Sequence record: MN176217
DNA from: Escherichia phage vB_Eco4M-7
DNA: 64,000 bases
Direction: 5' to 3' (one strand)
A model generated the notes under the pieces. That model did no database searches. It was not told the DNA's origin and saw nothing but the letters and a program-made list of their open reading frames with translations. Below are positions 1 through 64,000 of this stretch, piece after piece (positions within the stretch are counted from its first letter, which is position 1; every line of letters begins with the position of its first letter). The position numbers and the translations under genes are program-made.

Positions 1-10
1 AGACTGCGAG

Positions 11-232
11 ATGATCGCCGCGATAGTAAGTCTTAACCATGACGGCTATGAAGGCCACTATGCGAGAGCAACCAACCTTCGGCTCAAGGTGCGCATCCAT
101 TTCAAGGTCGCAGGCGAGGACCGCACCGGACTCTCTAAGGAAGAGTTCAGCAGCATTGCCGAAGCAAAGGCATGGCTCAAGGCATTCTATAAGAACAACC
201 CTAAATTCTATCCAACTAAGGACGCATCATGA
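11..232 (+). CDS. hypothetical protein (may be 5'-truncated by window edge)
   Basis: ORF with protein-like composition; ATGA overlap with next ORF suggests translational coupling. Confidence 0.3.
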   Translation: MIAAIVSLNHDGYEGHYARATNLRLKVRIHFKVAGEDRTGLSKEEFSSIAEAKAWLKAFYKNNPKFYPTKDAS

Positions 233-417
233 CTAATAAAACACAGCTCATCAATTTTGAAGGCAAAGAATACGAAATAGACGCTCGTGCGCGATTCGTT
301 GCGCGCGATTCTAACGGAACCATCTGGGCGTATGAGGGTAAACCTGCATGGAACGATTGGCGCGGCCAGTGGGGGATATGCAATTGGCGATTCACTTTGG
401 TGCAAGCAAATTGGTGA
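229..417 (+). CDS. hypothetical small protein
   Basis: ORF 62 aa; start overlaps stop of upstream ORF. Confidence 0.3.
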   Translation: MTNKTQLINFEGKEYEIDARARFVARDSNGTIWAYEGKPAWNDWRGQWGICNWRFTLVQANW

Positions 418-424
418 TGGAAAG

Positions 425-721
425 ATGTTCGAAGAGAACAGACCAGCATCACGTGATTCATTAAAGGAAGTGGCAGAAATCAAAATCCAAGACCAAGCGC
501 CATCGACCGATAACCAATATGCAGTCGGGCAACGTGACATCGAGCAACTCGACGAGGGCGGCTATTATACGCGCCACATCTATGCCATGACGCATGAAGG
601 ACTTTACAGCAAGTCAGACATCGCCGCTGAACTGGCCCATCGTGACTTGCAAATTGACCTTCTCAAGATAGAAGTGCAAAACTTACGCAACACCCTTTTG
701 AATACTTGGAGCTTAAAATGA
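425..721 (+). CDS. hypothetical protein
   Basis: Internal ATG at 425 (MFEENRPAS...) of track ORF 287..721, just after stop of 229..417. Confidence 0.3.
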   Translation: MFEENRPASRDSLKEVAEIKIQDQAPSTDNQYAVGQRDIEQLDEGGYYTRHIYAMTHEGLYSKSDIAAELAHRDLQIDLLKIEVQNLRNTLLNTWSLK

Positions 722-1137
722 CGCAACGTTATGATGTTGATTATTGCACGCAGCACGCTTGCACCTGCGAAGTTGTAAAGGATGATGAAGGCGGCTACGT
801 TGAATATGAGGACTACGCCGCGCTGGAAGCGAAATACAGTGAAGCGCAACGCGAGTTGGTTGCATTACGCTCACAGGTCCGTGATGCGTCGGTGCTCGTT
901 AAGCAGTTGCATGACGTTGTTGCTACTATAGGCGTGGATGATGCGCCGAAGGAGGAAGCGTGGACCGTTTGGGAATCCAACGCAACCAATCCCGTCCCAG
1001 GACGTATGGTGATGTATATGTTGCGCGACGGCTATGAATCTAAATCACCTGTGCTTTCCGATGGGTTGCGTTGGGAGATGATGGGACTGCCACACGGAAC
1101 GGACATCGTCGCTTATCGGGTTGTTAAGGAGGGGTGA
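718..1137 (+). CDS. hypothetical protein
   Basis: ATG at 718 overlaps upstream stop (ATGA); ORF MTQRYDVDY... Confidence 0.4.
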   Translation: MTQRYDVDYCTQHACTCEVVKDDEGGYVEYEDYAALEAKYSEAQRELVALRSQVRDASVLVKQLHDVVATIGVDDAPKEEAWTVWESNATNPVPGRMVMYMLRDGYESKSPVLSDGLRWEMMGLPHGTDIVAYRVVKEG

Positions 1138-1670
1138 TGGGTAACGATGCAGGATGGGGCAAGCCGCGATACTCAAAACTTGCCCACTACTTTGACGACG
1201 GCGAGCAAATCAGCTTGTGCGGTAAATTCAGCAAAGGCAATACAGAGTTGACCGACGCTCAAGAAATGGAATCAAGTTTAACAATTGGTGATTGTTCTAA
1301 ATGTCGCAAGGCATTATATGAGTTATTAACTCTAAGGGGATTGGAAGCGGCAAAATCAAGGGATGAATGGGTCATTAACGTCTGTGAAGGGAATCCAGAA
1401 TTAATGGATGAATGGCTAAAGACGGATGCTGTTAATGCCATTTTCAAAAGGCATTATAAAACTTGTATGCGTTACAAGATGAATGATGATATTATTTTTA
1501 TGGTATTATCTTATTCAAGGAGCACAATGGACGTCAAAAAGCTTCGACAATATCGCCACAAGGTAATGTGTGAATTACGCCGTTTAGGAGTGATTGTGGA
1601 TAATAATGTTATTAAAACGGAGTTAAAGAAGCGTGATAAAAGGAATGGTGACTGGAAGGTCAGCGGATAA
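1137..1670 (+). CDS. hypothetical protein
   Basis: ATG 1137 preceded by AAGGAGG at 1126-1132; 177 aa. Confidence 0.4.
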   Translation: MGNDAGWGKPRYSKLAHYFDDGEQISLCGKFSKGNTELTDAQEMESSLTIGDCSKCRKALYELLTLRGLEAAKSRDEWVINVCEGNPELMDEWLKTDAVNAIFKRHYKTCMRYKMNDDIIFMVLSYSRSTMDVKKLRQYRHKVMCELRRLGVIVDNNVIKTELKKRDKRNGDWKVSG

Positions 1671-2023
1671 AGAACATTGATTCGTGTGTTTTGAAGAATG
1701 GAATGTGTACAATTGGTCGCTTTACGCGGCCTTTTTGTCGTTTGGGTCGTGTTTTGTGATAGAATAATTATGACGAGGTGTTTTATTTATTAATTGTGCG
1801 GAAATATTTAGAAATATATACAAACAGGATTGTTAATATTTTAATAGTGTATGGCTATTGGTCCGTGGTGTTTGTTAGATTCTATCTATGGATTGGATTT
1901 TCTTGGGTCGTGGAACGTGGTTTTGAACACATTTGATACGCCTAAAATACGGTTAAAAATTAAGCGTATCATGGCTGCAGGCCGCGCCGTTCCTGGATTC
2001 CTATTTTCAAAAGTGGTACACCC

Positions 2024-2294
2024 TTACGTCATGATACGTCATGGTTTTCTATCCGTAAGAGTGTACAGCCCTTGCCGCGCCTGGCTTGTACATTAATCTT
2101 ACGGATGATACGGATAAAACTGAGCATCGTTATATATAGAATTCGAAAAATTAATTAACTCCATTTTAAAAACATTTATATTAATTTTTTTCATATCCTC
2201 ATACTTATGTTAATTTATATATTTAACGTATCATCCGTAAGATATAAGTAAAAACAAAGACTTGCGGCAATACGGATGATACGTCATGATACGC
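2024..2294. repeat. Palindromic GGATGATACG repeat cassette, copy 1: inverted arms CTTACGGATGATACGG (2098-2113) and CGTATCATCCGTAAG (2227-2241) flank a 113-bp AT-rich core; extra half-sites at 2024-2044 and 2271-2294
   Basis: Read directly; same architecture and a conserved core (TATATAGAATTCGAAAAATTAATTA) recur at 18117-18396. Confidence 0.7.
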
Positions 2295-2458
2295 TTCAAC
2301 CAGCCAGCAGCGGCTAAGTCATTGATTTGCATAACAAGCGGCGAAAGGGATGGATTTCTTTTATACGTATCAAACAGTACACCACGCACCACGGTCCGCA
2401 ATCCTATTTGCACTATGATTTGTGTACGTTTATAGCCATAATGAACATCAATCTGCAC

Positions 2459-2488
2459 TTGAATATAATGTCCATCCATTGTATAATT
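2459..2488 (+). promoter_or_regulatory. sigma70-like promoter candidate (-35 TTGAAT, 18-bp spacer, -10 TATAAT)
   Basis: Hexamers read from sequence upstream of ORF 2508. Confidence 0.35.
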
Positions 2489-2507
2489 CACACTATTAAT
2501 TTGCACT

Positions 2508-2996
2508 ATGGGATTTTGCACTATGAGTCAAGATTATGTAGCGATGCCTGAAGACTTTGAAGACCCGCGATTCGCAGAGCACAATCAGGCTTTATTCGAT
2601 GAGTTCATTGACCTTGTTATTCAGGGCCATGACATGCGCGCAGCTTTTGCACTAGTATTTGGAATGGAAGTTGCAACGGATAACTACACTGGCCAGCGAA
2701 TCCTTTGCACGCAACGCAATCCATACTACAAGATGCGCTTCAAAAAGCGTATGGAAGAGATGCCACTCAAGGATTTGTGGAGCGTAAAAGGTGCAATTCA
2801 CAATTTGGTCAAGCTTGTGCGTGATCCAGAAGTCGCAGCGTCAGCCAAGCTTAATGCTATTCGTGAACTGAATATCATCTACGACATCACGATGATTGAT
2901 GAAAACGGCAACAGCAAGATGGGCCGTTCCATGGACGATTTCTACAAGGATTTTGGAGAGGCGGCCAAAGAAGGCGAGCAATTCTCCCGCCACTAG
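2508..2996 (+). CDS. hypothetical early protein
   Basis: ORF 162 aa with acidic N-terminus; alternative start at 2523. Confidence 0.45.
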   Translation: MGFCTMSQDYVAMPEDFEDPRFAEHNQALFDEFIDLVIQGHDMRAAFALVFGMEVATDNYTGQRILCTQRNPYYKMRFKKRMEEMPLKDLWSVKGAIHNLVKLVRDPEVAASAKLNAIRELNIIYDITMIDENGNSKMGRSMDDFYKDFGEAAKEGEQFSRH

Positions 2997-3395
2997 CCAA
3001 TTTGCACTATAAAACGGCCCTAGAACACATTGTCTCCAATTCTAGGGCCATCGGTAATACGACGGGGAAGGTTGCAACCGTAAACGCGTTAGAAAGTGTA
3101 TTATTATAAGTCATCTTTTAGTCACCTTACGTAACAATTTACGACCTTCAACCGTCCAATCGAACGACTCCACCAGCAGATTCGCACTATAACCTAAGAC
3201 CACTCGACCCTTCTCGTTATCGACCCGCCAGCAAGTCTCGAATAGCATTCGATTTGCACTATTAACTATTGCTGCGACTCGCGTAGGATAAGCGCAATTT
3301 GCACTATGGTCGTAAAGGGATAAGGTGCGACCACTTCCGATGGACAACGTAGCGATGAGAATGAGCGTATTCATAAGCCACCAATTTGCACTATG

Positions 3396-3419
3396 AAAAG
3401 CGACCCCGAAGGGCCGCCA
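3396..3419 (-). terminator. Rho-independent terminator candidate (7-bp stem, UUCG tetraloop, U tract) on minus strand
   Basis: Minus-strand RNA GCGGCCC-UUCG-GGGUCGC-UUUU immediately downstream of stop of 3425..4051. Confidence 0.45.
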
Positions 3420-3424
3420 TTCGA

Positions 3425-4051
3425 TTAGATAATCTGGAAGGTGTAGGACTTGTTGCCGAACTCGAAGTTCAAGCGTCCAGCTTCTTTAAGCTTCATGCGG
3501 AAGCGAATATGCTTGCTATCCGGCAAGCCCAGCGCGGCGAACGCTACGCGGACCGATTTGAACTCGCCTACACCCTCGACCATAACGCCGTTACGGGTGA
3601 GACGCTTTTGCGCCACTTCTTTATTATCCCAACTTTTTGCAATACCTTTGCTATTCGAACGGCGATGGGAAGGAATTGCAATTTTATTCGCTCCAACCGG
3701 AGCATCATTAAGGCCGCTTTTAACGAAGGCTTCATATTCTTCGTCGGTCATCGCGTCGAGTTCTTCCTGGGTCGGCTCGGCCTTTTTAACGACCGCGCGC
3801 GCCTTATGCGTTTTTACATCACTGGACACTTCCTCGCGAGACTTTGCGTCTGGGATGGGCGATTCGTTGGACGGATCATCGAGCGCGTTTAAGGATTCGA
3901 TTAACGCGATTACGCGAGTCTCAGCGGTGCGACGGTCCGCGAATTTTTTAATCGGCTTTGAGCCTGAATTTTCGTTATAGAATGCAACGAGGTCGGCGGT
4001 CTTGGTTGCGATTACGTCGCCGCTGGTGGAGAAACGATTCAAACTGGCCAT
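3425..4051 (-). CDS. hypothetical protein
   Basis: 208-aa minus-strand ORF with natural composition and a terminator after its stop; overlapping + strand ORFs are R/F-rich and look spurious. Confidence 0.4.
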   Translation of the reverse strand: MASLNRFSTSGDVIATKTADLVAFYNENSGSKPIKKFADRRTAETRVIALIESLNALDDPSNESPIPDAKSREEVSSDVKTHKARAVVKKAEPTQEELDAMTDEEYEAFVKSGLNDAPVGANKIAIPSHRRSNSKGIAKSWDNKEVAQKRLTRNGVMVEGVGEFKSVRVAFAALGLPDSKHIRFRMKLKEAGRLNFEFGNKSYTFQII

Positions 4052-4192
4052 AATAAACTCCTAGTTTGGGAGCGGTGTCAACGACCTATTCGTTAACTCA
4101 TCCGTCCCGATATGAGTACATTATAATATAGTGTAGAAAAAAAGTAAAGCACTTTTTCGATAAAAATGAGATAAATTATTTTATCTTTTTTC

Positions 4193-4220
4193 TTTACTTC
4201 TTCGTACACTCGCGTATACT
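4193..4220 (+). promoter_or_regulatory. Promoter-like element copy A (-35 TTTACT, 16-bp spacer, -10 TATACT) within conserved block CTTTACTTCTTCGTACACT
   Basis: Near-identical block repeated at 4589-4619. Confidence 0.4.
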
Positions 4221-4276
4221 TGTTTATATCGAGACGGGCGATGGCCCTTCCTTCTAATAGCATCGGGAGTTTTATT

Positions 4277-4579
4277 ATGACCACTTTAATCTCTTCTATC
4301 CTTACTTACGACGAAGACCGTTTAACCGTTCGCTCTCTTATCGCCGCCGTTAACGCGGAACTAGAATCCACCATTATTAAGGTCCGCGCGGTCGCTTTCG
4401 TCGGCCTTTCCTTCGACGATATTAAGTACGCCGAACGTAGCGTCATCCGCTTCGCGAAGACCGATGACGAAGCCGTTACCCTTATCGAGACGGTTACGCC
4501 GCGCGGCGAAGCGTTAATTATCGTCGAGTATATCGACGTAGAAGGCGATAAGGCTTATAAATATTTTATCGCAAAATAA
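4277..4579 (+). CDS. hypothetical small acidic protein
   Basis: ATG 4277 (MTTLISS...), 100 aa. Confidence 0.4.
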   Translation: MTTLISSILTYDEDRLTVRSLIAAVNAELESTIIKVRAVAFVGLSFDDIKYAERSVIRFAKTDDEAVTLIETVTPRGEALIIVEYIDVEGDKAYKYFIAK

Positions 4580-4590
4580 CGAAAAAGTGC

Positions 4591-4619
4591 TTTACTTCTT
4601 CGTACACTAAGACTATAAT
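4591..4619 (+). promoter_or_regulatory. Promoter-like element copy B (-35 TTTACT, 17-bp spacer, -10 TATAAT), followed by 8-bp stem hairpin GGTAGCGA-ATAGG-TCGCTACC in the leader (4641-4661)
   Basis: Read directly. Confidence 0.4.
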
Positions 4620-4686
4620 GTTTTATATCGAGAGGGGATGAGGTAGCGAATAGGTCGCTACCCTCCCGACTAACTAGGAGAATATT

Positions 4687-4977
4687 ATGATTACTTTAGC
4701 CGCTATCCGCGACGCTCGCGTCGAGACTTCCGAAAATTCCAACGTATTTGGCGAAAAGCTTAAAAACGTCTATCTTTTTAACGTAGACGCAACTATCGAG
4801 CCTATTTATGAGCCGATCAACTTCCTCGACCTTTACAAGTATCGCGACGAGGACATCGTATCATCCCGCGTAACGATCAACGGCTTCGTCTATACGATTA
4901 CCGAAATCGGCGGCGAATATCTCGCGGTCCCGCAACTCGGCGGCGAAGTAACTTTCTTTAAAATCGTAAGCCTGTAA
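4687..4977 (+). CDS. hypothetical small protein
   Basis: ORF 96 aa with AGGAG RBS at 4676-4680. Confidence 0.4.
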   Translation: MITLAAIRDARVETSENSNVFGEKLKNVYLFNVDATIEPIYEPINFLDLYKYRDEDIVSSRVTINGFVYTITEIGGEYLAVPQLGGEVTFFKIVSL

Positions 4978-4988
4978 GGAGAAGGAAG

Positions 4989-5198
4989 ATGACTAATATG
5001 AATAATTCTCTTAACGCGCGCGCCCATCGCACCGCCGTAATCGATATGTTCCGCGAGCTTAAGGAATTATGCGATAATATGAACGCGATGTTATCCATCG
5101 GCGGCTGGGGATACGAAGAAGAGGTTAAATACGCGGTTATGCGTCGCCGTCGCGATAACGTCCTTGGACAAATTAAACGCGCCGGATTATTCCTTTAA
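4989..5198 (+). CDS. hypothetical small protein
   Basis: ORF 69 aa; RBS GGAGAAGGAAG upstream. Confidence 0.4.
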   Translation: MTNMNNSLNARAHRTAVIDMFRELKELCDNMNAMLSIGGWGYEEEVKYAVMRRRRDNVLGQIKRAGLFL

Positions 5199-5224
5199 TT
5201 ATAATTACCCACCGTTACTAATAG

Positions 5225-5250
5225 GCCGCGCTTAGTCGCGGCTTTTCTTC
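5225..5250 (+). terminator. Rho-independent terminator (GCCGCG-CTTAGT-CGCGGC then TTTTCTTC)
   Basis: Perfect 6-bp GC stem plus T tract right after the + strand early gene block. Confidence 0.55.
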
Positions 5251-5370
5251 GTCCCTATCTCGATGCGCTTCTCCGCGAAAACTCCTTTATCCTTCCCTTC
5301 GTCGTCGCATAATCTTCGTCGAGATGCGCCTTAGTTCGCATAACAGGTATTACGTTAAATGGAGAACATC

Positions 5371-5442
5371 GCGTAAGTCGTTGTTTTATATAGACACATA
5401 TATCGGACCGTTAGGGCGGGTCGCGTAAGTCGTTGTTTTATA
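5371..5442. repeat. Direct repeat CGCGTAAGTCGTTGTTTTATA x2 (5371-5391 and 5422-5442)
   Basis: Read directly in 650-bp non-coding region. Confidence 0.6.
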
Positions 5443-5568
5443 AAGGCGCAAAACTTTCCCTTCGTTCCGAACTAAAACGAGAAATATGCCGACCCTTCGC
5501 CCGAAAATAGTACGCATGCGAAATTACATGCATCTCGAATAATCCCCACCGATACTATCCTACACGCA

Positions 5569-5622
5569 ATCATTCGCTTTCGAATCATTATGCTTCATAT
5601 TATCATGCGTCGAATCATTCGC
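5569..5622. repeat. Direct repeat AATCATTCGCTTTCGAAT x2 (5569-5586 and 5605-5622)
   Basis: Read directly. Confidence 0.6.
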
Positions 5623-5903
5623 TTTCGAATTGTAACGCTGGAAACTGTAACGGCGATTGATTATTGCGTTCGTGTGGTTTTTATGGCATGGGTCTTTTGG
5701 TGCGTTTTGCTACTTGATGGAATTTGCGGTACACTAATCAAAATACGACACATTTGGTCCACTAACTTTTCAAAGAAAAAGTCCTAGACAGTACCGTACT
5801 ATTTTGTACCCACAGGAAATTTGCAGTACACTCCTGCGCAGCAGGCAAAATAAAGGGCCGCACTAAGCGACCCACGATTCACGGTTAAAGCAACATCCAC
5901 CCA

Positions 5904-6368
5904 CTATTCAATCTTATGGGCATCACCAAAACCATCAGCAATCTGGCTGATCAACGACTCAATGGACACAGTTTTACCAATTGATCGAGCGGTAATAGCA
6001 AGCATATTATCAATCAAGCCACGATTGACTTCACATGTTCCAGGCTTTAACTCATCTTCAGAACAACCAAAAAGCTGGTCGCGCAGACTTTCAAGAGAAC
6101 GCTCAATATTTTCCAACTTCTCTTCTAAATCGGATTGGCGACGTAAAACCCATGTCAAGTCACGGTTGCCGACTTCCAATCCATCAGAATAGCAAGGTGG
6201 AGCGTCAATTTTGATGCTGGAACTAAAAGCAGTGCCGCTGCCTTTAGTATAAGTATGGCTCATAGAATCATTTTGGCTCATAGAATCATTTTTATTTGAC
6301 ATATCATTACCTTTAATATTTGGGTGATTAACAATAACTATAATAAAGCCGCATAGCGCGCCATTCAA
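5904..6368 (-). CDS. hypothetical protein with internal tandem 18-bp duplication
   Basis: ORF 154 aa; tandem GGCTCATAGAATCATTTT x2 at 6257-6292. Confidence 0.35.
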   Translation of the reverse strand: MNGALCGFIIVIVNHPNIKGNDMSNKNDSMSQNDSMSHTYTKGSGTAFSSSIKIDAPPCYSDGLEVGNRDLTWVLRRQSDLEEKLENIERSLESLRDQLFGCSEDELKPGTCEVNRGLIDNMLAITARSIGKTVSIESLISQIADGFGDAHKIE

Positions 6369-6399
6369 ATCGATTTATTAATTGTGACGATTGGATTCA

Positions 6400-6627
6400 T
6401 CAATCGATACAAATTGTGCAGGGTCGCCGGATACAGTTGCGCCGATGATACCCATCTGAGAGAAAAAATTCTGAATAAACTTCCTTCCAGTACTTACGCG
6501 CTGCTTTCTGGGCTTGACCTTTGCGCTTGAAGCTTTTACCTTGAAATATGAAGCGGTCTTTTGGTGCGTAATACTCCACCACACCTTCCAGCCATTGTAA
6601 GAACGCTACTGATTCATTTTTATTCAT
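6400..6627 (-). CDS. hypothetical small basic protein
   Basis: ORF 75 aa. Confidence 0.3.
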   Translation of the reverse strand: MNKNESVAFLQWLEGVVEYYAPKDRFIFQGKSFKRKGQAQKAARKYWKEVYSEFFLSDGYHRRNCIRRPCTICID

Positions 6628-6634
6628 ATTAACC

Positions 6635-7030
6635 TCAATATTTTAATAAGAAAGCACCCAACCAACTTTCCTCAACCTCACGGCCAGTAGCCACACGGTC
6701 GGTCTTGGCTATGGGTCTGTATTCGCCACAGGGCAATCCGTCTTGTAGTTGTGTACTATTGCCAATTCTCACCAGAACCTTTCCATCAGGGTCGATATAA
6801 GCGCGACAACCCATGATTTCGAGTCGTTGTAGACACTGGCGAATCGTTTTCAGCTTCTCACCGGACCGGATAGAGCGCGGTCGCGACCGCTGACCGTTTT
6901 TATTCACTGTACGCTTGGCGACCGGAATATCATTGGTGCGTTGCGGCTTGGGTCGGTAATAAGCCTCTTCGCCAGGAGTCGCACCTGGCGTCAGTTCGCG
7001 CTTGAGCGCCTTTTCAATATCAATGATCAT
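6635..7030 (-). CDS. hypothetical protein
   Basis: ORF 131 aa. Confidence 0.35.
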   Translation of the reverse strand: MIIDIEKALKRELTPGATPGEEAYYRPKPQRTNDIPVAKRTVNKNGQRSRPRSIRSGEKLKTIRQCLQRLEIMGCRAYIDPDGKVLVRIGNSTQLQDGLPCGEYRPIAKTDRVATGREVEESWLGAFLLKY

Positions 7031-7124
7031 GATTTATGCCGCAGCAGCGTGGATGATTGCGTAAACGATTCCAAACAGGGCGACAACACAAACCGTGCCC
7101 CAAAATGCAAAGCGTCGTGCCTCT

Positions 7125-7412
7125 TTATCCATTAGACCCTTCTCCGCTGTTAATGTTGTCTAGAATCAAGGTTGGAATTTCATCTTGAGTTCTGACTTTG
7201 TAATGCGAAGGCATTTTGCTTTCTAACAATGCCTGTTCGGCTTCTCCCTTTGTCTCAAAGAGCGGGATGCACCAATCAACTGCATCGCCATGTTCATCGC
7301 CTGTAACGGCTTTCAAAAAGACAAGGCGTTTGTCTGCAGGGTCGATTCCGCAAATTAAGTATTTTGGAAGAGCCTTTGCTTTCTGAGCCTTATCAATATC
7401 TTCAAATTTCAT
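7125..7412 (-). CDS. hypothetical protein
   Basis: ORF starting MKFEDIDKAQ... Confidence 0.35.
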   Translation of the reverse strand: MKFEDIDKAQKAKALPKYLICGIDPADKRLVFLKAVTGDEHGDAVDWCIPLFETKGEAEQALLESKMPSHYKVRTQDEIPTLILDNINSGEGSNG

Positions 7413-7493
7413 AAAACACCTCACTTGTTAACGTATAATGAGTATAACTTAATTGCGCATAAAGTAAAGGCGCTTTTCAGCGCCTTGAGTGAA

Positions 7494-9833
7494 TTATTTT
7501 GCTGCTTTCAGCGCGGCTATCTCTGCCTCGAGAACCTCGATGCGGTCCATCAATGCAAGAATAGCCTCGTGGTGCAGTGCTGCTGCTACGCCTGGTGTGT
7601 TGACAGATTTTATGTTATCCAACGTCGAACCGTCGCGCAGAGTAACAGGCGATGACTGTGTTTCAGATACTGCTTCAGGAAAGTCTTTCTCTACATCCTG
7701 GGCGATGAAGCCAAAACCGACGGAGCCATTAGTTTCCAGAGTCCATGCCACGCCTCTAATATTGCGCATCTTGACGAGTGGATCAGTGATCCGCTCAATG
7801 TTACTTTTAATACGTTCATCAGATATACTCCGCCACTCCTGACACCTTGCTATTCCATCGGAGCCAAAAAGATAAGAGGCCGCGCCGCCTGTCCCGCTGT
7901 AAACGTTCAATTGAGCGCGGTCCAGCGCGGTCGTGCTACTCCTTATGCCTCCGAGAATCCAGCTTCCGCTGTACCAGTCACCGCTGATTGAGTTTACAAA
8001 ATTTCCTTCTGGAACGTTGGCATAGTTTTGAATCCTTATGGCGTTGTTTTCTGCAGCAGCAACGCCTACTGAATTAACTGGGGATGCAACAAGGTCTTTA
8101 GACCGGATATATGCATCAACAAATATTGTTCCATCAGGGCGCAGAGTTCCAATCTGGGATGTGGAATTTGGCAACACCAATTTGCCATCTTGGTTAAATG
8201 CCCACTCTTGCACCCCATTAGATATCACCGCACCTTGTTCAGATGTTAATCCATCAATCTTGCCGTATGCCTGCAAGAATGCTTGATACGCGATGTTCGT
8301 GCCAATCTTATATTCAGATTTTACACTACCGCCTCTGACAAGCGTTCCGGTTGCAGGTTTTACTGCGTCACCATTAATGACGCTCCAAGTCGTATTCGCG
8401 GCAACAAATCCACCAGATGCACGAATCACCCAAACACCTTCAAAGGCATTAGGTCGAATTTCATTCGCATCATCACGTCCATAAGCGCCATTTGACAGCG
8501 ATGCATCAAAGTTCACGTCTACATAATAACCATCAGAAGTCCCGCGCATACTTCCAGCAGTTTTTACTATTTTTGGCTCAAATGCGCCATATCCTCGCGT
8601 CACGCCAGAGGTGCCGAATGCAGTAAGCATAGACACATTAGGTGAACCAGAAATATTTGGTGCAGCACTCTGCCTGACACGACCGTCGTTTGAAGATACA
8701 CCTCCATCACCACGCCCGAATAAACCTGGGATTGAGCCTGCTTGAACGCCGTTGCGGTCTGGAACTCGAAATGTAGTTGTGCCGTTGCCTAATGAATACT
8801 TGCCGCGTTTCGCTGGGTCCGCTAACCAATCTGCATCAGCAATAGGCGAAAGCATTTGCGCATATGCCCAAAGTTCAGGCCAATCTGCACGATTGAGTAA
8901 TTGGCCGTCAGAAACGACTTCGTAAGGCTGGATGTAAGCACGACTGTCTCGCAAGTGGAAGTCGCCGACGCCATAGTTCATAACACCGTTCATGCTTGGG
9001 CCAACGGTGCCTGTGTTCACTAAGTTCTCAACCCAACGCTTGGTTGCAGCATCATAATCGTTTACCGGATCACCAGCAAGCGGAGTCGGCCCTTGTGGAC
9101 GAATATTCAACCAAGCTTGAGCATTGTCTGCTGATCCTGTGCCGCCCATTGAAGTTGGAACGATGCTTTGATCAGCGACTTGTCCGAATCCAAAAGCAGA
9201 CTTCATCCCCTGTATGGTAGTTTGACCTGTGCCGCCATTTGCGACTGGTATAACGCTTTGCGTGTTATAAACTTGAACCCAATCAGACCAGGATGATATA
9301 TCGACGCTATACAACCTTTGGTATACTGTGTTTATCCAGTAAGGCGTGTATCTCTGCACACAGCTGTTCGTTGAAACTCCCGTTTGTAAAACTTCAAGTA
9401 TTCCAGCTTGTTCTACAGGATAGTTGAGTGCTGTTGACGCCCCAGCATTAGTCGGTTGGTAATATTGACCGAACCAGCTTCCGTTCAGCGCGTTAAGGTT
9501 TATGCCATTAGGAATTACGCCAAAGTTTCGGACAGTACCCGTCAAAGTCGCGGCAGTAGTTCGAATGGAAAGCATATCACCAGCCGCCCAAGCACGCGCT
9601 GCAGTACCTTCCTGTGCACGCTGCACGGTCAGGACGTTTCCAACAACGGCTGTTACTGTGACGATTTCGAATTGGAGGCCTGTTGCGGCGTCAACGATTG
9701 TCGCCACTACACGCTCGTTTGCGCCCAAGGTCGGAAAGCCCGACCCTGAGCGAATTGTGATTGTGGTGTCTGAAGTCGTCGTTGGCTGAGCGAGCGCGAC
9801 CTCAAAGTTGTTTTTGAATATTAGCCTTGGCAT
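7494..9833 (-). CDS. Tail fibre / tailspike protein with C-terminal intramolecular chaperone (peptidase S74-like) domain
   Basis: 779 aa; G/T/S/N-rich beta-type body; C-terminal SDERIKSNIE motif typical of the auto-cleaving chaperone, followed by a coiled-coil tail. Confidence 0.65.
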   Translation of the reverse strand: MPRLIFKNNFEVALAQPTTTSDTTITIRSGSGFPTLGANERVVATIVDAATGLQFEIVTVTAVVGNVLTVQRAQEGTAARAWAAGDMLSIRTTAATLTGTVRNFGVIPNGINLNALNGSWFGQYYQPTNAGASTALNYPVEQAGILEVLQTGVSTNSCVQRYTPYWINTVYQRLYSVDISSWSDWVQVYNTQSVIPVANGGTGQTTIQGMKSAFGFGQVADQSIVPTSMGGTGSADNAQAWLNIRPQGPTPLAGDPVNDYDAATKRWVENLVNTGTVGPSMNGVMNYGVGDFHLRDSRAYIQPYEVVSDGQLLNRADWPELWAYAQMLSPIADADWLADPAKRGKYSLGNGTTTFRVPDRNGVQAGSIPGLFGRGDGGVSSNDGRVRQSAAPNISGSPNVSMLTAFGTSGVTRGYGAFEPKIVKTAGSMRGTSDGYYVDVNFDASLSNGAYGRDDANEIRPNAFEGVWVIRASGGFVAANTTWSVINGDAVKPATGTLVRGGSVKSEYKIGTNIAYQAFLQAYGKIDGLTSEQGAVISNGVQEWAFNQDGKLVLPNSTSQIGTLRPDGTIFVDAYIRSKDLVASPVNSVGVAAAENNAIRIQNYANVPEGNFVNSISGDWYSGSWILGGIRSSTTALDRAQLNVYSGTGGAASYLFGSDGIARCQEWRSISDERIKSNIERITDPLVKMRNIRGVAWTLETNGSVGFGFIAQDVEKDFPEAVSETQSSPVTLRDGSTLDNIKSVNTPGVAAALHHEAILALMDRIEVLEAEIAALKAAK

Positions 9834-9871
9834 TTTACGGTCCTCGTTTTGTCGACAACCGTATTATAACC

Positions 9872-10213
9872 TTAATTTCTTTTGAGAGGAATATGACGGT
9901 TGCTGTCATTATTTGGTTTAATAATGAGCATAAAAACGATTAGAAAGATGATGGCTGATATACTTAATTCAATCAGCGCGGCTTGAGATATGGATTGATC
10001 TTCATGATACTGCTTTTGCATTTCCGCTTTCTTTTGAGCGCAAACTTCAGGTGATATATAATCGCCTTTTGAGTTGCCATAATAAATCTCGCCATTCTCA
10101 GAAATAAGCCTGCCGCAAATATCCGTTTCAGCCTTTGCACTTGACATCATAATAACGGTGCCAATGATAGCAGCGATTGTCCAGATTAGCAGTTGTGATA
10201 AAGTGTTGTTCAT
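9872..10213 (-). CDS. membrane protein (N-terminal signal/TM segment and C-terminal TM helix)
   Basis: Hydrophobic N-terminal segment ending SSAKA and C-terminal hydrophobic stretch. Confidence 0.4.
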   Translation of the reverse strand: MNNTLSQLLIWTIAAIIGTVIMMSSAKAETDICGRLISENGEIYYGNSKGDYISPEVCAQKKAEMQKQYHEDQSISQAALIELSISAIIFLIVFMLIIKPNNDSNRHIPLKRN

Positions 10214-10408
10214 GATAACCTCTTTAATTCCCTTCCCGATGTGGGAAGGGTGAATATTATTTTACGCGAAAGAATAGGCGCGTGCCACACAGCGAGTCCC
10301 AACGGCCCTCACCATCCCATATCGACCCAACACCAGCAGCGATTGGTCCAGCAGAATTGGCGGCATTGGCCCAGGCGAGTCGTTTAAGCTTCCAACTGCA
10401 CCAACGAT

Positions 10409-10660
10409 TCACAGTTCGCCTCCAGACTTCAAAATTAATCCCGCATAGATTATTGCCAGAGCTAAAGGCTCACCGTCGCCAGCCTCTCTATTCTCTTTGA
10501 TTTGAAGAGTATCCTTAAGGAATTGCAACTGAACGTTAAATTCATTTTCAATCCCAAGCGTCACAGCCAATTCTTTTACAGAATCTGCATATGCCTTGTC
10601 TAGCACTTCTTTTGGTACTTTTAAAGTTAATTCACTTGCCATTTTCTTTCCACTCCACAA
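10409..10660 (-). CDS. hypothetical protein
   Basis: ORF 83 aa. Confidence 0.3.
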   Translation of the reverse strand: MWSGKKMASELTLKVPKEVLDKAYADSVKELAVTLGIENEFNVQLQFLKDTLQIKENREAGDGEPLALAIIYAGLILKSGGEL

Positions 10661-10853
10661 ATGTGCTGCCGCTTGTTTCTCTGTTTAGCAGGTATCTGCC
10701 GCGCATCCCATGAAGGCTGAACTCAACCGTCGATGGATTAGATTTTGAAAGCCATATAGGTTGCCCGTCGAATGGACCGCCTACGCATGTATATTTCGCT
10801 TTTGGCTCACTCCTTTTGGGCCGTTTTGCCCGCTCTTTGATTGATAGTCTCAT
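10632..10853 (-). CDS. hypothetical small basic protein
   Basis: ORF 73 aa. Confidence 0.3.
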   Translation of the reverse strand: MRLSIKERAKRPKRSEPKAKYTCVGGPFDGQPIWLSKSNPSTVEFSLHGMRGRYLLNRETSGSTFVEWKENGK

Positions 10854-11068
10854 CAGTCTTCACCTTGAGATTCCAGACAAGTAAGGACAAGCCACGTCAT
10901 CGGAAGAATCAAAACCAGAGAAATGAGGGACCAGATAGACCAGCACAAGATGACAGACTTGAATGTGTGAACGTCGCCAAACACAGCAGTAAAACAGAAT
11001 CCCATTACAAACGCAATAGCTGTGGAATGGTTGTCTATGGCTTTGATGGCACGGTCGATGAGTTTCAT
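10853..11068 (-). CDS. small membrane protein with two predicted TM helices (holin-like topology)
   Basis: 71 aa, two hydrophobic stretches, charged C-terminus ESQGED; not adjacent to endolysin. Confidence 0.3.
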   Translation of the reverse strand: MKLIDRAIKAIDNHSTAIAFVMGFCFTAVFGDVHTFKSVILCWSIWSLISLVLILPMTWLVLTCLESQGED

Positions 11069-11156
11069 ATTACCTCCGGTTTTGAGTTAATATGATTATA
11101 ACGCAGACTTTCAGAAAGGCAAACTTTTTGTGAATTATGCCGTCCATGGCATTGTA

Positions 11157-11387
11157 TCAGTGTGAAGACACAATTAGTGTGCCACTTCCCTTTGCGAAAA
11201 TTTCAACTCCTGGCGGGATTTCGATTGTGCCGTTAACAGCAATGCCGATCAGCTTGTCATCGGCCTTTTCCTCAAAACAAATTTCAGCAGCGCCGCCGCG
11301 AACTTGAATGAGTGCGCCGGATACGTTTTCGGCAACGGAAATAACGGAAGTATAAGAGGGAGTGAGTTGAATGTTGACTAGGGCCAT
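11157..11387 (-). CDS. hypothetical protein
   Basis: ORF 76 aa. Confidence 0.35.
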   Translation of the reverse strand: MALVNIQLTPSYTSVISVAENVSGALIQVRGGAAEICFEEKADDKLIGIAVNGTIEIPPGVEIFAKGSGTLIVSSH

Positions 11388-11474
11388 GGTTTACTCCTGA
11401 TAAAAAAATGGCCAGAAAGAATCTGGCCGAAAGATCACCCTTTATCCACTACTAAGCTGGAATCATAATTTTAC

Positions 11475-11504
11475 TTGATATAGCTTGTACAAGCAAACTA
11501 TAAT
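11475..11504 (+). promoter_or_regulatory. sigma70-like promoter (-35 TTGATA, 18-bp spacer, -10 TATAAT) abutting the terminase ORF
   Basis: Hexamers read from sequence. Confidence 0.45.
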
Positions 11505-12965
11505 ATGAATAAAATATTAACACATAATTGGAAATTCATGTACCAGTTGAATCCTGCTTTAAAAGAAGTCTGGAAGACAAAAGCGCGATACAAAGTAATA
11601 TACGGCGGTCGTGCATCTTCCAAATCGCACGATGCCGCTGGTTTTGCTATTTATTTGGCGGCAAACTTCAAATTAAAATTCCTTTGCGTTCGACAATTCC
11701 AGAACAAGATTTCTGAATCTGTATATACTCTATTAAAAGACAAAATAGAGATTTCTGATTTCAAAGATGAGTTCAATTTATTAAAGAACTCTATTGAACA
11801 TAAAAGAACTAAATCTGAATTTCTATTTTACGGTATCGCACGTAACGTTGATGAAATTAAATCAACAGAAGGTGTTGACGTCCTTTGGTTGGAAGAAGCG
11901 CACGCGCTTACTGAAGAACAGTGGGACATTATTGAGCCGACAATCCGTAAAGAAGGGTCCGAAATATGGATCATCTTTAACCCTGATGAAGAGGCCGATT
12001 TCGTCTACCAAAACTTTGTTATGCGACCGCCGAAGAATGCCATTGTTAAAAAGATAAACTGGCAAGATAATCCATTCTTGTCGCAAACAATGCTGGACGT
12101 TATCGCAGGTATGTACGAGCGTGACCCGAAAAAGGCAGAGCACGTTTATGGCGGTGTGCCGAAGACTGGCGGCGACAAATCTGTAATCAACCGCGCATTC
12201 GTTAAGGCCGCGCTAAATCTCCACAAACACCCTATGCTGGGGTGGAGTTTGTCAGGGTCTAACCGTATAGGCTTTGACGTAGCGGACGATGGCGACGACC
12301 TTAACGCCACTGCATTCGTCACAGGAAACGTATTGCGCGGCATCAAGACGTGGGAAGGTCTGGAAGATGAATTGTTGAAATCGGCAAGCGGAGTTTGGAA
12401 AGATGCGCTTACATTTGGCGCTTCTATAACTTATGACGCCATCGGTGTCGGCGCTTTTGCTGGTTCAAAATTTGATGAACTGAACGAGTATGCAATACAT
12501 GAAAATCCATCATTTCCAAGAATCGAATTTAATGCGTTCAATGCGCAAGGGTCTGTTGATGATCCTGATGACGTTTTTCTTGAATTACCACACGTTGAAA
12601 TACTCAATAAAGACCATTTCGCAAACATAAAAGCGCAAAAGTGGACTGAAATTGCAGAGAGATTCAGAAAGACATACGAATATGCAACTGGGCAAGCCGT
12701 ATATCCGACTGATGAATTGATTTCAATCGACACCGATGGTATACCGGAACTTGGGATTCCAGCTTGGACCACTGAAGAGATTGAGACGTTTCTTTTTGAG
12801 ATGTCAGCGCCGCGCAAAGATACGTCTGTTCTTGGCAAGTTCAAAGTTGAATCCAAAAAGGATATGGCAAAGCGTGGAGTTAAATCACCTAACAAAGCGG
12901 ACGCAGCAATCATGGCATTGATGAAACCAATCGTTGCAGCATCCGGCTTCTTCTCTAACCTTTAA
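11505..12965 (+). CDS. terL: Terminase large subunit
   Basis: N-terminal Walker A YGGRASSKSH, ATPase then nuclease-type acidic motifs; first gene of morphogenesis module; true start may be ATG 11538. Confidence 0.85.
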   Translation: MNKILTHNWKFMYQLNPALKEVWKTKARYKVIYGGRASSKSHDAAGFAIYLAANFKLKFLCVRQFQNKISESVYTLLKDKIEISDFKDEFNLLKNSIEHKRTKSEFLFYGIARNVDEIKSTEGVDVLWLEEAHALTEEQWDIIEPTIRKEGSEIWIIFNPDEEADFVYQNFVMRPPKNAIVKKINWQDNPFLSQTMLDVIAGMYERDPKKAEHVYGGVPKTGGDKSVINRAFVKAALNLHKHPMLGWSLSGSNRIGFDVADDGDDLNATAFVTGNVLRGIKTWEGLEDELLKSASGVWKDALTFGASITYDAIGVGAFAGSKFDELNEYAIHENPSFPRIEFNAFNAQGSVDDPDDVFLELPHVEILNKDHFANIKAQKWTEIAERFRKTYEYATGQAVYPTDELISIDTDGIPELGIPAWTTEEIETFLFEMSAPRKDTSVLGKFKVESKKDMAKRGVKSPNKADAAIMALMKPIVAASGFFSNL

Positions 12966-12968
12966 CAA

Positions 12969-13208
12969 TCAAAGCATTCCGTGCTGAAGGTCGAGTTTTC
13001 TTGCAGCAAATGACCTGGCACGGAATCGCTTACCAGCTCTTACTGCTTGCCGAATCTTCTTTTGCATACACTTACGGTCAAAATCGTTGCGGTCAACGGC
13101 TTCGAGTAAATCCCGACGCAAAGCACCTAGTGTCGACTTTTCGGATACTTCTATGCCCAGCGCGGCTGCAACATCTTTCAAAACATCGAGTTCGGTTAAC
13201 GTTCTCAT
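12969..13208 (-). CDS. hypothetical small basic protein
   Basis: ORF 79 aa on opposite strand between terminase and portal. Confidence 0.35.
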   Translation of the reverse strand: MRTLTELDVLKDVAAALGIEVSEKSTLGALRRDLLEAVDRNDFDRKCMQKKIRQAVRAGKRFRARSFAARKLDLQHGML

Positions 13209-13621
13209 TTGATAATCCCCTTGATGTCTGATTCTGCCATAAAGATTGGAGTGCCGCTGCCAGGAACAATAGAGCGCGTTACTTTGTCGAACATATCGTT
13301 CTCTTCAACTTGAATACGATAAAATTTATTTTTGGATGAAGATGGGCACAATCCAATAAATTTACCAATGCCGCGAACGCATTCATCTTCAAAGTATACT
13401 GTTTCACCTTGAATGGATTCGATGTTTTCAACCGGATACACCTTGCGACCTAAAAGCCATTCATCCATGGTCGCCTGCAACACGTTTCGCGCATCCAAAA
13501 TCCAAGGGTCAACTGTGGCACCTTCATATCGCGCAGCAGTGGCTTTTGCCAGCTCTTCATATTCGCACACATTTACTACTTCGCCTTGATGAAGGACGAC
13601 AAATACAATTGTTGTGCTCAT
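13205..13621 (-). CDS. hypothetical protein
   Basis: ORF 138 aa, overlaps downstream ORF start. Confidence 0.4.
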   Translation of the reverse strand: MSTTIVFVVLHQGEVVNVCEYEELAKATAARYEGATVDPWILDARNVLQATMDEWLLGRKVYPVENIESIQGETVYFEDECVRGIGKFIGLCPSSSKNKFYRIQVEENDMFDKVTRSIVPGSGTPIFMAESDIKGIIK

Positions 13622-13716
13622 TTCAATCTCCTTTCGTTTGGTTAACTAAAATATAACTCAAAATGATACAAAAGCAAAATATTTTATGAACTATTTATGA
13701 TTACTATACATATCAT

Positions 13717-13745
13717 TTGCTTACAAACACATGAATATTTATAAT
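13717..13745 (+). promoter_or_regulatory. sigma70-like promoter (-35 TTGCTT, 17-bp spacer, -10 TATAAT) upstream of portal gene
   Basis: Hexamers read from sequence in AT-rich gap. Confidence 0.5.
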
Positions 13746-13783
13746 ATAGATTGATTCCCTTTCACTGTCAGGTGGCGTTAACA

Positions 13784-16159
13784 ATGAAAATTCTTGGCAT
13801 AAAACTCTGGGAGAAGACGCAACCAGAAGCCGAACCAGCGGAGATGCCGCCAGGCGACCCATTGGCACCGTTTGAACGCCTTGAAAGGCGCGGCAGCGGT
13901 CAACGCTGGGAAAAGACTGAAAGCAATCGACCGACCTTTAAAACGGTTGATGACTTCCCTTTATATGAGCCTGATATCAACGGGGACGGTGTTGCAATCA
14001 TCAAAGGTCGCTCAGTAGATTCAGCAACCGTATCCAAAAAAGTTATGGATAATGCCTTAAAGAACATCAGTTCAGAAGGGCAGGTGAATCCATACACAGT
14101 GCCTATTCAGCTGCAAAACTGGTACTTATCGCAATCATTTATCGGATATCAAGCTTGCGCCATCATCGCGCAGCACTGGCTGGTGAACAAGGCTTGTTCC
14201 ATGGTAGGTCGCGATGCGGTCCGTAAAGGCTGGGAAGTAAAATCCAGCTCTGAGTCGGAATTGTCAGTACAGGCCAGCGAACGCCTAAAGCAAATTGATA
14301 AAGAATTTAATATCAAAGAGCACTTAGTTGAAGCCGAACGATTCAAGAATATTTTTGGCATTCGCGTCATCATATTTGACGTGCGCAGCGATGACCCAGA
14401 ATATTATAGCAAACCTTTTAACATCGATGGTGTGACAAAAGGGTCTTATAAGGGAATCATTCAGGTTGACCCTTATTGGATGATGCCATTCTTGACGTCT
14501 GAAAACACTGCGGACCCTGCATCACAGCATTTCTATGATCCAGAATATTGGGTGATCAGCGGACAACGTTATCACCGCAGCCACCTCATCATCTTGCGCA
14601 ACGATGAGCCAGCTGATATTCTCAAGCCGACTTATATCTATGGCGGCATTCCTCTGACTCAGCAGATTTATGAACGTATCTATGCCGCTGAACGTACCGC
14701 TAACGAAGCGCCATTGCTGGCGATGTCTAAGCGTACAACCACGCTGCGGACCGACGTTGACAAGGCGATTGCCAATGAGCGGTCGTTTGCCGAACGTTTG
14801 ATGATGTGGATTAAGTACCGCGACAACTATGCGGTAAAAGTGCTTGGTCAGAAAGAAGAGATGGACCAGTTTGACATCAACTTGTCAGACTTCGACAGCA
14901 TCATCATGAACCAGTACCAGCTGGTGGCCGCAATCGCAAAAGTTCCGTCGACAAAACTGTTAGGGACGTCACCTAAAGGCTTTAACGCCACTGGTGAGTT
15001 CGAAATGGTCAGCTATCACGAAGAATTGGAGACTTGTCAGCAGCACGATTTGACGAAGATTCTTGACCGTCACTATAAAATCCTTTTGAAATCTGAAGGT
15101 GTTGAAGTCGACGTTAAAGTGGCATGGGAGCCAGTTGGTTCACTTACTGCTACTCAGCTTGCAGAGATTAACGACAAACGAGCGAATACTGGTAAGACTC
15201 TCATTGATGCTGGCGTCATCTCCCCTGATGAAGAGCGCGACCGCATCAAGGACGACAAAAACAGCGGCTACAACCGTTTGCCAGAAGATACAGCAGAAGA
15301 AACCCCAGGGATGTCTCCAGAGAATATGGCATTGCTTGGCAAGTCTGCTGGTGAAGTTCTGCAAGGCAAAGCCGATATTGAACAGGCCAAAGCTGATGTC
15401 GTCAAGATGAGCGGCCAGTTCTATAGTAAGACTGGTATCATGCCGGAAGGTGCCGCGCGCGGTGAGTTGGCAGAAAACCCTGACAGGGCACCAGTTGAGA
15501 TTAACATGGATGATACCGATGACGAATCAAGCCATCAGGTTGATGTCCTAACGCAACTGAAAGAAGGTCTGGAGGGTATTGCTGACTATTACCTTAAAGA
15601 AGGTCAGGATGTGGATTTTGACCCTCAAAAAGACGCAAGGTCTGTGCAGCCGTCTACCCTTCCAAGCGTAAAAGGAAATGTGGTGAATTTACGCCACAAC
15701 GTAGGGAAGATGGATGCCGCATCGCTGCCTAAGATGAAGTTGCATGGAATGATTCTTGGAATCGAGAATCCTCGCAACAGCATTCGCAGGGGTAACAGCC
15801 TTGATGGTGAATGGGCAGTTAAGATGCCGCACCATTACGGATTCATCAAAGGAACCAAGGGCGCTGATGGTGATGAAGTCGACTGCTTTGTTGGACCAAA
15901 TATGAAGTCGCCTAAAGTATTCATCATTAACCAAAATGATAATTATTCTGGCGAATTTGATGAACACAAGTGTATGCTTGGATTCGATTCAGCAGAAGAA
16001 GCGAAAGAAGCATATCAGGCATCATTTGGTAACGGTTGGAATGGATTCGACTCAATCCACGAATTGGATGTAGACTCATTCAAGGAGTGGTTGAAGGGTG
16101 ATTGCTCTCAAGCATATGGAGCACTCAATAATCCTACTAATTCACCGAAGCAAGGTTGA
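13784..16159 (+). CDS. Portal protein with about 130-aa C-terminal extension carrying an inorganic pyrophosphatase-like signature
   Basis: Large ORF directly after terminase region; ATG 13784 with GGTGG RBS; C-terminal DGDEVDC motif (15864-15884). Confidence 0.6.
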   Translation: MKILGIKLWEKTQPEAEPAEMPPGDPLAPFERLERRGSGQRWEKTESNRPTFKTVDDFPLYEPDINGDGVAIIKGRSVDSATVSKKVMDNALKNISSEGQVNPYTVPIQLQNWYLSQSFIGYQACAIIAQHWLVNKACSMVGRDAVRKGWEVKSSSESELSVQASERLKQIDKEFNIKEHLVEAERFKNIFGIRVIIFDVRSDDPEYYSKPFNIDGVTKGSYKGIIQVDPYWMMPFLTSENTADPASQHFYDPEYWVISGQRYHRSHLIILRNDEPADILKPTYIYGGIPLTQQIYERIYAAERTANEAPLLAMSKRTTTLRTDVDKAIANERSFAERLMMWIKYRDNYAVKVLGQKEEMDQFDINLSDFDSIIMNQYQLVAAIAKVPSTKLLGTSPKGFNATGEFEMVSYHEELETCQQHDLTKILDRHYKILLKSEGVEVDVKVAWEPVGSLTATQLAEINDKRANTGKTLIDAGVISPDEERDRIKDDKNSGYNRLPEDTAEETPGMSPENMALLGKSAGEVLQGKADIEQAKADVVKMSGQFYSKTGIMPEGAARGELAENPDRAPVEINMDDTDDESSHQVDVLTQLKEGLEGIADYYLKEGQDVDFDPQKDARSVQPSTLPSVKGNVVNLRHNVGKMDAASLPKMKLHGMILGIENPRNSIRRGNSLDGEWAVKMPHHYGFIKGTKGADGDEVDCFVGPNMKSPKVFIINQNDNYSGEFDEHKCMLGFDSAEEAKEAYQASFGNGWNGFDSIHELDVDSFKEWLKGDCSQAYGALNNPTNSPKQG

Positions 16160-16160
16160 T

Positions 16161-17012
16161 ATGGCTTTTAAAGCTTCGAAAAAACGTGAACGCCGCTCAC
16201 CCGATAGAATCGGGCGCGGCAGTCCGATAATCCCATCCAACGCTATTGCGATGGCCTATCGTCGTGAGATGAAAGGTCTTTGCTATACGATGATTGACGA
16301 CTATCAAGCAGGAATTGCTGAGTGGCTTGAAAAGAAGCAGGTGAAAAAGTTCTTTGCGCAAGACTCTGCTGATTCAACTTTTCAAACCTTGATGAAGCGA
16401 CTGCAACTGAAATGGGCAAAAGCCTTCGCCCGTGTCGGGTCAAAGATTGCCGCAGATTTCATCAAGTCAGTTGAAAAGGGCGCCACTTCTGCTACATTTG
16501 CAAGTCTTAAATCTGCAGGAATAGAAGCGCCAAAAGCCACATATAATAAATTCGTTGAGAACACTCTTAAAACAAGCGAGACGTTCAACACGACTTTAGT
16601 GACTAAGGTTGGCGAAGATATTCACAACAGGGTGTACGAAGCGGTGATGCTTTCGCTGACTTCGCCAGACCCAGCACAACAAGGCACGTCAGGCATTCAG
16701 GCGGCATTAAGAAATGTAAAACACTTCTCTGCAAAACGCGTAGACCTTATCGCTAAAGACCAAACAAGCAAACTTTATTGCGTATTAAGTGATGAAAGGA
16801 TGCGACAGAATGGCGTTGAGGAATTTGAGTGGGCGCATTCAGGAGCAGGCAAAGAGCCGCGAATATCACATGAGCACGTCGACGGCATGAGATTCAAGCT
16901 TGATGACAAACGCTTATGGGAAGTAGGTGGAGAACTTAAGTTCAAAAAGGGTGACATCGGTCCTCCTGGATGGGCGATACACTGCAAGTGCAGAAAAATA
17001 CCAATTATCTGA
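16161..17012 (+). CDS. Head morphogenesis protein (MuF / SPP1 gp7-like minor head protein)
   Basis: Position after portal; C-terminal HEHVDG...W pattern typical of the family. Confidence 0.55.
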   Translation: MAFKASKKRERRSPDRIGRGSPIIPSNAIAMAYRREMKGLCYTMIDDYQAGIAEWLEKKQVKKFFAQDSADSTFQTLMKRLQLKWAKAFARVGSKIAADFIKSVEKGATSATFASLKSAGIEAPKATYNKFVENTLKTSETFNTTLVTKVGEDIHNRVYEAVMLSLTSPDPAQQGTSGIQAALRNVKHFSAKRVDLIAKDQTSKLYCVLSDERMRQNGVEEFEWAHSGAGKEPRISHEHVDGMRFKLDDKRLWEVGGELKFKKGDIGPPGWAIHCKCRKIPII

Positions 17013-17019
17013 GGTCATT

Positions 17020-17940
17020 ATGACGATACCAATCAACACATTCCCTCTATCTGGACAAACTCCAGTCTTGCCTGCGGTGTATGCTAATGGCTTGGCGATT
17101 GTCTCAGAATTCACATCAGATAAAAACCTGATTGTTCCATTGAGTCCGCCGCTTGCATCAGGGTATAACTCAGTAGGTCAATTCTTTATGATTGGCAATG
17201 ATGGCGATTCGACCAGTAAGCCTAATCTGACATTGTCTGTACCTAAGATGGACATCACAGACGTTCAAACTGGCTTGACTGCATCAACAATCACCATTGC
17301 TTTTGGAGAAGCGGTGATTATAGGAATGGAGTCTGGAGGGTCCAAGAATGCTGTCGCCGTTAAGGTAGTCAAATCCAGCGACAACCAATACACGTTACCA
17401 GCTGCGACGGATTCCGTTCTCGGCGGCGTCAAAATAGGAAGCGGAATAAGCGTCGCAGGTGATGGTACAATTAGCGTCACTCAATACTCATTGCCGATTG
17501 CGTCAGCATCTACTTTAGGCGGCGTAAAGGTCGGTACAACTCTATCAATTGATGGTTCCGGTGTGCTTAACGCAGCGGAAAGCACCGTCCAGAATGCCAC
17601 GAACAGTGTTAGCAATCCTCCAACCACTTTGGTTAATCTGGCAACCTTAAACCTTCCTGCAGGAAAGTGGCTTGTGACGGCAAGTCAGTTGACTGTCGCG
17701 ACAGCAGGAATTCAAGCGAACACCGGAATTACAGCCAAATTGTCAACAAGCGATTCAGATATTACGGATGATGCATTTACGATGTCAGCGGGCATTCGGG
17801 CTGCAGGTCGTTTTGGCGGCAACATCCCGACAAAAATAATCACTCTTGCCGCGCCTGGTGATGTATATCTAAACTATCAGTGCACCGATGCATTGACATC
17901 TACCGTTCACGGACAGATCACCGCAATTAAGCTGAACTAA
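17020..17940 (+). CDS. Virion structural protein with internal LGGVK(I/V)G repeats
   Basis: Repeats LGGVKIGSGISVAGDGTISV / LGGVKVGTTLSIDGSGVLN; S/T/G-rich. Confidence 0.4.
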   Translation: MTIPINTFPLSGQTPVLPAVYANGLAIVSEFTSDKNLIVPLSPPLASGYNSVGQFFMIGNDGDSTSKPNLTLSVPKMDITDVQTGLTASTITIAFGEAVIIGMESGGSKNAVAVKVVKSSDNQYTLPAATDSVLGGVKIGSGISVAGDGTISVTQYSLPIASASTLGGVKVGTTLSIDGSGVLNAAESTVQNATNSVSNPPTTLVNLATLNLPAGKWLVTASQLTVATAGIQANTGITAKLSTSDSDITDDAFTMSAGIRAAGRFGGNIPTKIITLAAPGDVYLNYQCTDALTSTVHGQITAIKLN

Positions 17941-17950
17941 AGAGGAAGTT

Positions 17951-18088
17951 ATGCAAAAGATCATTCAGTCACGTTATGTTAAAGTGCGAAATATTAATTG
18001 CAACTCTTTGCTTTCTTGGAAATGGGCTGTTTATGACTCAATGTTGATTGGCGTTTTAGTTGCAGGAGTGCTATTTAATATTCACTGA
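17951..18088 (+). CDS. Small hydrophobic protein, 45 aa (not in ORF track)
   Basis: ATG 17951 preceded by AGAGGAAG; translation MQKIIQSRYVKVRNINCNSLLSWKWAVYDSMLIGVLVAGVLFNIH. Confidence 0.3.
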   Translation: MQKIIQSRYVKVRNINCNSLLSWKWAVYDSMLIGVLVAGVLFNIH

Positions 18089-18116
18089 ATTCATCGGCAA
18101 AGGATTGCCGCGAGTT

Positions 18117-18396
18117 TTATACGTATAATGACGTATCATACGTATCAAGTAAGTTATTGTTTTCAAAAGAATCTTACGGATGATACGGATGATACGCATC
18201 GCCGCCGTACTATATAGGAATTCAAATAAATTAATTTAAAATTATATATCTAATTTAATTTTATTTTTTTATAAACTCTTATATATGAAAAGTATCCGTA
18301 TCATCCGTATCATCCGTAGCACACCAGTGATAGCGCGGCTTATACACCGATACGGATAAAAATACGCCTCATTTTATCCGTATCATCCGTATCACA
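18117..18396. repeat. Palindromic GGATGATACG repeat cassette, copy 2: CTTACGGATGATACGGATGATACG (18173-18196) and GTATCCGTATCATCCGTATCATCCGTAG (18292-18319) flank a 95-bp AT-rich core; more half-sites at 18347-18396
   Basis: Read directly; paralogous to cassette at 2024-2294. Confidence 0.7.
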
Positions 18397-18451
18397 CTAA
18401 TAAAGGCGCGGCTATATCGGTTGTTATACATATTCAAACCATAATTATTGT

Positions 18452-18480
18452 TTGCCTAAGTTTTTTTCATTAGATATAAT
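18452..18480 (+). promoter_or_regulatory. sigma70-like promoter (-35 TTGCCT, 17-bp spacer, -10 TATAAT) for capsid operon
   Basis: Hexamers read from sequence; GAGGG RBS and ATG follow. Confidence 0.5.
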
Positions 18481-18503
18481 ACACAATACTTATTTGAGGG
18501 TGG

Positions 18504-19922
18504 ATGCGAATGCAAACGGCACGCGAAATTGACAAAAATGGATTCTTGACGATTATGGGTTGTCCAATTTCGTCATTTGGCATTTTTGATTATTCTGCTG
18601 GTCAAGTTGGTCTTGATGGTGATCCGAATCGCATCGTAAAAGTCTATCGCCCTGAGTCAGCGGTGAAAGACCCCGAAGCGATAGATTCATTCAAAAATAT
18701 CCCTTTCATCGACAATCACGAAATGCTTTCTGGATTTGAAGGTGATGAGGATAACACAGCACCCGAAGAGTATGGAGTTGATGGCGTTCTGACTGGCAAT
18801 GTTTATTATGACAAGCCATGGATGCGCGGCGACCTTAAAGTGTTTAGCCGTCGTCTGAAGAAGGCCATTGATTCTGGAAAGGTTGACTTGTCTTTGGGCT
18901 ATGACTGTGAATTCATCATACAGTCTGGAGAGTTTGACGGGCAGCCGTATGAAGTGGTGCAGACAACTCTTCGCGGCAACCACATTGCTCTCGTGGACGT
19001 TGGTCGAGTACCAGGTGCACGGGTGCTGGATGGTCGTTGCTTTGACCATCTTTGTTTGACGACTGTAACACCATCCAACGAGGATTTAGACATGCCAAAA
19101 CCGTTAAAAGGTAAAGCGCGTGATAATGCTGTTGAACAGCTGAAATCACTGATCCCTGCGCTCGAACAATTTCTGAATGAAGAGAGTACTGAAGCTGCTC
19201 ATCAGGACGAAGTTGAAGTGAAAGCAGAAGAGAAGGACTCAACCGAAAATCGTGAAGAAGTAATGGTTGATCCAGAAGTCAAGGCAGAAGCAGAAGAAAC
19301 CCCAGAAGGTGAAGAGAAGTTTGAAGTTGAAACTGAATCTAACGCTGGCGGCGAACTTCCGCAATTGATCAGCCAAATCGAAGCACTTATTGCAAAACTG
19401 AAAGGTGGCGCGGTAGGTGATGAAGAAGAAGTTGAAGCCGAAGTCAAAGACGAAGAAGTTGAAGTCAAGGCTGAAGATGTATCACCTTGCGACAAAGCTG
19501 AAGATGTGGTTAGCGGCCTGCAAAACAGCAACGTAAAGGGGGCTTCGGTCGAAAAAGATGACAAACCGACAAAAGCGGCGAAAGCGTCGCCAGGTCCAGC
19601 AAAAGGGGAACACTCAATGGCATCTGATTCAGCAGTTGCTGCTTTCTACGCTGATTCTGCTCGTAAGAATAGCCTCTACCAGCGCCTGTCTAAAGTTGTT
19701 GGTGCCTTTGATCATGCAACTATGGACTCCAAGTCCGTAGCGAAATATGGCGCTAAAAAGTTAGGCTTGAAGTGCGTTGATGGTGCTGAGTTTGACGTGG
19801 TGGATAATTATCTACGCGGCGTTGAGCACGGTCAAAAACAGCGTGTAGTCGCAAAACAAAAGGCCGCTGCGGATTCTGCAGCAACTGACGAAGCATTTGA
19901 AGCTTGGTTGAAAGGGGAATAA
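18504..19922 (+). CDS. Putative prohead protease / scaffolding fusion protein
   Basis: Globular N-terminal 190 aa then long E/K/A-rich acidic low-complexity region; sits between head morphogenesis and capsid genes. Confidence 0.45.
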   Translation: MRMQTAREIDKNGFLTIMGCPISSFGIFDYSAGQVGLDGDPNRIVKVYRPESAVKDPEAIDSFKNIPFIDNHEMLSGFEGDEDNTAPEEYGVDGVLTGNVYYDKPWMRGDLKVFSRRLKKAIDSGKVDLSLGYDCEFIIQSGEFDGQPYEVVQTTLRGNHIALVDVGRVPGARVLDGRCFDHLCLTTVTPSNEDLDMPKPLKGKARDNAVEQLKSLIPALEQFLNEESTEAAHQDEVEVKAEEKDSTENREEVMVDPEVKAEAEETPEGEEKFEVETESNAGGELPQLISQIEALIAKLKGGAVGDEEEVEAEVKDEEVEVKAEDVSPCDKAEDVVSGLQNSNVKGASVEKDDKPTKAAKASPGPAKGEHSMASDSAVAAFYADSARKNSLYQRLSKVVGAFDHATMDSKSVAKYGAKKLGLKCVDGAEFDVVDNYLRGVEHGQKQRVVAKQKAAADSAATDEAFEAWLKGE

Positions 19923-19924
19923 AC

Positions 19925-20542
19925 ATGACTTTCCAAACTAGTGTAGGCCGTCAATATACAACTGGCTTTCCTGGCGACATCGTTCGCGACGGCCCACAGC
20001 GTGGGAAGCCAGGCCGAATCGTTAGTGCCAACGACGGTGCAAACGTAAACGCCATCAGCCGTGTGTTTGGTTTTAAGGCTGACGTGTCATTAATGGGTAC
20101 TGGCCAGACCAAAACCTTGGGCGCGCAGGACTTTGAAGTTGAACTGGGCGGCACCAATTACTATGGCATCCTTGGCAACAGCAAGCGTTACGCTCTGTAT
20201 GGCAACTCTACTGGTCCTTTGGGTGCCAGCATGGTTCTGCCTCAATATAGCGAAGGCGAGTTCTACGATATGTGCACGGGCCTCGTAGTTGAAGTATTCA
20301 ACCCAAGCACCAGTCCGCAGACGCTGAACTACGGCGACCTGCTCGCTTATGTACCTAAAGGCATTTCCAGCGGTAACAACCCGAACAACTTGCCTATCGG
20401 TGCAATTATCGCCTATACTGGCTCACTGCCAACTGGCATGGTTGCCATTCCAGGCGGTATCGTGATTGACCCGACTGCTATTGCCCTTTCCGGCCCAAGC
20501 GTCCAGTCTTCCACTTATACCATTGTACAATTGACTCGTTAA
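19925..20542 (+). CDS. Capsid-associated structural protein (decoration or cement candidate)
   Basis: ATG 19925 with AAAGGGGAA RBS; immediately upstream of major capsid gene. Confidence 0.4.
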   Translation: MTFQTSVGRQYTTGFPGDIVRDGPQRGKPGRIVSANDGANVNAISRVFGFKADVSLMGTGQTKTLGAQDFEVELGGTNYYGILGNSKRYALYGNSTGPLGASMVLPQYSEGEFYDMCTGLVVEVFNPSTSPQTLNYGDLLAYVPKGISSGNNPNNLPIGAIIAYTGSLPTGMVAIPGGIVIDPTAIALSGPSVQSSTYTIVQLTR

Positions 20543-20556
20543 TAGGCAGGTGAATA

Positions 20557-21696
20557 ATGACTCGCATTAGCCAAACACACTCTCGCCTCCCAGCGAGCAA
20601 GGTGCGCCCTTTTGATATGCAATCCGTTACTGATGCGGCTGTTTCCCAGCTTGCTCGTATCGGTATTGTGTTTGATTCCGCGATTGTGCGTGATCAGATT
20701 GAGCACTTAAACCGTGCAGGCGCTTTTCGCGTAGGTGACGCCGCGTTTACTGCGCCGCAGACTACTCCGTCAATCCCGACCCCGTTGCAATTCCTGCAGC
20801 AGTGGTTGCCTGGCTTCGTCAAAATCATGACCGCTGCTCGTAAAATCGACGAACTGGTTGGTATTGATACCGTTGGTCAGTGGGAAGATGCAGAAATCGT
20901 TCAGGGTATCGTTGAACCAGCTGGCACCGCAGTTGAATATGGTGATTTCACCTCTATTCCTCTGGCAAGCTGGAACGTAAACTTTGAACGTCGTTCTATC
21001 GTTCGTGGCGAAATGGGCATGGCAGTTGGTATGCTGGAAGAAGGCCGCGCGTCTGCGATGCGTCTGAACTCCGCAGAAACCAAGCGCCAGCAGGCTGCTG
21101 TATCTCTGGAAATCATGCGTAACGCAATCGGCTTCTATGGCTGGTACAACGGGAACAACCGTACATTCGGCTTCCTGAATGATCCAAACCTGCCAGCGGC
21201 GATGACTTCCAACACCACTTCCGGCTGGGCTACTGCGACCTTCCAACAGGTGACTGCAGACATCCGTTTGATGGTTCGTCAAATTCGTGTGAACTCTCAG
21301 GACCAGATTGATCCAGAGAAGGTTGACATGACTCTGGCACTGCCGACCAACTCTATCGATTGGCTGTCCAACACCACTGACTTCGGTATTTCTGTACGTG
21401 ACTGGATCACCCAGACTTATCCGAAGATGAAGATCAAGTCTGCACCGGAACTCAACGGCGCACTTGGCAGCAACCCGACTTTCTTGAACGTGGCATACCT
21501 GTACGCTGATCACATTGATTCCTCAATCGATGGTTCAAGCGATGATGGTTCCGTATTCAGTCAGCTGGTTCAAACCAAGTTCATGACTCTGGGCGTTGAA
21601 AAGCGTGCTAAGAGCTACGTCGAAGACTACGCAAACGCAACAGCAGGCGTTCTGCTCAAGCGTCCTTTCGCAGTCGTCCGTATGACTGGTATTTAA
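20557..21696 (+). CDS. Major capsid protein
   Basis: 379 aa, position after scaffold, composition typical of HK97-fold capsid proteins. Confidence 0.65.
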
Positions 21697-21811
21697 TTGC
21701 TGTGATTACACAGTAAAACACATGGGGCGTGGTCGAAAGGCTTCGCCCCATATCAATAGACCTCAAGGGCTGTAGGGGCTTATTTGAGGCTTATATAAAT
21801 AGGACTACAAA

Positions 21812-22276
21812 ATGTCAAAATACATCGTTTCAACTATGTCTATGTCAGTAAACTACACCTTCTATACGGAAGTGAAAGAAAACCCGAATGCAAAAGCTGG
21901 TTCAGGCGCTCTTCCAAATATTCGCAAACAGATTCTAATCAAGGGCGGCGCTGGTCTTACTTCAGAAACTTCCGGCTTTGGTGAAATGGCAAAAGGCGCT
22001 GACGGTGCACCTTTGTGGACTCCTGAAGGAATCGTCACCGTTGTAAGCGATGCAGATTTTGAGCATCTGAAAGATCACCACGTGTTTAAGCAGCATCTTG
22101 AAAAAGGTTTGGTGAAAGTCGTAAATCACGACATTGTTGGCAATCACAAAGCCGTCGCTAAAGAAGTTCGCAGCATGTCAGACGACCCGTTTGCGCCTAT
22201 GACGCGCGAAACTGCTGACAAGCGCATCAAGGTGAAATTGAGCGGCGACCAAGAAGATGATTTATTCCGCGTTTAA
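21812..22276 (+). CDS. hypothetical structural protein
   Basis: ORF 154 aa after capsid gene. Confidence 0.4.
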   Translation: MSKYIVSTMSMSVNYTFYTEVKENPNAKAGSGALPNIRKQILIKGGAGLTSETSGFGEMAKGADGAPLWTPEGIVTVVSDADFEHLKDHHVFKQHLEKGLVKVVNHDIVGNHKAVAKEVRSMSDDPFAPMTRETADKRIKVKLSGDQEDDLFRV

Positions 22277-22290
22277 ATAAGGTGAATGCC

Positions 22291-22746
22291 ATGTCATTAG
22301 ATTACGAAAAGTTCAGAATTAAATTTCCACAGTTTGCTGATCAGGTTAAATTCCCTGACACAACACTTCAAGTATTCTATGACATGGCATGTGAATTTAT
22401 TGAATCACAAGACAGTCCTTGTCGTGTTTTAAATGGCAGTAAATTGGAGCTGGCATTGGAATATATGACGGCTCATCTTTTATGCATAGCCGCAGACCAA
22501 CAAGTGTCTGTGTCTTCTGGTGACGGAGTTGAACAAGGCGGCTTCGTGACTGGCGCAACAATTGGTGACATCACAGTGAACAAAGTCGCGCCGCCTGCGA
22601 GTGATGGCTGGGAATACTGGCTATCAAGCACTCCATATGGCATGGCGCTGTGGGCGCTTCTTCAAGCACTGGCCGTTGGCGGCTTGTCATTCGGCGGTCT
22701 TCCAGAGCGTGAAGGATTCCGTAAAATTGGTGGGGTATTCTGGTGA
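22291..22746 (+). CDS. Head-tail connector / adaptor candidate
   Basis: ATG 22291 with AAGGTG RBS; position between capsid and tail genes. Confidence 0.35.
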   Translation: MSLDYEKFRIKFPQFADQVKFPDTTLQVFYDMACEFIESQDSPCRVLNGSKLELALEYMTAHLLCIAADQQVSVSSGDGVEQGGFVTGATIGDITVNKVAPPASDGWEYWLSSTPYGMALWALLQALAVGGLSFGGLPEREGFRKIGGVFW

Positions 22747-23129
22747 GGATTCCTGGCGTAAACTTATATCGAGTTGCGACAAAGGTTATCGGTCGCCAAC
22801 CGATTCAATATTACATGTACAAGGGGCGCACCCTTGATAAGATGCGCAACTATGTCACTACATATGAAAAACCAATCACCTTGCTTGCTTCGGTGCAGGC
22901 TGTACTTCGAAACCAATACGTTGAGCTTGGTTTAGAGCTTCAAAAGAACTATGTTAAAATCTGGGTGGACAAAGACATTGTTGACCTTGACCGCGACGCT
23001 TCCGGCGACTATTTTGTGTTTGGTGGCAAAACGTACAAGATGGAAGATGAAACGACATGGTTTGACCAAGATGGTTGGACGACTTGCCTTGCCGTGGAAG
23101 TAAAACAAAGCTTTCCAGTGTCTACTTGA
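22743..23129 (+). CDS. Head-tail joining protein candidate
   Basis: GTG start overlapping upstream stop; 128 aa. Confidence 0.35.
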   Translation: MRIPGVNLYRVATKVIGRQPIQYYMYKGRTLDKMRNYVTTYEKPITLLASVQAVLRNQYVELGLELQKNYVKIWVDKDIVDLDRDASGDYFVFGGKTYKMEDETTWFDQDGWTTCLAVEVKQSFPVST

Positions 23130-23130
23130 G

Positions 23131-23712
23131 GTGTATATGACAGATGTCGACCTGATTGACATGCTGGCAACGCGAATTGAAGAAGGTCTGGCGGCGTATA
23201 GTCGTGCAGACCTTTCTGCTGTTCCGGTCCAGAAAAAATACCAACCGACTCAACAGGGCATTCCGACTGGTGATCAGATTTGGTTTAACCTTTTATTCTC
23301 AGTCCCATTCGGTTGGTCAATGAGAAAGAATGAATTTGTCAATGATGAATCTCAATTCGTTAATGGCAAATTTAAAGACATTGAAGATCAGATATACGCA
23401 ACACGTTTTCAAATTAGCGGCTTATTTCCAGAAGTGCCTGGCAATCCAGAAAAGCCTACGGCTAATGACGTTTTGACTTATTTAGCAAGATTCATAACCC
23501 ACAAGGCTAATTTGAGGGATTGGTTTAAAAGGCATCAAGCTTCAGTATATAGAGTCGACATGAACAACAATGAAAAGTTCTATGACGACATGTCTCAGTT
23601 TGAATCGTTTCCTTCTTTTGATTTGGTAATCCTTCACAGAAACGCAATTTCAATTGACACGCCTGCTGTTGCAAGAGCTGTTAATAACGATTTAGGCGAT
23701 ATTCCGGTGTGA
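23131..23712 (+). CDS. hypothetical structural protein
   Basis: ORF 193 aa; GAGGTG RBS. Confidence 0.4.
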   Translation: MYMTDVDLIDMLATRIEEGLAAYSRADLSAVPVQKKYQPTQQGIPTGDQIWFNLLFSVPFGWSMRKNEFVNDESQFVNGKFKDIEDQIYATRFQISGLFPEVPGNPEKPTANDVLTYLARFITHKANLRDWFKRHQASVYRVDMNNNEKFYDDMSQFESFPSFDLVILHRNAISIDTPAVARAVNNDLGDIPV

Positions 23713-23713
23713 T

Positions 23714-24199
23714 ATGACAAAATCAAAAATGATAGAAAAACAGATAAAGGCGCTTCAATCGATGAAGGGTCTTACTGTTGAGGCAGGATGGTTTGATTCT
23801 ACCAGATACCCTTCAGAAACTGGTGGAGAAGGAGTGTTGGTGTCAGAAGTCGCGCGGCTTAATGAATTTGGTCACATAGCCGTTTTGAACTTTGGACAAG
23901 GGCCAGTCAGGGTAGAAGTTCCACCCAGACCATTCATGAGATATGCCTATGAATTATTCGTTAGTGAGCGCAGTGAAATAGAGAATAAAATTGCTAAAAA
24001 GATTTTTTCCGGTAAAATAGACGCTAGACAGGCATTAGGTCAAATTGGGCTTGCGATGGAAGCAAAGATTGTCGAATCAATTAAAAACGGACCTTGGCAA
24101 AGAAACGCCAGATATACCGTGCGTGTGAAAGGATTCGACAAACCTTTAATTCACAGCAGCCTTATGTGGCAATCTGTCAACAGCCAAGTCATTAAATAA
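23714..24199 (+). CDS. Tail completion / neck protein candidate
   Basis: ORF 161 aa immediately upstream of sheath gene. Confidence 0.35.
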   Translation: MTKSKMIEKQIKALQSMKGLTVEAGWFDSTRYPSETGGEGVLVSEVARLNEFGHIAVLNFGQGPVRVEVPPRPFMRYAYELFVSERSEIENKIAKKIFSGKIDARQALGQIGLAMEAKIVESIKNGPWQRNARYTVRVKGFDKPLIHSSLMWQSVNSQVIK

Positions 24200-24211
24200 G
24201 AGGACACCGAC

Positions 24212-25750
24212 GTGATCAGTCAATCTCGTTATATTAAAATTGTATCAGGGGTCGGAGCAGGCGCGGCTGTTGCAGTTCGCAAACTGTCGCTTCGCATCAT
24301 GACTTCCAATACAGTCCTGCCGCCTGGCATTGTAGCAGAATTTTCAACTGCTGATGCCGTTGGATCATATTTCGGTTTTTCTTCCGAAGAATACAAGCGT
24401 GCAGCATTGTATTTTGGATTCATCAGCAAGCAAATCAACTCGCCTGATTCAATCAGCTTTTCTCGCGTTGTATCCACGGCGATTCCTGCAATGGTTATCG
24501 GCGATACTGAGCCTAAAACGCTTGCTACTTTTCAGGCATTCACTGGCGCTATCTTAAGCATCACTTATGACGGCACAGACTACCTGACTGACGCCATCAA
24601 CCTTTCAGCGGCAACAAGCCTTGCCAACGTAGCGGAACTTTTGGAAACGGCAATCAACACCAAGTTTGCAGCCGAAGGTGGCACGTCGGTGCCTGCACTT
24701 GCTGATGCAGAAGTGTATTGGAATGCCAACACCCAGCAGTTCACTTTGGAAGCCGCTACGTCGACCGCTGGTGCTGGAAACCTTTCGATTAACGTCACAG
24801 GTCAACCGACAGACCCATCTCAGGCGCTTGGTTGGACGACTACTGGCACCGTTACGGTTGCTGGCCAGGGTGTAGCAAGTCCGGTAGAAGCCATCGCGGC
24901 ATCTGTGGAGATTTCCAACAACTTTGGCTCATTCCTTTTCGCTGGAGCAAACCGAACGCTGGAAGAAATCACAGCCGTTGCAGCTTGGACTCACTCGCAG
25001 AACAATATGTACATGTATCTGTTCTCGACTGCATTCGCCAACATTGGCTCATACTATACCGCACTGAAAGGTTACTCAGGCGTTGGTATGATGATCCGTG
25101 CAACCAACCTTGCGAATGATTACATCGACCAGGCACCTGCTGAAATTCTCGCGGCGACAAACTATAATACTGTAAATGCAACTCAAAACTACATGTACTA
25201 TCAGTTTGACACGCGAAATGTTACTGTATCGACTGATTCACGCGCAGATACTGCTGATCAAAACCGTGCAAACTATATCGGCGCTACTCAGCAAGCTGGT
25301 CAAACGCTCGCATTTTTCCAGCGTGGCGTTCTGATGGGCGGGTCTACCGCAGCAGTTGACATGAACACTTATGCCAACGAGATGTGGCTTAAATCTGCTA
25401 TCACTTCTCAGCTGTTCAGCATGTTCTTGGATCTTGGTCGCGTGCCTGCAAACGAAGAAGGCAAAGCGACTGTCCAAGCAATGATTCAAGTTGCTGTTGA
25501 CAATGCGAAGGTTAACGGCACCATCTCTGTCGGTAAGGCGCTGACGGAAATCCAGAAACAGTACATCACGCAAACTTCCGGTGATAACACTGCTTGGCGG
25601 CAGGTTGAGACTATCGGTTATTGGTTGACTGTCGATTTTGACACTGAAACCACTTCCGATAACCGCACCGAATACTATGCAACATACACGCTAATCTACT
25701 CTAAAGATGATGCTGTGCGTCGCGTTGAAGGTCGTGACGTTCTTATTTAA
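24212..25750 (+). CDS. Tail sheath protein
   Basis: 512 aa, GTG start with AAGAGGA RBS, followed directly by tube gene. Confidence 0.6.
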   Translation: MISQSRYIKIVSGVGAGAAVAVRKLSLRIMTSNTVLPPGIVAEFSTADAVGSYFGFSSEEYKRAALYFGFISKQINSPDSISFSRVVSTAIPAMVIGDTEPKTLATFQAFTGAILSITYDGTDYLTDAINLSAATSLANVAELLETAINTKFAAEGGTSVPALADAEVYWNANTQQFTLEAATSTAGAGNLSINVTGQPTDPSQALGWTTTGTVTVAGQGVASPVEAIAASVEISNNFGSFLFAGANRTLEEITAVAAWTHSQNNMYMYLFSTAFANIGSYYTALKGYSGVGMMIRATNLANDYIDQAPAEILAATNYNTVNATQNYMYYQFDTRNVTVSTDSRADTADQNRANYIGATQQAGQTLAFFQRGVLMGGSTAAVDMNTYANEMWLKSAITSQLFSMFLDLGRVPANEEGKATVQAMIQVAVDNAKVNGTISVGKALTEIQKQYITQTSGDNTAWRQVETIGYWLTVDFDTETTSDNRTEYYATYTLIYSKDDAVRRVEGRDVLI

Positions 25751-25797
25751 ATAATTGCCGCCGTAACTGGCGGCCATCTCTCTGAGAGGAATCTGTA

Positions 25798-26265
25798 ATG
25801 ATTAACGTTTCCGGTTTTGGCGCTTCGATTCGTTTGGTAGCATCAAACACTTTTCCGAATGGTGTGACTCTTTCTGATTTTGCAGATGATGCTGATCCGA
25901 TTGACGCGCCGGACCTGCAAATCTCTGAGGCCGCAATGGGCCTTAACGGTGACTTAGTAGTATGGAACCGTGCAAACCCGCTTGAAGTTGGCGTGAACAT
26001 CATCCCTACTTCTGAAAGTGATGTCAACTTGGACGTTCTTGCAGCTGCAAACCGCGTAGGCAAGCGTAAGAACTCCGCAAAAGACGTGATCACACTTGTG
26101 CTGACTTATCCTTCTGGAATGGTTATCACGCTAAACAAAGGCACCTTGACAACTGGTTCAGTAATTCCTGGCATCCAGTCTCAAGGTCGTGTGAAAACAC
26201 GCCAATATCGCTTCAAGTTTGAGAACGTAGTCAAAACTGGCGTGAGCAACCAAGAGATTTTATAA
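25798..26265 (+). CDS. Tail tube protein
   Basis: 155 aa, directly downstream of sheath; paralog of 27216..27713. Confidence 0.55.
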   Translation: MINVSGFGASIRLVASNTFPNGVTLSDFADDADPIDAPDLQISEAAMGLNGDLVVWNRANPLEVGVNIIPTSESDVNLDVLAAANRVGKRKNSAKDVITLVLTYPSGMVITLNKGTLTTGSVIPGIQSQGRVKTRQYRFKFENVVKTGVSNQEIL

Positions 26266-26594
26266 TGTATCAAATACCACTTGACAGCGTACCTAACCAG
26301 AATATCAGCTTTAACGTTGACGGTGCATATTGGCAGTTGCACATTTTTGCCGCTATCGAGCATATGTGTGCCGACGTATATCGCAATGGTGAACTTTTGA
26401 TTCAAGGGGTGCGCTGTTTTGATGGTATCCCAATGGTGCCTTATAAGTATCTCATGATTGGGTACGGTAATTTCATTTTCGACAGCGTACCTGATTATGA
26501 AAGTTTTAACTCTGGCGGCTGTAATCTATATTACATGTCAGAATCTGAGTTGGCTGAATTCCAGGCCACTGCTGAAGCGGAGTTTGCAATTTGA
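26265..26594 (+). CDS. hypothetical tail protein
   Basis: ORF 109 aa. Confidence 0.35.
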   Translation: MYQIPLDSVPNQNISFNVDGAYWQLHIFAAIEHMCADVYRNGELLIQGVRCFDGIPMVPYKYLMIGYGNFIFDSVPDYESFNSGGCNLYYMSESELAEFQATAEAEFAI

Positions 26595-26947
26595 CAACTC
26601 TAACCATTGAAGTGAACGAAAATAATGACCTTTTTCTACCTGATGGAAGAAACTTAAATATTCTTTCAGGAGAAAAAGCGATGGTGCAAGTAATCAAGGC
26701 CGCGCATCAGATGCGACTTGGTGAAGACTTGTACGATATAGAAAACGGGGTCGATTATTTGGGGACCGTTTTCAAGTCGCCCGTTGACGAAGACGGTGCG
26801 CGAAAGTCGATTGCAGATGCTATTCTGAAGAAAGCAGACGTTGCCGGAATCGACTCATTGACTGTCACCATCCAAAACGGTATCCTTGGATTCACTGCAG
26901 AAGTGGTGACTATTTATGGCGAACGTATAAAGGTGAGTAATCAATAA
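26591..26947 (+). CDS. hypothetical tail protein
   Basis: ORF 118 aa. Confidence 0.4.
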   Translation: MTTLTIEVNENNDLFLPDGRNLNILSGEKAMVQVIKAAHQMRLGEDLYDIENGVDYLGTVFKSPVDEDGARKSIADAILKKADVAGIDSLTVTIQNGILGFTAEVVTIYGERIKVSNQ

Positions 26948-27213
26948 TGGCACAAGTAATTCATTTTGCAAATGGCGTCATGAAATTTGGCGAAAAATTT
27001 GAAGACGCATCAGAGCTGTTTAATAAGAAGGTTGAGCCTGTTACAGAAATCAAAGAGCAGGTCGAAGAAAAGTCCGTTGAACAAAAACTCGATTTTGATT
27101 CCATGAGTGTTTCAGAATTGAAGTCTTATGCCAAAGAAAATGGCATCGACATCAAGGGTCTTTCTTATAAGGATGAAATTCTTGCTGCAGTTAAATCTGC
27201 ATCTGCGGAGTAA
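26947..27213 (+). CDS. Small protein with C-terminal HeH / Rho-N-like motif
   Basis: C-terminus SVSELKSYAKENGIDIKGLSYKDEILAAV resembles helix-extension-helix DNA-binding motifs. Confidence 0.4.
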   Translation: MAQVIHFANGVMKFGEKFEDASELFNKKVEPVTEIKEQVEEKSVEQKLDFDSMSVSELKSYAKENGIDIKGLSYKDEILAAVKSASAE

Positions 27214-27215
27214 AA

Positions 27216-27713
27216 ATGGTCAATATTAGTGGATTTGGCACAAGCATTAGAATTGTCGCTCTTCAATCTTTTCCTGTTGGGCTGAATATCAGTTCTTTGT
27301 CTGATGACCAGGATTCGCTAATTATTGAGGAAGTTGAATCAGTAGGTTATCAACTTACTTACGACGGCGGCATTTGCATATACGACAAAGCCGCCGTCGT
27401 TCGCGTATCCATTGCGGTCATTCCAAACACTGAAGATGACATAAATCTTAAGCTTTTATTATCTGCCCGTAAAGGTGGATTCAAGTGGTTGCCAATTCAG
27501 GATGTGACATCAATGCTTATTACATATCCTGACGGTGGAAGGGTGGCATTCTCTAACGGAACAATAATCAGCGGTCCGCTTGGTGACTCCATAGAGCAAT
27601 CAGGCCGTCGCAAGACAAACCGATACACATTTGTGTTTGCCAGCTACGGCGGCGCGCAGAGCACGTCTCAAATTGCCAAGGGCGTGGTGCAGAGCATATT
27701 GGGGTCCATTTAA
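27216..27713 (+). CDS. Tail tube protein paralog
   Basis: Shares MxNxSGFGxSIRxVA, IPNTEDDINL and ITYPxG blocks with 25798..26265. Confidence 0.5.
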   Translation: MVNISGFGTSIRIVALQSFPVGLNISSLSDDQDSLIIEEVESVGYQLTYDGGICIYDKAAVVRVSIAVIPNTEDDINLKLLLSARKGGFKWLPIQDVTSMLITYPDGGRVAFSNGTIISGPLGDSIEQSGRRKTNRYTFVFASYGGAQSTSQIAKGVVQSILGSI

Positions 27714-28246
27714 TGGCTATCGATTTACTGTCATATAGTCTATCAAACAGAAGCTTCACGATAAAGAGCTTCAACCTTGGAGAAGTATCCACGCTTGGAT
27801 GGGCCATAGTCAACGTCAAAATAAGACTCCAAGCGAAGATATTCAAAAACCAAAGGGAAGACGGCAGCTATATTGTCGATGGCAGAGTAAAGATGCCGCG
27901 AATACTCACTGTCACCGTGATAGCGCAAACGAAAAGTGCATCAGATGCAATAGCTAAAATGCTGCAAAACAGGTCGACTATATACACAATTAATTCCCGT
28001 GGTCTAATATTCGAACGTATGGTGCTGCAAAATAACAACTTCAGCCAGGACGCTGACAATATAACGTCTCAGCCCATACAATTGGTCTTCCATGAGATAT
28101 TAACACAGCAGGATGTGTCTATTCAAACAGCGCAGGCAGGCGACTCAACAGTAATAGAGCGCGGCATTGCATACATAAAAGAAACTTCTGCCAGCGTCAC
28201 TGGCGTCGCTACAAAGGTGATGAATGGTATCAAGGGGATGTTCTGA
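27713..28246 (+). CDS. hypothetical tail protein
   Basis: ORF 177 aa. Confidence 0.4.
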   Translation: MAIDLLSYSLSNRSFTIKSFNLGEVSTLGWAIVNVKIRLQAKIFKNQREDGSYIVDGRVKMPRILTVTVIAQTKSASDAIAKMLQNRSTIYTINSRGLIFERMVLQNNNFSQDADNITSQPIQLVFHEILTQQDVSIQTAQAGDSTVIERGIAYIKETSASVTGVATKVMNGIKGMF

Positions 28247-28806
28247 TGGACTTCGTTTCGATTCTGCTTTCTGGTCAATCTTTGACCATAACGAATGAGT
28301 CAACAGGTCTTCCTGTCTGGACAAGGCTTTCACCTGTTTCTGCAGAAATAACATCCCCAGCAGAAACAACTCAATTCCCTCTTGCCGGTACAGCCATGCA
28401 GGTTGTCGAAGTATCAAGCACGTCATCAGTAAGCAATTTACAGGCGGCAAAGGTTGTAATGCCAGCCCATATGGCGTTAAACGTAATTTGCAATGACCAG
28501 TCTACAATTGAAAATATCATAAATTCATTTGATGATGACGAAGTCACATTTTCAATAACTTCTCGAAGCATCATTGCCAGTAAAATGTCGATGTCCGACG
28601 TTGAAATAACCCAGTCAGAAGAAAACTTGAATGGAGTCTCAATAGTAATAACTTTCGAGCAAACGTCATTTAGCATTCAAGGAAGCTTCGACCCTAAACA
28701 ATCTGCAGACGAATCATCAAATGGTGTTGCTATTAAAGAACCAGTCAGTTTGACTACAACTGTGAGTTCGTTATATAATAAAATAAAATCAACAGTAGGA
28801 ATATAA
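28246..28806 (+). CDS. hypothetical tail protein
   Basis: ORF 186 aa. Confidence 0.4.
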   Translation: MDFVSILLSGQSLTITNESTGLPVWTRLSPVSAEITSPAETTQFPLAGTAMQVVEVSSTSSVSNLQAAKVVMPAHMALNVICNDQSTIENIINSFDDDEVTFSITSRSIIASKMSMSDVEITQSEENLNGVSIVITFEQTSFSIQGSFDPKQSADESSNGVAIKEPVSLTTTVSSLYNKIKSTVGI

Positions 28807-28807
28807 A

Positions 28808-29224
28808 ATGAAGATCACCAACAAACAAACTGGTCGTACAGTAGAAATTAAAATCAGCAAAATGACTGCGATGGAAGGCTGGAATATTCAACGTCGCTTT
28901 GTCGAATTTGCAATGTCGAAGGACCCTGCGTTTCGTTCAGAGTATACGATGGAAGTGTTGAGCTTCGCAAAAGTCGAGCTTGATGTGGGCCAAGAAATCC
29001 CATTAAGTACTGGTGCACTAATTGACAACCATCTTGGTGACTGGGAAAACCTTAAAGAAGTCTTCGAAGCAGTCCTCATGGAGAACGGTATAAACCCAGA
29101 TACTCACGCCGAGCGTGAAGGCTACTGGGAACAAGCTGGCGGCGAAATGGCTGCAGCATTCATCGGCGAATCGATGCGATTAATCGCGCCATTCCTCAGC
29201 GGCGAGACTCCAAACAAGGGGTAA
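28808..29224 (+). CDS. Tail assembly chaperone candidate
   Basis: 138 aa acidic protein immediately upstream of tape measure. Confidence 0.4.
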   Translation: MKITNKQTGRTVEIKISKMTAMEGWNIQRRFVEFAMSKDPAFRSEYTMEVLSFAKVELDVGQEIPLSTGALIDNHLGDWENLKEVFEAVLMENGINPDTHAEREGYWEQAGGEMAAAFIGESMRLIAPFLSGETPNKG

Positions 29225-29227
29225 ACT

Positions 29228-31408
29228 GTGTCTGACTCATTAGAAAAATTTGTGCTTCAATATACGGTGGACTTGAAAGAGTCCATCAATCGTCTTGAGC
29301 AATTGCAAGATAAGGTTGATCAGACAAACAAAAAGGCAAAATCCGCTGGCAAAGATTTCTCTGGAGCATTCAAAGATGTTTTTGGCGAGCTAAAGCCGCT
29401 TACTGGTGAGCTAGGGTCAATTGACGGAATACTTGCGCGGCTGACATATCGTTTTGCCGCGCTCGTCCCTGTTGTCGCAGGATTGGCCGTCGTCGTCAAA
29501 TCCATCGTTGATGTTCGAAAAGAATACGAAGCGCAAAGAAAGCTTGGTTTTGAAGCCGGACTCTCTCCAATGGGTGTCGAACAACTACAACGACAGTTGA
29601 ATGAAAGTTCAGGGGGCATCCTTGGCGCACAGGGGTCGCGCGATTTAATCAGCAAAGCTTCTAATTTGGCATTCAACGCATACACCAACCCTGATGTGAT
29701 GAACAAGGACAACTTGTTGCTGAACAAGATGGGGACAAGTCCTTTCAACAGTAACGGCGGCATCAAAGACACGAATCAGCTGCTTGATGAAATTGGAACA
29801 AAGCTGAGAAGTGTTAATGAGCAAACCGCGCGTGCCATTGGTGCTCTGGCAGGATTCACGGCTGATGAAGTCCGCGCCCTTCGTGAGCGCAACCAGTCTG
29901 TGAAAGAAAGCACGCGCATAAGTGACGAAGAAACCGCGAAGCTGCAAAGACAGCAAGCTGCTCTTGAGACTATACGAAATAGTATGGGGCAAATTCAAGA
30001 AGATTGGCGGCGTATTGAACTGGTCATCGGTGAAAACGTTATGCCTGCATTCTCGACGCTTGTCAGCAAAACCGCCGATACAGTCGAAGGATTCCAGATG
30101 ATGTTCCAAAGAATGTCTGACGGATGGAGCGAATTTGTCGACAATTTCATTGCTGACTTGAAACATCCGTTCGACAAGCAGGCCGCTGTCAACGAGCGTC
30201 ACGAGCGTGCCGTTGATAGATGGATCACGCAGATGGCAGACGGCGATGTGAAACGCCAGAGGAATCAAGAGCAGAACGCTGCTGAACAACGTTCTGCACA
30301 GGCGCTTTTCACTCGTGATATAAATCTTTTTTCAAGCGCCGTGTCAACTTTTGCTGGCGTGATTGATGAGCGTCAAGCTTGGGCGGCATGGGCAGGTGAA
30401 ATTGGGCGCAGCGCAGGGCAATCCGCGATGCCTGGAACGCCTGCATTGAATACTGGCGCGACCATAGGGAATAATCTTGGGTCAGGAAACCCGACAGTGT
30501 ATGACTCAATATATGAGGAAGCTTCAAAACGCTATGGCATACCTGTGGCGATGATGAAGGCCGTGACTGAAGTTGAATCTGGATTCAATCCAAATGCTGT
30601 GAGCGGAGCAGGCGCGACTGGTTTGATGCAAATAATGCCTTCTAACTTCAAGGGTCTTGGAATAACCGATGGCAATGATCCTCGACAAAACATTATGGGC
30701 GGCGCTCAACTGTTGAAAGAGTATTTAAACGCTGCCAACGGCGATTGGAATCTTGCGCTGACGATGTATCACGGTGGCTACGACCGCAGCGGCTGGGGCA
30801 AGAATACACGCGCTTATCCTGGAAAGGTCATGGCCGCTCTCGACCGACAATCCAATGGTGAGTATGCCACGGCAGCGCCGCAAGGTGCACCAGTTACTCC
30901 AGTACTTAGCGGTAGCGGAGCGGAAGCGCCAAAGGGCAGCTATGCACCAGTACAAGGCCAATCGCGCCAAACGGTGCAATACAGGCAATTGCAAGAAGCC
31001 ATTGCAGGATACCTGAACGTACCAGTTGAGCAGTTGATGCAGGGACAAGTCAACAAAGGTGATATTGACTTTGCTCAAACTTACCTTAAGCTTGGCACGC
31101 AAAGGGATTATATTAAAAACATGCAACTGGCTTCAACTCCAGGTGTAAGACCGAACATTCAAGCCGAAGCGATGAAAAACGCTCGTCTTGCTGCATTCCA
31201 GCTTGAAGCATTCCAGAAATATGGCGGCGACCTTTCCGCGAATAGTCGACCTGGTGGGCGTGATATTACTATGGGTCAGAAAAACGTTGTCATCAACGTC
31301 AACGGCGCTCAAGACCCACGCAGCACGGCATTCGAAACGAAACGGGTGCTTGAACAAGATGATATCAACGACATAAACAACCTTACTGCTACACCTTTGA
31401 AGTGGTGA
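29228..31408 (+). CDS. Tail tape measure protein with lytic transglycosylase (SLT) domain
   Basis: 726 aa, helical N-terminal half; SLT motifs VTEVESGFNPNAVSGAGATGLMQIMP. Confidence 0.8.
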   Translation: MSDSLEKFVLQYTVDLKESINRLEQLQDKVDQTNKKAKSAGKDFSGAFKDVFGELKPLTGELGSIDGILARLTYRFAALVPVVAGLAVVVKSIVDVRKEYEAQRKLGFEAGLSPMGVEQLQRQLNESSGGILGAQGSRDLISKASNLAFNAYTNPDVMNKDNLLLNKMGTSPFNSNGGIKDTNQLLDEIGTKLRSVNEQTARAIGALAGFTADEVRALRERNQSVKESTRISDEETAKLQRQQAALETIRNSMGQIQEDWRRIELVIGENVMPAFSTLVSKTADTVEGFQMMFQRMSDGWSEFVDNFIADLKHPFDKQAAVNERHERAVDRWITQMADGDVKRQRNQEQNAAEQRSAQALFTRDINLFSSAVSTFAGVIDERQAWAAWAGEIGRSAGQSAMPGTPALNTGATIGNNLGSGNPTVYDSIYEEASKRYGIPVAMMKAVTEVESGFNPNAVSGAGATGLMQIMPSNFKGLGITDGNDPRQNIMGGAQLLKEYLNAANGDWNLALTMYHGGYDRSGWGKNTRAYPGKVMAALDRQSNGEYATAAPQGAPVTPVLSGSGAEAPKGSYAPVQGQSRQTVQYRQLQEAIAGYLNVPVEQLMQGQVNKGDIDFAQTYLKLGTQRDYIKNMQLASTPGVRPNIQAEAMKNARLAAFQLEAFQKYGGDLSANSRPGGRDITMGQKNVVINVNGAQDPRSTAFETKRVLEQDDINDINNLTATPLKW

Positions 31409-31412
31409 TAAT

Positions 31413-32285
31413 TTGAAAAAGAGAATCCTTAAAGTCACCTTATCTATGCCGGATGGCACAAGCCAAGTGCTTGATGAAGGATTGATGCTCAGATGCCGAA
31501 TCAAAAAGGCAGCACTTTCCGTGCAGAATAAGGCCACAATCGAAGTTGCAGGATTGACAGGGTACTTGAGAGAGTACCTGCTTTCCAACTTCACCGCATT
31601 CAACAAACGTCTGCGTGATCAAGGCCAATTGGCGGCGAATTATGTCAACGTAACAATTGAAGCTGGATATAGAGAAGGCAACGTTGTTAGTAGCAACTTA
31701 GTCTACAAGGGGCAAGTCACAACGGTCGAGATAACAGCGCCGCCGCCGAACATCGTCATACGCATCACTTGCTACACCAACCAGATAAACAGGACTAAGT
31801 TTATCACTCAAGCTGCACCGTCAAACCCAACATTCAAAGAGTTTGTGGAGTGGTCGGCAAAGCAAATGGACATTGATACTGTTATATGCGATACTTCGAT
31901 TAACAATCAGCGCCTTGTTAACCCAGGCCGCACAACATATGTTGCAGCCGCCTTGTTGCTTGAGATTCAGAACTATCAAAGGAACTCTATTGCGGCATAT
32001 ATCGATGATGATACGCTCATCGTCAAGGATAAAGACAAAATTCTGAATCCAGAACAGATAACGGTGATTGAGGAATTTGTCGGAATACCGATGTGGAACG
32101 AGTGGGGTGCTGACTTCACTTGCATGTATAACGCGGATTTGAAGCTTGCCCAAGGTGTGAAATTCAAATCAGTCTTAAACCCAAGCTTGAACGACACCAC
32201 ATTTGTCATCATGCAACTTGAATATGATTTAGCAAGTCGTGATGATATATTTACGGTGACGGGCGGCGTTGCACCATCGGCCTAA
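31413..32285 (+). CDS. Tail / baseplate hub protein candidate
   Basis: 290 aa directly after tape measure; TTG start (alternative ATG 31446). Confidence 0.4.
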   Translation: MKKRILKVTLSMPDGTSQVLDEGLMLRCRIKKAALSVQNKATIEVAGLTGYLREYLLSNFTAFNKRLRDQGQLAANYVNVTIEAGYREGNVVSSNLVYKGQVTTVEITAPPPNIVIRITCYTNQINRTKFITQAAPSNPTFKEFVEWSAKQMDIDTVICDTSINNQRLVNPGRTTYVAAALLLEIQNYQRNSIAAYIDDDTLIVKDKDKILNPEQITVIEEFVGIPMWNEWGADFTCMYNADLKLAQGVKFKSVLNPSLNDTTFVIMQLEYDLASRDDIFTVTGGVAPSA

Positions 32286-32287
32286 AT

Positions 32288-32809
32288 ATGAGAAAGAATA
32301 AAGTAATTGAGCTGTTTGGAGTTACTTATGAAATACATCAATTCAGCGCAATAGACGCGTTTGAAATGGTTGATGCGATAAGCATATTAACTCCACTTGA
32401 ATTATTAAGTGAATGTTATGTTATTAAATATGACGGAACTAAAGTCAGATTAAACTCTGAGAAGGCCATAAGTGAAGAAGTGAAAAGTGTGCCAAATCAC
32501 TTGCCGCCCAACCTTGTATTGAAAGTTCTAATGGAAGCGGTGAAGAAGCACAATTTTGGATTCCTCAGTGATTGGAAAGGCACTAAGATCCCAAATAGAT
32601 TCTTGGCTGACGTCCCGACCGTAGAGCCTAATTATCTTGAGCCGATGGTTGCAAGCCTAATAAACAATGGTCTTGCTTCGTTAAAAGAATTGGAAGAATA
32701 TTATTCATTGCGTGATGCATTCGCTATGTTTGATGGACTAATAGCAAAATCACTTAATGAAGCCTACTCAAACGAAGCTGCCATTAAAGAATCAAAGTCA
32801 AATCGCTAA
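32288..32809 (+). CDS. hypothetical baseplate-region protein
   Basis: ORF 173 aa. Confidence 0.4.
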   Translation: MRKNKVIELFGVTYEIHQFSAIDAFEMVDAISILTPLELLSECYVIKYDGTKVRLNSEKAISEEVKSVPNHLPPNLVLKVLMEAVKKHNFGFLSDWKGTKIPNRFLADVPTVEPNYLEPMVASLINNGLASLKELEEYYSLRDAFAMFDGLIAKSLNEAYSNEAAIKESKSNR

Positions 32810-32866
32810 AATATTGCTTATAGACTCCTTATAGATTATAATTTGTTGATCAGATCTAAGGAGTCT

Positions 32867-33595
32867 ATGATGGCAGAAAAGTTAACCCAACTTACAAGCC
32901 CCAACCAAACTGACAAATCAAGTATGTTTGCCGCGCTGCAGGGAATGCTGGACCGTGGCAAGTATACCACTGACGGCATGATTCCTGCACAAGTAATATC
33001 TTATGACCGCAAACAAAATTTAGCAGTCATAAAGCCTGTTATTCATTTCGTAAGTCTTGATGATAAACCAGTGGAGCGTCAACCTTTGGTGTCAATTCCT
33101 GTATTGGCAATTGGCGGCGGCGGCTTCGTGATCAACTTTCCTTTGAAAGAGGGCGATTTGGGCTGGATATTCGCTGGCGACCGCGAGTTGTCGACATTCC
33201 TTGAAGAATTGAAGCCGACCGCGCCTACCAATGGCCGCGCGAAAACTTTCGCTGATGGACTGTTCATACCGGATGTATTCCGAAAATACACCATAAGCGG
33301 AGAGGATGCAGGCTCAATGGTAATTCAGTCACTCAGCGGCGCTGTACGAATCGCATTAAGTGATGACTCGATAAACATAACTGCATCGGCTGGAGTAAAT
33401 GTGAAAACACCAATAACCACTATCGACCAACAATTGATAGTTAATGGAAAGGCAACGTTCAATGGTGGTATAGAAGGGAAAGAAGGAACGACGGCAACGC
33501 TTCCGACTGGCACAACAATCGGCGGCACAAATGTATCCACTCACGGTCACATAGGTAACGGACCTGGAAACAGAACTGGGGATATGATAGAATGA
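32867..33595 (+). CDS. Baseplate protein (spike / gpV-like candidate)
   Basis: ATG 32867 after TAAGGAG RBS; just upstream of baseplate J. Confidence 0.4.
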   Translation: MMAEKLTQLTSPNQTDKSSMFAALQGMLDRGKYTTDGMIPAQVISYDRKQNLAVIKPVIHFVSLDDKPVERQPLVSIPVLAIGGGGFVINFPLKEGDLGWIFAGDRELSTFLEELKPTAPTNGRAKTFADGLFIPDVFRKYTISGEDAGSMVIQSLSGAVRIALSDDSINITASAGVNVKTPITTIDQQLIVNGKATFNGGIEGKEGTTATLPTGTTIGGTNVSTHGHIGNGPGNRTGDMIE

Positions 33596-34863
33596 GTGCA
33601 CAATATTCTTACATAGTAAGCACTGGTGTAATAACCATCGACACAGCCGATTTGCTGGCTGACGTTCAAAGTGAATGGATTGAGTCATTAGGGGTCGGGC
33701 TTGACGTTGATGCCTCGACACCGCAAGGCACCCTAATCGCAACGGAGACTTTGGCAAGAACTTCAGTGATGAAGAACAACGCCGAGCTGGGAAGTCTCAT
33801 CAACCCAAATTATTCGTATGGCGTATACCTTGATGCCATCGCGGCATTGCTTGGGATTGAGCGAACTAAAAACATCAGCACGATGCTAAAAGGAATTACC
33901 GCAGAAGGAATGCCGCTGTTGGAGATTCCTGCTGGAAGTTTGCTGACGGATTCAAACGGTACATACTGGTATGTTCTGGAAGACGTTCAAATCGCTTCGA
34001 CTGGCAAGACAAGCAATATGACTCTTGCATCAAAAGAGTACGGCTCATTCACTGTTGCGCCTGATGAAGAGTTTACCGTGGTGCAAGGATATGACGTCAT
34101 CGGATGGTCAAGAACGTATTCAACATCAGCAACGACGACCGTACCAGGTACGCAATACATGGGCGACGGAGCGTTAAAGGCCGCTCGCGTTAAGCGCCTT
34201 TACCAGCAGGGAATTGCATCGCTTGGTGCTATTCGCGCTCGCGCCATGTCGGTCGACGGCGTGGAATCGGTTATGGTCGTGGAGAACGACACGGGATTGC
34301 CTGGAACGGTGCGCGGCATCACCTTTTCAACGCCTAACGGTGTCTGGGTGTGCGCAAGCGGAACGTTCGATAAGCAAGTTTTTGCTGAGACTATTTTCAA
34401 GGCAAAGATGGGCGGCCAGCCGTGGGACTTTGGTGCTACCAACCAGGGTGATCCAGTCAACTCGCCTGATGGAATAGAAGTTGTCGACGAAGAATCGCAA
34501 CTGTCTTATTTCGTAAAGTTCAACACTGCTGTCATATATGACTTGTATGTCGATATTACTGTTGTAAGAGGCACCGCAACCGCCGATGCCGAATCTATTA
34601 TTGCCGCTGTGTTGAATTACGGTAATGGAAATTTTAACGGCGAGCAAGGATATGCAGTGGGCCAATCTCAATCTTCTTTTGAGATTGCTTCAGCAGTGTC
34701 TTGCGAGTATCCAGGTCTGTACATTAAAGATTGCAAAATTGCAGCAGTAAAAAGCGGACAGGCAGCGCCAAATTATCCATCCGATTACGGCAGCGAGTGG
34801 ATTGCCAACCCTTGGGATAAGGCGAATACTATGCGCGGCTTCATCAACGTTAAATTTGTGTGA
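33592..34863 (+). CDS. Baseplate J-like protein
   Basis: 423 aa; position and composition typical of baseplate wedge J family. Confidence 0.55.
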   Translation: MSAQYSYIVSTGVITIDTADLLADVQSEWIESLGVGLDVDASTPQGTLIATETLARTSVMKNNAELGSLINPNYSYGVYLDAIAALLGIERTKNISTMLKGITAEGMPLLEIPAGSLLTDSNGTYWYVLEDVQIASTGKTSNMTLASKEYGSFTVAPDEEFTVVQGYDVIGWSRTYSTSATTTVPGTQYMGDGALKAARVKRLYQQGIASLGAIRARAMSVDGVESVMVVENDTGLPGTVRGITFSTPNGVWVCASGTFDKQVFAETIFKAKMGGQPWDFGATNQGDPVNSPDGIEVVDEESQLSYFVKFNTAVIYDLYVDITVVRGTATADAESIIAAVLNYGNGNFNGEQGYAVGQSQSSFEIASAVSCEYPGLYIKDCKIAAVKSGQAAPNYPSDYGSEWIANPWDKANTMRGFINVKFV

Positions 34864-34869
34864 GGAACT

Positions 34870-37608
34870 ATGCAAAAGTTTGACACAAACCTGTTGCAAA
34901 ACCTTAAGTGGATGCAGAACAACGCGCCAAACATCACATCTTTGGTTCAGAAGAAGAGTGACTGGTATGAGCGATATCAAGATCAGTTTTGGATTGACTG
35001 GTACAAGAACATATTCAACATTGATACTTGTGATGCAATGGGCATCTATATTTGGTGTGACATACTATGCATACCAAGGGATTTTGTTGACTTAAGCAAC
35101 TATGAGCACAACTGGGCATTTGGACCCACACGCGACAACTTCGAAGGGCCGGACAATATCGGCGGCAACTTCTTTGGTGCTGGCGGAAAGGTTGTGAAAA
35201 ACATCGAAGAAGCCCGCATCCTTCTGAAGCTTCGTTATCTGACGCTTACAAGTGATGGCCGCATAGAAAGCATCAACCGTATGCTTAAGTGGATTTTCAA
35301 CCGTGGAGAAGATTGGGATTACTCTTCATCGCGCTACGCATATGTGACAGATAATACTCAAGGCGCGGTGTCTTCTTCTGAAGCAACAAACGGCTCATTC
35401 CTTCTGTACGACTGGCAGGGGTCAACTGAGATTCAGCACGATTATAAACAAGTTCTTTTGAGCCACGGCAACAACGCAGGACTTACCATAAGTGGGGTGG
35501 CAGGGACCGTTTCGCGAATGGCACACCCAGACTGGTATTCATGGGGTAATGGTTCCGGCGCTGGTATTGTCGGCGGTGATACACGACAATATGGCGGCCC
35601 TGACTATTACGGCCAACTGTGCGGTGACTACCCAGGAGAGGCCATAGAGAATTTCGCCAACGCAGTACGGGTCATCAAGACCGCTTCCAGCGGCGAGCCT
35701 GTGTATTCTTTGGCCAATAATCCAAGCGCCAAATCTATTGCTCTTCCTTCTCAGGCTGGTGTAAACGTTTGCTATAGCTTCTACATAAAAGTGCTTTCTG
35801 AAAACGTGGCTTCTGTTTCCGTAACAGAGAACAGTGATGCATCGAGTAATGGAAAACTTTTCGACCCAGTGACTGGGCAGTTCAACCTTGACTCTTCTTT
35901 GAGTTATTTCATCACAGGCAAGTTCGACGGTGTGAGAAGGGAATCAAACCGTGGTGGCATCAAGGCAATCGGCGGCGATTGGTACAGAATCTGGATTGTA
36001 GAGCAAACTGCAAACGCGACGGCTGGGGTGAAAACAAGCTTTTCAATTGAGTTGAAAGCAACTGCCGCTGGATCAACCCAGACTCGCGAATTGCCTGAAG
36101 GGTCTGATGCGCTTCTTTTTGGATACTCCATTTGTGTTTGCGACCCTGTTCAAAATCCTAATGGACCTGAGCCTTATTTCTATGGGACTCAAAATCCTCC
36201 TGCAGATGGAACGGCAATCCTGTCTGTTACGGCAGGAACGCTCAACAACATATCTTGCGCAAACGGTCCGTTGACAACAAGGGATGGCGTGGTAGGTGAA
36301 TCATTCATGCAGCCTGGTTCATCGCTTGCATACTCTGGTTCAATCGACGGCTACCCGTACCCAGGAAACGCAACATTGATTGCAGAGACTGACGGCATCA
36401 GACGCTCATGGAACGTTAGCCGATTGGACGGCGTACCGCCGCCGCCGACCGCTGACTATTACATGGAATATGTCATCGGGCCTTATTTCGCCAACAACTT
36501 ATCCGACAACTTTAAGACGCTAGTTGGCGACAGGAATGAAGGATTCTTGCCAGCAAATGCCGGAATACGTTGGCAGCTTTACCAAGAAGTCGCAGACTTA
36601 TCTGATATTGATTTGACTGTCAGCAACATAACAGACACGCGAGTAGGATTCGAAACGGAAGGTGTCGCATGGATTAACACTGACGGCATCATCAGAGTTG
36701 GCGGCATAAACGAGTGGCCGTTGAACAACTTCAAAGGTGTTATACGACAGCTTGAATCTTTGAAAGGTGTGAACCAAGTTATCGACGGCGCACTTGTCAA
36801 CGACTATTCAATCTCAAAAGCATCAAGAGATGACTTTGGTCGTGAAATCCCACGTGCCGCGATCACAAACTACTGGCGATACACACAACCCAATGACGGC
36901 ACATCTTTTGGCAATATCGTCAAGGACGGAGATAACACGGTAACGGCGACGCCAATCAGCGGTGTGCCCAACCAGTTCCCATCATTCAAGCTTTCCGCTA
37001 CAATAGGGACTGTGCCAGCATCCGGCTATGCACGTGCTGTACTTGCTACTAAATACACTGGCAACCTGACTGGTCCTTTGTCATTTATCGCAATAGTTAA
37101 AAACAACACGGTAAACGGTCAAAAACTTTTCGTAACCGTACCGGATGGTATGGGCGGCTATATCCCTAAATTCTACAGCATAGGCGCAGGTGATTTGCAA
37201 CGTATCGAAATTGACCTTGCCGCTGAGATTGTTGCAGGAACGACTTGGGATGGTTCGACAGGTGGAATCAGCATTGGTTTGATATCAGGGAAAGACTTGC
37301 CGACCGAAGTTGGTACGACTCTTGAACTTGATATTTTAAGCTTGATGCTTGTTTCTGGTAATACGATGAATGCGCTTGCGATTTCAACAAGCGAAGACTT
37401 TGCAAAGAAAACTGCAACTTCTATATACATCAAAAACCCAGGGTCACTGGCGACTGGAGTTCAATTGATAGCTTCGAATGGGGATGTTGTAGCGACAGTA
37501 AACTTTCCAAGAAGTGCTGCTGGCGGTTATGTTTCAAGCATGAATATAACTGACTTAACTGGTGATTGGGCATCAACCCTTTTATCAAAAATTAAATACA
37601 TCGTGTAG
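34870..37608 (+). CDS. Large tail fibre / baseplate wedge protein
   Basis: 912 aa, G/T/S/N-rich, between baseplate J and distal fibre gene. Confidence 0.5.
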   Translation: MQKFDTNLLQNLKWMQNNAPNITSLVQKKSDWYERYQDQFWIDWYKNIFNIDTCDAMGIYIWCDILCIPRDFVDLSNYEHNWAFGPTRDNFEGPDNIGGNFFGAGGKVVKNIEEARILLKLRYLTLTSDGRIESINRMLKWIFNRGEDWDYSSSRYAYVTDNTQGAVSSSEATNGSFLLYDWQGSTEIQHDYKQVLLSHGNNAGLTISGVAGTVSRMAHPDWYSWGNGSGAGIVGGDTRQYGGPDYYGQLCGDYPGEAIENFANAVRVIKTASSGEPVYSLANNPSAKSIALPSQAGVNVCYSFYIKVLSENVASVSVTENSDASSNGKLFDPVTGQFNLDSSLSYFITGKFDGVRRESNRGGIKAIGGDWYRIWIVEQTANATAGVKTSFSIELKATAAGSTQTRELPEGSDALLFGYSICVCDPVQNPNGPEPYFYGTQNPPADGTAILSVTAGTLNNISCANGPLTTRDGVVGESFMQPGSSLAYSGSIDGYPYPGNATLIAETDGIRRSWNVSRLDGVPPPPTADYYMEYVIGPYFANNLSDNFKTLVGDRNEGFLPANAGIRWQLYQEVADLSDIDLTVSNITDTRVGFETEGVAWINTDGIIRVGGINEWPLNNFKGVIRQLESLKGVNQVIDGALVNDYSISKASRDDFGREIPRAAITNYWRYTQPNDGTSFGNIVKDGDNTVTATPISGVPNQFPSFKLSATIGTVPASGYARAVLATKYTGNLTGPLSFIAIVKNNTVNGQKLFVTVPDGMGGYIPKFYSIGAGDLQRIEIDLAAEIVAGTTWDGSTGGISIGLISGKDLPTEVGTTLELDILSLMLVSGNTMNALAISTSEDFAKKTATSIYIKNPGSLATGVQLIASNGDVVATVNFPRSAAGGYVSSMNITDLTGDWASTLLSKIKYIV

Positions 37609-37618
37609 AGGAACGGCA

Positions 37619-39406
37619 ATGCCAACACTTATTAACAGACCTTTCGCGCAAAGCGGTGATGTATCCGTGGTGCCGGATGCAAGTCCAAGCGGTTATGTGA
37701 ACTTCCAGCGCGGCTACACCCCTGACTATGCACTTGCGCTGGAAGCCGGAAACGTCGCCGCGAAAGCAGTTGAACGTGAGTCGATGAACTGGTTGCTGAA
37801 TCTGATCACCGACAACCTTATGTTCATCCAGGACCACGGCGCTCAACAGTATTTCTCGTCTGACTTGAAGCCAGATGGATACCCGAAAAATGCCATCGTT
37901 GTCAGCAACTCTGGCACCCCTTCAGCGCCTGAATGGCGCATTTTCCAGAGTGCGGTAGACGGCAACACCAGCGCAGTCCCAGCTAACGGCGAAACGGAAT
38001 CTTGGCAGGAATTGACGCTGCCTAGCGAAGCGAGAAAATATATTCCTATGCCTGCTGGCGGCGATGCGCAAAACCCGTATTTTGTTCGCGGACTGATTTC
38101 AAACTTTGTGGACTTTGATAATATCACGACTTCCACAACTATTGTCATTCAATCTGATGCCGTTGCCGCTCTCTGCTCTAATATCCCGAACGCGGTTGGT
38201 GCGACGAAGGTTGCAGGTCGTCTCCAGGTTTGCGCTTGGCAGGTTAATGCGCAGACTTTCGCCCTGCAGCAATACACGTCAATGAACGGATATGTTTTCA
38301 CCCGCTCTTATACTTCTGGTGCTTGGAGTACCTGGATTCAAAATGCTACTGTTCAAGACGTGCAAATTGGAACGCCGAATCTTGCATCAGGTAAAGGCGC
38401 ACAAGATATAATCCTTACCGTTCCAGCAGGTTATTCATGGCCTCCGTCAGCAGGTAGTCGCCTGACCATCGTTAATGATGTCACGACCACCGGACCTGTC
38501 ACCGTGACCATTGGTGCAAACAAAGTTGCAGTCCTTGGATTCGACGGCGGCGAGCTGCCAGCAGGGTCCATCGTCGGTCTTCTTCCTTTTACTATTATTT
38601 ATGACGGCACCGTTTGGCGTCTTCTTCAAGCATTCGGCGCGGCGCAAATCGGTGTCGATGCTAGTGAGCCGCAACAGTTTGTCACAAAGCGCCAACTCGA
38701 TGCTTTGGCCGCGAAGTTGATAACTATGGGTGATGTATTCGAAGTCGGTGAGACTCGATTCTTGACTAATGGCACAAACCCAAATACTAAACTGGGCGCT
38801 TACGGTCAGGTGTGGACCAGATTGCCTGACAACATGGTCATCAGGACGTCTGGCACGGCAAGAAACGGTCTTGACACTGGAGGTGCAGACTCTGTTACTC
38901 TTACCGCCGCCATGCTTCCTCTGCACAATCACAGCGTTAACATAACTACGCGACAGAGTGGTCCATGGTCCAATACCACTGGAGACGCAGGCAACCATAA
39001 CCACACAGGCGATACCAGTCAAAACGGTGCTCACGTGCACGGAATGGATTCAGCAGGCAACCACCACCATGACAGTAGCTGGGGTGAATCGAATACGAAT
39101 GATGCGCGGTATGGCGTGTATGATGGGACGCACAACAACTTCGGAAGTCGAAAGGGCGGCGACTGGGACAACTATAAATACAACACCTCAACTAACGGCA
39201 ACCACGTTCACAATATTCAATCTTCTGGGTCACACACTCATGGGTTGAATATAAATTACGCTGGCAATCACAGCCATGGATATACCCTCCCCGCTCACAC
39301 TCACGATGTGGTCGGTAACACTGGCAATGCAGGGCAGTCCGTCCCAACGGCTGTTTCAACTCTGCCGCGATATGTCGTCTTGAACGGCTGGTACAGAAGC
39401 GCATAA
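37619..39406 (+). CDS. Tail fibre protein with His-rich HxH repeat tip
   Basis: C-terminal repeats NHNHTG, AHVHG, NHHHD, NHVHN, SHTHG, NHSHG, AHTHD, as in metal-binding fibre tips. Confidence 0.6.
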   Translation: MPTLINRPFAQSGDVSVVPDASPSGYVNFQRGYTPDYALALEAGNVAAKAVERESMNWLLNLITDNLMFIQDHGAQQYFSSDLKPDGYPKNAIVVSNSGTPSAPEWRIFQSAVDGNTSAVPANGETESWQELTLPSEARKYIPMPAGGDAQNPYFVRGLISNFVDFDNITTSTTIVIQSDAVAALCSNIPNAVGATKVAGRLQVCAWQVNAQTFALQQYTSMNGYVFTRSYTSGAWSTWIQNATVQDVQIGTPNLASGKGAQDIILTVPAGYSWPPSAGSRLTIVNDVTTTGPVTVTIGANKVAVLGFDGGELPAGSIVGLLPFTIIYDGTVWRLLQAFGAAQIGVDASEPQQFVTKRQLDALAAKLITMGDVFEVGETRFLTNGTNPNTKLGAYGQVWTRLPDNMVIRTSGTARNGLDTGGADSVTLTAAMLPLHNHSVNITTRQSGPWSNTTGDAGNHNHTGDTSQNGAHVHGMDSAGNHHHDSSWGESNTNDARYGVYDGTHNNFGSRKGGDWDNYKYNTSTNGNHVHNIQSSGSHTHGLNINYAGNHSHGYTLPAHTHDVVGNTGNAGQSVPTAVSTLPRYVVLNGWYRSA

Positions 39407-39414
39407 GGTGATTT

Positions 39415-40059
39415 ATGATTAATGCAAACGTAATATCTAAAGGGACCGGATGCAGCATGGATGTCGCAGAGGAGTGGGTGGACCCTTTCAAGCAGGCTTG
39501 TGAGCACTACGGAATCAAAAGCAAGAATGCCATCGCGGCGCTGCTTGCAAACGTAGGAGTGGAAACAGGCAGTCTGAAGACCTTTGTGGAAAACTTGAAC
39601 TACTCCGCTCAAGGTCTTGCGAATACATGGCCTAGCCGTTACAGCGCCAGCGGTCGTTTCGGCGGCGCACCAAACTCCTTGGCACTGTCGATTGCCCGTA
39701 AACCAATGGAAATCGCCAATAATACATATGCAAACCGAATGGGCAATGGTTCGGTAGCATCTGGCGACGGTTGGAAGTACCGTGGCCGTGGTGCCATTCA
39801 GCTGACTGGAAAGGCCAACTATGCAGAGTATTCAAAGCAATCAGGGTATGACGCATTGAATAACCCTGACATTTTGACTGAGCCGAAATACATCGCTGAC
39901 AGCGCGGCATGGTTTTTCAAGAACAGCGGTTGCATTCCACTTGCTGATGCTGGCGCATTTGATTCGACTGTGAAGCGGATTAACGGGGCCGCGCCAAATA
40001 CGGCTAACCATGGGGATTTGCGACGGAAGCGTTACAAGGATGCACTAGCAGTTGTGTAA
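39415..40059 (+). CDS. Endolysin, glycoside hydrolase family 19-like
   Basis: Motifs LLANVGVETGSL and YRGRGAIQLTGKANY. Confidence 0.75.
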   Translation: MINANVISKGTGCSMDVAEEWVDPFKQACEHYGIKSKNAIAALLANVGVETGSLKTFVENLNYSAQGLANTWPSRYSASGRFGGAPNSLALSIARKPMEIANNTYANRMGNGSVASGDGWKYRGRGAIQLTGKANYAEYSKQSGYDALNNPDILTEPKYIADSAAWFFKNSGCIPLADAGAFDSTVKRINGAAPNTANHGDLRRKRYKDALAVV

Positions 40060-40060
40060 G

Positions 40061-40091
40061 AAAAAGGCCCATATGGGCCTTTGTTTATTTT
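40061..40091. terminator. Bidirectional rho-independent terminator (AGGCCCATATGGGCCT flanked by A and T tracts)
   Basis: Perfect palindromic stem with T-rich tails on both strands at the junction of convergent modules. Confidence 0.65.
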
Positions 40092-40311
40092 ACGGCTTCA
40101 ACCTGGACGGGCGGCGCGGAACTTGTATCAATGTCTGGCAAGTCGAAGTAATACCCCGCCATGCCAATTACGCCAACAATCGCAGCCCGTGCCACCTTGT
40201 TGCTGATTGACTCCCCAATAAGCTTTACCAACAGGGACAAGATTTGAGACGTCAAAGCCTTTTTCAGCCTTTTGTTTTCTTCCAAATCTTTCTGCATAAC
40301 TACCACCCATG

Positions 40312-40854
40312 TCAACGCACTTCCTGTGTCTTAACATTACCTGAAGCATCTCTTAAGGGCAGTGGATAGTAGGCCATTTGGTAGTCTGATACGCCTTCAA
40401 CATGATAAAACACGATTACGTCTTTGCTGTTGATGAGCATGTTAACGACATCTGATTTATCTTCTGGAGTGAGTATGAGTGCGCCGCCTGTCCTGCTGTC
40501 TACTGCAACAGGGTATGTCTTGTCGACAAGGCCGCTGTCCAATGTATTATACCTGACAACGATTTCAGCGGCATCAACTTTTGCAATTGACATTCCGAAC
40601 ACAAACGAAACGACTTGGCGACCGCGATCATTCATTACGCACATCTTTTCCTTATCAAACCTTTCCTTTATCACATCATATTTGTTCCAGCAAAATTCGA
40701 ACGATTGGCCGTTGTTAAAATATCTCGTTAACACTTTGGCATTACTATTTGGCGGTGTAAACATACTTTCAGCCGCTGCACTTTTGGTGAAGAACAAGAC
40801 TGTCAGCATAGCCATGATGGTGATCAAAACAATCTTTAAAGTTTTCGATTTCAT
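40312..40854 (-). CDS. Secreted / periplasmic protein
   Basis: N-terminal signal peptide MKSKTLKIVLITIMAMLTVLFFTKSAAA. Confidence 0.4.
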   Translation of the reverse strand: MKSKTLKIVLITIMAMLTVLFFTKSAAAESMFTPPNSNAKVLTRYFNNGQSFEFCWNKYDVIKERFDKEKMCVMNDRGRQVVSFVFGMSIAKVDAAEIVVRYNTLDSGLVDKTYPVAVDSRTGGALILTPEDKSDVVNMLINSKDVIVFYHVEGVSDYQMAYYPLPLRDASGNVKTQEVR

Positions 40855-40925
40855 TATAATTCACCTTTTGATTACGAATATTAATAGTATAGGCCGAAGG
40901 TTTTGAAAGTAAATAAGGCGAAAGG

Positions 40926-40956
40926 TAAATAAAAGAAAAGCCGGAGATTTCCGGCT
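40926..40956 (-). terminator. Rho-independent terminator on minus strand (AGCCGGA-loop-TCCGGCT then U tract)
   Basis: 7-bp stem and TTTTCTTTTATTT on minus strand, downstream of ligase gene. Confidence 0.5.
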
Positions 40957-41030
40957 TTATGTATACACTGTATATTAAATTCTATAAAACAACGCGATAG
41001 ATTATCCGCACCAATTACTTATCTAGTGTC

Positions 41031-41993
41031 TTAAAAATACTCCATATCGGTAATATCACGGAAGCATTTATACAAAGCAGAGCGCGGCACGTCGACGATG
41101 CCAAAGTTAAAGAATTTATACGTTAGGTATTTATCGCGATAGTTCTCGCGATTCTCCCAAAGCATTTTACGCTCTGCCATAGGCATTGAACCAGCGGAGA
41201 CGCGGAAAGGAATCATTTCACCTTTCTCATCCACATATTTTGGATTGACGACTATGAATGAGCCAAGGTATGCTTTCGCAACTAAACCTTCAGCCTCTTT
41301 TGAACGCTTGGTGCGACCCAATTCGTCAATGAATGCTTCGTTGTTGTTCTCCATCATCTCAACGAAGTCTATGATCAACCCTTCTTCATCGGTCCACGGC
41401 TTGTCCTTCCACACATCACGTGACTTCGGCGTCGCGCGCCCATGCTTATATTTGCCCGTCCAAGACTTGCCATACAAGCCTTCATATCCAAGCTGGTCTG
41501 CTTCGATTTGCATCGCCGCGTACTGTTCCATATTTTCGATGTTTCGATATTCGAGAGCGCGAAGGAATGGGCGTCGACCATGGTTGATGAGATGTTGATT
41601 AACTTCAGCAACTCTAGCTCGATAGTTTGCATAACGCTTTTCAAAAGGCAGATCAGGGTCGCTGAAGTCATCAAACACCCACCATGTAAAGTTAGTGATT
41701 GCATCAGTATTCATGCATGCAGTATAGGCCTGTTGCATGACGTTCTTATCATTTGGATTGCCGTCGATTAGCTCTCCATCAAGTCCGTGAATTAGCTCAC
41801 CCAAAAAGAGGAACTCTTTTTTGATTTGAACGTTGCGCAACGGCATGCCGGAAGTGCCCATTGGCAAGTTGTCATACGCCATTGCACGTATGCCATCGAC
41901 CTTGAATGACAGTCCGCAAGGCAGCGGCACGTCCTCGCCGCGCTCGATAATCTGCTTACGTTGGCAACCCTTCATTGGTTTTAATGCTGTCAT
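41031..41993 (-). CDS. ATP-dependent DNA ligase
   Basis: Nucleotidyltransferase motif I KVDGIR near N-terminus; 320 aa. Confidence 0.65.
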   Translation of the reverse strand: MTALKPMKGCQRKQIIERGEDVPLPCGLSFKVDGIRAMAYDNLPMGTSGMPLRNVQIKKEFLFLGELIHGLDGELIDGNPNDKNVMQQAYTACMNTDAITNFTWWVFDDFSDPDLPFEKRYANYRARVAEVNQHLINHGRRPFLRALEYRNIENMEQYAAMQIEADQLGYEGLYGKSWTGKYKHGRATPKSRDVWKDKPWTDEEGLIIDFVEMMENNNEAFIDELGRTKRSKEAEGLVAKAYLGSFIVVNPKYVDEKGEMIPFRVSAGSMPMAERKMLWENRENYRDKYLTYKFFNFGIVDVPRSALYKCFRDITDMEYF

Positions 41994-41995
41994 AA

Positions 41996-42619
41996 TTATT
42001 GTCCTGTAACTTCTCTGATCACACGGTCTTCAAGTTCCAGCTTCTTTACCATTTTGCAGGAGTGCTCATAAGCTGGATCAGTAGATTTGATGAACGTTCC
42101 GTTGTACATGACACCTTTGCGGTCCTTGATGTCTTCGTAGGCCGCTTGCGCACAGTCGGATAAGCGAAGGCCATAATCATGAGCTACGCCGGAAAGGTAA
42201 TCGACTGCGGCCATGATGGTGACGTCAATATCCATGGTCTGATTCTTAGCAATAGCATCACCAAGCCGTCCAAGGGTCTTTGCCAGGCGAAGGATGAATG
42301 AATGAGGGTGAGCGCCTTTATCAGCACAACCGCCGCCATTAATGTTTTCGATTTCAGTACCGTTTTGCGCCGCCAGGATGGTCAACACAACAAGACAATC
42401 GCCAATGTCGTCCTTGATTGCAGCTTGCAAGTCACAGATGGCCTGCTCTGTATATCCAATTTCAGGGTCGAAGAACACAAGGTCATGGAGTTGATCAACG
42501 TGGTCGGTTAACTCCCCAAACTCGCTGATAAGCTTCGGGTATTGGTCCTTAAGGTCGCAACCTTGGATGATGTTACGGTCAGAAGCCCACTGGCGAATGT
42601 TTGCATAAATCTGTTTCAT
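41996..42619 (-). CDS. All-alpha NTP pyrophosphohydrolase (MazG / dimeric dUTPase-like) candidate
   Basis: Acidic helical motif ISEFGELTDHVDQ; 207 aa. Confidence 0.35.
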   Translation of the reverse strand: MKQIYANIRQWASDRNIIQGCDLKDQYPKLISEFGELTDHVDQLHDLVFFDPEIGYTEQAICDLQAAIKDDIGDCLVVLTILAAQNGTEIENINGGGCADKGAHPHSFILRLAKTLGRLGDAIAKNQTMDIDVTIMAAVDYLSGVAHDYGLRLSDCAQAAYEDIKDRKGVMYNGTFIKSTDPAYEHSCKMVKKLELEDRVIREVTGQ

Positions 42620-43135
42620 TTATTTTTCCTTTGATGCATTGAATTGATCGATTTTTATTTTAGCCTGATTATAAGTATCAATCAAGCTATTAACTTTCTC
42701 TTTTAATCGATTTGTTTCTGCGGCGAACTGAACAAGAAATCTGACATCCTCTTCTGATAGTCCACAGTTTCCTTCTGGGATAGAGAGGCGTCCAGTGGTC
42801 GCAGAGTCGGGCACACTCCTGAGTAACTCACGGGAACAGCTGAGTTGCTCGCGCAACTTGACATTCCCAGACTTGTAACGAGCAATAGTGTCATCAGCAA
42901 CCAGTTGCGCTTCCTGGCGACCCTTCTCATATGCCGATGCCGATTCAACCTGTAAAGTTGCAATTTGCTCTTCGAGTGCATTTATCTTGTCCTTACGCTC
43001 ATTAAGCGATGTCAGATATTGATTATCCTTGGCCAGTGATGCGTTGGTTTGCTGCAGGTCTTCAACGTATGATCCAGCGGCAAATGCGCCAACAAGGGCC
43101 AGAATCTTCAGGAGCGGTACAATTCTTTCTATCAT
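42620..43135 (-). CDS. Membrane-anchored coiled-coil protein (i-spanin / Rz-like)
   Basis: N-terminal TM helix, heptad-rich body, nested out-of-frame ORF with signal peptide. Confidence 0.35.
   Translation of the reverse strand: MIERIVPLLKILALVGAFAAGSYVEDLQQTNASLAKDNQYLTSLNERKDKINALEEQIATLQVESASAYEKGRQEAQLVADDTIARYKSGNVKLREQLSCSRELLRSVPDSATTGRLSIPEGNCGLSEEDVRFLVQFAAETNRLKEKVNSLIDTYNQAKIKIDQFNASKEK
42703..42930 (-). CDS. Nested out-of-frame small protein with signal peptide and Cys (o-spanin / Rz1-like candidate)
   Basis: MRRVARKRNWLLMTLLLVTSLGMSSC... entirely inside 42620..43135 in another frame. Confidence 0.25.
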   Translation of the reverse strand: MRRVARKRNWLLMTLLLVTSLGMSSCASNSAVPVSYSGVCPTLRPLDASLSQKETVDYQKRMSDFLFSSPQKQID

Positions 43136-43192
43136 GATGCACCAGATAAATAAAAGGCCGCCAAACGGCAGCCTTGTTGATTTGATTGTCGA

Positions 43193-44053
43193 TTAAAACT
43201 CTTCTGCGTCGGTCGGAGTTTCATTGACAGGACCAGCGGCACCGCTTGCTTCTTCCTGCTTGCTGCGGTCGATGTTAACGTTACCGCCAACTACGTCGTT
43301 GTGGAATGCCTTGGCGACTTCGTACAGGCCTTTGTCCTGCACCAGACCTTCTAGCTCAAACTTCAGAACAGACCAGGTGTTGCCGTCTTTGGACTGGGAT
43401 GCAGTACCCATGCGAACGATGTTCATAAAGGTCGGCGGCGTTTTCAGACCCTGCGGAGTCTGAACTTTCTTCTGCTGCAGAGCGGTCATCAGCATGCGAG
43501 ACGGCTTGATCATGGAAGAAGTCAGAGACAGCATTGCGCTACCAAATTCACCAGTTTCTTCGTTCAACAGAATTACGAAGTGGTTGCGTGTATCTGCGTA
43601 GTAAGGAGATTTCTTCTCGTGCACCTTGCCGTTTTCGTCCGGCACGAATACCTTACCGTTGATCTCAACAGCGCGGCCTGCCGCGACTTCTGCATCAACG
43701 TGCTCTTTGGTGAATTCACCTTTAAAGCCTTTATCGTCGGACTCGCGACCGCCCCAAAGAATGAAGGTGCGTTTGAATGCGCAAGGGATGATCTGCACGC
43801 CTTTCTTACCGTCATACAACTCACCAGTAACGGTGTTGTAAAGCATGCCAGCTTTTGCACCAGGAACGTGTTTTGGATCATCTTCGTCGACCATAGGAGA
43901 CATCTTCTGCAGGACGACGATAAAAGGAATGGCATACGCATCGGCATCGGCACCTTCAAAACCAGCGCCAAAATCGGTCATGTCGACAAAATCAGCCATA
44001 GCGGACATCTGGGTGTTTTTCACTGCAACTTCGGTAGTTTCTTTCTTAGACAT
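43193..44053 (-). CDS. Single-stranded DNA-binding protein candidate (T7 gp2.5-like)
   Basis: 286 aa with acidic C-terminal tail ending ...TDAEEF, as in SSB interaction tails. Confidence 0.4.
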   Translation of the reverse strand: MSKKETTEVAVKNTQMSAMADFVDMTDFGAGFEGADADAYAIPFIVVLQKMSPMVDEDDPKHVPGAKAGMLYNTVTGELYDGKKGVQIIPCAFKRTFILWGGRESDDKGFKGEFTKEHVDAEVAAGRAVEINGKVFVPDENGKVHEKKSPYYADTRNHFVILLNEETGEFGSAMLSLTSSMIKPSRMLMTALQQKKVQTPQGLKTPPTFMNIVRMGTASQSKDGNTWSVLKFELEGLVQDKGLYEVAKAFHNDVVGGNVNIDRSKQEEASGAAGPVNETPTDAEEF

Positions 44054-44112
44054 TTGATATTTTCCTATAGTATCAAGTTTCGTGGCAACCTGATTTCAAG
44101 ATAAAGGTTAAA

Positions 44113-44670
44113 TTACTTTTTGCTTTTAGGCAAGGTTATTTTAGCTTCTTTGTATTCAAAAACGCTAATATCTTCACTAACTGGGTTGCCCGCTTCCAGC
44201 TGTTCTTTTACAAATGACTTCAGTGTAGCAGAATGAACGCCTTGTTTCAATGTGGCTTCAACACCATCTTCACGCAGCGCGGCAACAATCTCTTGCGCCT
44301 GTTCGATTTCTTCGCGACCGAACTCAGCCGTGACGCTGGACTTGATCAAGCCGCCGTAACCGTTGTTTACAAGCCAATCGAAAACTTTTAATTCGTTTTC
44401 TTTCTTGATTGAAGCGTTCACCTTGGACTCGACCTTGATTTTGGTCTTGTCCTCAAGCTTGATTTCGGACACACCAAGCTCATCCATAACGCCAGGAAGC
44501 AGAACAGTTTTGATTTCACTGATGCGCTGCTTTTGCATATCAGCTTCATCTTCAAGCTCTGTCAAAGCTTCTTGGCGTTCTGCCAGTTCAGATACTAAGC
44601 GCGCAAGGCGCTCTTGAATGCCCTCAGGAGCAACCTGCGGCAAATCATCTTCCCAATTAATATTGCTCAT
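44113..44670 (-). CDS. hypothetical protein with N-terminal coiled coil
   Basis: ORF 185 aa. Confidence 0.4.
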   Translation of the reverse strand: MSNINWEDDLPQVAPEGIQERLARLVSELAERQEALTELEDEADMQKQRISEIKTVLLPGVMDELGVSEIKLEDKTKIKVESKVNASIKKENELKVFDWLVNNGYGGLIKSSVTAEFGREEIEQAQEIVAALREDGVEATLKQGVHSATLKSFVKEQLEAGNPVSEDISVFEYKEAKITLPKSKK

Positions 44671-44930
44671 ATTTTACCTTCTTGCATTAGCCCTTCAACA
44701 CGGGTCATTTGATAACGTTCAGGTTTCCAAGCCGCCAAAGCCTTCTCAGCGCCTTTTAAGGTTTTATATGCCTTGATGCCAGGCACAATAACGGTATTCA
44801 CCCCAGCACCGTTGCCATAATCAAACTCTTTCACAACGCGGAACATCCCGTCAATTTCTTTGACCAAAAGACGTTTGAAAGCGATTGCGCCAGTAGCTTC
44901 ATTTTTGTAACGTTCAAGGATGCGTACCAT
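44667..44930 (-). CDS. hypothetical protein
   Basis: ORF 87 aa overlapping downstream start. Confidence 0.4.
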   Translation of the reverse strand: MVRILERYKNEATGAIAFKRLLVKEIDGMFRVVKEFDYGNGAGVNTVIVPGIKAYKTLKGAEKALAAWKPERYQMTRVEGLMQEGKI

Positions 44931-45004
44931 TTTGTATTCCTCTGTTTCGTTTCGATGAAGTAATTATGACTCATCTTCCGTGACAAGTCAAATTATTTTT
45001 GATA

Positions 45005-46528
45005 TTAATTCATCTTTTTGCCGTCGAGGATGTGATCAGCAAGCATAGACTTCATACTCAATGAACGCTGAATTTCTTCGTCGATGGTATCAACCCCAAT
45101 AAAATCAACATACAACACGCTTGATTTGGTGCCGATGCGGTGATTTCGGTCTTCGGATTGCTTGCGCAACTCGTTGTCATAGTTGCAAGAATAATAGATT
45201 GCCAAGTCGGCGGCGGTAAGCGTGATTCCGATGCCTGCCGCTGCAGCGTGACAAACTAAGACTTGCGTTCCACCGTTCTCAACTGTGTTCTTTTGGAAGT
45301 CATCAATCAAGAACTCGCGCTGCTCTTTTGATGTTTCACCGTTGTACACACCAGTGACCACGCCTTCAGACTCAAGCCAATCCTTAATCTGGTTCATCTC
45401 TTCCTTAAAGATGGCCCAAACAATGAATTTGCGCTCTGGGTCATCTTCCAACACCCCTTCCACATAGTCCTTAAAGGCCGTGAATCGTGGGTTGTCTTCC
45501 ATGTACACCATCTCATCATACACCTTAACAAAGCCTGATGTCACCTGCTTCATCTTAGTGCGAGATGCGATCATCTCAAACTTAACGTTTTCTTCTTCGC
45601 CTTTATACTCCATCAGATAGTTGTACTCATTCTTGAGTTCATCATAGACATCGCGCTGCTTAGGCGACAACTCGAAGTCGATAAACTTGTACACCTTCTC
45701 TGGAAGGTCCGGCAGGTATTCCGCTTTTGTCGCGCGGAAATAGTGCGGCTCCATCAGCCGGATAAGCTTGTCAAGGTTTTTGTACATCGGTCGGCCAAAC
45801 TGGTCTTTGCGCGGCACTTGCGGAATGCCATAACCGTTGCCGCCGATTTTCTTGAGAATGGCCTGCATCTCTGGGTCGTGCGCTTCAAGTAGTACTGTGA
45901 ATTCAGAGTTAAATGCGCGGAACGATTTGGTGCCAAGCAAACCTGCTTCAAGGAAGTGATACTGCATGTAAATATCAGCAGGCGAGCGCGGCAGCGGCGT
46001 ACCGGAAAGGATTCGACGGGCCTTTGCCAGCCGTCCCAATTCCACAACCTTGATGGAGCGTTTGGCTGTGTTATTTTTGATACGCGTCGATTCATCAATG
46101 ATCATCAAACAGCGGTATTTCTTCAAGACCGACTCAATGTGTTGATAACCGACTGGTGTGTTGACGGTGTCAATGTTGAATGAGAAGATGCGCGCAGGCA
46201 CTTCGCCTTCAGGGTAGTGATCAGCAAACATCTTCTCCCAAAGCGCCTTGCCCTTTTTAGTCTTCATCTTGTCATTGCCGCGCCAGTAATGCCCAATCCA
46301 CTTGATGGAAAGGTGTTCTGGTGCTTCACGACGAATCCAGTTTGAGTGTACACCGTTAGGAGCGATGACAACCATGGCATCAAATGCGCCAGCGGCGAAG
46401 TGTTTTTCAAACTCTGCCAAAGCGGTCCAGGTTTTGCCAAGACCCTGCTCCATAAAATAAGCAAAGTATTTTCTGCGGCCTGCTTTATCAAGCGCCAATA
46501 ATTGGTGGCGCATTCCTTGTGTTTTCAT
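45005..46528 (-). CDS. SNF2-family (DEAD/DEAH) helicase
   Basis: Motif I GLGKT, motif II IIDESTRIKN, C-terminal helicase domain. Confidence 0.7.
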   Translation of the reverse strand: MKTQGMRHQLLALDKAGRRKYFAYFMEQGLGKTWTALAEFEKHFAAGAFDAMVVIAPNGVHSNWIRREAPEHLSIKWIGHYWRGNDKMKTKKGKALWEKMFADHYPEGEVPARIFSFNIDTVNTPVGYQHIESVLKKYRCLMIIDESTRIKNNTAKRSIKVVELGRLAKARRILSGTPLPRSPADIYMQYHFLEAGLLGTKSFRAFNSEFTVLLEAHDPEMQAILKKIGGNGYGIPQVPRKDQFGRPMYKNLDKLIRLMEPHYFRATKAEYLPDLPEKVYKFIDFELSPKQRDVYDELKNEYNYLMEYKGEEENVKFEMIASRTKMKQVTSGFVKVYDEMVYMEDNPRFTAFKDYVEGVLEDDPERKFIVWAIFKEEMNQIKDWLESEGVVTGVYNGETSKEQREFLIDDFQKNTVENGGTQVLVCHAAAAGIGITLTAADLAIYYSCNYDNELRKQSEDRNHRIGTKSSVLYVDFIGVDTIDEEIQRSLSMKSMLADHILDGKKMN

Positions 46529-46947
46529 GACAATTCCTCTAAATACTTGATGATGTGATGAATAGTTCCCTTCACGATTATCTCACGTTGAACGTCTGCA
46601 GTATTATAACGCTTTAATTCAATCGAAGGGTGGACTAAATAAAACATCTTCTCAGAATCAACCTTAAGCAAAACGAATGATGGGTATCTCCAATCATTCC
46701 AAGAAGAAAGAAAGCTGCATTGACCTTTCTCAAATGCATTTCTGAAAGGTGCAGTGGTGGCCCTTGCAGGCCACGATTCAAAGAACTTCATTTCAAGCCA
46801 AAAGCCGCGCCCTTTCCGGTTGGTGCCGATTACGTCCGGCACGCCGTCACCCGTCATCGACTCGATTCGTTGAAGCTTCAATACTGATTCTGAGTGCTTC
46901 TTCAGGGGCACGAAAATGTATTTTTGTTCACGGTTATTTGTTGCCAT
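46525..46947 (-). CDS. VRR-NUC domain nuclease
   Basis: PD-(D/E)xK-type GVPDVIG...GFWLEMK; start taken at ATG 46947. Confidence 0.55.
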   Translation of the reverse strand: MATNNREQKYIFVPLKKHSESVLKLQRIESMTGDGVPDVIGTNRKGRGFWLEMKFFESWPARATTAPFRNAFEKGQCSFLSSWNDWRYPSFVLLKVDSEKMFYLVHPSIELKRYNTADVQREIIVKGTIHHIIKYLEELS

Positions 46948-49831
46948 CTGGATACACCTGTTTGATAACGTCGACGATGAACATGTCAATTCCTTCAAGC
47001 TTGCGACCTTTCATCAGGAAGAATGCGCCGTTCCCGACGTTTTCAGCAATGTATTTCCCGTACTTCTGGAACTTCTCTGGACGAATCCTGAAGCGCATTG
47101 GCGAGTCTGTCGAGTCGTCTTTGCACATAAGGTCGATGAACTGAGTCTCAAGCTTGTTCCCGTACTGGTCAAACTCTGCGTAGCGGCCATCAGCTTGAAG
47201 ACCCTTTTTAAGCTTGCCGTGCTTTGTATAGATGCCGCGCTCAAGTCGTTTACGGATGCGTGTTGCTTCGTTCTCGTCCGCAAGCACTTTCTTTGTCAAC
47301 TTGCCGATTACTATTGCACGCTCGTCATCGCCGACTTCCTTCATCTGGCGTATTGAAGCGCCGGACGTCACGCCAATCAGATAAGGGTCATTATATGCCC
47401 ATCCGAACTTTGTGTGCATCTCTGTAAGGTCGCCATATTTTACTTCAGCAGCGGCCAATGCATCCTTCTGTTTTTGCGTTAATGTTCCGGCTTCGCGCGC
47501 TTCGATATACTTCATCGCCTTCACCATGCCGTACCCTTTCGCGTTCATAATGCCGCCGATTAGCTTTCCGTTCGCGATTGTCCAGTTCATTGAAGAGTGA
47601 TCAGGGTCGATTGGAACGTAATCCACGCCTTCCTTCGCAAGTTCACGTAATATCGCAATCGTCTGGTCTTCGTCCTTAGCAGCGCGTAAGCAGGCAGCGG
47701 CAAATTCCAACGGGTAGTGTCGCTTAAGCCACAATGTCCAGTAGGTCACGACCGCGTATGACACGGAGTGCGACTTGTTAAAGCCCCATGACCCGAACGT
47801 GGCCATCGCTTGCCAAAGCTTTCTTGCATCCGCTTCCGGTACGCCGTTATTTATTGCGCCTGCAACGAAGTCTTCGCCAAGCTTGTTAAAGTATTCTTCA
47901 CCCTTACGGCCTGACATTGCCTTACGTACAGCGGATGTTTTCGCCCAGTCAAATGAACCAATCTCTTTGACCACGGCCATGATTTGCTCTTGGTAAAGAA
48001 ACACTCCGTAAGTCTCTTTTAAGTACGGCTCAAGCTGCGGCACGTCGTATTCAATCGGCGCACGCCCTGCCGCGCGTTCAATGTATTTCTGGGCCATACC
48101 GGACGACAACGGTCCAGGTCGACCAAGGGCTGTCAGGTTATCGATTTTGTTGAAGTTGTCAACGTGCACAAAGTTTGTCACTGAGCGTACAGCATCGCCT
48201 TCGAACTGGAAGATGCCTGACATCTTGTTTTCGTTAAGGATGTCAAGGACGCTTTGATCATCAAGCTTGATTCCGTAGAGCGTTTCAGCATCAATAACGC
48301 CTGTATCAGAAATAATGCCGAGAGTACGAAGGCCCAGCGCATCAAGCTTCAAAAGGTTGAGGTATTCGCTGTCAGGCTTATCGATTTGCGCAATCCCTTC
48401 TGCAGTTACAGTACAGTAATCAGAGATTGGGTCATTACAAACAATGATTCCCGCTGCGTGCACCCCTGTGTGGGACGGGTGAATCTCAAGGTCACCCATG
48501 CAACGCGCGGCGTCAGGATATTTCGCCACGAACTCTTGGCCCGTGGTCGTTGTTGCAAAGGTATCCTCCAGGCCGTGACCATAACGGGCGTCACCGGATG
48601 AGTATTCAAGCAGTGCGTTTTTAATGTTGGCCGTTTCGTGGTATCCAATGTTGAACTTCTTACCAACCTGCGCCATTACTGAGTTGGCCTTAAGCGTGTT
48701 GATGTTGCCAAGCTTTGCAACGTTCATTTCGCCGTATTTCTCTTTAAGATAATCAAACACCATATAGCGTTTGGTATCTTCAAAGTCGATGTCGATGTCA
48801 GGAAGGTCGGCGCGGCTTACGTCGATGAATCGGGCAAACAGCAGCTTATACGGGATTGGGTCCACTTCCGTGATGCCGAGGCAATAGCAAACAAGTGAAC
48901 CAGCCGATGAGCCGCGTGCAGGACCGACGAGCATTTTTGTTTTTGCGAATCGTACAAGGTCCGCTACCACCAGAAAGTATGAGTCGAAATCTTTCAGCTG
49001 AATCTGGTGAATTTCTTCGTTGAAGCGGTCCTCATATTCCTGAGTCCATTCTTTGATGTGACCTGCTTTTAGACGGTACTCCATCCCCTCGCGAGCAAGC
49101 TTTACCATGTCACCAGCAAGGTGAATAATCGGTGCCTTACGCAATTTCAAGTCAAGTCCGACTATGCCGTTTGCTATGTCAACAGCATTGGCCGTTGCCT
49201 GATCAAGTTCATCTTCAGTCAAGATGCCTTTAAGCTGTTTGCGCAAGTCTTCCACGCCAACGATGCAATGCGGCTTAACCGTATCGCGAACTTCCCAAGC
49301 ATAAGCGAAGTCAACGTGCTCAGGAGAAGGCATGTGATTGTATCCGGTTAAAACCAGCGGCCTTCCACCGCTACAATGAGCCAATGCCTGGCGCTTTGCC
49401 AAAAGGAACGATGATGGGTTGACGTCTATATAGTCGTAGTCCTCTGGCCGCAGCAGCTCCACGGCACCGCCACAGAATTTAACGACGCCATCAAGCGCAC
49501 CGAACTCTGCACGGGTAAGGCCGCCGCGCTGCGTTGCAAGTGTCGTAGCGTTGTAAAAAGATTTTAAGTCAAGGGCCAATATCCAAGCCTTCGGTTTGAA
49601 TCCCTTTTTCGGGTCCGCATCAGGGTCGATGATTGGAATCTCCATTCCAAACATAGGCTTAATATCATTTTTCTGGCATTCCTTTTCCCAGCGAACGTGA
49701 CCCCATGTGTTGTTATCAACTAATGCCGCGACTTCGCAGCCCAACTCTTTGAGCCGTGCTATAATTTCAGGATGCCGTCCATAAACTTCTTTGAACGTGT
49801 AACCGCTGCGAACTCTCAATTGTGGAAACAT
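46934..49831 (-). CDS. dnaE: DNA polymerase III alpha-type (DnaE-like) replicative polymerase
   Basis: 965 aa; signature NKSHSVSYAVVTYWTLWLKRHYPLEF; N-terminal PHP region looks degenerate. Confidence 0.75.
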   Translation of the reverse strand: MFPQLRVRSGYTFKEVYGRHPEIIARLKELGCEVAALVDNNTWGHVRWEKECQKNDIKPMFGMEIPIIDPDADPKKGFKPKAWILALDLKSFYNATTLATQRGGLTRAEFGALDGVVKFCGGAVELLRPEDYDYIDVNPSSFLLAKRQALAHCSGGRPLVLTGYNHMPSPEHVDFAYAWEVRDTVKPHCIVGVEDLRKQLKGILTEDELDQATANAVDIANGIVGLDLKLRKAPIIHLAGDMVKLAREGMEYRLKAGHIKEWTQEYEDRFNEEIHQIQLKDFDSYFLVVADLVRFAKTKMLVGPARGSSAGSLVCYCLGITEVDPIPYKLLFARFIDVSRADLPDIDIDFEDTKRYMVFDYLKEKYGEMNVAKLGNINTLKANSVMAQVGKKFNIGYHETANIKNALLEYSSGDARYGHGLEDTFATTTTGQEFVAKYPDAARCMGDLEIHPSHTGVHAAGIIVCNDPISDYCTVTAEGIAQIDKPDSEYLNLLKLDALGLRTLGIISDTGVIDAETLYGIKLDDQSVLDILNENKMSGIFQFEGDAVRSVTNFVHVDNFNKIDNLTALGRPGPLSSGMAQKYIERAAGRAPIEYDVPQLEPYLKETYGVFLYQEQIMAVVKEIGSFDWAKTSAVRKAMSGRKGEEYFNKLGEDFVAGAINNGVPEADARKLWQAMATFGSWGFNKSHSVSYAVVTYWTLWLKRHYPLEFAAACLRAAKDEDQTIAILRELAKEGVDYVPIDPDHSSMNWTIANGKLIGGIMNAKGYGMVKAMKYIEAREAGTLTQKQKDALAAAEVKYGDLTEMHTKFGWAYNDPYLIGVTSGASIRQMKEVGDDERAIVIGKLTKKVLADENEATRIRKRLERGIYTKHGKLKKGLQADGRYAEFDQYGNKLETQFIDLMCKDDSTDSPMRFRIRPEKFQKYGKYIAENVGNGAFFLMKGRKLEGIDMFIVDVIKQVYPDGNK

Positions 49832-50373
49832 TATTTACTCCAGATGTCATATACGCCAATTTGTTGGCAGACTTTGTGCAGTAATATTACGTCGTCTAAT
49901 GCACGGTGTTTCTGTTCATATTTTCCGAAATATAATTCATACAGCTCTTGAAGCTTAACTCTTCGGCCAAAAATAGGCAAGGTTTGCTCAACTGTACAAA
50001 TGTTTATTTCTGGAAAATTAACATCATCAAGCGTAAGTCCTTCGCGCTGTAGTGCATAATCAAGAATGTTTTTATCGAACGCATGGTTGTGCGCGATAGT
50101 GGCATCCGTCTTCTTGAAGATTTCTTTTAGCTGCGGGACAAAATTGATGAATGGTGGATTGCACTCAAGGTCTTCATTTGTTAATCCGGTAATCTTTGTG
50201 ATAATTTCTTCAATCACGATTTCAGGATTAATTATGAATTCAAACGTTTCAAGAATCTCTTTGCCGTCTGTCAACAGACCTGCAAATTCAATAGGGCGCG
50301 GCTGCATCCCAAGCGGCGCTTTCGGGTGCACGGTCAATCCGGTTGTTTCGAAGTCATAAGGGAGAAATAACAC
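49831..50373 (-). CDS. DnaQ-like 3'-5' exonuclease (DEDDh family)
   Basis: Exo motifs DFETTG, HNHAFD, HRALDD. Confidence 0.75.
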   Translation of the reverse strand: MLFLPYDFETTGLTVHPKAPLGMQPRPIEFAGLLTDGKEILETFEFIINPEIVIEEIITKITGLTNEDLECNPPFINFVPQLKEIFKKTDATIAHNHAFDKNILDYALQREGLTLDDVNFPEINICTVEQTLPIFGRRVKLQELYELYFGKYEQKHRALDDVILLHKVCQQIGVYDIWSK

Positions 50374-50427
50374 ATTAGCCTCCTACAAAAAGGCCGCCCA
50401 TTAGGACGGCCACAGATTCACGATTCG

Positions 50428-50979
50428 TTATACAGTGTACGGAGTACCGTCTTGATTCAAGCGCACGATAAACTTCAAATCAACGCCGATGATTTCACGC
50501 GTATCAAAGATCACATAGTTGTAACGACGTTGACCAGCAATGTTCGGGTTGGTATGAGAGTCAGTTACAACTTCCTGTGCAACCTGAATGCCTTCTTCGC
50601 TAAAGAACTTACGCCATTCAGCAAGTTCAGCGGCAGTTACGTGCATACCAAGATGGCTAACCTGATTGTCATGCGCATCGATATATTCGATGTTTTCGTT
50701 AATCCAGTTGCAACCCATTGTGTAGTCAAGGATTTCAAGCTCAAGAGGCTTACCAGCGCCCCCATCAGTACCGTTGCCAGCCTGATAGTTGAAGCGCAAG
50801 TCAGCTTCATTGGTGCAATCGTCGCGACGACCTTTAAAGTCATCAGCTTCAAATACGCGACCAGTAGCAACAACATGATCATGGAACCATTCTGTCAGGC
50901 CGATTTTAGCCAAGAAATCCTGTGCGCGCTGAGCATCTGGAATTGACAGGGCGATTTGTTCAATTTTAAAATGTGGCAT
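50428..50979 (-). CDS. VOC / glyoxalase-bleomycin resistance fold protein candidate
   Basis: 183 aa with His/Glu-rich pattern; assignment weak. Confidence 0.3.
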   Translation of the reverse strand: MPHFKIEQIALSIPDAQRAQDFLAKIGLTEWFHDHVVATGRVFEADDFKGRRDDCTNEADLRFNYQAGNGTDGGAGKPLELEILDYTMGCNWINENIEYIDAHDNQVSHLGMHVTAAELAEWRKFFSEEGIQVAQEVVTDSHTNPNIAGQRRYNYVIFDTREIIGVDLKFIVRLNQDGTPYTV

Positions 50980-51075
50980 TTTGTTTCCTTAATTAAATAT
51001 TATTGATTAATTACTGTGTTGTCTTCGTCCTGTTTCTTTTCAGGAGCGGGTGTGACAACTTCAAATGTTCGTGAT

Positions 51076-51759
51076 TTATTTACCAAATGGAATATCAGTA
51101 CCAGACATAAAGCGCCATGCGCCCGTAATTAAGATATGGCGAATGAAGTCAGCAATTACTTGCGGCTCAGTCTCCAATCCATTCATCAATGCCTTTTTCT
51201 GGTATTCAGCGGCGTATTCAGGAGTCCAGCCGCGAGTCGCGCAAACGGCATCTTCAATCTGTTTAGACATGCCAGTGCCGCGCAACTTGTTAGGACTAAT
51301 AGAGAATACCGTGATGCCGTACTTAGGCGTAAGTTCGTGAGCCATCTGCTTGCTGATCATAAGCGCAGCAGCCTTGGATGCATTATAACATAAGCTGGAC
51401 GTCATAGGAATATGCGCAGCGTTGGAAACAATGTTGATCACAAAGCCTTTGTTGTCGATAAGACTTTTCAGCGCAGCCTGAGTCGTGTTAACGAAAGAGA
51501 ATGCGTTGGTGTGCATAACGCGGTTAAACTCTTCATAGTTTACATCTTCAAACCAATTGTTAGAGTTGACACCAGCACAGTTGATCAAGCCTTCAACATC
51601 ATATGGGCTTAAAATTTCTTTCATCTGTTTAGCATCGCGGACGTCATATCCGTATGCTGAATCGATGCCAAGCACGTTATGACCGTAAGCGCCAAGGGTG
51701 TCAAAAATAGATTTACCAAGACCGGAATTGGAACCTGTTACAACAATTACTTTTTTCAT
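51076..51759 (-). CDS. Short-chain dehydrogenase/reductase (SDR)
   Basis: Cofactor motif VTGSNSGLGKS and catalytic YNASK. Confidence 0.65.
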   Translation of the reverse strand: MKKVIVVTGSNSGLGKSIFDTLGAYGHNVLGIDSAYGYDVRDAKQMKEILSPYDVEGLINCAGVNSNNWFEDVNYEEFNRVMHTNAFSFVNTTQAALKSLIDNKGFVINIVSNAAHIPMTSSLCYNASKAAALMISKQMAHELTPKYGITVFSISPNKLRGTGMSKQIEDAVCATRGWTPEYAAEYQKKALMNGLETEPQVIADFIRHILITGAWRFMSGTDIPFGK

Positions 51760-51826
51760 TTATTTATCCTTTTTTTGGACTTCGTTTCGATGAGGTAAAT
51801 ATAACTCATCGAAACGCACAAGTAAA

Positions 51827-52702
51827 CTATTTATTGAAATTAATATTATGGGTGTTGACAAGACGTTCACACATGGCGCTATAAACACCATCGTCGTGTA
51901 TCGAGTCTTCATGCTTCAGGCCGCTGATTGCGAAGCGTGTAAGCTTGACAATCTTAAGCTCGAACAGGTGCCACATGTGGTAGTCTTCCGGTGTCTTCAA
52001 CGTTACGCCATTAGGGAACAACACCTGCATAACCTGACCTACCATCACAGCGTTATCGCCATAAACGGCATTGCGCTCACGGAAGGTCGCTGCCATCGCA
52101 TCAAGAATATCAGCAGCGGTTGCTGGGGCTTGTTGTTCAACTTCAACAAGTTTAGTCTCTTCTTTTCCTGTTGCACTTGGATCAACTGCTAATTGTTGCA
52201 CCACTTCACCTGCCTTGCAAAGATTAAATGTAAAGGCGATTTTATTTTGCGCCATGGAATTATAATGCAAAGCTTCTTCTTGCATCCGCGCGAGTACGTC
52301 TTGTCTATCTTCAAATACGTTGATTATTCGATAATCGCCGTGTCGCAATACATACGATAACCATGCAGATTTCATAACAGTTGATGGACGCTTGTCGCCA
52401 TGTTCTCTCATCTTGATTGTGAATTCATCAAAAGGGAAAACGTTGTCCAGACGTTCAAAAGTGACTTGTCTGTATTTTTCTGGTCTTGCAGTCCAATATT
52501 CAACCGCCTCACCGCGAAGTGATGCCGTCTCTACTGCTGACGCAATGTTAGGATAGAACTGATCATAACCAATGCCGCTGTGGTAATCATCATAGTCGGA
52601 CAACGGGCCTGCCACCCTGATACGGTCTAAGCGCCAACGGTCATCAAACAGAGTTCCGTCAAGGTCGAATACGTTTAAGATTTGGTTATTTTTGATACTC
52701 AT
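51827..52702 (-). CDS. HAD-superfamily phosphatase domain protein with extra C-terminal domain
   Basis: N-terminal DLDGTL motif I; 291 aa. Confidence 0.5.
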   Translation of the reverse strand: MSIKNNQILNVFDLDGTLFDDRWRLDRIRVAGPLSDYDDYHSGIGYDQFYPNIASAVETASLRGEAVEYWTARPEKYRQVTFERLDNVFPFDEFTIKMREHGDKRPSTVMKSAWLSYVLRHGDYRIINVFEDRQDVLARMQEEALHYNSMAQNKIAFTFNLCKAGEVVQQLAVDPSATGKEETKLVEVEQQAPATAADILDAMAATFRERNAVYGDNAVMVGQVMQVLFPNGVTLKTPEDYHMWHLFELKIVKLTRFAISGLKHEDSIHDDGVYSAMCERLVNTHNINFNK

Positions 52703-53502
52703 CCTTTTGATACTCCATCTTTGGCAACTGGATTATTGGTGATTGGCATCGCATCCCAAAACTGGATGCGCAACTCTTCTTGCTGTGCAGTGGTATCCAT
52801 CCAATCACGATACCATGGGCAATGGGCCTTACCGTGACGAGGAAATGCGCACTTACCCATACCGATGCACTGCGGCTGTAGTAAAGGATTGGCCCACGGG
52901 TGCACCTTAAGGACTTCCGCAACCATTGCACGGAATACTTCTTGATACTCGCCTTGAGTACGCGTGCACAAGCGGTTAGAGGCCATTTGTTGTAGAGTGC
53001 GCAAGTTGAACTTTGCCATGATATGCGTTTGCATATTAGAAGGCAACACGGCACGTGCATCTTGAATCTCTGCGCCAGCCGCGCGAAGTTCTTGGTATAG
53101 GGCGTCAATGGTTGCCATTGCATCATCCCATTTCTCTGCCAGTTCAGCAGCCTTCTCGTCATGACGAGTCCATCCCTTTGGATCATCCTCTGGGTAAGTA
53201 AATTTGGCAGGACGAATCGCATCAAACGCTGATGACTCTTGAGCGCGGCTTGTGCGTTCTTGATATGCACCTGTTCGTGTGCGCACCATCTGATGAGTCA
53301 TATTCTTTGATACATCAGTGATGTCAAAGATATAGTCAACAAAGTCGAAAGGTGACTTGATGGTGTCAAGCATGTAGCGCCAGTGCTCTTGCTTCTCTGA
53401 TTCTGTCATCTCAGAGACGGGCTTGCCAGTCATGCGCGTGTTCTTTGTTTCCAGCAAAAGGTCAAGTGCATCTTGGGTGTATCGAATTAATTCAACTTTC
53501 AT
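52699..53502 (-). CDS. thyX: ThyX-like flavin-dependent thymidylate synthase homolog (variant active-site motif)
   Basis: THQMVRTRTGAYQERTSRA aligns with ThyX SHQLVRHR...S signature but has RTR in place of RHR. Confidence 0.5.
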   Translation of the reverse strand: MKVELIRYTQDALDLLLETKNTRMTGKPVSEMTESEKQEHWRYMLDTIKSPFDFVDYIFDITDVSKNMTHQMVRTRTGAYQERTSRAQESSAFDAIRPAKFTYPEDDPKGWTRHDEKAAELAEKWDDAMATIDALYQELRAAGAEIQDARAVLPSNMQTHIMAKFNLRTLQQMASNRLCTRTQGEYQEVFRAMVAEVLKVHPWANPLLQPQCIGMGKCAFPRHGKAHCPWYRDWMDTTAQQEELRIQFWDAMPITNNPVAKDGVSKG

Positions 53503-53515
53503 TTTAATTATCCTA

Positions 53516-53962
53516 TTAACGGTAGTTAACTAGTTGCTGATCACCAGAGAAGGTGCAATGATAAACGAATTGTGCGTTATAAAGCAACTGAAAACTTTTC
53601 TTTGGTTCATTATTAGAACTCATTGATGTAAAGATTTCTGCACCAGAACGGTTTTCACCAATAAGGTTTATAAAGCCGCCAGTTGAACGAGGTTGGACGA
53701 AAGTGAAACGTTGCATCCACGGAGTGCGGTTGGCACCTTTCCCTGTGAATCCCTGAATCTGAATATTCAGACCTTCTTGCTCGTTCACACCGATGTAAGT
53801 GGTAATTGTTGCGCCAGTCGTCGCTGCAGTCTTGCCGTCCATCGCTTCGCAATCGTAAACAGCGATTGAATCGGAAGTACGGACAGCGGCTTCAGTCGCT
53901 TCCATATACATGGTTCCGAGAATAGCAGTTGCGGCAAGCGCGATTCCAGTGATGCGTTTCAT
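53516..53962 (-). CDS. Secreted hypothetical protein
   Basis: N-terminal hydrophobic signal-like segment MKRITGIALAATAILG. Confidence 0.4.
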   Translation of the reverse strand: MKRITGIALAATAILGTMYMEATEAAVRTSDSIAVYDCEAMDGKTAATTGATITTYIGVNEQEGLNIQIQGFTGKGANRTPWMQRFTFVQPRSTGGFINLIGENRSGAEIFTSMSSNNEPKKSFQLLYNAQFVYHCTFSGDQQLVNYR

Positions 53963-54027
53963 TTTCGTTTCCTCTATGAGTTCTGCTTCAATGATTAAAG
54001 TATACGCCCATTGAAGCAGAAAGCAAA

Positions 54028-55023
54028 TTATTTATTAGCAATATAAGCAAATTTTTGATAGTTATTTGCTTTGATGAGTTTTTCAACTTCAGCAAGGTCA
54101 TGGGCGACGTCATCAAGCAAAATGTTTCGCCAAGTAGCGAATCGACCGACACTAAATACGTTCAAATCCATGGTCAGTTGCAGGAGTAGGGCGTGTCGTA
54201 AGTCTTTCGGAATGTCGACAATCTTGCCATACTTCTGGTCGACCTTTTCAACTTCTTCAAGAGCGATGTCACTCCATGAGAGGCCAAAAGCCGTCAACAC
54301 TTCGTCAACTTCTGCACGCAACTTAATGTCACGGTAACGAGTAATGCCGCCAGCGGCTTCAACTGCGGCTTCACTTACGCTAACCAAAGGAATTGTTTCA
54401 ATGATCAGCGTGTCACCAGTGATTGATGCGCGGTAAGTTCTGACGGAGTAGTCAGGAAAGTAAATGGTTTGATACAGTTCACACTTGCGTTTAATCTTAA
54501 AGCGGTAAACACGAATGTTTGCCTTATCGAATGAGAAATCAATCTTTTGATCAATCCCAGCAAGCTTCATCATGACTGGCAGCGGCGATGTGTTGATGAT
54601 TGGCGTCTCGCTATAGCCGCAAAGCGTGTCGACCGGAGTATTAAAGAATATACGGTCACCCAGTTTATCGACAAGCTGATCATAAAAGTCATCAGGCGCA
54701 ATATAACGCGTTGCAGTTTTAAGCTTCATGATTGAACGGCTGCCAAACTGATTGGTGACCTTCATGGAATACATATTGGCAAGGTTGATTGGGCAATGGT
54801 CGTGATAGTAGTTACCGCGAAAATACACAGCCTTGTCAACTGTCACGGCCTTAAAAGGGATTCCGGTAATACGGCTTACTTCTTCGCCGCGAAAGCGTAG
54901 CAGGGCCTTGTGCTGTGGCGCTCGCTCCCCTGCTTCGTACACAATAGAGTTCGGGAAGTGACACGCGGTAATAAGTCCTGCCAAACCGCCGCCGATAATC
55001 ATTACAGGTTGTTTCATGTTCAT
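54028..55023 (-). CDS. FAD/NAD(P)-binding oxidoreductase
   Basis: N-terminal Rossmann dinucleotide motif MIIGGGLAGL. Confidence 0.55.
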   Translation of the reverse strand: MNMKQPVMIIGGGLAGLITACHFPNSIVYEAGERAPQHKALLRFRGEEVSRITGIPFKAVTVDKAVYFRGNYYHDHCPINLANMYSMKVTNQFGSRSIMKLKTATRYIAPDDFYDQLVDKLGDRIFFNTPVDTLCGYSETPIINTSPLPVMMKLAGIDQKIDFSFDKANIRVYRFKIKRKCELYQTIYFPDYSVRTYRASITGDTLIIETIPLVSVSEAAVEAAGGITRYRDIKLRAEVDEVLTAFGLSWSDIALEEVEKVDQKYGKIVDIPKDLRHALLLQLTMDLNVFSVGRFATWRNILLDDVAHDLAEVEKLIKANNYQKFAYIANK

Positions 55024-55100
55024 TTGTCCTTTGTGGGTGATATGAGAAGTATAATAGCTAAATTATTTTACAGCAACAAGTCATTTCTATTTAGTACAGA

Positions 55101-55129
55101 CGAAAAAAGACCCACAACAAGTGTGGGTC
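55101..55129 (-). terminator. Rho-independent terminator on minus strand (GACCCACA-loop-TGTGGGTC then UUUUUU)
   Basis: 8-bp stem and T6 tract on minus strand 30 nt after stop of 55158..56003. Confidence 0.6.
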
Positions 55130-55157
55130 AATTACCGCTATATAACCGTCCTACAGG

Positions 55158-56003
55158 TTATTCCGCTTGATCACCGTCTTCAGCATCGTCGTTGGATTCA
55201 ACATCGACAAACTCGATGTGGCCCATCTCTTCCAGCTTGCTCAGGTAGGAGCGAACAGAAGCGCCAAACAGTTGATCTTTAACTTTTTCGCCCAGCTCAT
55301 CGATAGACTGTGCCACACCAACTTCGCCTTCTTTGATCGCCGCCAGAACGCGTCCACGGGTGGAATGCTCTTGCGGCTGGCTCAGGCCATTGCCAGTGTA
55401 GATGAAGTGAGTGGCTTTTGCACGACGCTGACCGTTTGCCTTTTTAGCAGCCTTACGTTCTGCGATGGCTTTGCGACGTTCTTCAGCTTCTTTCTTACGC
55501 TGTTCTTTCTGCTGTTCTGCAGCTTCTTTCGCCGCAATCTTAGCAGCTTCACGCTCTGCCTTGCGTTTCGCTTTAGCTTCTTCTTTGGCCTTCTCTTTTT
55601 CGGCCTTCGCTGCAGCACGGGCTTGATCACGCTCTGCTTTCTTGGCCGCAGCCTGCTCAGCTTTCAGGCGCTTGGCTTCTTCTTTAGCCTTTGCCTTTTC
55701 GATTTCTTTTGCTGCTTTAGCGGCTTCACGCTCTGCTTTCTTGGCAGCAGCCTTTTCTGCACGCTCTTTAGCTTTCTTAGCTGCTTCTTCAGCACGCTTC
55801 TGAGCCTTCTCATCAGCAGCCTGCTTGCGTTTCAGCGCAGCTTCTTCACGCTTGGCTTGTTTTTCCTGCTCACGCTTCTGGCGTTTTTCTTCGGCTTCTT
55901 TCTTTTTAGCCAGGCGTTTTTCTTCAGCCACGCGACGACGTTCTGCTGCGGCTGCTTGTTTTTCTTCTTTAGATAATACTTTGATTGCTTCGGCCATATT
56001 CAC
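55158..56003 (-). CDS. Lys/Ala/Glu-rich charged helical protein with small C-terminal globular domain
   Basis: About 200 aa of KAE-rich repeats then an 80-aa non-repetitive C-terminus. Confidence 0.5.
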   Translation of the reverse strand: MNMAEAIKVLSKEEKQAAAAERRRVAEEKRLAKKKEAEEKRQKREQEKQAKREEAALKRKQAADEKAQKRAEEAAKKAKERAEKAAAKKAEREAAKAAKEIEKAKAKEEAKRLKAEQAAAKKAERDQARAAAKAEKEKAKEEAKAKRKAEREAAKIAAKEAAEQQKEQRKKEAEERRKAIAERKAAKKANGQRRAKATHFIYTGNGLSQPQEHSTRGRVLAAIKEGEVGVAQSIDELGEKVKDQLFGASVRSYLSKLEEMGHIEFVDVESNDDAEDGDQAE

Positions 56004-56156
56004 AGTCCTTAAATAAATTAGTTTATTTTATATTCCCCGTTTGGGATAACTTAATTATGCCTTCAGTCGTCGCCAGTAGCAACTAAAAACTATGGCGGCA
56101 ATGCCACTTTAATTAAACTGATTTTCAGTTTTATTTTTCGTAAATTTACGTCAACA

Positions 56157-57341
56157 TTAACGCGCTTTCAAATCACGGTACACGGTCAGATTCTTCTTAG
56201 CGCGGGTGATTGCGGTGTACATCATCTTGGAGTACGGGACGCCGCGCAAGATTTCTTCCAGCACGCACACGTTATCCCACTCGCTGCCTTGCGATTTGTG
56301 CACCGTGATTACATAGCCATAGTCCATCCCGCCAACAGCGCGTTGCGCTTCTTTGCGCACTTCCTGATCAGTAGAGAAGGAAAGAGGATTGATCTTCACC
56401 TTTATATCTTTACCATCAGTTAATGAACGCAAGTTGACATACATTATTTCATTCGACTCGTCTTCATCCCTTTCAAAGTCCGGCACTGGTTCATAGCTAA
56501 TAACAATCCCCTGCTCGCCATTACAGAATCCTGGCCCGTGCTGGTTGAAGGTGCAAATAACTTTCTCGCCGATTCCTGGCATTGGCGTTATACGTCCGCT
56601 CACTTGCCGTAATAATGAATTCCATTTATCTTTGGTGCTATTATAGGAGCAAATAATTTGATCATCTTCGCCCATGAATTTCTTCAATGCAGTAACGCGC
56701 GGCGATTCTGCCAATACTTTGACGTCATCGTATTCACGCGGAGGAAGGCGGTTGCCTTGGCGCACGAAGAAGGAGGCGCGGATTATATTGGACTCTTTCC
56801 CTTGCCGCATGATTTCGGTTAACAGCACGTCAACGGCATCTTCAGTAAAGTAGGCGGCGGCTTTTACCGGAGGGACTTGTCCAATGTCGCCTAATGCCAG
56901 GACAGGGATGCGGTGATCAAGAAGGCGCTCTGTGTCCCACTCGCCAACCATCGACGCTTCATCGAGTACAACAAGGTGCGGCCTTTCATCCAGCTTTGAC
57001 TTTCTCGAAAAGATTGGCTCATTGTCGTCATTTACGCCGCGCACGTTATAGATGAACTGGTGAAGGGTCTTAGCGCCACGACAGCCTTTTTGCTTTAATC
57101 GGCTTGCAGCCTTTCCGGTCGGCGCAATATAGATAGCGCCGTACTCACCGACACAGCGGCGCACAATCTCACGAGCAATAGAGGTTTTACCAGTCCCTGC
57201 ATAGCCAGCAATGAAAAACACACGCTTCGTCGTTTTACCGTCCTGCAATCGCTTGTACCATGCAACGGCCTTCTCGATGGCATCGATTTGTTGCGCGTTA
57301 AACTGAATAACTGGCTCATCATTAAATTCTGGAATGTTCAT
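56157..57341 (-). CDS. SF1B DNA helicase (Dda / RecD-like)
   Basis: Walker A GYAGTGKTS and downstream helicase motifs. Confidence 0.7.
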   Translation of the reverse strand: MNIPEFNDEPVIQFNAQQIDAIEKAVAWYKRLQDGKTTKRVFFIAGYAGTGKTSIAREIVRRCVGEYGAIYIAPTGKAASRLKQKGCRGAKTLHQFIYNVRGVNDDNEPIFSRKSKLDERPHLVVLDEASMVGEWDTERLLDHRIPVLALGDIGQVPPVKAAAYFTEDAVDVLLTEIMRQGKESNIIRASFFVRQGNRLPPREYDDVKVLAESPRVTALKKFMGEDDQIICSYNSTKDKWNSLLRQVSGRITPMPGIGEKVICTFNQHGPGFCNGEQGIVISYEPVPDFERDEDESNEIMYVNLRSLTDGKDIKVKINPLSFSTDQEVRKEAQRAVGGMDYGYVITVHKSQGSEWDNVCVLEEILRGVPYSKMMYTAITRAKKNLTVYRDLKAR

Positions 57342-57676
57342 TATAACTCCACTACGCTGTCAAGGTCCAGATATACTGGAATAAAATGGCAATCTTCTTT
57401 TCGTTCAAACATCTCACCATCAACATGGCTGAAGAAAACAGTTGTGTTTGGTATCTTCCATCCTTTCTCGTCGCGCACTAAGTACGCCATGGATTCAACA
57501 GGGATGTACAGCGATACCGGATTTGCGGCAAAAATAAATTTGATTCTGTCTGGTTGACCCAGGAATCGCATGATTGTTAGGCTTGAATTCAATCTTGTAT
57601 TAAGGAAGGACTCAACGATTCCGACGTGTGTTGCACGTTCGCGTTGCTTCGTCTCTTTTTCGTTCATTTCAGGCAA
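57341..57676 (-). CDS. hypothetical protein
   Basis: ORF 111 aa, first gene of minus-strand operon. Confidence 0.4.
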   Translation of the reverse strand: MPEMNEKETKQRERATHVGIVESFLNTRLNSSLTIMRFLGQPDRIKFIFAANPVSLYIPVESMAYLVRDEKGWKIPNTTVFFSHVDGEMFERKEDCHFIPVYLDLDSVVEL

Positions 57677-57770
57677 CCTTTGTTAGTGCGGAAATATTTT
57701 TTGATAGTATAATTGCAGATATAGTATAAAGCAAAGTAAATCGAAATTGTGAACTAAATGGTAAATATTG

Positions 57771-57798
57771 TTGACTTTGTATCACTCAATATTATACT
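57771..57798 (+). promoter_or_regulatory. sigma70-like promoter (-35 TTGACT, 16-bp spacer, -10 TATACT) in divergent intergenic region
   Basis: Hexamers read from sequence; AGGAAAG RBS and ATG 57828 follow. Confidence 0.45.
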
Positions 57799-57827
57799 GC
57801 AGGTATTGATCACCGAAGGAAAGAAAG

Positions 57828-58910
57828 ATGGCTAGTTTAAGAGAAGAAGCAAAAATAATTGAAGAGTTTTTAACAGAACTCCAAAGAGGCATTCCAGAAG
57901 ATGAGCGCGTCATGACGGTGTTTGCTCCTGAAGCAACGGTACAGACCGACGAGCGCGGCAAGAAGATTAACAGCAGCTTCTGGCCTAAGCCTTGGAAGTT
58001 GGGCAAGCCGCTCATGCAGCACCAAAACGGCTATGCTTGCATCAGTTCAATGCGTAAGTCTCCCAACCCAAAGACGGGTGAGATGCGATACTGGCGTACA
58101 GAGTCTGCCTTTGGTCACGGCATGGCGATGATGGTTGATGACATCGGTCACGGTAAAGGGTCCAAAGGCGATTTAGATTTGGAATTCTTTTTCGAGCGAC
58201 TGAAGCCGACTGTCATCGTCGAGACTTCACCGAACAACCACCAGCTTTGGTACTTCTTTAAAGAACCGATTGGCCATCTTATTCAGTTCAAAGCGTTCCT
58301 TGGGTCTTTCGTTAACATGGTACTCAAGAAGGGCGGCGACAACACGATTAAAGACGTAACGCGCGTGGGTCGTGTTCCTGGGTGCATCAATAACAAGCGT
58401 GTGACTCACGACGGCCCCTATAAATATGTCGATGAGAACGGCGACCCGTTCCGCTGCCGACTTGTCCATGCAGACTACTCCTTGCGCTACACCATCGAAG
58501 ACATTTGTCAGGCATTTGGCTTTCACGTCGTCATGCCGCAAAAGCGTGAGATTCAAATTGACGTCGATGAATACAAGTATGATGCTGTTTGGTATAAAAT
58601 AGCCCAGCAGATTCTAGCGCGCAACAAGATGGGTGAAGGGTCTGATGGCGACGTCATCGAGAATATGTCAGGCAAGTGTCGCATAATCTGTCCTTGGGGT
58701 GAAGAGCACACCAACGGCGACCCGTATGGCGCTTACTTTCGCGGCCCTATCCCTGGTGCAGAACATGAATTTGTGTTCGGTTGCGCCCACGACTGCCACC
58801 GGAAAGGGGAAGGCAAGAAAGGTTGGACTGCTTTTGTTGAAGCAATCGTCATGCCTTATATTGAGAATCAACTTGACATGATAAATCGTCGTGCAGGTGG
58901 CATAAAATAG
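57828..58910 (+). CDS. Putative DNA primase / primase-polymerase with C-terminal Cys/His zinc-binding cluster
   Basis: Acidic MMVDDIGHG motif; C-terminal CPWGEEH...CAHDCH cluster. Confidence 0.4.
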   Translation: MASLREEAKIIEEFLTELQRGIPEDERVMTVFAPEATVQTDERGKKINSSFWPKPWKLGKPLMQHQNGYACISSMRKSPNPKTGEMRYWRTESAFGHGMAMMVDDIGHGKGSKGDLDLEFFFERLKPTVIVETSPNNHQLWYFFKEPIGHLIQFKAFLGSFVNMVLKKGGDNTIKDVTRVGRVPGCINNKRVTHDGPYKYVDENGDPFRCRLVHADYSLRYTIEDICQAFGFHVVMPQKREIQIDVDEYKYDAVWYKIAQQILARNKMGEGSDGDVIENMSGKCRIICPWGEEHTNGDPYGAYFRGPIPGAEHEFVFGCAHDCHRKGEGKKGWTAFVEAIVMPYIENQLDMINRRAGGIK

Positions 58911-59117
58911 TTTGCTTTTATTTTCATAGCAACTATAATCATTTTATGAACTGAAGCAGAGGTGATTCATGCAAAGCGAAGAATTGAACATCGAGGTTGA
59001 ATGTCTGTTAAAGTCGTTAGAACCTAAACCAGCAGAGCTTCCGACCCTTCAAGGAGTCATGGCTCACCATCAAGCGGCTGCGGCCAAACAATACTCTGAA
59101 TTTGTTAAGGAATAAAA

Positions 59118-59408
59118 ATGAACGAACCAAAAATGATGACCGTTGAAGAAGCACAAAAGCTTCGTGTTGAAAACGAGCTTAAGCTTGTCAACCAGATTCT
59201 CCCCTTGTTTGCAGGCTACGCAGTGGAGGAAGTTGTTGGGGCAATCCTTAACGTATCCACGCATGTCGCTATGAATCTTCAGGCAGAGCGATTCAACACG
59301 CTGCTGACTATTAAAGACCTTACCGTCAGCGCAACGTTCACTGTTGAGCCAGTCAATTTTGACGAAGCTTCAGCCGCGATTCAACAACAAAGAGATCAAG
59401 AGGTGTAG
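59118..59408 (+). CDS. hypothetical protein
   Basis: ORF 96 aa. Confidence 0.35.
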   Translation: MNEPKMMTVEEAQKLRVENELKLVNQILPLFAGYAVEEVVGAILNVSTHVAMNLQAERFNTLLTIKDLTVSATFTVEPVNFDEASAAIQQQRDQEV

Positions 59409-59409
59409 C

Positions 59410-59673
59410 ATGGGCGCTTTCCGTAACGAGTTCATCTGGAACGTCACCAGCAATCTCTCGACTTGTCCTAACTGTGCGAGCGATGTTATCAAGGTGCGGC
59501 AGCATCGCAACGCGGAGGAAGGTGCCTGGGAAGATGGCGACCTTGTAGAGTGCCAGTGCTGCTCTCATGAAGGTGTTGTGGAACTTCACGCTGGCAAAGG
59601 TTGTCCACCAGCAGAACGTACAGCACGCGTTGAATGGGATGCAACAGACTCCATTGGTGATCCTCAACAGTAA
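59410..59673 (+). CDS. Small zinc-ribbon protein
   Basis: ATG 59410 after AGAGGTG RBS; CPNC...CQCC cysteine pairs. Confidence 0.35.
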   Translation: MGAFRNEFIWNVTSNLSTCPNCASDVIKVRQHRNAEEGAWEDGDLVECQCCSHEGVVELHAGKGCPPAERTARVEWDATDSIGDPQQ

Positions 59674-59792
59674 ATTTAGGTATAGATACTTATGAAAGCC
59701 GTAAAGAAATACACATTAATCATTTCCCTTGTCATCATCCTGGGGCTATTATATGTATTGGATATGGCATATTATTTGGCAGGGGTGAGTGG

Positions 59793-60083
59793 ATGAATAT
59801 TGTAATTCTTTATGGTGAAAATATCAGCGATGACGACATCGAAGTTGCCGTTGATGTTTACGGTATCGATGAGGTGAAACGTGTTGAAGAAATTAGTGGC
59901 GCAAATCTCAATGAGATTGTCAAAGAGGCTGGCTGTCCTTCGGAAGAGATTCTGGTGGTTACTAACGATGACCTGTCTTCTATGGATCATTTGCGCCGCA
60001 TCTTCACCGATTGCCAATACCTTCATGCTGTTCAATCAGTAAACAAATTGAGAAAGGCATACGCCAACCAATTTCCTTGCTGA
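59793..60083 (+). CDS. hypothetical protein
   Basis: ORF 96 aa. Confidence 0.35.
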   Translation: MNIVILYGENISDDDIEVAVDVYGIDEVKRVEEISGANLNEIVKEAGCPSEEILVVTNDDLSSMDHLRRIFTDCQYLHAVQSVNKLRKAYANQFPC

Positions 60084-60219
60084 TAGTTCACCAGTTATAT
60101 TGCTTTAAATTGAGTTTTACTATATTAATATACAACGCCAGATTTCTGGCGTTTATTTACCGCACCCTGAAAGGATATATCCATGCAACAATATAACAAA
60201 GCCGTATCAGGAGGATTAA

Positions 60220-61890
60220 ATGTCAATTAATAATGGCAATCTTCCAGAGGATACAGGTGATGAATTTGGTGCAATCTTTGACGAAATTCAAGATGCAGGC
60301 GTTTCGGAAGAAATGCAGGCAGCAGAGCAGCAAGGCACCAGAGCTAAAATCAGCCTTCAACATAAAGCTGTTGAAAAAGATTCAGAGCGCATGGAATGCT
60401 ACGGTGAAGAAGACTTGGTTGAAAGAGCACGCTTGCTCGCCTCACTTCAGGTAATCAAGTTCCCTCACTACAAGCCTACCAAAGATGACTTCGTTCTACA
60501 GGCAGACCGGACGAGTGACATGAACCGTTATGCGGTTTTCGACGCGTTGTTTGATAAGGGAAGTGGCGTTGTTCCATTCCCTCACAAAGATACTTTTCGT
60601 GGGCGCTTAGTCGACCATCGCGGCGAAACATTCACCGACCGTACTTTGGAAGTCACAGAGATAGTTGCCGCTGTCGACGCAGCAGGATTGTCCAACCCAA
60701 ACTCACGTCAGGTCGCTCAATCCTATAAGGAATGGGCCTTGCGTTATCAGCGCGACGACCTGATGGACTTCTTCTACAAGAAGCTGCCTGAATGGGACGG
60801 TACTGCGCGCATCGAGAAATACCTTATCGAGCTATTCCGACCGTTCGATACAGAGTTAAACCGACAAATCGGTGTGTATTTTTGGCTATCGCTCTACAAC
60901 CGCCTGACCAACCCTGGCTGTCAAGCGCCAATCTCCATCGCGCTCATCGGCGGCCAGAACGCAGGGAAGAGTTATTTTAGCAAGCTGCTTTGCGAAGCTA
61001 TTATGAACGACCGCCACGCAACACCGATTCCGTTGAACTTAGCCGCGCAAAACTTCAACCCGTTCTTGCGAGCTATTACGGGTCGCTCGATTATCGCGAA
61101 CGTCGGCGAGATGACAGGCTTTAAAAAGGCCGACATCGAAAACATGAAAGCATTCCTGACTAAGACGGAAGATGACCTGGACTTCAAATTTGAAGATACG
61201 CAGGTTAAACCACGCCAGTGGATTGCGATCATGGACGGCAACGAATACGCAGGCATGCAGCGTGACGACACGGGCAACCGTCGTGTGTACCCTATCTTTG
61301 TTGGCCAACTCGCTGACAAGGACGGGCAACCGAACTGGTCTAAGGACTTCCAAGCCGACCTTTCCACTTTGAAAGAAGACGTTTGGCAGCTTATGGCTGA
61401 GTGCGCTGCGTGGATGGAGAAGCACGGCGAAGCAGGCTATAACGCGTTTGTTGGTGAAACATCTCGAATGCTTACTGAGTTCAGTAAAAACGAAATGGAA
61501 CGTGCGCGCGGCGTTATCCGTGATGAGATGGTGGACAACGACCTTGTTGAAGTCGTCATCACCGCGCCTTATGACCGACATCACAGCGGACGCTGGCACA
61601 TCACCAGTGGTGCTATTGCTATGGGATTCAGAGCGAAGTGTGGCAAGTCGCCTTTCTCTCGTACCCTTGCGCCGCACATGTCGAAGCTTGGTTTTGAGCC
61701 TGCAACCTATCGCAACCAGCGCGGGTACTTTACGCCGCTGATTAAGAATGAAGCAGGAGAATACATTTCTGATTTGATGACCATCTTAGCGTATCTTATC
61801 CGCGATGAGTCTGACCCTGAAGATATTGAATTCTTGAAGAAGGTTATTGAGCGTAAACGTTCTTTGGGAAGAGATAAGGATGAATTCTGA
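60220..61890 (+). CDS. P-loop NTPase, VirE / D5-like primase-associated helicase candidate
   Basis: Walker A IGGQNAGKS in the middle of a 556-aa protein; downstream of primase. Confidence 0.5.
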   Translation: MSINNGNLPEDTGDEFGAIFDEIQDAGVSEEMQAAEQQGTRAKISLQHKAVEKDSERMECYGEEDLVERARLLASLQVIKFPHYKPTKDDFVLQADRTSDMNRYAVFDALFDKGSGVVPFPHKDTFRGRLVDHRGETFTDRTLEVTEIVAAVDAAGLSNPNSRQVAQSYKEWALRYQRDDLMDFFYKKLPEWDGTARIEKYLIELFRPFDTELNRQIGVYFWLSLYNRLTNPGCQAPISIALIGGQNAGKSYFSKLLCEAIMNDRHATPIPLNLAAQNFNPFLRAITGRSIIANVGEMTGFKKADIENMKAFLTKTEDDLDFKFEDTQVKPRQWIAIMDGNEYAGMQRDDTGNRRVYPIFVGQLADKDGQPNWSKDFQADLSTLKEDVWQLMAECAAWMEKHGEAGYNAFVGETSRMLTEFSKNEMERARGVIRDEMVDNDLVEVVITAPYDRHHSGRWHITSGAIAMGFRAKCGKSPFSRTLAPHMSKLGFEPATYRNQRGYFTPLIKNEAGEYISDLMTILAYLIRDESDPEDIEFLKKVIERKRSLGRDKDEF

Positions 61891-62537
61891 TGAATAAAGC
61901 AATCAACATCGCTAAATTCTTTCAACATCTTGGTGAACTGAACAAAGAAAGTGACGTTCACGGCGAAGAAATGAACCGAATGATCTCAACCGTGTTGCGT
62001 GGCTTTGGTTATGATAAGGACTCGATCACTTGCAAGCGTACAAAGCTTGTCGATGAGTCTTATCTTTACTACGTAGAGCTGCGCATCGGGAAAGATGTGA
62101 TGATCATTGACCCTAAACTGGAAGGGGCGCACTGTTTTGGCGCTCACCCTCGTGCGAGTGAATTCAAGGGTCGCGGTCGCAACCGAATCCAGAAGCTTGA
62201 TGACGCAGGCGACTTGAACATTGCCATGTTCCTTAAAGAGTTCCTTGCTCTTCCAAAGGTTGCATCATCCACTGGTCGTGATGACCCTTGCAAGATTGGC
62301 TTCAGAACTAAAGATTTGCGCAATGCGCTACGCAAGAAGGGATTTGTGCCTTCTTATGACAACGTCGCCGCGCTGATGGCTTCAATGGAGGAAGCTGAAG
62401 CGATGGACAAGGTGCGCGGCTATTTCCTGAATACAGGCTTCACCATGTATGAATGGCACACGAAGGGATTGACTGTCGCCGACTTCATCTATTCATTAGA
62501 GCAGAAGTATGTACGCAATATGCAGGCCACAGGATAA
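61890..62537 (+). CDS. hypothetical protein
   Basis: ORF 215 aa overlapping upstream stop. Confidence 0.4.
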   Translation: MNKAINIAKFFQHLGELNKESDVHGEEMNRMISTVLRGFGYDKDSITCKRTKLVDESYLYYVELRIGKDVMIIDPKLEGAHCFGAHPRASEFKGRGRNRIQKLDDAGDLNIAMFLKEFLALPKVASSTGRDDPCKIGFRTKDLRNALRKKGFVPSYDNVAALMASMEEAEAMDKVRGYFLNTGFTMYEWHTKGLTVADFIYSLEQKYVRNMQATG

Positions 62538-62972
62538 TTATCATCAAAATATTTGCTTTTCTGACGAGGTGATATTATGATTAATTTAGACAGGATTGAG
62601 TTAGCACTTAGTACCTTAATCAAATATTACCAGTTTGCTTTTAAGGCTAGTTTGTTCGGCTTGTTCAATCCTCATCAAGCAGCAAAGGCGCGAAGCAATG
62701 CCAACCGCCTGCGCTGCACTGGTATAGTTATCCACGACCGGATATTGACAGAGGGTAGATTCAGCCATGAATACACAGGGGAGAATAACAAATCAACGTA
62801 GGGCTTTACAAGTCCTCATCCACTACCTGTCACGCCTTTATCCAACGGCGCACGAGCAGAATCCAGCACCTGGCAATCTGTTTAAGCGCCGTAACCTTTC
62901 GTTAAAAACATTCGCTTTAATCCAACATGACCGCTACCTGGACGGGCGCTACTGCGGCCCGAAGGATTCTCT

Positions 62973-63251
62973 ATGATTACTACATACAAAGTATTCTTTG
63001 TCAAGTGCACATCATCTATTGATGACCAATTTACTGCTGGCAAGAATTATCCCGTGATTTCTGAGTCAAGGCTAGATATAATCTTGAATGATCATGAAAT
63101 CTATGAGCCGATGCCAGCAACTGCGTTTGACGTTATCGGTCACGTTCGGATTAAGACGAATGTTGAGACGATGCATGACCCGTTGTTCAAGAAGCAAATC
63201 AAGAATGCCATGCAAGACTTTTGCGCGGCTATGTTTAAATATTATAAGTGA
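62973..63251 (+). CDS. hypothetical small protein
   Basis: ORF 92 aa. Confidence 0.3.
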   Translation: MITTYKVFFVKCTSSIDDQFTAGKNYPVISESRLDIILNDHEIYEPMPATAFDVIGHVRIKTNVETMHDPLFKKQIKNAMQDFCAAMFKYYK

Positions 63252-63258
63252 GTTGAAG

Positions 63259-63480
63259 ATGAGCAAGAAAACCCTTAAGGCTGGCGACCGTATCCGTTGG
63301 GTATCAGGACAACATATGCGAGCAGGCACCATCCTTGAGCTGGATGAATACCTTACCGATTCTCGCGGTCGAAATCACTACCGCGTCAGAATCGATACAG
63401 TAAAAGAAGATGACAAGTCACTGGTTGGTGAGGTCGTCATTGTAACTCCACGTCAAATCAAGGCGGCTTGTGAAGCATGA
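63259..63480 (+). CDS. hypothetical small protein
   Basis: Internal ATG of track ORF 63088..63480 (MSKKTLKAGDRIRW...). Confidence 0.3.
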   Translation: MSKKTLKAGDRIRWVSGQHMRAGTILELDEYLTDSRGRNHYRVRIDTVKEDDKSLVGEVVIVTPRQIKAACEA

Positions 63481-64000
63481 ATAAATATCAATTTAGCGAT
63501 AATAAAATCAGCAAGGCAGACGCAATCAAGCAGCTTCGCCGCGTACTTGAAGCCAGCGGACATACGAAAGAGCGTGCACGCGTCCTTGCCAAAGAGCATT
63601 ATAAACGTTTCGTGTCACAAATCAGAGGTTAATTATGATCATACATCGCCCTTTAATGTTAAAGAAAGAAGAGTGTGAAGAAATTTTACACGCATTGAGA
63701 CGTGCAGAGGCAGATGTTAACCTTCGTGTAAGGGTGAGAGACTTTATCATGAAGGAGTTTGAAAGTGATGACGTTGACTATGCCATTGATGAATTACTGA
63801 AGCGCAACGTCAAAGGCGCAACAAGACCCATTTGCCATCAATCACGTTGCGTAAGAGTTCCTATTAAAACTTATGTTGATAAAAAGCCGCGCCTTAAGCC
63901 AATTGACATATTTGACATAAAGAACGGCGACTCAATCATAAGCAAGGACGCGGAAGAGGGTGCAATTCCTGTCAATGGCCGAGTGATTCACGTGTCGCAC

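Follow-up and report, generated by a model that had tools for sequence, protein, structure and literature searches.

Known fibres related to gp27

The closest described system is the 'T-shaped' dual-RBD fibre of the genus Wifcevirus, Gp114 of phage ManiWeber/Bas99 (Bas99_0109; Humolli et al., PLoS Biol 2025, PMC11990801), the orthologue of gp27 of vB_Eco4M-7(n), itself a Wifcevirus. At both loci the fibre gene lies on the minus strand, with a 342-bp gene upstream, small genes, and then a divergent terminase gene. The proteins are 777 aa (Gp114) and 779 aa (gp27) long, are 83 to 100% identical over aa 1 to 120 and 93 to 100% over aa 211 to 360, and both end in an S-D-x-R-x-K chaperone. Unlike in Gp114, aa ~361 to 750 of gp27 represent another allele, with 3 to 30% identity over most of RBD2 and the chaperone, and ManiWeber depends on the O16 antigen (PMC11990801), compared to O157 for vB_Eco4M-7 (PMC11074155).

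Two fibres from other phage groups resemble the distal part of gp27. EP335 gp13 of a Gordonclarkvirinae podovirus (Witte et al. 2021, PMC8217332) shares 64% identity with gp27 over 526 aa (gp27 aa 255 to 779), ungapped around the predicted cleavage site, and its chaperone is 77% identical to that of gp27. In contrast to gp27, which has its own baseplate anchor and belongs to a myovirus, EP335 gp13 has a different N-terminus and is attached via the proximal fibre protein gp12 in a branched podovirus fibre. LtfA of the T5-like siphovirus DT57C (PDB 8HQZ chain d) matched gp27 aa 233 to 777 with E=5e-121; the collar and the first part of RBD1 (aa 233 to ~390) are about 85 to 90% identical, and aa 235 to 511 are 67% identical overall. 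LtfA differs from gp27 in its length (1076 aa), its long proximal shaft, and the second fibre LtfB that it carries, and its chaperone is of a divergent subtype also present in ManiWeber and WFH, unlike that of gp27.

The chaperone of endosialidase K1F (3GW6, the founding S74 member) and the MyRF ICA (7DC3) share with gp27 the Pfam family, the Ser-Lys register, and the fold of a body followed by a C-terminal helix. Identity to these two is only 13 to 25%, and in place of their passengers, a sialidase stalk or a transcription factor, gp27 carries a non-enzymatic fibre tip. The fibre type, its unusual genome position, and its swappable parts have already been published, and the gp27 case described here is correct but ordinary.

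Identification of gp27 as a lateral tail fibre

In the 64,000-nt stretch of vB_Eco4M-7 DNA analyzed (record MN176217, referred to as the window), gp27 is encoded by an ATG-initiated ORF of 779 aa on the minus strand (7494..9833, stop codon at 7494-7496). Taken as a whole, the observations are best explained by gp27 being, with high probability, the variable lateral tail fibre and receptor-binding protein of this O157-dependent phage, with an S74 intramolecular chaperone, predicted autoproteolysis, and exchange of an internal segment. PHROG 6921 'tail fiber' covered the protein end to end (E=3.4e-238), the 779-aa product is named a tail fibre in PMC7048862 and PMC11074155, and it was the highest-scoring protein by mass spectrometry (MS) of CsCl-banded phage (Sci Rep 2020, PMC7048862). 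The tail-fibre call of an earlier sequence-only reading of this DNA is thereby confirmed. The O157 antigen gene rfbE is needed for infection by vB_Eco4M-7 (PMC11074155). The protein is 100% identical to O157vBn_00011 in GenBank record PP596836.1. The label 'hypothetical' given there can be replaced by that of a lateral tail fibre specific for O157, bearing an S74 chaperone for which processing at S671|D672 is predicted.

Domain organization of the fibre

The N-terminal baseplate-anchor domain (aa 1 to 101; 9531..9833, minus strand, as for all fibre domains) is conserved in the genus, with aa 1 to 120 being 87 to 100% identical in five other Wifceviruses. It matched tail fibre chain 8jov_1 at the N-terminus of the latter (E=2e-7), anchor-like matches were found in many unrelated phages, and an anchor role has been proposed for the ManiWeber orthologue (PMC11990801). 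The following domain (aa 102 to 225; 9159..9530) resembles the knobs of R2-type pyocin fibres (6ct8/6cl6, E about 3e-5 to 7e-5), and its core (aa 121 to 210) varies within the genus, aa 151 to 180 being 27 to 77% identical compared to 93 to 100% on either side.

A conserved shaft/collar (aa 211 to 360) and then the variable RBD1 make up the next feature (aa 226 to 511; 8301..9158), recognized by sliding identity among Wifcevirus alleles, which placed the hypervariable part of RBD1 at aa ~361 to 450, and by homology to LtfA. The collar/RBD1 module of gp27 was present in 273 phage records. An RBD1 profile built from 24 homologues matched only DT57C LtfA in the PDB and did not reach T4 gp12 or gp37, and no Pfam collar match was obtained in gp27 at E<=0.1, so that the Gp12-like character described for this domain in the genus (PMC11990801) was not reproduced; for the equivalent segment of EP335 gp13, a published HHpred analysis gave the T4 gp12 tip (PMC8217332). 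RBD2 (aa 512 to 671; 7821..8300), delimited by homologue matches, ends at the predicted cleavage serine. Its closest matches were from phiG7 (77%), SA126VB (76%), and EP335 (72%), while it is only about 13 to 30% identical to the ManiWeber and WFH alleles. Its 'T5-like' assignment and the T shape of the fibre rest on AlphaFold-Multimer models of orthologues (PMC11990801). The nearest RBD relatives of gp27 belong to O157 phages from four lineages.

In the proposed arrangement, three gp27 chains would form one fibre, fixed to the baseplate by the anchor and continued by the knob and the conserved shaft/collar, and RBD1 (about aa 361 to 511) and RBD2 (about aa 512 to 671) would recognize the O157 O-antigen.

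C-terminal S74 intramolecular chaperone

The last 109 residues (aa 671 to 779) of this protein, which matches tail-fibre families end to end, constitute the chaperone region. Pfam PF13884 (Peptidase_S74) matched aa 671 to 722 over profile positions 1 to 57 of 58 with 44.4 bits and E=2e-11, far beyond chance given the curated cut-off of 22 bits. The motif S671-D-E-R-I-K676 (codons at 7806..7823), which had been noticed near the C-terminus from the sequence, contains the predicted Ser-Lys catalytic dyad and the predicted scissile bond S671|D672; by motif alignment it corresponds to SDRRIK of phage S16 gp37 and (A)DLRAK of MyRF. Residues S671, D672, R674, and K676 were invariant across 18 homologues, and the pattern S-D-x-R-[IV]-K was kept in all six Wifcevirus alleles, even in those whose chaperone bodies are only 13 to 30% identical.

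The chaperone body (aa 672 to 779; 7497..7820) was further delimited by PDB profile and structure searches. As a single sequence, the C-terminal 139 aa gave only weak phmmer matches in the PDB (0.13 to 0.66), so that a homologue profile was needed, and this profile reached S16 gp37 (2.5e-9) and the MyRF ICA (7.6e-7). An AlphaFold2 monomer model of the last 139 aa had pLDDT values of 76 to 94 over the chaperone and a long C-terminal helix (aa ~746 to 778), which corresponds to the trailing coiled coil expected from the sequence; in solved members of the family such a helix is part of a trimeric coiled coil. In Foldseek the model matched 7dc3 with probability 1.00 (E=4e-6, TM 0.62, rmsd 2.7 Å) and 3gw6 with probability 0.91 to 0.99. 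The alignment and profile comparison proposed in the sequence-only reading thus returned an S74-type chaperone.

The last 108 residues would trimerize via the C-terminal helix, nucleate folding of the preceding beta-structure, and then be removed by autoproteolysis at S671|D672 catalyzed by Ser671 and Lys676. The computed masses of the predicted products are 71.0 kDa for the mature chain and 11.7 kDa for the released fragment of 108 aa.

Evidence for self-cleavage

Self-cleavage has been demonstrated for a homologue, since EP335 gp13, whose Ser621 aligns with Ser671 of gp27, loses 11.8 kDa by a cut between Ser621 and Asp622 according to intact-mass MS, and cleavage is complete when the protein is expressed alone (PMC8217332). 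A C-terminally truncated virion product was likewise apparent for the ECML-117 orthologue in banded phage, where all 109 PSMs were located N-terminal of the site, the last ending eight residues before the serine, and none of the eight predicted chaperone peptides was detected (P about 8e-8). No such truncation was seen for vB_Eco4M-7 itself. In the re-analyzed data of PMC7048862, the only proteomic data on this phage, six peptides covered 83% of the chaperone region, which contributed 500 of the 2012 gp27 PSMs (25%, compared to 14% of the length), and their median peak areas equalled those of peptides from the mature part, although bottom-up MS is blind to covalent attachment of the chaperone. 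The chaperone was therefore not absent from the sample. The site-spanning peptide SISDER was sought in the MS supplements of both vB_Eco4M-7 and ECML-117 and was found in neither. The earlier claim that gp27 is self-cleaving is therefore borne out only for the homologue EP335 gp13, while in vB_Eco4M-7 the chaperone peptides are as abundant as the rest of the protein.

These peptide counts raise the alternative that the S74 domain is genuine but stays on or with the virion in vB_Eco4M-7, either because a sizeable fraction is uncleaved or because the cleaved chaperone is held non-covalently on the tip, and the viability of phage with a C-terminally HiBiT-tagged gp27 (PMC11074155) is compatible with it. 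This is considered unlikely in view of the ECML-117 orthologue, which was prepared in the same manner and yielded none of eight predicted chaperone peptides, and of the complete cleavage of EP335 gp13. The vB_Eco4M-7 banded sample also contained helicase, endolysin, and prohead protease (PMC7048862) and so did not consist of pure virions; the heavy sampling of gp27, well above that of any other protein, suggests an excess of free fibre. In addition, no luminescence arose when non-O157 strains were mixed with tagged phage at 1e7 PFU/ml, which argues weakly against tag-bearing virions (PMC11074155). Slightly less likely still is that a large chaperone fraction remains with the vB_Eco4M-7 particle, uncleaved or capping the RBD2 tip. 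If retained there, unlike in the ECML-117 orthologue, the domain might still act after assembly, e.g., by masking or stabilizing the second receptor site until host contact.

The preferred reading, release of the chaperone by autoproteolysis, also bears on the published reporter O157_vB-HiBiT(gp27), in which the tag sits on the chaperone and not on the mature fibre. The C-terminal tag was tolerated and gave the strongest signal among 13 tagged phages (Commun Biol 2024, PMC11074155), in line with its release on a soluble fragment. If confirmed, this would recommend self-cleaving chaperones as tag sites in the design of reporter phages in general.

Locus, neighbouring genes, and promoter- and terminator-like elements

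The gp27 gene lies far from the tail genes and is oriented opposite to them, as the sequence-only reading had stated with a distance of about 25 kb. From its start (9833) it is 21.6 kb to the baseplate hub gene (31413), 25.0 kb to the gene of a 912-aa baseplate protein (34870), and 27.8 kb to the conserved fibre gene (~37619), all on the plus strand. The divergent large terminase gene (11505/11538..12965), which heads the packaging and structural module, is only about 1.7 kb away. The same layout was found in ManiWeber, ECML-117, FEC19, WFH, and Ro157lw.

The 912-aa DUF2612 baseplate protein (34870..37608, plus strand; Pfam DUF2612) aligned through aa 1 to 573 with PB1 gp45 (504 aa) end to end, and nothing in PB1 gp45 corresponds to its C-terminal ~340 aa; as a speculation, the extra fibre gp27 may dock on this baseplate protein. 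The other tail fibre (37619..39406, plus strand; PHROG 5717 tail protein) has visible HxH motifs at its tip, is 32% identical to PB1 gp46 over the N-terminal 390 aa, and is of the type described as the conserved fibre of the genus (PMC11990801).

The minus-strand genes flanking gp27 encode products of 71 to 131 aa and are small, as had been noted. The gene for gp28, a predicted membrane protein of 113 aa (ORF at 9872..10213, minus strand), is always directly upstream of the fibre gene; gp28 is nearly identical in six phages and had no Pfam or PHROG match. PHROG and Pfam searches assigned no function to nine small neighbouring ORFs, and no tRNA or Rfam family was found within the window.

The fibre gene belongs to a leftward block diverging from the terminase gene, at the head of which is a sigma70-like promoter candidate, TTGCCT-16-TATAAT (11095..11122, minus strand). 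The strict form TTG[AC][CT][AT]-N16-18-TATAAT occurred at seven sites in the window compared to 0.41 ± 0.68 in shuffles; a generic promoter scan of the window gave 19 hits versus 15.2 expected and showed no enrichment. The fibre gene is preceded by a 70-nt leader (9834..9903, minus strand) with a perfect TATAAT (9863-9868), 29 nt before the ATG, a weak -35 element (TTCCTC), and a GAGGA Shine-Dalgarno sequence (9841-9845). The leader is identical at 69 to 70 of 70 nt in six Wifceviruses, whose flanks are 87 to 92% identical, and may be a promoter of the gene's own. The extended motif around its TATAAT (AAGGYTATAATAC) had five matches in the window compared to 1.9 expected, none upstream of genes; since it did not recur beyond chance, it is not a shared phage-specific promoter. 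Eight nucleotides after the fibre stop codon, a consensus scan located the stem-loop AAGGCGCT-GAAA-AGCGCCTT (7467..7486, minus strand; RNA fold of -14 kcal/mol, z=-2.6). This terminator-like hairpin, which would end the fibre transcript, was kept in all six phages, with a different loop and retained stem in WFH.

Origin of the gene and exchange of its internal segment

A recent, strain-specific acquisition of the whole gene, as a moron-like cassette among early genes and expressed early, is suggested by its placement on the opposite strand 25 kb from the tail genes, by the TATAAT leader and terminator-like hairpin of its own, and by the syntenic block of Pbunavirus PB1, which consists of small genes only and lacks a fibre. 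This explanation is very improbable. All six Wifceviruses examined have the gene in the same place, with conserved flanks on both sides and a conserved N-terminal stretch of 120 aa, so that any acquisition of the gene predates the genus, and the GC content of the gene (0.46 to 0.47) is unremarkable within the window range (0.41 to 0.51). Nor is the designation of the neighbours as early-type supported, because gp26 and gp32 were detected in banded phage (PMC7048862) and the promoter at the block head is of the type preceding the terminase, portal, protease, and baseplate operons. Relatives of vB_Eco4M-7 such as Pbunavirus 14-1 use sigma70-like promoters widely (PMC10914365), so that a promoter of this kind is no sign of an early gene; in the passages covered, the 14-1 transcriptome study does not place the block preceding the terminase gene in any temporal class. 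Both a recent whole-gene acquisition and a non-structural early protein were therefore rejected on the grounds of the genus-wide fixed locus, the neighbours present in phage preparations, and the structural-type promoter.

Almost no credence was given to an enzymatic tailspike (endosialidase or other depolymerase), to which the Pfam family name 'Chaperone of endosialidase' and the 'endo-N-acetylneuraminidase' annotation of the SP13 orthologue in OP352608.1, a label transferred from the domain name, would point, and it was rejected. The chaperone is the only Pfam domain that matched gp27 at E<=0.1, with no sign of a sialidase, a beta-propeller, a pectate lyase, or another catalytic domain, and the PDB gave no glycosidase or lyase sequence match. 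Every PHROG match is a tail-fibre family, and the body of gp27 shares homology with two fibres, DT57C LtfA and EP335 gp13, the latter of which binds O157 cells as a fibre (PMC8217332).

The variation is consistent instead with a lateral fibre that exchanges an internal segment. In the six-Wifcevirus alignment the flanks were 87 to 92% identical, and the interval ~7600-8640 was not alignable. The N-terminal 234 aa of gp27 were found in Wifceviruses only, while the RBD1 and the RBD2+IMC segments are common to Tequintavirus, Gordonclarkvirinae, and 60-kb siphoviruses. The unit of exchange as read from these alignments is the segment aa ~361 to 750 between conserved flanks, and not the locus. The suggestion of a horizontally acquired or swappable module consequently holds for the RBD segments, which are shared across phage groups, but not for the gene, which is no recent or mobile insertion.

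A change of host range would proceed by recombination replacing aa ~361 to 750, for which the conserved N-terminal third and the last ~12 codons with the downstream DNA may serve as homology arms. For host-range engineering in Wifceviruses, the junctions are given by the conserved aa 1 to 360, the swappable aa ~361 to 750, and the conserved last 12 codons together with the hairpin.

Identification of the fibre protein and its chaperone domain

The only ORF at window 7494..9833 (- strand) starts with ATG and encodes the 779-aa lateral tail fibre gp27 (vB_Eco4M-7_27). Its nucleotide sequence was 100% identical to CDS O157vBn_00011 of vB_Eco4M-7n (PP596836.1, genus Wifcevirus; coordinates + 3041 give window coordinates), labelled 'hypothetical protein'. 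PHROG 6921 'tail fiber protein' spanned residues 23 to 779 (E=3e-238), and the Pfam search returned no family besides PF13884 (Peptidase_S74, 'Chaperone of endosialidase'), at aa 671-722 with E=2e-11 and 44.4 bits (cut-off, 22 bits). The S74 motif is real and a chance motif is ruled out.

The motif SDERIK occupies aa 671-676. PF13884 was present in nearly all homologues of the last 139 aa, and aligning 18 of these showed S671, D672, R674, K676 and the AALHHEAILAL helix start to be invariant; S-D-x-R-[IV]-K was kept even in the most divergent Wifcevirus alleles. The alignment profile matched phage S16 gp37 (6F45, E=2.5e-9) and the MyRF ICA domain (7DC3, 7.6e-7), with a weak further match to 3GUD, the chaperone of the GA-1 neck appendage; SDERIK was in register with SDRRIK and (A)DLRAK of solved family members. 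The AlphaFold2 model of the C-terminal fragment had a pLDDT of 76-94 over the domain and a 33-residue helix at its end; its only significant Foldseek matches were 7DC3 (E=4e-6, TM 0.62, rmsd 2.7 A) and 3GW6, the endosialidase chaperone (prob 0.91-0.99). Profile, motif, fold and position agree, and therefore the C terminus fits the S74 family definition, confirming the domain call of the sequence-only reading, which had proposed C-terminal alignment with S74 chaperones as a check.

The fibre orthologue of SP13 (OP352608.1) is labelled 'endo-N-acetylneuraminidase'; because no sialidase domain was detectable in gp27, the label seems to have been wrongly carried over from the Pfam name. In PP596836.1, all CDS but one are labelled hypothetical. 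The continuous ORF at window 17020..17940 (+), which corresponds to the MS-abundant 306-aa vB_Eco4M-7_38 and to the single CDS Bas99_0006, is annotated in that record as two CDS, 13979-14608 and 14632-14898.

Published experiments and predicted cleavage of the fibre

In MS of CsCl-banded phage, vB_Eco4M-7_27 was the highest-scoring protein, a 'tail fibre protein' of 82.7 kDa with 34 peptides and 80% coverage (PMC7048862). The phage requires the O157 antigen (rfbE), and an 11-aa HiBiT tag at the C terminus of the 779-aa gp27 gave a viable phage, the brightest among 13 tagged constructs, with the tag taken by the authors as exposed on the outside of the fibre (PMC11074155). The homologue EP335 gp13, a binder of O157 cells, is shortened by 11.8 kDa through a cut between Ser621 and Asp622 (PMC8217332). 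Its identity to gp27 is 64% over 526 residues, with Ser621 aligned to Ser671 and the chaperones 77% identical; the predicted cleavage products of gp27 would be 71.0 kDa and 11.7 kDa. As the literature covers the genus, a close homologue and gp27 itself, the essentials count as already known. By-products are a corrected annotation of gp27, a map of the swap junctions in its gene, a reinterpreted reporter-tag position and one testable discrepancy between the proteomics of vB_Eco4M-7 and ECML-117.

Published MS peptides were mapped onto gp27 and its ECML-117 orthologue. In the orthologue, 18/18 peptides (109 PSMs) lay N-terminal of the predicted cleavage site, the last stopping 8 residues short of the serine, and 0/8 predicted chaperone peptides were found (P about 8e-8, length-proportional sampling), the pattern expected of a truncated virion protein. 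The C-terminally truncated product that had been proposed as a proteomic check was thus seen for ECML-117 but not for vB_Eco4M-7, in which six chaperone peptides covered 83% of the domain, contributed 500/2012 PSMs and had median areas similar to the mature part. A peptide spanning the cleavage site was absent from both data sets. The simplest explanation for the vB_Eco4M-7 peptides is surplus unassembled fibre or free chaperone, as the sample also held helicase, endolysin and prohead protease and gp27 was its most heavily sampled protein; possibly, the chaperone is instead retained or incompletely cleaved in this phage.

Location and conservation of the locus

The genes for the terminase large subunit (11505/11538..12965), baseplate (31413-34863), 912-aa DUF2612 protein (34870..37608), conserved fibre (ending at 39406), portal, capsid, sheath and endolysin are all on the + strand. 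The gp27 gene is encoded on the - strand, at a distance of 21.6-27.8 kb from those for baseplate and fibre; its identity and its location outside and antisense to the tail module had both been read correctly. The gene is part of a leftward block that extends from about 11387 to 5904 and whose start is separated from the terminase gene by only some 120-150 nt. The layout of fibre, 342-bp gene, 3-5 small genes and divergent terminase is common to ManiWeber/Bas99, ECML-117, FEC19, WFH and Ro157lw, and the equivalent block of the distant relative Pseudomonas phage PB1 holds small genes only, without a fibre; the gene was therefore acquired by the lineage before Wifcevirus diversification.

Wifceviruses have two fibres, a conserved one encoded in the tail locus and a 'T-shaped' one (ManiWeber Gp114) that combines an N-terminal anchor, a Gp12-like first receptor-binding domain (RBD1), a T5-like RBD2 and, at the C terminus, an intramolecular chaperone; the T-shaped fibre has a conserved N terminus, whereas its RBDs vary and are exchanged horizontally (PMC11990801). 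The 504-aa PB1 gp45 aligns over its full length with aa 1-573 of the DUF2612 baseplate protein, whose C-terminal ~340 aa lack a PB1 counterpart; co-occurring with the extra fibre in Wifceviruses, this extension is a candidate docking site for it.

Mosaicism inside the fibre gene

By blastn, the fibre flanks were 87-92% identical among Wifcevirus relatives and window ~7600-8640 was unalignable to most. Scored per 30-aa block against five other Wifcevirus alleles, identity was 87-100% (mean) at aa 1-120 and 56-79% (mean; lowest 27%) in the knob at aa 121-210 (~9204..9473, -), returned to 93-100% at aa 211-360 and fell to about 29% at aa 391-450. At aa 451-540 high identity was confined to the O157 phages; it was allele-dependent (3-87%) at aa 541-750 and back up to 52-86% at aa 751-779, and DNA 3' of the stop codon was conserved again. 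These alignments indicate a stable locus with the gene interior as the exchanged cassette. The proposed exchangeable module thus survives inside the gene but not as a mobile locus, its position being the same in all compared Wifceviruses. The pyocin-R2-like knob adds a third variable patch to the fibre (aa 151-180, 27-77%; neighbours, 93-100%); the publications consulted discuss only two variable RBDs.

PDB sequence search divided gp27 into three parts, aa 4-101 like the N terminus of a tail fibre chain of which 8JOV contains 18 copies, aa 102-225 like the knob of the R2-pyocin fibre, and aa 233-777 matching DT57C LtfA (8HQZ chain d, E=5e-121). When three segments were compared by tblastn with 50,697 phage records, aa 1-234 occurred full length in Wifceviruses only (27 records, 73-90% identical), its anchor and knob being found separately in many other phages. 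Segment aa 235-511 occurred in 273 records, including DT57C ltfA (67%), Salmonella T5-like phages and phiEco32-like podoviruses. Segment aa 512-779 was nearest to phiG7 (77%), SA126VB (76%) and EP335 (72%), and was full length in just one further Wifcevirus. For the core, aa 378-670, no relative above 64.5% identity was found, and the best relatives were largely phages of four lineages with O157 hosts on record.

Putative expression signals and neighbouring genes

The 70 nt 5' of the fibre ATG were identical at 69-70/70 positions in six phages and hold a GAGGA Shine-Dalgarno and, 29 nt before the ATG, a perfect TATAAT with a weak -35. A stem-loop 8 nt past the stop (-14 kcal/mol, z=-2.6) was conserved, with a changed loop and kept stem in WFH. 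Both are putative, as promoter and terminator. The strict sigma70-like pattern TTG[AC][CT][AT]-N16-18-TATAAT occurred 7 times in the window versus 0.41 +/- 0.68 in shuffles, at 11475, 13717, 18452, 28750, 32814 and 58912 (+) and at 11122..11095 (-), the head of the leftward block. Most sites lie 26-38 nt upstream of structural-gene start codons (terminase, portal, protease, baseplate-spike), which suggests that host RNA polymerase promoters drive the structural operons. The neighbours had been described as early-type; this is not supported, as the block head shares its putative promoter type with the structural operons. Pbunavirus 14-1 has 26 sigma70-like promoters distributed genome-wide (PMC10914365), and such promoters are therefore no marker of early genes.

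Directly upstream of the fibre gene, always across an invariant 38-nt spacer, lies gp28 (9872..10213, -), a predicted 113-aa membrane protein. Two Cys sit in the loop between its N-terminal signal/TM segment and its C-terminal TM segment, and the protein hardly differs among six Wifceviruses. Pfam and PHROG gave no match, and the WFH record leaves it unannotated; a holin-like or superinfection exclusion role is possible. Flanking the block are gp32 (76 aa, 11157..11387, -) and gp26 (~95-99 aa, 7125..7424, -), both without detectable homology. They were found by MS in CsCl-banded phage at 55% and 62% coverage (PMC7048862), and ECML-117 gp30 and gp23 were likewise detected; gp32 and gp26 are possibly minor components of the virion that have escaped recognition. 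The 705 bp between convergent genes at 5199..5903 carry no annotated genes, tRNA or Rfam match, are bracketed by terminator-like hairpins at 5223-5244 (+) and 5873-5855 (-), and are about 92% conserved with ManiWeber.

Follow-up and report, generated by a model that had tools for sequence, protein, structure and literature searches.

In Escherichia phage vB_Eco4M-7, orf138 and orf79, two small genes on the reverse strand between the terminase (TerL) and portal genes, probably form a translationally coupled leftward operon that is the minimal survivor of an ancestral, non-structural reverse-strand block. In PB1-like myoviruses (Pbunavirus, Myosmarvirus, Kylevirus and Wifcevirus), this block would lie between a lone TerL gene and the portal/head module, and the two proteins most likely act inside the infected cell. 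The arrangement is ordinary and already annotated, and in a relative, 14-1, it has been mapped by transcriptomics. We demonstrate no new biology.

Organization of the TerL–portal locus

The window is the whole 64,000-nt stretch of record MN176217 that was analyzed. Positions 11505–16159 were 100% identical to PP596836.1, the record of Escherichia phage vB_Eco4M-7n (genus Wifcevirus, 68 kb), in which a position plus 3041 equals the window position. In 27 further Wifcevirus records, the identity to 11505–16159 was 91–98%. The two minus-strand ORFs of 79 and 138 aa described in the first-pass annotation were found between TerL and portal, as was the AT-rich gap that follows them. The genes and associated translation signals are as follows:

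11475..11504, plus strand: TerL promoter, TTGATA-18-TATAAT, 11/12 consensus matches
11505..12965, plus strand: TerL ORF, likely true start 11538; Pfam Terminase_3, E=3e-37; convergent with orf79
12969..13208, minus strand: orf79, 79 aa, 9.0 kDa, pI 10.3; second and final gene of the predicted leftward operon
13205..13208, minus strand: ATGA start/stop overlap of orf138 and orf79, 4 bp, from sequence
13205..13621, minus strand: orf138, 138 aa, 15.5 kDa, pI 4.7; leading gene of the predicted leftward operon
13628..13632, minus strand: Shine-Dalgarno sequence AGGAG, 6 nt 5′ of the orf138 ATG; listed as a ribosome-binding site in the annotation of phage Mansfield
13784..16159, plus strand: portal gene, Phage_portal_3, E=4e-88; opens the rightward structural module

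The ATG at 11505 directly abuts the −10 box (11499–11504) of the TerL promoter, so the real start of TerL is probably 11538. The latter is the start in most records, including the PP596836 annotation. The TerL protein shares 63% identity with that of PB1. At its C-terminus, the portal protein carries an InPase domain (PF18823, E=3e-46; residues 649–771, window 15728–16096). Two metagenomic loci, L003 (contig SRR26188688_3650, 72.5 kb) and L004, likewise encode this domain in their portal genes.

Coding status and conservation of orf138 and orf79

As the first-pass annotation had assumed, orf138 and orf79 are genuine genes, and both are under strong purifying selection. In the annotated frames of seven Wifcevirus genomes, dN/dS was 0.057 for orf79 and 0.070 for orf138, as compared with 0.012 for TerL and 0.013 for portal. 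In a control, the two shifted same-strand frames of orf79 yielded dN/dS >2. The two genes were full-length in 28/28 Wifcevirus records, with 93–100% amino-acid identity. In addition to the AGGAG upstream of orf138, a GGGG 5′ of the orf79 ATG constitutes a Shine-Dalgarno sequence. The ATGA overlap implies that translation of the two genes is coupled, and a 4-bp overlap downstream of the orf138 homologue recurs in Pantoea phage Kyle (Kylevirus) and in L003. Short ORFs are common; nevertheless, the possibility that these are chance antisense-strand ORFs, with no genes present, is practically nil, being refuted by dN/dS values of 0.06–0.07, by the good Shine-Dalgarno sequences and by the conservation of the proteins between genera.

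Synteny of the reverse-strand block across genera

The pair had been described as a moron-like insertion at a conserved junction, on the premise that TerL and portal are normally adjacent and co-transcribed. That premise fails in this lineage. Opposite-strand genes lie between a stand-alone TerL gene and portal in the window as they do in its relatives: 13–14 in PB1/14-1 (Pbunavirus), seven in Serratia phage WR01 (Myosmarvirus), five in Kyle (KYLE_24–KYLE_28), four in L003 and two each in the window and L004. The exception is Burkholderia phage Maja (Bcepfunavirus), which instead has two small co-oriented genes. Further, TerL is monocistronic in 14-1.

Homologues of orf138 were identified in Kyle (KYLE_28), L003 (P0009) and PB1/14-1 (gp17, or ORF16). 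The match to PB1 gp17 (hmmsearch with the family profile, E=3.7e-10; phmmer, 2.9e-6; blastp, 7e-7) was obtained in a small database, and a profile search of 1.84 billion proteins did not reach the gp17 family. In the window, L003, Kyle and PB1, the orf138-family gene is always adjacent to portal and is the first gene divergent from it. Homologues of orf79 comprise KYLE_26, a 79-aa protein of L003 and P0013. No orf79 homologue was detectable in Pbunavirus or Myosmarvirus, and no orf138 homologue was detectable in Myosmarvirus.

The cassettes of Kyle and L003 resemble that of the window in that the orf138 homologue comes first and overlaps the next gene, an orf79 homologue is present and the promoter hexamers in the portal-proximal gap are conserved. 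By contrast, they have a trypsin-like lipoprotein gene between the two genes as well as a DUF2786/DUF7168 protein, both of which are missing from the 64-kb window. A DUF2786 protein is common to the Kyle, L003, WR01 and PB1 blocks. According to tblastn, the other block genes of PB1, WR01, Kyle and L003 have no copy elsewhere in the window.

The synteny comparison called for in the first-pass annotation found both ORFs to be conserved in relatives, and the relatives' blocks point to an ancestral gene set rather than an insertion. The occurrence of same-position homologues across genera at 25–30% identity indicates that the block is ancient. Since the smallest block of the series is that of Wifcevirus, its history would be one of reduction rather than insertion. 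The simplest reading of these comparisons is that an old reverse-strand block with gene turnover was cut down to two genes in Wifcevirus.

The pair could still be recent cargo, that is, an independent transcription unit that was inserted at the TerL–portal junction and that counters host immunity. It lies on the opposite strand with its own predicted promoter and a hairpin. Moreover, orf138 is small and acidic, like many anti-restriction and anti-CRISPR proteins; the gene content of the block differs between genera, as is typical of accessory regions; and host cryptic-prophage immunity strongly affects Wifcevirus phages. However, presence/absence polymorphism was not seen, as both genes are intact in 28/28 Wifcevirus records. 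Nor do composition and divergence set the genes apart from their flanks: the GC contents of the two ORFs (0.479 and 0.429) do not deviate from that of the window (0.461), and ∼35% of third codon positions are variable in all four genes (TerL, orf79, orf138 and portal). The syntenic homologues in other genera and the lack of any PADLOC match also argue against such cargo, which we consider improbable. The unit does share with lambdoid-type morons its small, autonomous character, with a predicted promoter and hairpin, amid structural and packaging genes. Unlike morons, it shows neither polymorphism nor a distinct composition, it dates back to the ancestor of several genera, and it resides in a virulent phage.

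In L004, the orf138 homologue P0008 (8001–8471, 156 aa) has a divergent, frameshift-like C-terminus and overlaps orf79 by 59 nt. This C-terminus may reflect an assembly error or a decaying gene.

Transcription of the corresponding block in Pbunavirus

We compared the window with published ONT-cappable-seq data for 14-1 (Putzeys et al.), which were read against the 14-1 annotation. In 14-1, a σ70 promoter, P012, has its start at 9116 (−), 21 nt 5′ of gp17, and yields a gp17–gp13 transcript (PMC10914365; bioRxiv 10.1101/2023.10.13.562163, Tables S3 and S5). A second, P013, starts at 9247 (+), 28 nt 5′ of portal (PMC10914365; bioRxiv 10.1101/2023.10.13.562163). A third σ70 promoter, P002, which corresponds to the TerL promoter of the window, drives a monocistronic TerL unit, and the longest leftward read stops at 2229, adjoining the TerL stop (bioRxiv 10.1101/2023.10.13.562163). 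Antisense transcription in relatives, which had been named as a test of the first-pass annotation, is therefore seen in these data. In PB1, a σ70 promoter is annotated at the place that matches the portal promoter of the window.

The gp04–gp17 block of 14-1/PB1 and the block in the window occupy the same position and orientation, with TerL as the lone rightward gene. The leading leftward gene, gp17/ORF16, is homologous to orf138 and, like it, is the first gene divergent from portal. The portal-proximal gap contains back-to-back σ70 promoters with mapped starts in 14-1 and a predicted pair, with conserved and enriched motifs, in the window. Leader lengths are also similar, at 21 and 28 nt as mapped in 14-1 and ∼22 and ∼32 nt as predicted in the window. 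The two blocks differ in size (13–14 genes versus two) and in the spacing of the convergent genes (36 bp in 14-1/PB1 versus 3 bp in the window). In addition, orf79 has no Pbunavirus homologue, and the window contains no homologue of Pbunavirus gp11 (YIP), gp12 or the DUF2786 protein.

In Pbunavirus, this block is referred to as the early part of the genome. Within it, gp11 of 14-1 binds the diguanylate cyclase YfiN and gp12 binds the α subunit of RNA polymerase, inhibiting transcription (PMC8085984, PMC10914365). The host-interaction role suggested in the first-pass annotation is plausible by analogy with this block, an analogy of position since gp11 and gp12 have no homologue in the window. 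On the same grounds, the most likely role of orf138 and orf79 is an intracellular one, directed at the nucleic-acid or transcription machinery of host or phage, and not that of virion or packaging parts.

The predicted divergent promoter region

The gap between orf138 and portal contains the following features:

13622..13783, no strand: intergenic control region, 162 bp, 26.5% GC (46% for the window), with back-to-back predicted promoters and a TTTATGA direct repeat
13650..13677, minus strand: predicted leftward σ70-type promoter, TTGCTT (13677–13672)-16-TATATT (13655–13650), predicted start ∼13643
13717..13745, plus strand: predicted rightward portal promoter, TTGCTT (13717–22)-17-TATAAT (13740–45), predicted start ∼13752
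13650–13677 (−), 13717–13745 (+), 32814–32842 (+), 58912–58939 (+) and 60100–60126 (+): the five copies of TTGCTT-N15-18-TATAWT in the window

Among seven genomes, only 3/162 columns of the gap were variable, versus 13.5% in coding sequence (P=2e-7). Consistent with the view that the ORF pair has a predicted promoter of its own, divergent from that of portal in the AT-rich gap, both hexamers of the leftward promoter were kept in an alignment of Wifcevirus, L003 and Kyle. For the portal promoter, the −10 element was invariant and the −35 element was conserved over 10 sequences that included L003 and Kyle, the latter reading TTGATT at −35. This promoter had been called near-consensus. While its −10 element, TATAAT, is perfect, the −35 element, TTGCTT, has 3/6 matches, so the label is slightly generous. 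Indeed, it was because of the 3/6 matches at −35 that a promoter scan missed both gap promoters and listed weaker alternatives instead.

The five occurrences of TTGCTT-N15-18-TATAWT in the window compare with 0.18 expected. They precede orf138, portal and the primase gene, the other two being at 32814 and 58912. Given its copies in front of portal and of the primase gene, the motif does not on its own identify a temporal class such as 'early'.

Several additional features of this region were observed. A direct repeat, TTTATGA...TTTATGA, lies at ∼13683–13704, between the divergent −35 boxes. In L003, both copies read TTTTTGA, and this parallel change points to a binding site that is present twice or to an UP element. 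At the 5′ end of portal (13784–13903), 1/40 of the first third codon positions varied, versus 38% in the remainder (P=5e-7). Similarly, 6/55 of the first third codon positions varied at the 5′ end of TerL (11538–11700; P=3e-5). No such synonymous freeze was found at the 5′ ends of orf138 and orf79. The predicted fold of the portal 5′ mRNA did not exceed that of shuffled sequence in stability (z +0.4). Open frames do exist antisense to the frozen portal segment, and none of them recurred among the antisense frames listed for relatives.

The convergent end of the block

orf79 and TerL converge, with 3 bp between their stop codons. The 3′ end of orf79 contains the following inverted repeat:

12976..13026, no strand: hairpin with arms of 9 + 5 bp, inside the orf79 3′ end and 11 nt beyond the TerL stop; candidate site at which the convergent transcripts end

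On the minus strand, the hairpin has a ΔG of −24 kcal/mol (z −2.2) and is followed by GCUUUGAUUGUU. On the plus strand, the ΔG is −27 kcal/mol (z −3.4), with no canonical T-tract. In eight Wifcevirus-type sequences, the arms were invariant and the loop was variable. The hairpin is missing from L003, whose block does not end with orf79. We annotated it as a probable terminator, a candidate that has neither a canonical U-tract nor covariation. Rfam returned nothing in the window or in 11300–14000.

Properties of the two proteins

A structural model of the orf138 protein (pLDDT 69) has a confident N-terminal ββαβ unit and a β-rich, poorly resolved C-terminal half. That of the orf79 protein (pLDDT 85) comprises a helix (residues 6–17), a loop and a long helix of ∼50 residues (27–78). 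The latter protein is bipartite in charge, with an acidic N-terminal half (pI 4.6) and a very basic C-terminal helix (pI 12).

The profile searches proposed in the first-pass annotation gave nothing significant for either protein in Pfam, PHROGs, NCBIfam or PADLOC. The sole PHROG matches were to families of unknown function, phrog_5124 (E=2.7e-4) and phrog_2130 (E=1.7e-3). Profiles of both families yielded chance-level matches at most among PDB sequences (E≥0.09, limit E=10). Neither protein had a fold match, and for orf79 no Foldseek hit in the PDB had an E-value below 2. PADLOC, Pfam and fold comparisons did not match orf138 or orf79 to known components of anti-defence or defence systems. 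Homologue searches recovered close relatives only (9 and 4 clusters in a word-indexed search), and the orf138 family has five representatives among 1.84 billion proteins.

Two candidate assignments were rejected. The LEM- or SAP-like two-helix proteins found by Foldseek with orf79 had E-values of 5–6 and were considered noise. A CarD/TRCF RNA-polymerase-interacting domain in the C-terminal half of orf138 was matched in 1/8 family members (Pfam, E=0.17), and hhalign gave it a probability of 3.8% against the N-terminus of Mycobacterium tuberculosis CarD.

Separately, P0017, a protein of 1651 aa encoded outside the window, has six separate stretches that match positions 20–53 of the orf138 profile (E=8e-5). 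It may be a repeat protein that carries the N-terminal motif, or the match may be a low-complexity artefact.

Virion mass spectrometry of vB_Eco4M-7 and ECML-117 detected neither gp32 (orf79) nor gp33 (orf138), while it did detect gp30 (76 aa) and the portal protein, gp34 (PMC7048862). Non-virion accessory factors for packaging or head assembly, such as a DNA-binding helper of the terminase or a chaperone of the portal or procapsid, were considered separately. The orf138 family has stayed next to portal in four lineages while other block genes turned over, the basic helix of orf79 could bind DNA, and TerS lies away from TerL in this lineage (∼58 kb away in E217; PMC9611059). We nevertheless judge this role unlikely. 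The E217 TerS is defined elsewhere in the genome, and neither ORF matches PDB chains, including 7UXE; the two genes are opposite in strand to the structural genes and form a separate transcription unit; homologues of orf79 were not detected in Pbunavirus or Myosmarvirus, nor one of orf138 in the latter; and the shared divergent promoter region can explain the adjacency to portal.

TerS itself was rejected as an identity for either protein. No terminase, including E217 TerS (7UXE), was among the PDB profile matches, orf79 encodes a 9 kDa protein as compared with a TerS size criterion of 15–21 kDa (PMC9611059), and both genes are opposite to TerL. At the position syntenic with E217 TerS (window ∼700–1700), a search for the Wifcevirus TerS gave no PDB or PHROG terminase match. 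The ORFs at 706–1137 and 1134–1670 had no PDB match, and their PHROG matches were of unknown function only.

The order and charge of the products, in which two small overlapping genes encode an acidic (pI 4.7) and then a basic (pI 10.3) protein, recall a type II toxin–antitoxin-like pair whose upstream protein neutralizes the downstream one. Such a pair is highly improbable, as the two genes are split by the protease gene in Kyle and L003, PB1 has the orf138 homologue alone, and no toxin or antitoxin family was matched in Pfam or PADLOC.

Proposed mode of expression

For the window, we infer the transcript ends, their timing and the function of the proteins, and propose the following scheme for a two-gene remnant of the ancestral block. 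Host σ70 RNA polymerase would start at the leftward arm of the back-to-back promoter pair, the other arm of which would drive portal. It would transcribe orf138 and then orf79, and would most likely stop at the hairpin in the 3′ end of the latter, head-on with the TerL transcript. The result would be two small, non-virion proteins: an acidic gp17 homologue, α/β and β-rich, and a bipartite protein with a long basic helix.

More speculatively, the gap, the first 120 nt of portal (together ∼280 nt, near-invariant) and the operon might constitute a timing switch. Binding of the orf79 and/or orf138 proteins to the TTTATGA repeats would shift expression away from the leftward unit and towards the portal/head module, and head-on transcription at the 3-bp TerL/orf79 junction would delay TerL until the leftward promoter shuts off. 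We regard this as a long shot. If it were true, the phage, for which an unusually short latent period has been reported, would have a compact early-to-late switch specific to its lineage.

In PB1-like myoviruses, a lone TerL gene and reverse-strand genes before portal are normal, and such an arrangement is not to be read as a sign of insertion. As lineage-restricted and strongly conserved genes, orf138 and orf79 are candidates for explaining how these fast-replicating phages take over the cell. Since engineered E. coli K-12 now supports the growth of some Wifcevirus isolates (BASEL Bas98–101), the two genes are tractable, and reporter or binding assays could be aimed directly at the near-invariant promoter gap.

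Features to the left of TerL

Not all genes of the reverse-strand block left of TerL are non-structural. A 76-aa protein (11157–11387, minus strand) was found with a high score in particle mass spectrometry, and a tail fibre of 779 aa that ends in an S74 chaperone-peptidase domain (7494–9833, minus strand) is encoded away from the main tail module. Directly 5′ of the Shine-Dalgarno sequence of the 76-aa protein gene is a strong intrinsic terminator (11400–11428, minus strand) that consists of a 7-bp GC-rich stem and AUUUUUUUAU (ΔG −15.9, z −3.3). It sits 3′ of the sole promoter-like site for this gene (11491–11462) and may serve as an attenuator in the leader, or else end transcripts that run antisense across TerL. 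The same element is annotated as a terminator in phage WFC.

Follow-up and report, generated by a model that had tools for sequence, protein, structure and literature searches.

Organization of the portal gene

The portal gene of Escherichia phage vB_Eco4M-7 encodes a normal Phage_portal_3 portal joined, through a poorly conserved, acidic, disordered linker, to a domain of the Pfam family PF18823 (InPase). This domain forms the last ~135 residues and is homologous to family I inorganic pyrophosphatases (PPases), but trimmed down. All coordinates (Table 1) refer to the window, i.e., the whole stretch of 64,000 nucleotides that was analysed (sequence record MN176217). The 802-aa ORF named in a preliminary description is present; it is the longest ORF, counted from the first TTG (13751). 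The ATG at 13784, which is the start annotated in GenBank relatives, gives a protein of 791 aa. The ORF showed 100% identity to PP596836.1 and matched PHROG 4660 over residues 27-788. Two strings quoted in that description were located at residues 695-716 (HYGFIKGTKGADGDEVDCFVGP) and 749-759 (EEAKEAYQASF). The region it gave for the extension, 15760-16159, does hold a PPase-like tail; however, position 15760 is not a codon start in this frame (the nearest ones are 15758 and 15761), and the domain begins earlier according to Pfam.

Table 1. Features of the portal locus of vB_Eco4M-7
Feature	Coordinates	Strand	Residues	Remark
Large terminase (Terminase_3)	11505..12965	+		upstream of portal
Portal-InPase gene	13751..16159	+		stop codon 16157-16159
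N-terminal variable region	13784..14143	+		predicted disordered, pLDDT <50
Portal core, Pfam PF06381 Phage_portal_3	14147..15187	+	133-479	E 4.5e-88
Long helix after crown	15317..15433	+	523-561	AF2 helix 512-550 in 791-aa numbering
Acidic, variable, indel-rich linker	15434..15529	+	562-593	predicted disordered, pLDDT <50
Amphipathic helix ahead of InPase	15530..15589	+	594-613	predicted, pLDDT 68-91
InPase domain, Pfam PF18823	15728..16096	+	660-782	compact relative of family I inorganic pyrophosphatase fold
DGDEVDC (D706, D708, D711)	15866..15886	+	706-712	PPase signature match
D737-E738-H739-K740, second nearly invariant polar cluster	15959..15970	+		on predicted beta strand
MuF-like head morphogenesis protein	16161..17012	+		immediately 3' of portal gene
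DUF2213 head maturation protease/scaffold	18504..19922	+		homologue of Pa193 gp24

The portal part scored 295.8 bits against PF06381 (cut-off 33.8), has a terminase gene nearby upstream, and is 63% identical to Pa193 gp19, a dodecameric orthologue of solved structure (PDB 9B41; 54% identity overall). Peptides 23-43 and 56-64 of the N-terminal region were detected in virion preparations; the equivalent 93-96 N-terminal residues are not visible in the Pa193 and E217 structures. Judged by pairwise alignment, helix 523-561 is probably the C-terminal barrel helix, which in E217 and Pa193 points into the capsid. Among 65 orthologues, linker 562-593 had the lowest conservation and the most frequent insertions. 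The wider linker region (residues 541-655) has a pI of 4.45 and only 31% identity to Pa193, with 28 gap columns.

Helix 594-613 is followed by a conserved motif that is PEG in the orthologue consensus and KEG in the vB_Eco4M-7 ORF. Similar helices begin the short InPase proteins P0001 and P0003 in the alignment, and this confidently predicted helix seems to belong to the InPase module too. P0003 looks like a standalone InPase gene in a head module. P0001 was rejected as a standalone gene; its reading frame runs to the edge of the contig without closing.

Relation of the C-terminal domain to inorganic pyrophosphatases

PF18823 matched with 157.0 bits for the whole protein and 160.1 bits for a C-terminal fragment (cut-off 26.8), covering positions 12-135 of the 135 in the model. 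Inorganic pyrophosphatases accounted for 20 of the 21 PDB matches of the family profile; the remaining one was the Pa193 portal. The top matches in fold searches were all PPases, consistent with a PPase-type beta-barrel fold. The YGFI-DGDEVD core was aligned by hhalign with 86-93% probability, and YGFI...DGDEVD was paired with Y55, D65, D67 and D70 of E. coli PPase. The PROSITE PPASE signature is D-[SGDN]-D-[PE]-[LIVMF]-D-[LIVMGAC]. With the whole window translated in six frames, this pattern has a single match, at 15866-15886 (+). Composition-preserving shuffling of the ORF produced it in 202 of 200,000 trials, i.e., ~0.001 matches are expected per ORF.

We considered it extremely improbable that the motif matches by chance or that the tail is a normal crown or wing segment of the portal, unrelated to pyrophosphatases. 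The one observation in favour of this explanation was that the classical PPase family PF00719 stayed under its cut-off (18.2 and 20.7 bits versus 23.5), with only residues 690-714 aligned. The PF18823 score, the shuffle statistics and the fold searches refute it. In addition, the portal fold stops at residue 528 in the solved orthologues, and BcepB1A gp28, a portal with 46% identity, has no such tail. Because a PPase-like fold was found, the motif is not a chance match and the tail is not a portal segment, the pyrophosphatase-like reading is supported.

Conservation was evaluated in 163 diverse homologues with very different protein architectures, including unrelated non-portal proteins. Core residues of acidic, basic and aromatic type were at least 94% conserved, and E672, R679, Y696, D706, D711, D737, E738, K740 and Y755 at least 99%. 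Conservation of the signature aspartates D706, D708 and D711 was 99%, 97% and 100%, respectively, and that of D737, E738, H739 and K740 was 99%, 100%, 94% and 100%. The candidate metal-coordinating acids (E672, D706, D708, D711, D737 and E738) were thus all present and 97-100% conserved. The dN/dS value versus phage Mansfield was 0.013.

The active site of E. coli PPase comprises about 13 residues (E20, K29, E31, R43, Y51, Y55, D65, D67, D70, D97, D102, K104, Y141 and K142). Residues were mapped onto it with hhalign (default, low MAC threshold, and global) and MAFFT, and the mapping is reliable only over a 24-column core. A search with E. coli Ppa, made to build a PPase profile, hardly extended the reach; the 120 relatives listed all shared 82% identity or more with it. 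Counterparts of Y55, D65, D67 and D70 were aligned confidently; in sequence alignment, D706, D708 and D711 correspond to the metal-binding D65, D67 and D70. With low confidence, E672 is probably equivalent to E20 and R679 to K29; the same alignment places E31 at G681, i.e., E31 would be lost. The D737-E738-H739-K740 cluster is a candidate counterpart of D102/K104, to which E738/K740 may correspond by position on the modelled strand. Sequence aligners placed it elsewhere, pairing EFDEHK with E. coli EYDHIK, contrary to the AF2 strand order. Conserved counterparts of E31, R43 and K142 were not found in InPase by hhalign or MAFFT across the 163 homologues; pyrophosphate may therefore not be the substrate. 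The literature searched contained no assay of any PF18823 protein.

The segment from E672 to Y696 has 23 residues; in E. coli PPase, 34 residues separate E20 from Y55. A short hairpin between E672 and Y696 (domain residues 29-42) is still predicted by the AF2 model. Iyer, Burroughs and Aravind (2017; PMC5512222), who defined InPase, described it as lacking the extra beta hairpin found between the first two core strands of solved PPases.

Virion location and possible roles of the InPase domain

Fusion of InPase to a portal had been called unusual; it is instead the rule in this phage clade and was described in 2017, with BcepF1 gp124 named as portal fusion (PMC5512222). It occurs in about 350 phage genomes, including all Pbunavirus phages. 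Close orthologues of the portal that belong to at least five clusters, with the same gene order as in the window, carry an ADP-ribosyltransferase exoenzyme domain after InPase. InPase also occurs together with DarA_N in a 1221-aa internal head protein of Xanthomonas phage Rb1. Giant polyvalent proteins of up to 6421 aa carry it in their thousands (11,285 cluster representatives).

In E217 and Pa193 the portal is a dodecamer whose model ends at residue 528; its barrel projects into the head, and residues 529-765 gave no density in cryo-EM. Published MS data for CsCl-purified vB_Eco4M-7, which we re-mapped, contain seven InPase peptides, including the motif peptide GADGDEVDCFVGPNMK, and seven linker peptides, and all of these map exactly to the portal ORF. 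Purified virion preparations contain the whole portal-InPase polypeptide region; PF18823 lies here in a virion-packaged phage protein. Because the reported peptides were all fully tryptic and the linker was well covered, cleavage is neither shown nor excluded. The DUF2213 protease, also detected in virion preparations, is the only nearby-encoded candidate for cutting the tail off the portal.

We regard it as reasonably likely that InPase is an enzyme cargo carried on the portal inside the capsid, and that it acts early in infection, once it has left the portal. This is the same reading as that proposed by Iyer et al. (2017). Since portals are dodecameric with the barrel pointing into the head, 12 copies of InPase would lie inside the capsid beside the DNA exit channel. 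The portal would serve as a packaging handle for the enzyme, as MuF, DarA-N and giant polyvalent carriers do in other phages. From its conserved residues, InPase is probably an active Mg-dependent phosphoanhydride hydrolase. Once freed from the portal, it would act as infection begins, possibly on pyrophosphate or on a small molecule that contains pyrophosphate, for example a signal derived from a nucleotide. ADP-ribosyltransferases of the family found in the relatives modify cellular proteins, so a portal tail that bears one is expected to reach the cell. Against the cargo reading, InPase is covalently fused to the portal, with no known cleavage site.

A more specific version, which we regard as possible but rather unlikely, is that InPase is specialised for a nucleotide-derived or other phosphoanhydride signal (alarmones, defence second messengers), is cut off by the head protease, and is injected before the DNA to counter host defences. 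If this were true, the portal C-terminus would be a general cargo slot, into which relatives load an ADP-ribosyltransferase, and the well-studied therapeutic Pbunavirus phages would gain an overlooked injected effector.

The covalent fusion, with no protease site identified, also fits another explanation: InPase stays tethered in the capsid for the virion's whole life and has a structural or assembly role, with no enzyme delivered. Filling of axial space above the portal barrel, binding of Mg2+, and sensing or retention of the DNA end are examples of such roles. By our own arithmetic, a linker of ~100 residues can bridge no more than ~35 nm, versus the ~130-nm tail of the related phage Pa193; the linker is too short for passage through the tail, and a domain that is still tethered therefore cannot reach the host. 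The acidic character of the linker is in line with a tethered role, as are data on the orthologue of Pbunavirus SCUT-S1. In ghost particles emptied of DNA, its coverage was 59% (~451 of 765 residues), more than the 435-residue visible core could give; this suggests that portal parts outside the core are retained by emptied capsids, at least when these have been treated with LiCl. However, the conserved set consists exactly of catalytic-type Asp, Glu, Lys, Arg and Tyr residues and is kept in the 163 homologues from non-portal contexts; the 46%-identical portal of BcepB1A functions without the tail; and a toxin-type ADP-ribosyltransferase, as appended in relatives, would make no sense if locked in the capsid. 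We therefore judged a permanently tethered role improbable.

It is equally doubtful that InPase works late in the producing cell, before or during head assembly, clearing pyrophosphate to drive phage DNA or nucleotide synthesis, with its presence in the virion a by-product. The portal gene sits with those for head assembly, between terminase and head protease, and products of such genes are generally made late and in quantity. However, E. coli possesses a PPase of its own that is very active and essential. Nor does late action explain the standalone InPase gene in a head module, or why InPase was repeatedly attached to capsid-targeting modules (portal, DarA_N, MuF-context polyvalent proteins). 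In its favour, Iyer et al. (PMC5512222) list pyrophosphate clearance aiding replication or transcription as a possibility.

A role related to the terminase was also considered. Terminases release ADP and phosphate and yield no pyrophosphate, and this candidate was rejected.

Comparison with known systems

The domain family, its portal fusion and the proposed role were all published in 2017; the finding is correct but not new. Databases already label such portal-InPase proteins. The carriers of the fusion include Pbunavirus phages used in therapy and O157-specific Wifcevirus phages. If InPase is injected as an enzyme, it would offer a simple and genetically tractable case of the portal as a delivery handle, and might reveal a new phage counter to host signalling.

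The closest systems are full-length orthologues, the portals of BcepF1 (gp124, YP_001039808.1; 53% identity over 805 columns) and of E217 and Pa193 (gp19). They share with the vB_Eco4M-7 portal the PF06381 + PF18823 architecture and the same neighbours, a MuF-like protein and a DUF2213 protease. vB_Eco4M-7 differs from them in its host, E. coli, and in the sequence and length of the linker. The E217 and Pa193 structure papers neither saw nor mentioned a pyrophosphatase-like domain.

E. coli Ppa has the fold class and the Y-G-[FY]-I ... D-x-D-x-x-D core in common with InPase. However, InPase is ~40 residues shorter, has invariant residues of its own (W688, Q728, H739 and Y755), and is fused to a virion protein, whereas Ppa is a free cytoplasmic hexamer.

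By score, the portal tail is a clear member of the InPase family of polyvalent proteins (PMC5512222), with which it shares the conserved residues and the proposed logic of a virion-packaged effector. The vB_Eco4M-7 portal is a small carrier that bears InPase as its sole effector, whereas polyvalent proteins carry up to 15 domains; the portal also has no processing metallopeptidase within the same protein. T4 Alt, MuF-toxin fusions and the P1 Dar proteins are likewise head-carried enzymes attached to a head-assembly component, and the domain that follows InPase in some portal orthologues is of an Alt-like ADP-ribosyltransferase family. Injection of T4 Alt is experimentally established, as cited in PMC5512222, whereas release and injection of the portal tail are proposals.

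Identity and conservation of the C-terminal domain

The preliminary description had claimed a PPase-like signature at the C-terminus of the portal ORF, at 15760-16159. The two peptides quoted for it were found at residues 695-716 and 749-759, and the PPase-type seven-residue pattern, DGDEVDC, at residues 706-712 (15866-15886). The C-terminal location was correct; position 15760 does not lie in frame, and the true start of the domain is further upstream. The pattern was matched once across the six frames of the window and occurred in 202 of 200,000 shuffles (~0.001 expected in an ORF of the same composition).

A Pfam scan assigned residues 133-479 to PF06381 (Phage_portal_3; 295.8 bits) and residues 660-782 to PF18823 (InPase; 157 bits, cut-off 26.8). 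The classical PPase family PF00719 matched residues 690-714 only and, with 18-21 bits, fell short of its 23.5-bit cut-off. When a profile of 18 homologues was searched against PDB sequences, the Pa193 portal was retrieved first, followed by 20 inorganic pyrophosphatases, each of which aligned over the signature stretch. Using hhalign, MPHHYGFIKGTKGADGDEVDCFVG was paired with a 24-residue segment of E. coli PPase (sequence identical to PDB 4UM4) at 86-93% probability, and the core alignment took in Y55, D65, D67, and D70 of that enzyme. The AlphaFold2 model of residues 650-802 was confident (pLDDT 90.6, pTM 0.83). These profile, alignment, and model results indicate that the domain is a genuine but distant, shortened relative of family I PPases, and the homology proposed in the preliminary description was borne out.

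The model contains a short beta hairpin at domain residues 29-42 (window 15815-15856), following the first core strand and preceding the YGFI strand. InPase domains have been described as lacking the hairpin present at that site in solved PPases (PMC5512222). The hairpin region of the window ORF is ~10 residues shorter than that of E. coli PPase, yet in the model it does not look absent.

Conservation was determined in 163 homologues, one per 50%-identity cluster, drawn from proteins 101-6421 residues long. E672, R679, W688, Y696, G697, D706, D711, Q728, D737, E738, K740, and Y755 were 99-100% conserved, D708 97%, and H739 94%. The InPase part differed from that of phage Mansfield by 37 synonymous and 3 non-synonymous changes (dN/dS 0.013). 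This pattern fits a putative active site that is working rather than decayed. The mapping onto the classical catalytic set is secure in part only. Counterparts of the four core residues aligned by hhalign are confident; E20=E672 and K29=R679 are of low confidence, and E31 aligns to an invariant glycine. For D102 and K104, predicted strand order suggests E738 and K740; sequence aligners instead pair EFDEHK with another E. coli PPase segment. Neither R43 nor K142 had a conserved counterpart in the InPase alignments; in classical PPases these two residues hold the leaving phosphate. With so incomplete a match, the substrate may be something other than pyrophosphate, a possibility likewise raised by Iyer et al. 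(PMC5512222).

Gene neighbourhood and protein architecture

The window ORF (2409 bases) is 100% identical to that of Escherichia phage vB_Eco4M-7n (PP596836.1, genus Wifcevirus) and shares 91-97% identity with 27 further records from Escherichia and Shigella phages. In these records the product is labelled 'portal protein', 'minor head protein', or 'hypothetical protein'. Translation from the first TTG (13751) gives 802 aa, and from the ATG at 13784, 791 aa. All annotated relatives begin at this ATG, and in Mansfield a ribosome-binding site is annotated ahead of it; the 802-aa translation probably overstates the true length by 11 residues. The gene sits in a normal head module.

Features of the head module (window coordinates) and of the portal-InPase protein (residues, 791-aa numbering; AlphaFold2 monomer model)
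Feature	Position	Strand	Remarks
Large terminase	11505-12965		First in head-module order
Two small reverse-strand genes	12969-13621	-	79 and 138 aa, without informative family; between terminase and portal
Portal-InPase gene	13751-16159	+	
MuF-like head morphogenesis protein	16161-17012		After portal-InPase gene
Protein with head-fibre-like segment	17020-17940		306 aa; after MuF-like protein
DUF2213 head maturation protease/scaffold	18504-19922		Last in listed head-module order
N-terminus	Residues 1-120		Disordered
Portal core			After N-terminus
Long helix	Residues 512-550		
Disordered stretch	Residues 551-582		
Amphipathic helix	Residues 583-602; window 15530-15589		Fairly confident; ahead of InPase
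InPase domain			C-terminal; pLDDT 87-96

The reverse-strand pair breaks up the forward head module; a metagenomic relative (locus L007) has two reverse genes at the same site, one with DUF2786/DUF7168. The protein with the head-fibre-like segment, whose role is unannotated in vB_Eco4M-7, gave a short match to head fibre family PF11133 and matches to tail-fibre-like PHROGs, and its virion MS coverage was high (73%). The C-terminal half of the DUF2213 protein is long and acidic. The protein is abundant in preparations of purified virions, where 28 peptides cover 58% of it. Its homologue Pa193 gp24, termed scaffold, forms a helical bundle beneath the capsid five-fold vertices. From this abundance and the position of gp24, the DUF2213 protein seems to be a protease-scaffold partly retained in the head.

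Among 65 orthologues (791-aa numbering), conservation was high at ~101-520, collapsed at 521-640, and recovered at 641-780, with insertions clustered at 541-580. Identity to Pa193 gp19 was 63% in the portal part, 31% in the linker (28 gap columns), and 58% in the InPase part. The linker is acidic (pI 4.45). Mean pLDDT of the full-length monomer model was 70. In the orthologue consensus, a conserved PEG motif comes after the amphipathic helix; the window ORF has KEG there. The short InPase proteins P0001 and P0003 start with similar helices; thus, helix and InPase together may form the mobile unit.

The portal tail in the particle and its possible role

The orthologous 765-aa portals of Pseudomonas phages E217 and Pa193 are dodecamers modelled at residues 97-528 and 94-528, respectively; the modelled part ends in a helical barrel pointing into the head. 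No density was obtained for residues 529-765, and both structure papers leave the pyrophosphatase-like domain unmentioned. Published MS of CsCl-purified vB_Eco4M-7 reported 20 peptides for the portal-InPase protein, all of which mapped exactly to the window ORF: 7 in the InPase region (including GADGDEVDCFVGPNMK and MPHHYGFIK), 7 in the linker (483-648), 2 in the N-terminus, and 4 in the portal core. The InPase and linker peptides demonstrate that the portal tail is made and present in purified phage. All peptides were fully tryptic and compatible with an attached or a detached tail, so the attachment state is not readable from them. Peptide-spectrum counts were very uneven (439 of 559 in the InPase region, 6 of 559 in the 347-residue portal core) and dominated by two His-rich peptides; ionisation or digestion bias, or an excess of free domain, could account for this.

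The most likely reading is that the portal acts as a handle placing 12 copies of a small predicted metal-dependent phosphoanhydride hydrolase in the head, beside the exit channel, for use as infection starts. Release is the weak point of this mechanism. The ~100 linker residues span at most ~35 nm and the tail of the related phage Pa193 is ~130 nm; a tethered domain therefore cannot reach the cell. The head protease could plausibly cut the tail off the portal. In the Pbunavirus SCUT-S1, coverage of the orthologue in DNA-emptied ghost particles was 59% (~451 of 765 residues). This exceeds the 435-residue visible core, so some non-core part stayed with the emptied capsids, a hint that the portal tail is retained. 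The two main rival readings, both less likely, are a permanently tethered structural or ion-binding module, which such retention would suit, and an enzyme working in the producing cell.

Distribution, domain contexts, and prior description

By tblastn, 470 phage records contain the domain and ~350 have the complete portal-linker-InPase arrangement; the latter are Pbunavirus, Wifcevirus, and Serratia, Xanthomonas, Xylella, and Burkholderia phages. PF06381 and PF18823 occurred together in 120 of the 120 best protein clusters, one of which carries the NCBI name 'inorganic pyrophosphatase'. The 813-aa orthologue of Luteibacter phage vB_LflM-Pluto (P0345) is called just 'inorganic pyrophosphatase' in NCBI and UniProt, which hides its portal identity. 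Clearly related portals without the tail exist, such as BcepB1A gp28 (46.5% identical over residues 113-514). The InPase family comprised 11,285 cluster representatives (E<=0.001) among 1.84 billion proteins, with members mostly in very large multidomain proteins; in BFVD, the label 'Inorganic pyrophosphatase domain-containing protein' is already in use, taken over from UniProt.

At least five clusters of close orthologues (P0023, P0302, P0308, P0358, and P0389; 1191-1321 aa), ~50% identical to the window portal, combine three domains; in the four of them that were scanned, portal and InPase are followed by a C-terminal ADP-ribosyltransferase exoenzyme (PF03496). P0302 (L007:8001-11966) lies in the same order as in the window: terminase, two reverse genes, portal fusion, MuF, DUF2213. 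In Xanthomonas phage Rb1 (L003:5890-9555), a 1221-aa 'internal head protein' carries InPase (28-159) and DarA_N (231-352); its neighbours, an M12B-like metallopeptidase and a giant protein of ATPase type, are those of a classic polyvalent-protein locus. Another head module contains a 211-aa InPase gene that stands alone. These contexts point to a predicted capsid-internal cargo, partnered with enzymes acting on host components.

The fusion, called unusual in the preliminary description, is the norm in this clade of phages and has been described before; structural work on these phages has overlooked the InPase domain. Our literature search found no paper testing InPase activity. Iyer, Burroughs and Aravind (J Bacteriol 2017, PMC5512222) defined InPase as a domain of polyvalent proteins and proposed that it is packaged and injected, hydrolysing a nucleotide-like signal or inhibitory pyrophosphate. 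Their example of a version fused to a portal, BcepF1.124 (YP_001039808.1), is a full-length orthologue of the window ORF, 53% identical, with both Pfam domains and the neighbours in common.

Follow-up and report, generated by a model that had tools for sequence, protein, structure and literature searches.

A repeat cassette upstream of the capsid operon of Escherichia phage vB_Eco4M-7, a probable internal paralogue of the cassette at the left genome end

Genomic context of the locus

Escherichia phage vB_Eco4M-7 is a PB1-like myovirus of E. coli that belongs to Wifcevirus, a group of PB1-like myoviruses with genomes of 66-72 kb that are distantly related to Pbunavirus. We analyzed a stretch of 64,000 nucleotides from its sequence record (MN176217), to which we refer as the window. 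The region immediately upstream of the capsid genes (17900-18560) is 100% identical to that of Escherichia phage vB_Eco4M-7n and 95-99% identical to 27 more records, nearly all of them from Wifcevirus. The local gene order is portal, MuF-like, head-fibre-like, a 45-aa ORF, a gap, protease, cement/scaffold, and major capsid protein. The initial annotation described the gap as 560 bp of non-coding DNA; it is in fact about 421 bp long (18089-18509), because a 45-aa ORF (17951-18088) is annotated in every relative. The gap is bounded on its right by the head maturation protease gene (18510-19922, plus strand; PF09979). Near its left edge, a terminator scan identified a terminator-like hairpin on the plus strand (18095-18110), which ends the unit of the portal, MuF-like, head-fibre-like, and 45-aa ORF genes and which differs among Wifcevirus clades in an alignment of six genomes. 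The phage also encodes a VapE-type helicase (60220-61887) and a RepB-type primase.

Repeat arrays and core of cassette 2

Just downstream of the terminator, at 18119-18394, four arrays of the 9-bp unit ACGGATGAT (core ATGATACG) surround an A+T core; we refer to this region, the protease gene of which is the first gene 3' of it, as cassette 2. The tandem and inverted repeats around an A+T core that had been reported here at first reading were thus recovered at the same positions by motif counts, TRF, shuffles, and an 8-mer scan, and with four arrays of 9-bp units the region contains clustered iteron-like repeats. The far-left array (18119-18147, minus strand) is degenerate, with approximately three units of ATACGTATC (TRF period 9, 3.1 copies; six-genome alignment); its position 18140 is C in most relatives, which gives a perfect unit. 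The left arm (18175-18196, plus strand) consists of 2.4 copies of TACGGATGA that point at the core, as detected by TRF and a motif search, and one of its 9-bp units is missing in Bas101. The right arm (18294-18318, minus strand), identified by TRF and a repeat search, consists of 2.8 copies of ATCCGTATC and is 96% complementary to the left arm, so that the inner arms form 25-nt inverted repeats spaced 94 nt apart. Between them lies the core (18197-18293), which is up to 91% A+T and has its dyad centre at about 18250 (composition scan, cassette alignment, and folding); it is the most A+T-rich stretch in the 64-kb window (0.91 over 80 bp). Farther to the right, TRF and the repeat search revealed a composite group (18349-18394) with a lone plus-strand site (18349-18357), a perfect 13-bp inverted pair (18349-18361 with 18372-18384), and a tandem array of 2.1 units in the minus orientation (18376-18394).

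When folded as single-stranded DNA, cassette 2 forms a long hairpin (-30.6 kcal/mol, z = -6.7). A search against Rfam 15 yielded no match at the gathering score (the best match scored 31 bits vs 80), and sub-threshold matches to plant MIR/miRNA hairpins were rejected, as they are caused by the long palindrome.

In the alignment of six Wifcevirus genomes, the sequence from TATAGGAATTC (18212) to the promoter described below is almost invariant, with no changes in 80 nt of the core, and this core-to-promoter segment is the most conserved portion of the gap. Clade-specific differences gather leftward, in the terminator and the spacer 5' of the core. We do not take the invariance of the core as proof of constraint, however: the whole rightward segment, including the protease gene, is nearly identical among the genomes, and this low regional divergence could account for it. 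The pattern of a conserved right side and a variable left side may reflect a mosaic boundary rather than a special constraint on the core.

Two oriented CGCGGC boxes lie on the plus strand at 18334 and 18407 (18334-18412; box search), and a mirror box, GCCGCG, is found at 18107, left of the core. There are 5 such oriented boxes in the two cassettes of the window vs 1.5 expected, and they likewise flank cassettes in the other lineages that we read. The box GCGGCWWA was dropped as a strong signal, since its enrichment across the window is only about twofold. Some records annotate a "repeat_region" at the cassette site, and several annotate spurious ORFs over the cassette gaps.

Cassette 1 and the left end of the genome

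The motif GGATGATACG, searched with up to one mismatch, has 14 matches in the window vs 2.8 expected, a count reached in 0 of 100 shuffles. The 8-mer ATGATACG also has 14 copies in the 64 kb; six of them fall at 18132-18379 and six at 1965-2286, and the other two are strays, as many as chance would give. When 8-mers repeated in both orientations were scanned without regard to the motif, these same two places ranked first, with six copies each, while all other places had four or fewer and were mostly single-orientation coding repeats. Thus, elsewhere in the 64 kb the cassette motif is confined to one region (1934-2372), which the motif search, the cassette alignment, and the 8-mer scan define as a paralogue of cassette 2; we refer to it as cassette 1. 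Neither TRF nor the 8-mer scan found a further iteron-like array in the window. The two strays (4857 and 32008) were rejected as a third cassette because they are single matches in coding DNA at chance frequency, and the right boundary of the direct terminal repeat (DTR) at 5778 was rejected because the repeats there differ.

Cassette 1 has a plus-strand arm (2099-2118) and a minus-strand arm (2226-2241) around an A+T core (approximately 2119-2225), with additional sites at 1934, 1965, 2025-2043, 2270-2295, and 2366. The two cassettes align via AATCTTACGGATGATACGGAT...CATCG...TATATAG(G)AATTC.AA.AAATTAATT and have the motif, the layout, and core strings in common. Cassette 1 also folds into a long hairpin as single-stranded DNA (-23.2 kcal/mol, z = -5.6), and both cassettes are imperfect palindromes, each about 150 bp long.

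Five Wifcevirus records with determined ends (WFC, WFH, Ro157lw, SP13, and Mansfield), which come from at least three independent groups, have an identical start base in a joint alignment, at window position 2163 (...AATTAATTAACTCC|ATTTT...); the Mansfield record was opened at the DTR boundary given by PhageTerm. The physical left end of the genome, which is the left DTR boundary, is thus placed at 2162|2163. This position falls within the 17-nt apical loop (2159-2175) of the cassette 1 palindrome, and therefore the left end is made near the dyad centre of cassette 1. The DTR spans 2163-5778, with the first base of WFC at 2163 and its last base at 5778, and is approximately 3.6-3.7 kb long (about 3.7 kb in WFC and WFH; another figure is 3,673 bp). 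The counterpart of the genome-end position in cassette 2 is approximately 18240|18241; of the five Wifcevirus records with mapped ends, none starts in cassette 2.

The gene for the small terminase, TerS (2523-2996, plus strand), was assigned by a phmmer match to PDB 7UXE, "Small terminase" (E = 2e-34), and by the Mansfield annotation. It begins 360 bp downstream of the left end. Cassette 1 is therefore adjacent to terS, as a pac site would be, whereas 16 kb separate terS from cassette 2, which precedes the protease gene. The distance between the VapE helicase gene and cassette 1 is 8.6 kb, and that to cassette 2 is larger still, so neither cassette of the window has the linkage to a helicase gene that is typical of origins. 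The initial annotation had suggested that the locus is coupled to a cassette in the early region. The coupling has strong support from the alignment of the two cassettes and by the co-variation in at least nine lineages that is described below; the partner, on the other hand, is not an early-region cassette but the site of the left genome end, beside terS.

The cassette pair in related phages

The cassette pair is present in at least nine related lineages, which include Pbunavirus, Myosmarvirus, and uncultivated relatives, and each lineage has its own motif, common to both its cassettes. This lineage-specific motif, shared by the regions upstream of TerS and upstream of the protease, is rare or absent in the remaining DNA that we fetched. 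The proteases of these lineages are only about 45-58% identical. The cassette pair is thus old, with a motif that drifts between lineages, and the fact that the same motif is kept in both copies within each lineage points to one binding protein for both cassettes. A limited literature search found no description of the pairing, of the co-variation, or of an end within cassette 1.

In Serratia phage SMP (Myosmarvirus; protease 55% identical), cassettes are found 5' of the protease gene and 5' of the TerS homologue. Their repeat, TTACTTTTCG / AAAAGTAA, is unlike the Wifcevirus unit, and both SMP cassettes have a core string in common. For MyoSmar and MTx, PhageTerm placed the DTR edges within the core of the Myosmarvirus cassette 1, with a distance of 14 nt between them. 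The pair is also present in Pbunavirus HTN4 (protease 45% identical), where the motif is yet another one, GGTAATTTGG and its variants. In the records of Ab28 and Ab29, also from Pbunavirus, position 1 lies within the core of cassette 1; these starts were set by "single fixed termination" of reads, with no DTR. Published accounts of Pbunavirus ends conflict, with defined ends, a single fixed end, and circular permutation each reported. The record of Pbunavirus E215 is linearised in its own cassette 2 core; we treat this start as suggestive only with regard to an end at cassette 2, because the source paper states no method for the ends. Carpasinavirus FoX7 has no cassette 5' of its protease gene. 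Its single cassette, with six copies of CGTTATTTA in both orientations, is located directly 3' of the primase-helicase gene and 2.9 kb upstream of the TerS homologue.

We then scanned IMG/VR with TerS and protease alignments. At least 12 lineages have the A+T-richest 80 bp of the 10-kb locus, or a lineage-specific 7-mer array in two orientations, 370-750 bp 5' of terS, and most of them have both signals. Arrays upstream of the protease gene, with 6-10 copies, were found in seven lineages, including a 72,415-bp contig. In same-contig pairs, the regions upstream of TerS and of the protease have 8-mers in common, for example, AAATAACC, CAACTATC, CCCGGTAA, TACCTATA, CCGGTATAG, CGCAACTA, and GAAAAGTA, and the number of shared 8-mers per pair is 45-87 vs 17-31 in controls. 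This excess is clear in 8 of 11 pairs and marginal for two contigs of the CGCAACTA lineage; it was not seen for XcP1 (Carpasinavirus) or for one contig that is truncated at its end. In a 73-kb DTR genome from IMG/VR, the left end likewise falls within the core of that genome's cassette 1, which brings the number of lineages with a left genome end in this core to four. In one lineage (3300044683_172), neither cassette core is A+T-rich.

The distance from the end of the VapE helicase gene to the downstream terS is only about 1 kb in most lineages. A cassette is linked to the helicase gene in Pbunavirus and Myosmarvirus, where it is cassette 1, and in Carpasinavirus, where it is the sole cassette. 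In Wifcevirus and in three other lineages (L040, L049, and L052), the helicase gene is located more than 5 kb away, and the cassette is still found at terS. We rejected gene linkage as a means of choosing between TerS and the VapE helicase as the binder, as the result is divided: the cassette keeps to terS in four lineages but to the helicase gene in Carpasinavirus. We likewise rejected the contig ends of public assemblies as a proxy for DNA ends at cassette 2, because such breakpoints are arbitrary. One 3.3-kb low-coverage contig begins 42 bp 5' of the protease gene, and one IMG/VR contig ends at the cassette 2 left arm, probably owing to an assembly break at the inverted repeat.

Promoters next to the cassettes

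The near-consensus sigma70 promoter that was initially annotated downstream of the repeats withstood scrutiny: TTGCCT-17-TATAAT (18452-18480, plus strand; 10 of 12 matches in a scan) precedes the protease/scaffold/capsid operon and is unchanged in six Wifcevirus genomes. By position, its counterpart is P014 of Pbunavirus 14-1, and it is only for this homologue that the transcription start site (TSS) is mapped; P014 is located at 13257 in the 14-1 genome, and its upstream sequence, TATTGTTCCGCTTATTTACC...TATATAAT, matches HTN4. A similar sigma70-like promoter, TTGAAT-17-TATAAT (2461-2489, plus strand), was read directly from the sequence 5' of terS; its counterpart in 14-1 is P041. A further 14-1 TSS, P040, begins within the right arm of cassette 1, where iterons cover its -35 region and spacer.

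The repeats of cassette 2 end at 18394/18396, 56 bp 5' of the -35 element (18452), and most of its sites are 130-330 bp away. Thus, cassette 2 does not have the overlapping or abutting sites of an operator-controlled promoter, whereas the cassette 1 iterons of 14-1 do overlap P040. Garbe et al. predicted a sigma70 promoter inside the region of JG024 that corresponds to the cassette 2 core, and they noted unexplained A+T-rich intergenic motifs. A promoter within the core was rejected here, as no TSS is mapped inside the cassette 2 core in 14-1 and the window has no good match there. We regard 18452-18480 as an ordinary host-type promoter that is separate from the cassette.

Predicted function of the cassettes

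Pbunavirus phages are among the most used therapeutic Pseudomonas phages. The cassettes are candidates for the packaging signal or the replication origin of the PB1-like phages, a group that includes Pbunavirus and Wifcevirus. Cassette 2 was initially annotated as a regulated late promoter or an internal origin. Because the left end lies in the cassette 1 core and terS is next door, the likeliest function of the pair shifts to packaging and end formation. By its motif, layout, and core strings, cassette 2 appears to be an internal paralogue of the cassette where the left end of the chromosome is made, and we estimate a probability of roughly 40% that the protein marking the packaging/end-formation site, probably the small terminase, has its second docking site at cassette 2.

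In the mechanism that we propose, a sequence-specific phage protein would assemble on the arms, which are convergent arrays of 9-bp units around a core of about 95 bp. The likeliest candidate is the small terminase, which is a decameric ring in the homologue from Pbunavirus E217 and is encoded just after cassette 1. At cassette 1, the bound complex would position the cut that creates the left end, at the position where the five records begin. Cassette 2 would be a second docking site of the same protein, which might serve for pairing with cassette 1 or for loading or titrating terminase on replicated DNA. A secondary role may be to modulate the adjacent sigma70 promoter of the protease-scaffold-capsid operon, which would restart transcription past the upstream terminator. 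A point against this proposal is that minor ends may be formed at cassette 2; the E215 record is linearised in its own cassette 2 core.

A packaging function is favored by several observations: the motif is confined to two places with a common layout, core sequence, and long hairpins; ends map in the cassette 1 core in four lineages; the linkage to terS persists where the VapE helicase gene is displaced; the two cassettes of each lineage share a motif, as expected for one binder; and the known pac sites of P1 and SPP1 have a similar design. The cores that are not A+T-rich in lineage 3300044683_172 are more readily explained by a site of cleavage or assembly than by an unwinding element. On the other hand, an uncut second pac-like site has little precedent and no obvious benefit, and the sole Carpasinavirus cassette adjoins the primase-helicase gene rather than terS. 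The linkage data do not separate the two candidate binders in most lineages, because the helicase gene and terS are so close. The phage encodes a helicase and a primase and thus needs an origin, and the window contains no other iteron-like array. The structure of E217 TerS has been solved and the protein has no known DNA target (PMC9611059). In vitro, purified E217 TerS reportedly did not bind DNA to any appreciable extent, which counts against it as the binder, with the caveat that the review neither states the DNA used nor indicates that these cassettes were among it (PMC9611059).

The main alternative, which we consider somewhat less likely, is that the cassettes are twin replication origins. 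Here, the arrays would be iterons for a phage initiator, for example, the putatively SF3-like VapE helicase with the RepB-like primase; the initiator may load head-to-head on the convergent arms and open the A+T core, with cassette 2 as an internal origin, and the cassette 1 core may in addition become the left end, for example, by displacement synthesis that duplicates the terminal repeat. The convergent iterons with an A+T-rich core of 94-113 bp and the palindromic, extrusion-prone structure agree with this, as does the presence of helicase and primase genes in a phage whose window has no other iteron array. So does the location of a cassette 3' of the helicase gene in Pbunavirus, Myosmarvirus, Carpasinavirus, and many uncultivated relatives, especially as the single cassette of Carpasinavirus is the helicase-adjacent one. 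However, twin origins require an extra assumption to explain the genome ends in the core of four lineages, both cores lack A+T richness in 3300044683_172, and it is terS that the cassette accompanies in Wifcevirus and three other lineages. GC skew and cumulative skew were rejected as an origin signal and lend no support, because they track gene strand only; a Pbunavirus study put the skew minima elsewhere, at 42 and 52 kb.

It is unlikely that the cassettes are primarily upstream regulatory regions, in which a phage regulator on the arrays would repress or activate the two sigma70 promoters that drive the terS and protease-capsid operons. In three genera, a sigma70-type promoter and then a late gene come after each cassette, the counterpart promoters are the mapped TSSs P014 and P041 of 14-1, with P040 starting in the cassette 1 right arm, and the core-to-promoter segment is the most conserved part of the gap; yet the cassette 2 repeats are distant from the -35 element, 14-1 has no mapped TSS in the cassette 2 core, other structural-gene (late) promoters have no cassette, and the genome ends in the cassette 1 core of four lineages are left unexplained. 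A selfish palindromic (MITE-like) element or a neutral duplicated remnant without a function of its own is highly improbable. The 25-nt terminal inverted repeats around a short A+T-rich core do resemble such an element, but there are only two copies, in syntenic positions, across at least nine lineages with proteases as divergent as noted above, the motif co-varies between both copies in every lineage, and the core is invariant within the genus; the window has no scattered copies, whereas a MITE would be present in many non-syntenic ones. The remaining probability falls to something else or to a mixture of these readings.

Returning to packaging, a more specific version is a two-site signal in which stacked TerS decamers bridge cassettes 1 and 2, so that only the paired or looped complex licenses the cut at cassette 1 while the same complex tunes the head genes. 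The C-terminal helix of E217 TerS has been proposed to stack rings (PMC9611059). We consider this version rather improbable; if true, the "twin-ring pac synapsis" proposed for T4 would have a natural counterpart that is defined by sequence. In another variant, each cassette may be both an origin and a packaging site, which would couple replication starts to the formation of the terminal repeat.

The cassettes belong to a known kind, the repeat-flanked protein-assembly site, pac-like or ori-like. What appears to be new is that they form a conserved pair whose motifs co-vary, of which one member lies at the end of the chromosome and the other in front of the capsid operon. The pair provides concrete DNA substrates, namely, a lineage-specific 9-bp unit, a cut position (2162|2163), and an internal twin with a different outcome, and the binder could be sought with the natural series of specificity swaps that the co-variation in at least nine lineages provides. 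The cassettes also matter for genome engineering and rebooting, because fragment junctions or deletions in these gaps could be harmful.

Comparison with known systems

In P1, the pac site has hexamer clusters on both sides of the cut. In SPP1, pacL and pacR flank pacC (PMC9611059). In these pac sites, a central region of first cutting, in or beside terS and its promoters, is flanked by short repeated recognition elements, and cassette 1 fits this design in both the end position and the linkage to terS. Unlike in P1 and SPP1, there are two copies of the site here, of which the second has no end mapped to it; moreover, the arms are convergent tandem 9-bp units in a 150-bp palindrome, TerS is only a predicted binder, and the cut in Wifcevirus yields, instead of a headful series, a precisely defined left end of a 3.6-kb direct terminal repeat. 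For T4, homologous gp16-binding sequences in genes 16 and 19 were proposed to pair by means of stacked TerS rings in a "twin-ring pac synapsis" (PMC9611059). The Wifcevirus genome similarly has two homologous, candidate terminase-recognition sequences kilobases apart; however, the T4 sites are short coding sequences without arrays, a palindrome, or a fixed end, and the pairing of the cassettes is conjecture.

Precedents for the origin alternative include the SaPI rep-ori, HSV oriL (a 144-bp palindrome with UL9 sites), SPP1 oriL/oriR, P4 ori/crr, and the secondary origins of T7 near its ends. The convergent sites around an A+T-rich centre are shared with the iteron origins of SaPI (rep-ori), HSV-1 (oriL/oriS), SPP1, and P4. 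As in SPP1 and P4, there are two distant copies with one protein predicted to bind both, and a cassette is near the helicase/primase gene in most lineages. Unlike in iteron origins, genome ends fall in the core, one lineage has no A+T-rich core, and the cassette follows terS when the helicase gene is displaced. The ends of T7 have arrays of short repeats (SRL/SRR) and, by the terminal repeat, phiOL/phiOR and A+T-rich secondary origins; these elements are thought to serve concatemer processing. The repeats, proteins, and geometry of T7 are different, and T7 has no internal copy in its capsid module, but in both phages short repeat arrays and origin-like elements are located directly at a direct terminal repeat boundary.

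Sequence boxes flanking the cassette cores

Both cassettes, the repeat arrays around A+T-rich cores upstream of terS (cassette 1) and of the head maturation protease gene (cassette 2), are flanked by short boxes whose orientation follows the side of the core: GCCGCG lies to the left (1981, 2074 and 18107) and CGCGGC to the right of the cassette 2 core (18334 and 18407), giving five oriented boxes around the two cores where 1.5 would be expected. Similar boxes stand beside the cassettes of Myosmarvirus, Pbunavirus and uncultivated lineages, despite differing iterons. This recurrence is a hint that a second, conserved factor binds there.

Carpasinavirus is a lineage with a single cassette. Xanthomonas phage FoX7 carries six copies of CGTTATTTA around an A+T core immediately past the primase-helicase gene (L025 3480-3960), and no cassette stands directly before the protease gene or the TerS gene. 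Carpasinavirus can thus be used as a natural comparison lineage.

In Pbunavirus 14-1, the mapped transcription start P040 (position 59399) begins within the right arm of cassette 1 (supplement, bioRxiv 10.1101/2023.10.13.562163), and iterons GGTAATTTGG overlie its -35 element and spacer. A promoter in the cassette 2 core had been predicted by an earlier paper; the same supplement maps no transcription start in this core of 14-1. The start that it maps at 13257, P014, is the counterpart of the promoter downstream of cassette 2.

Variation and termini

In the Wifcevirus alignment, clade-specific substitutions break off sharply where the cassette 2 core begins on the left (18090-18213 versus 18213-18560), a pattern resembling a recombination or mosaic boundary at this point. 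In Bas101 this cassette's left arm is shorter by one 9-bp unit. The record of Pbunavirus E215 (NC_042080.1) opens exactly inside the cassette 2 core, between GTAACGTTC and CAATAGAATTC, and gives no method, and a 68.5-kb Wifcevirus metagenome contig (IMGVR_UViG_3300045988_152943) stops at the cassette 2 left arm (window about 18171). This start and this stop could reflect either minor ends of the DNA or breaks that assembly introduced at the palindrome.

At the right boundary of the direct terminal repeat (about 5778), direct repeats GGAA(A)TTTGC(G/A)GTACACT lie on both sides (5719-5738 and 5815-5835), and an array with a 15-bp period (TCGAATCATTCGCTT) precedes it (5568-5630). These repeats may be the signal for the right end; their motif (5568-5835) is unlike that of the left-end cassette. 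A related uncultivated phage (IMGVR_UViG_3300036845_000169) carries very large arrays in a single orientation, with 15 x ATTTGAA and 13 x ATCATTC, at about 7200-7900, some 2.2-2.7 kb downstream of terS; these arrays do not resemble the cassettes.

Small open reading frames and related assemblies

Several public records annotate small ORFs over the cassettes (L014 7543-8196, L024 7306-7717, L025 3592-3756, L006 69-230, L007 125-283 and L011 582-947). These ORFs, namely HTN4 ORF_76, FoX7 gp08-10 and gp78c, SP13_001, Mansfield_001 and MyoSmar_007, lie on top of repeat arrays and cores and look spurious. A 45-aa ORF that follows the head-fibre-like gene and precedes cassette 2 (17951-18088) has a hydrophobic C-terminal half and is annotated in every Wifcevirus record examined; Pbunavirus and Myosmarvirus have small ORFs at the matching position.

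Two E. coli genome assemblies (GCA_012087555.1 and GCA_012572685.2) contain contigs, 68.8 kb and 29.7 kb long, whose encoded protease is identical to that of the window, which suggests phage carriage or contamination in these isolates.
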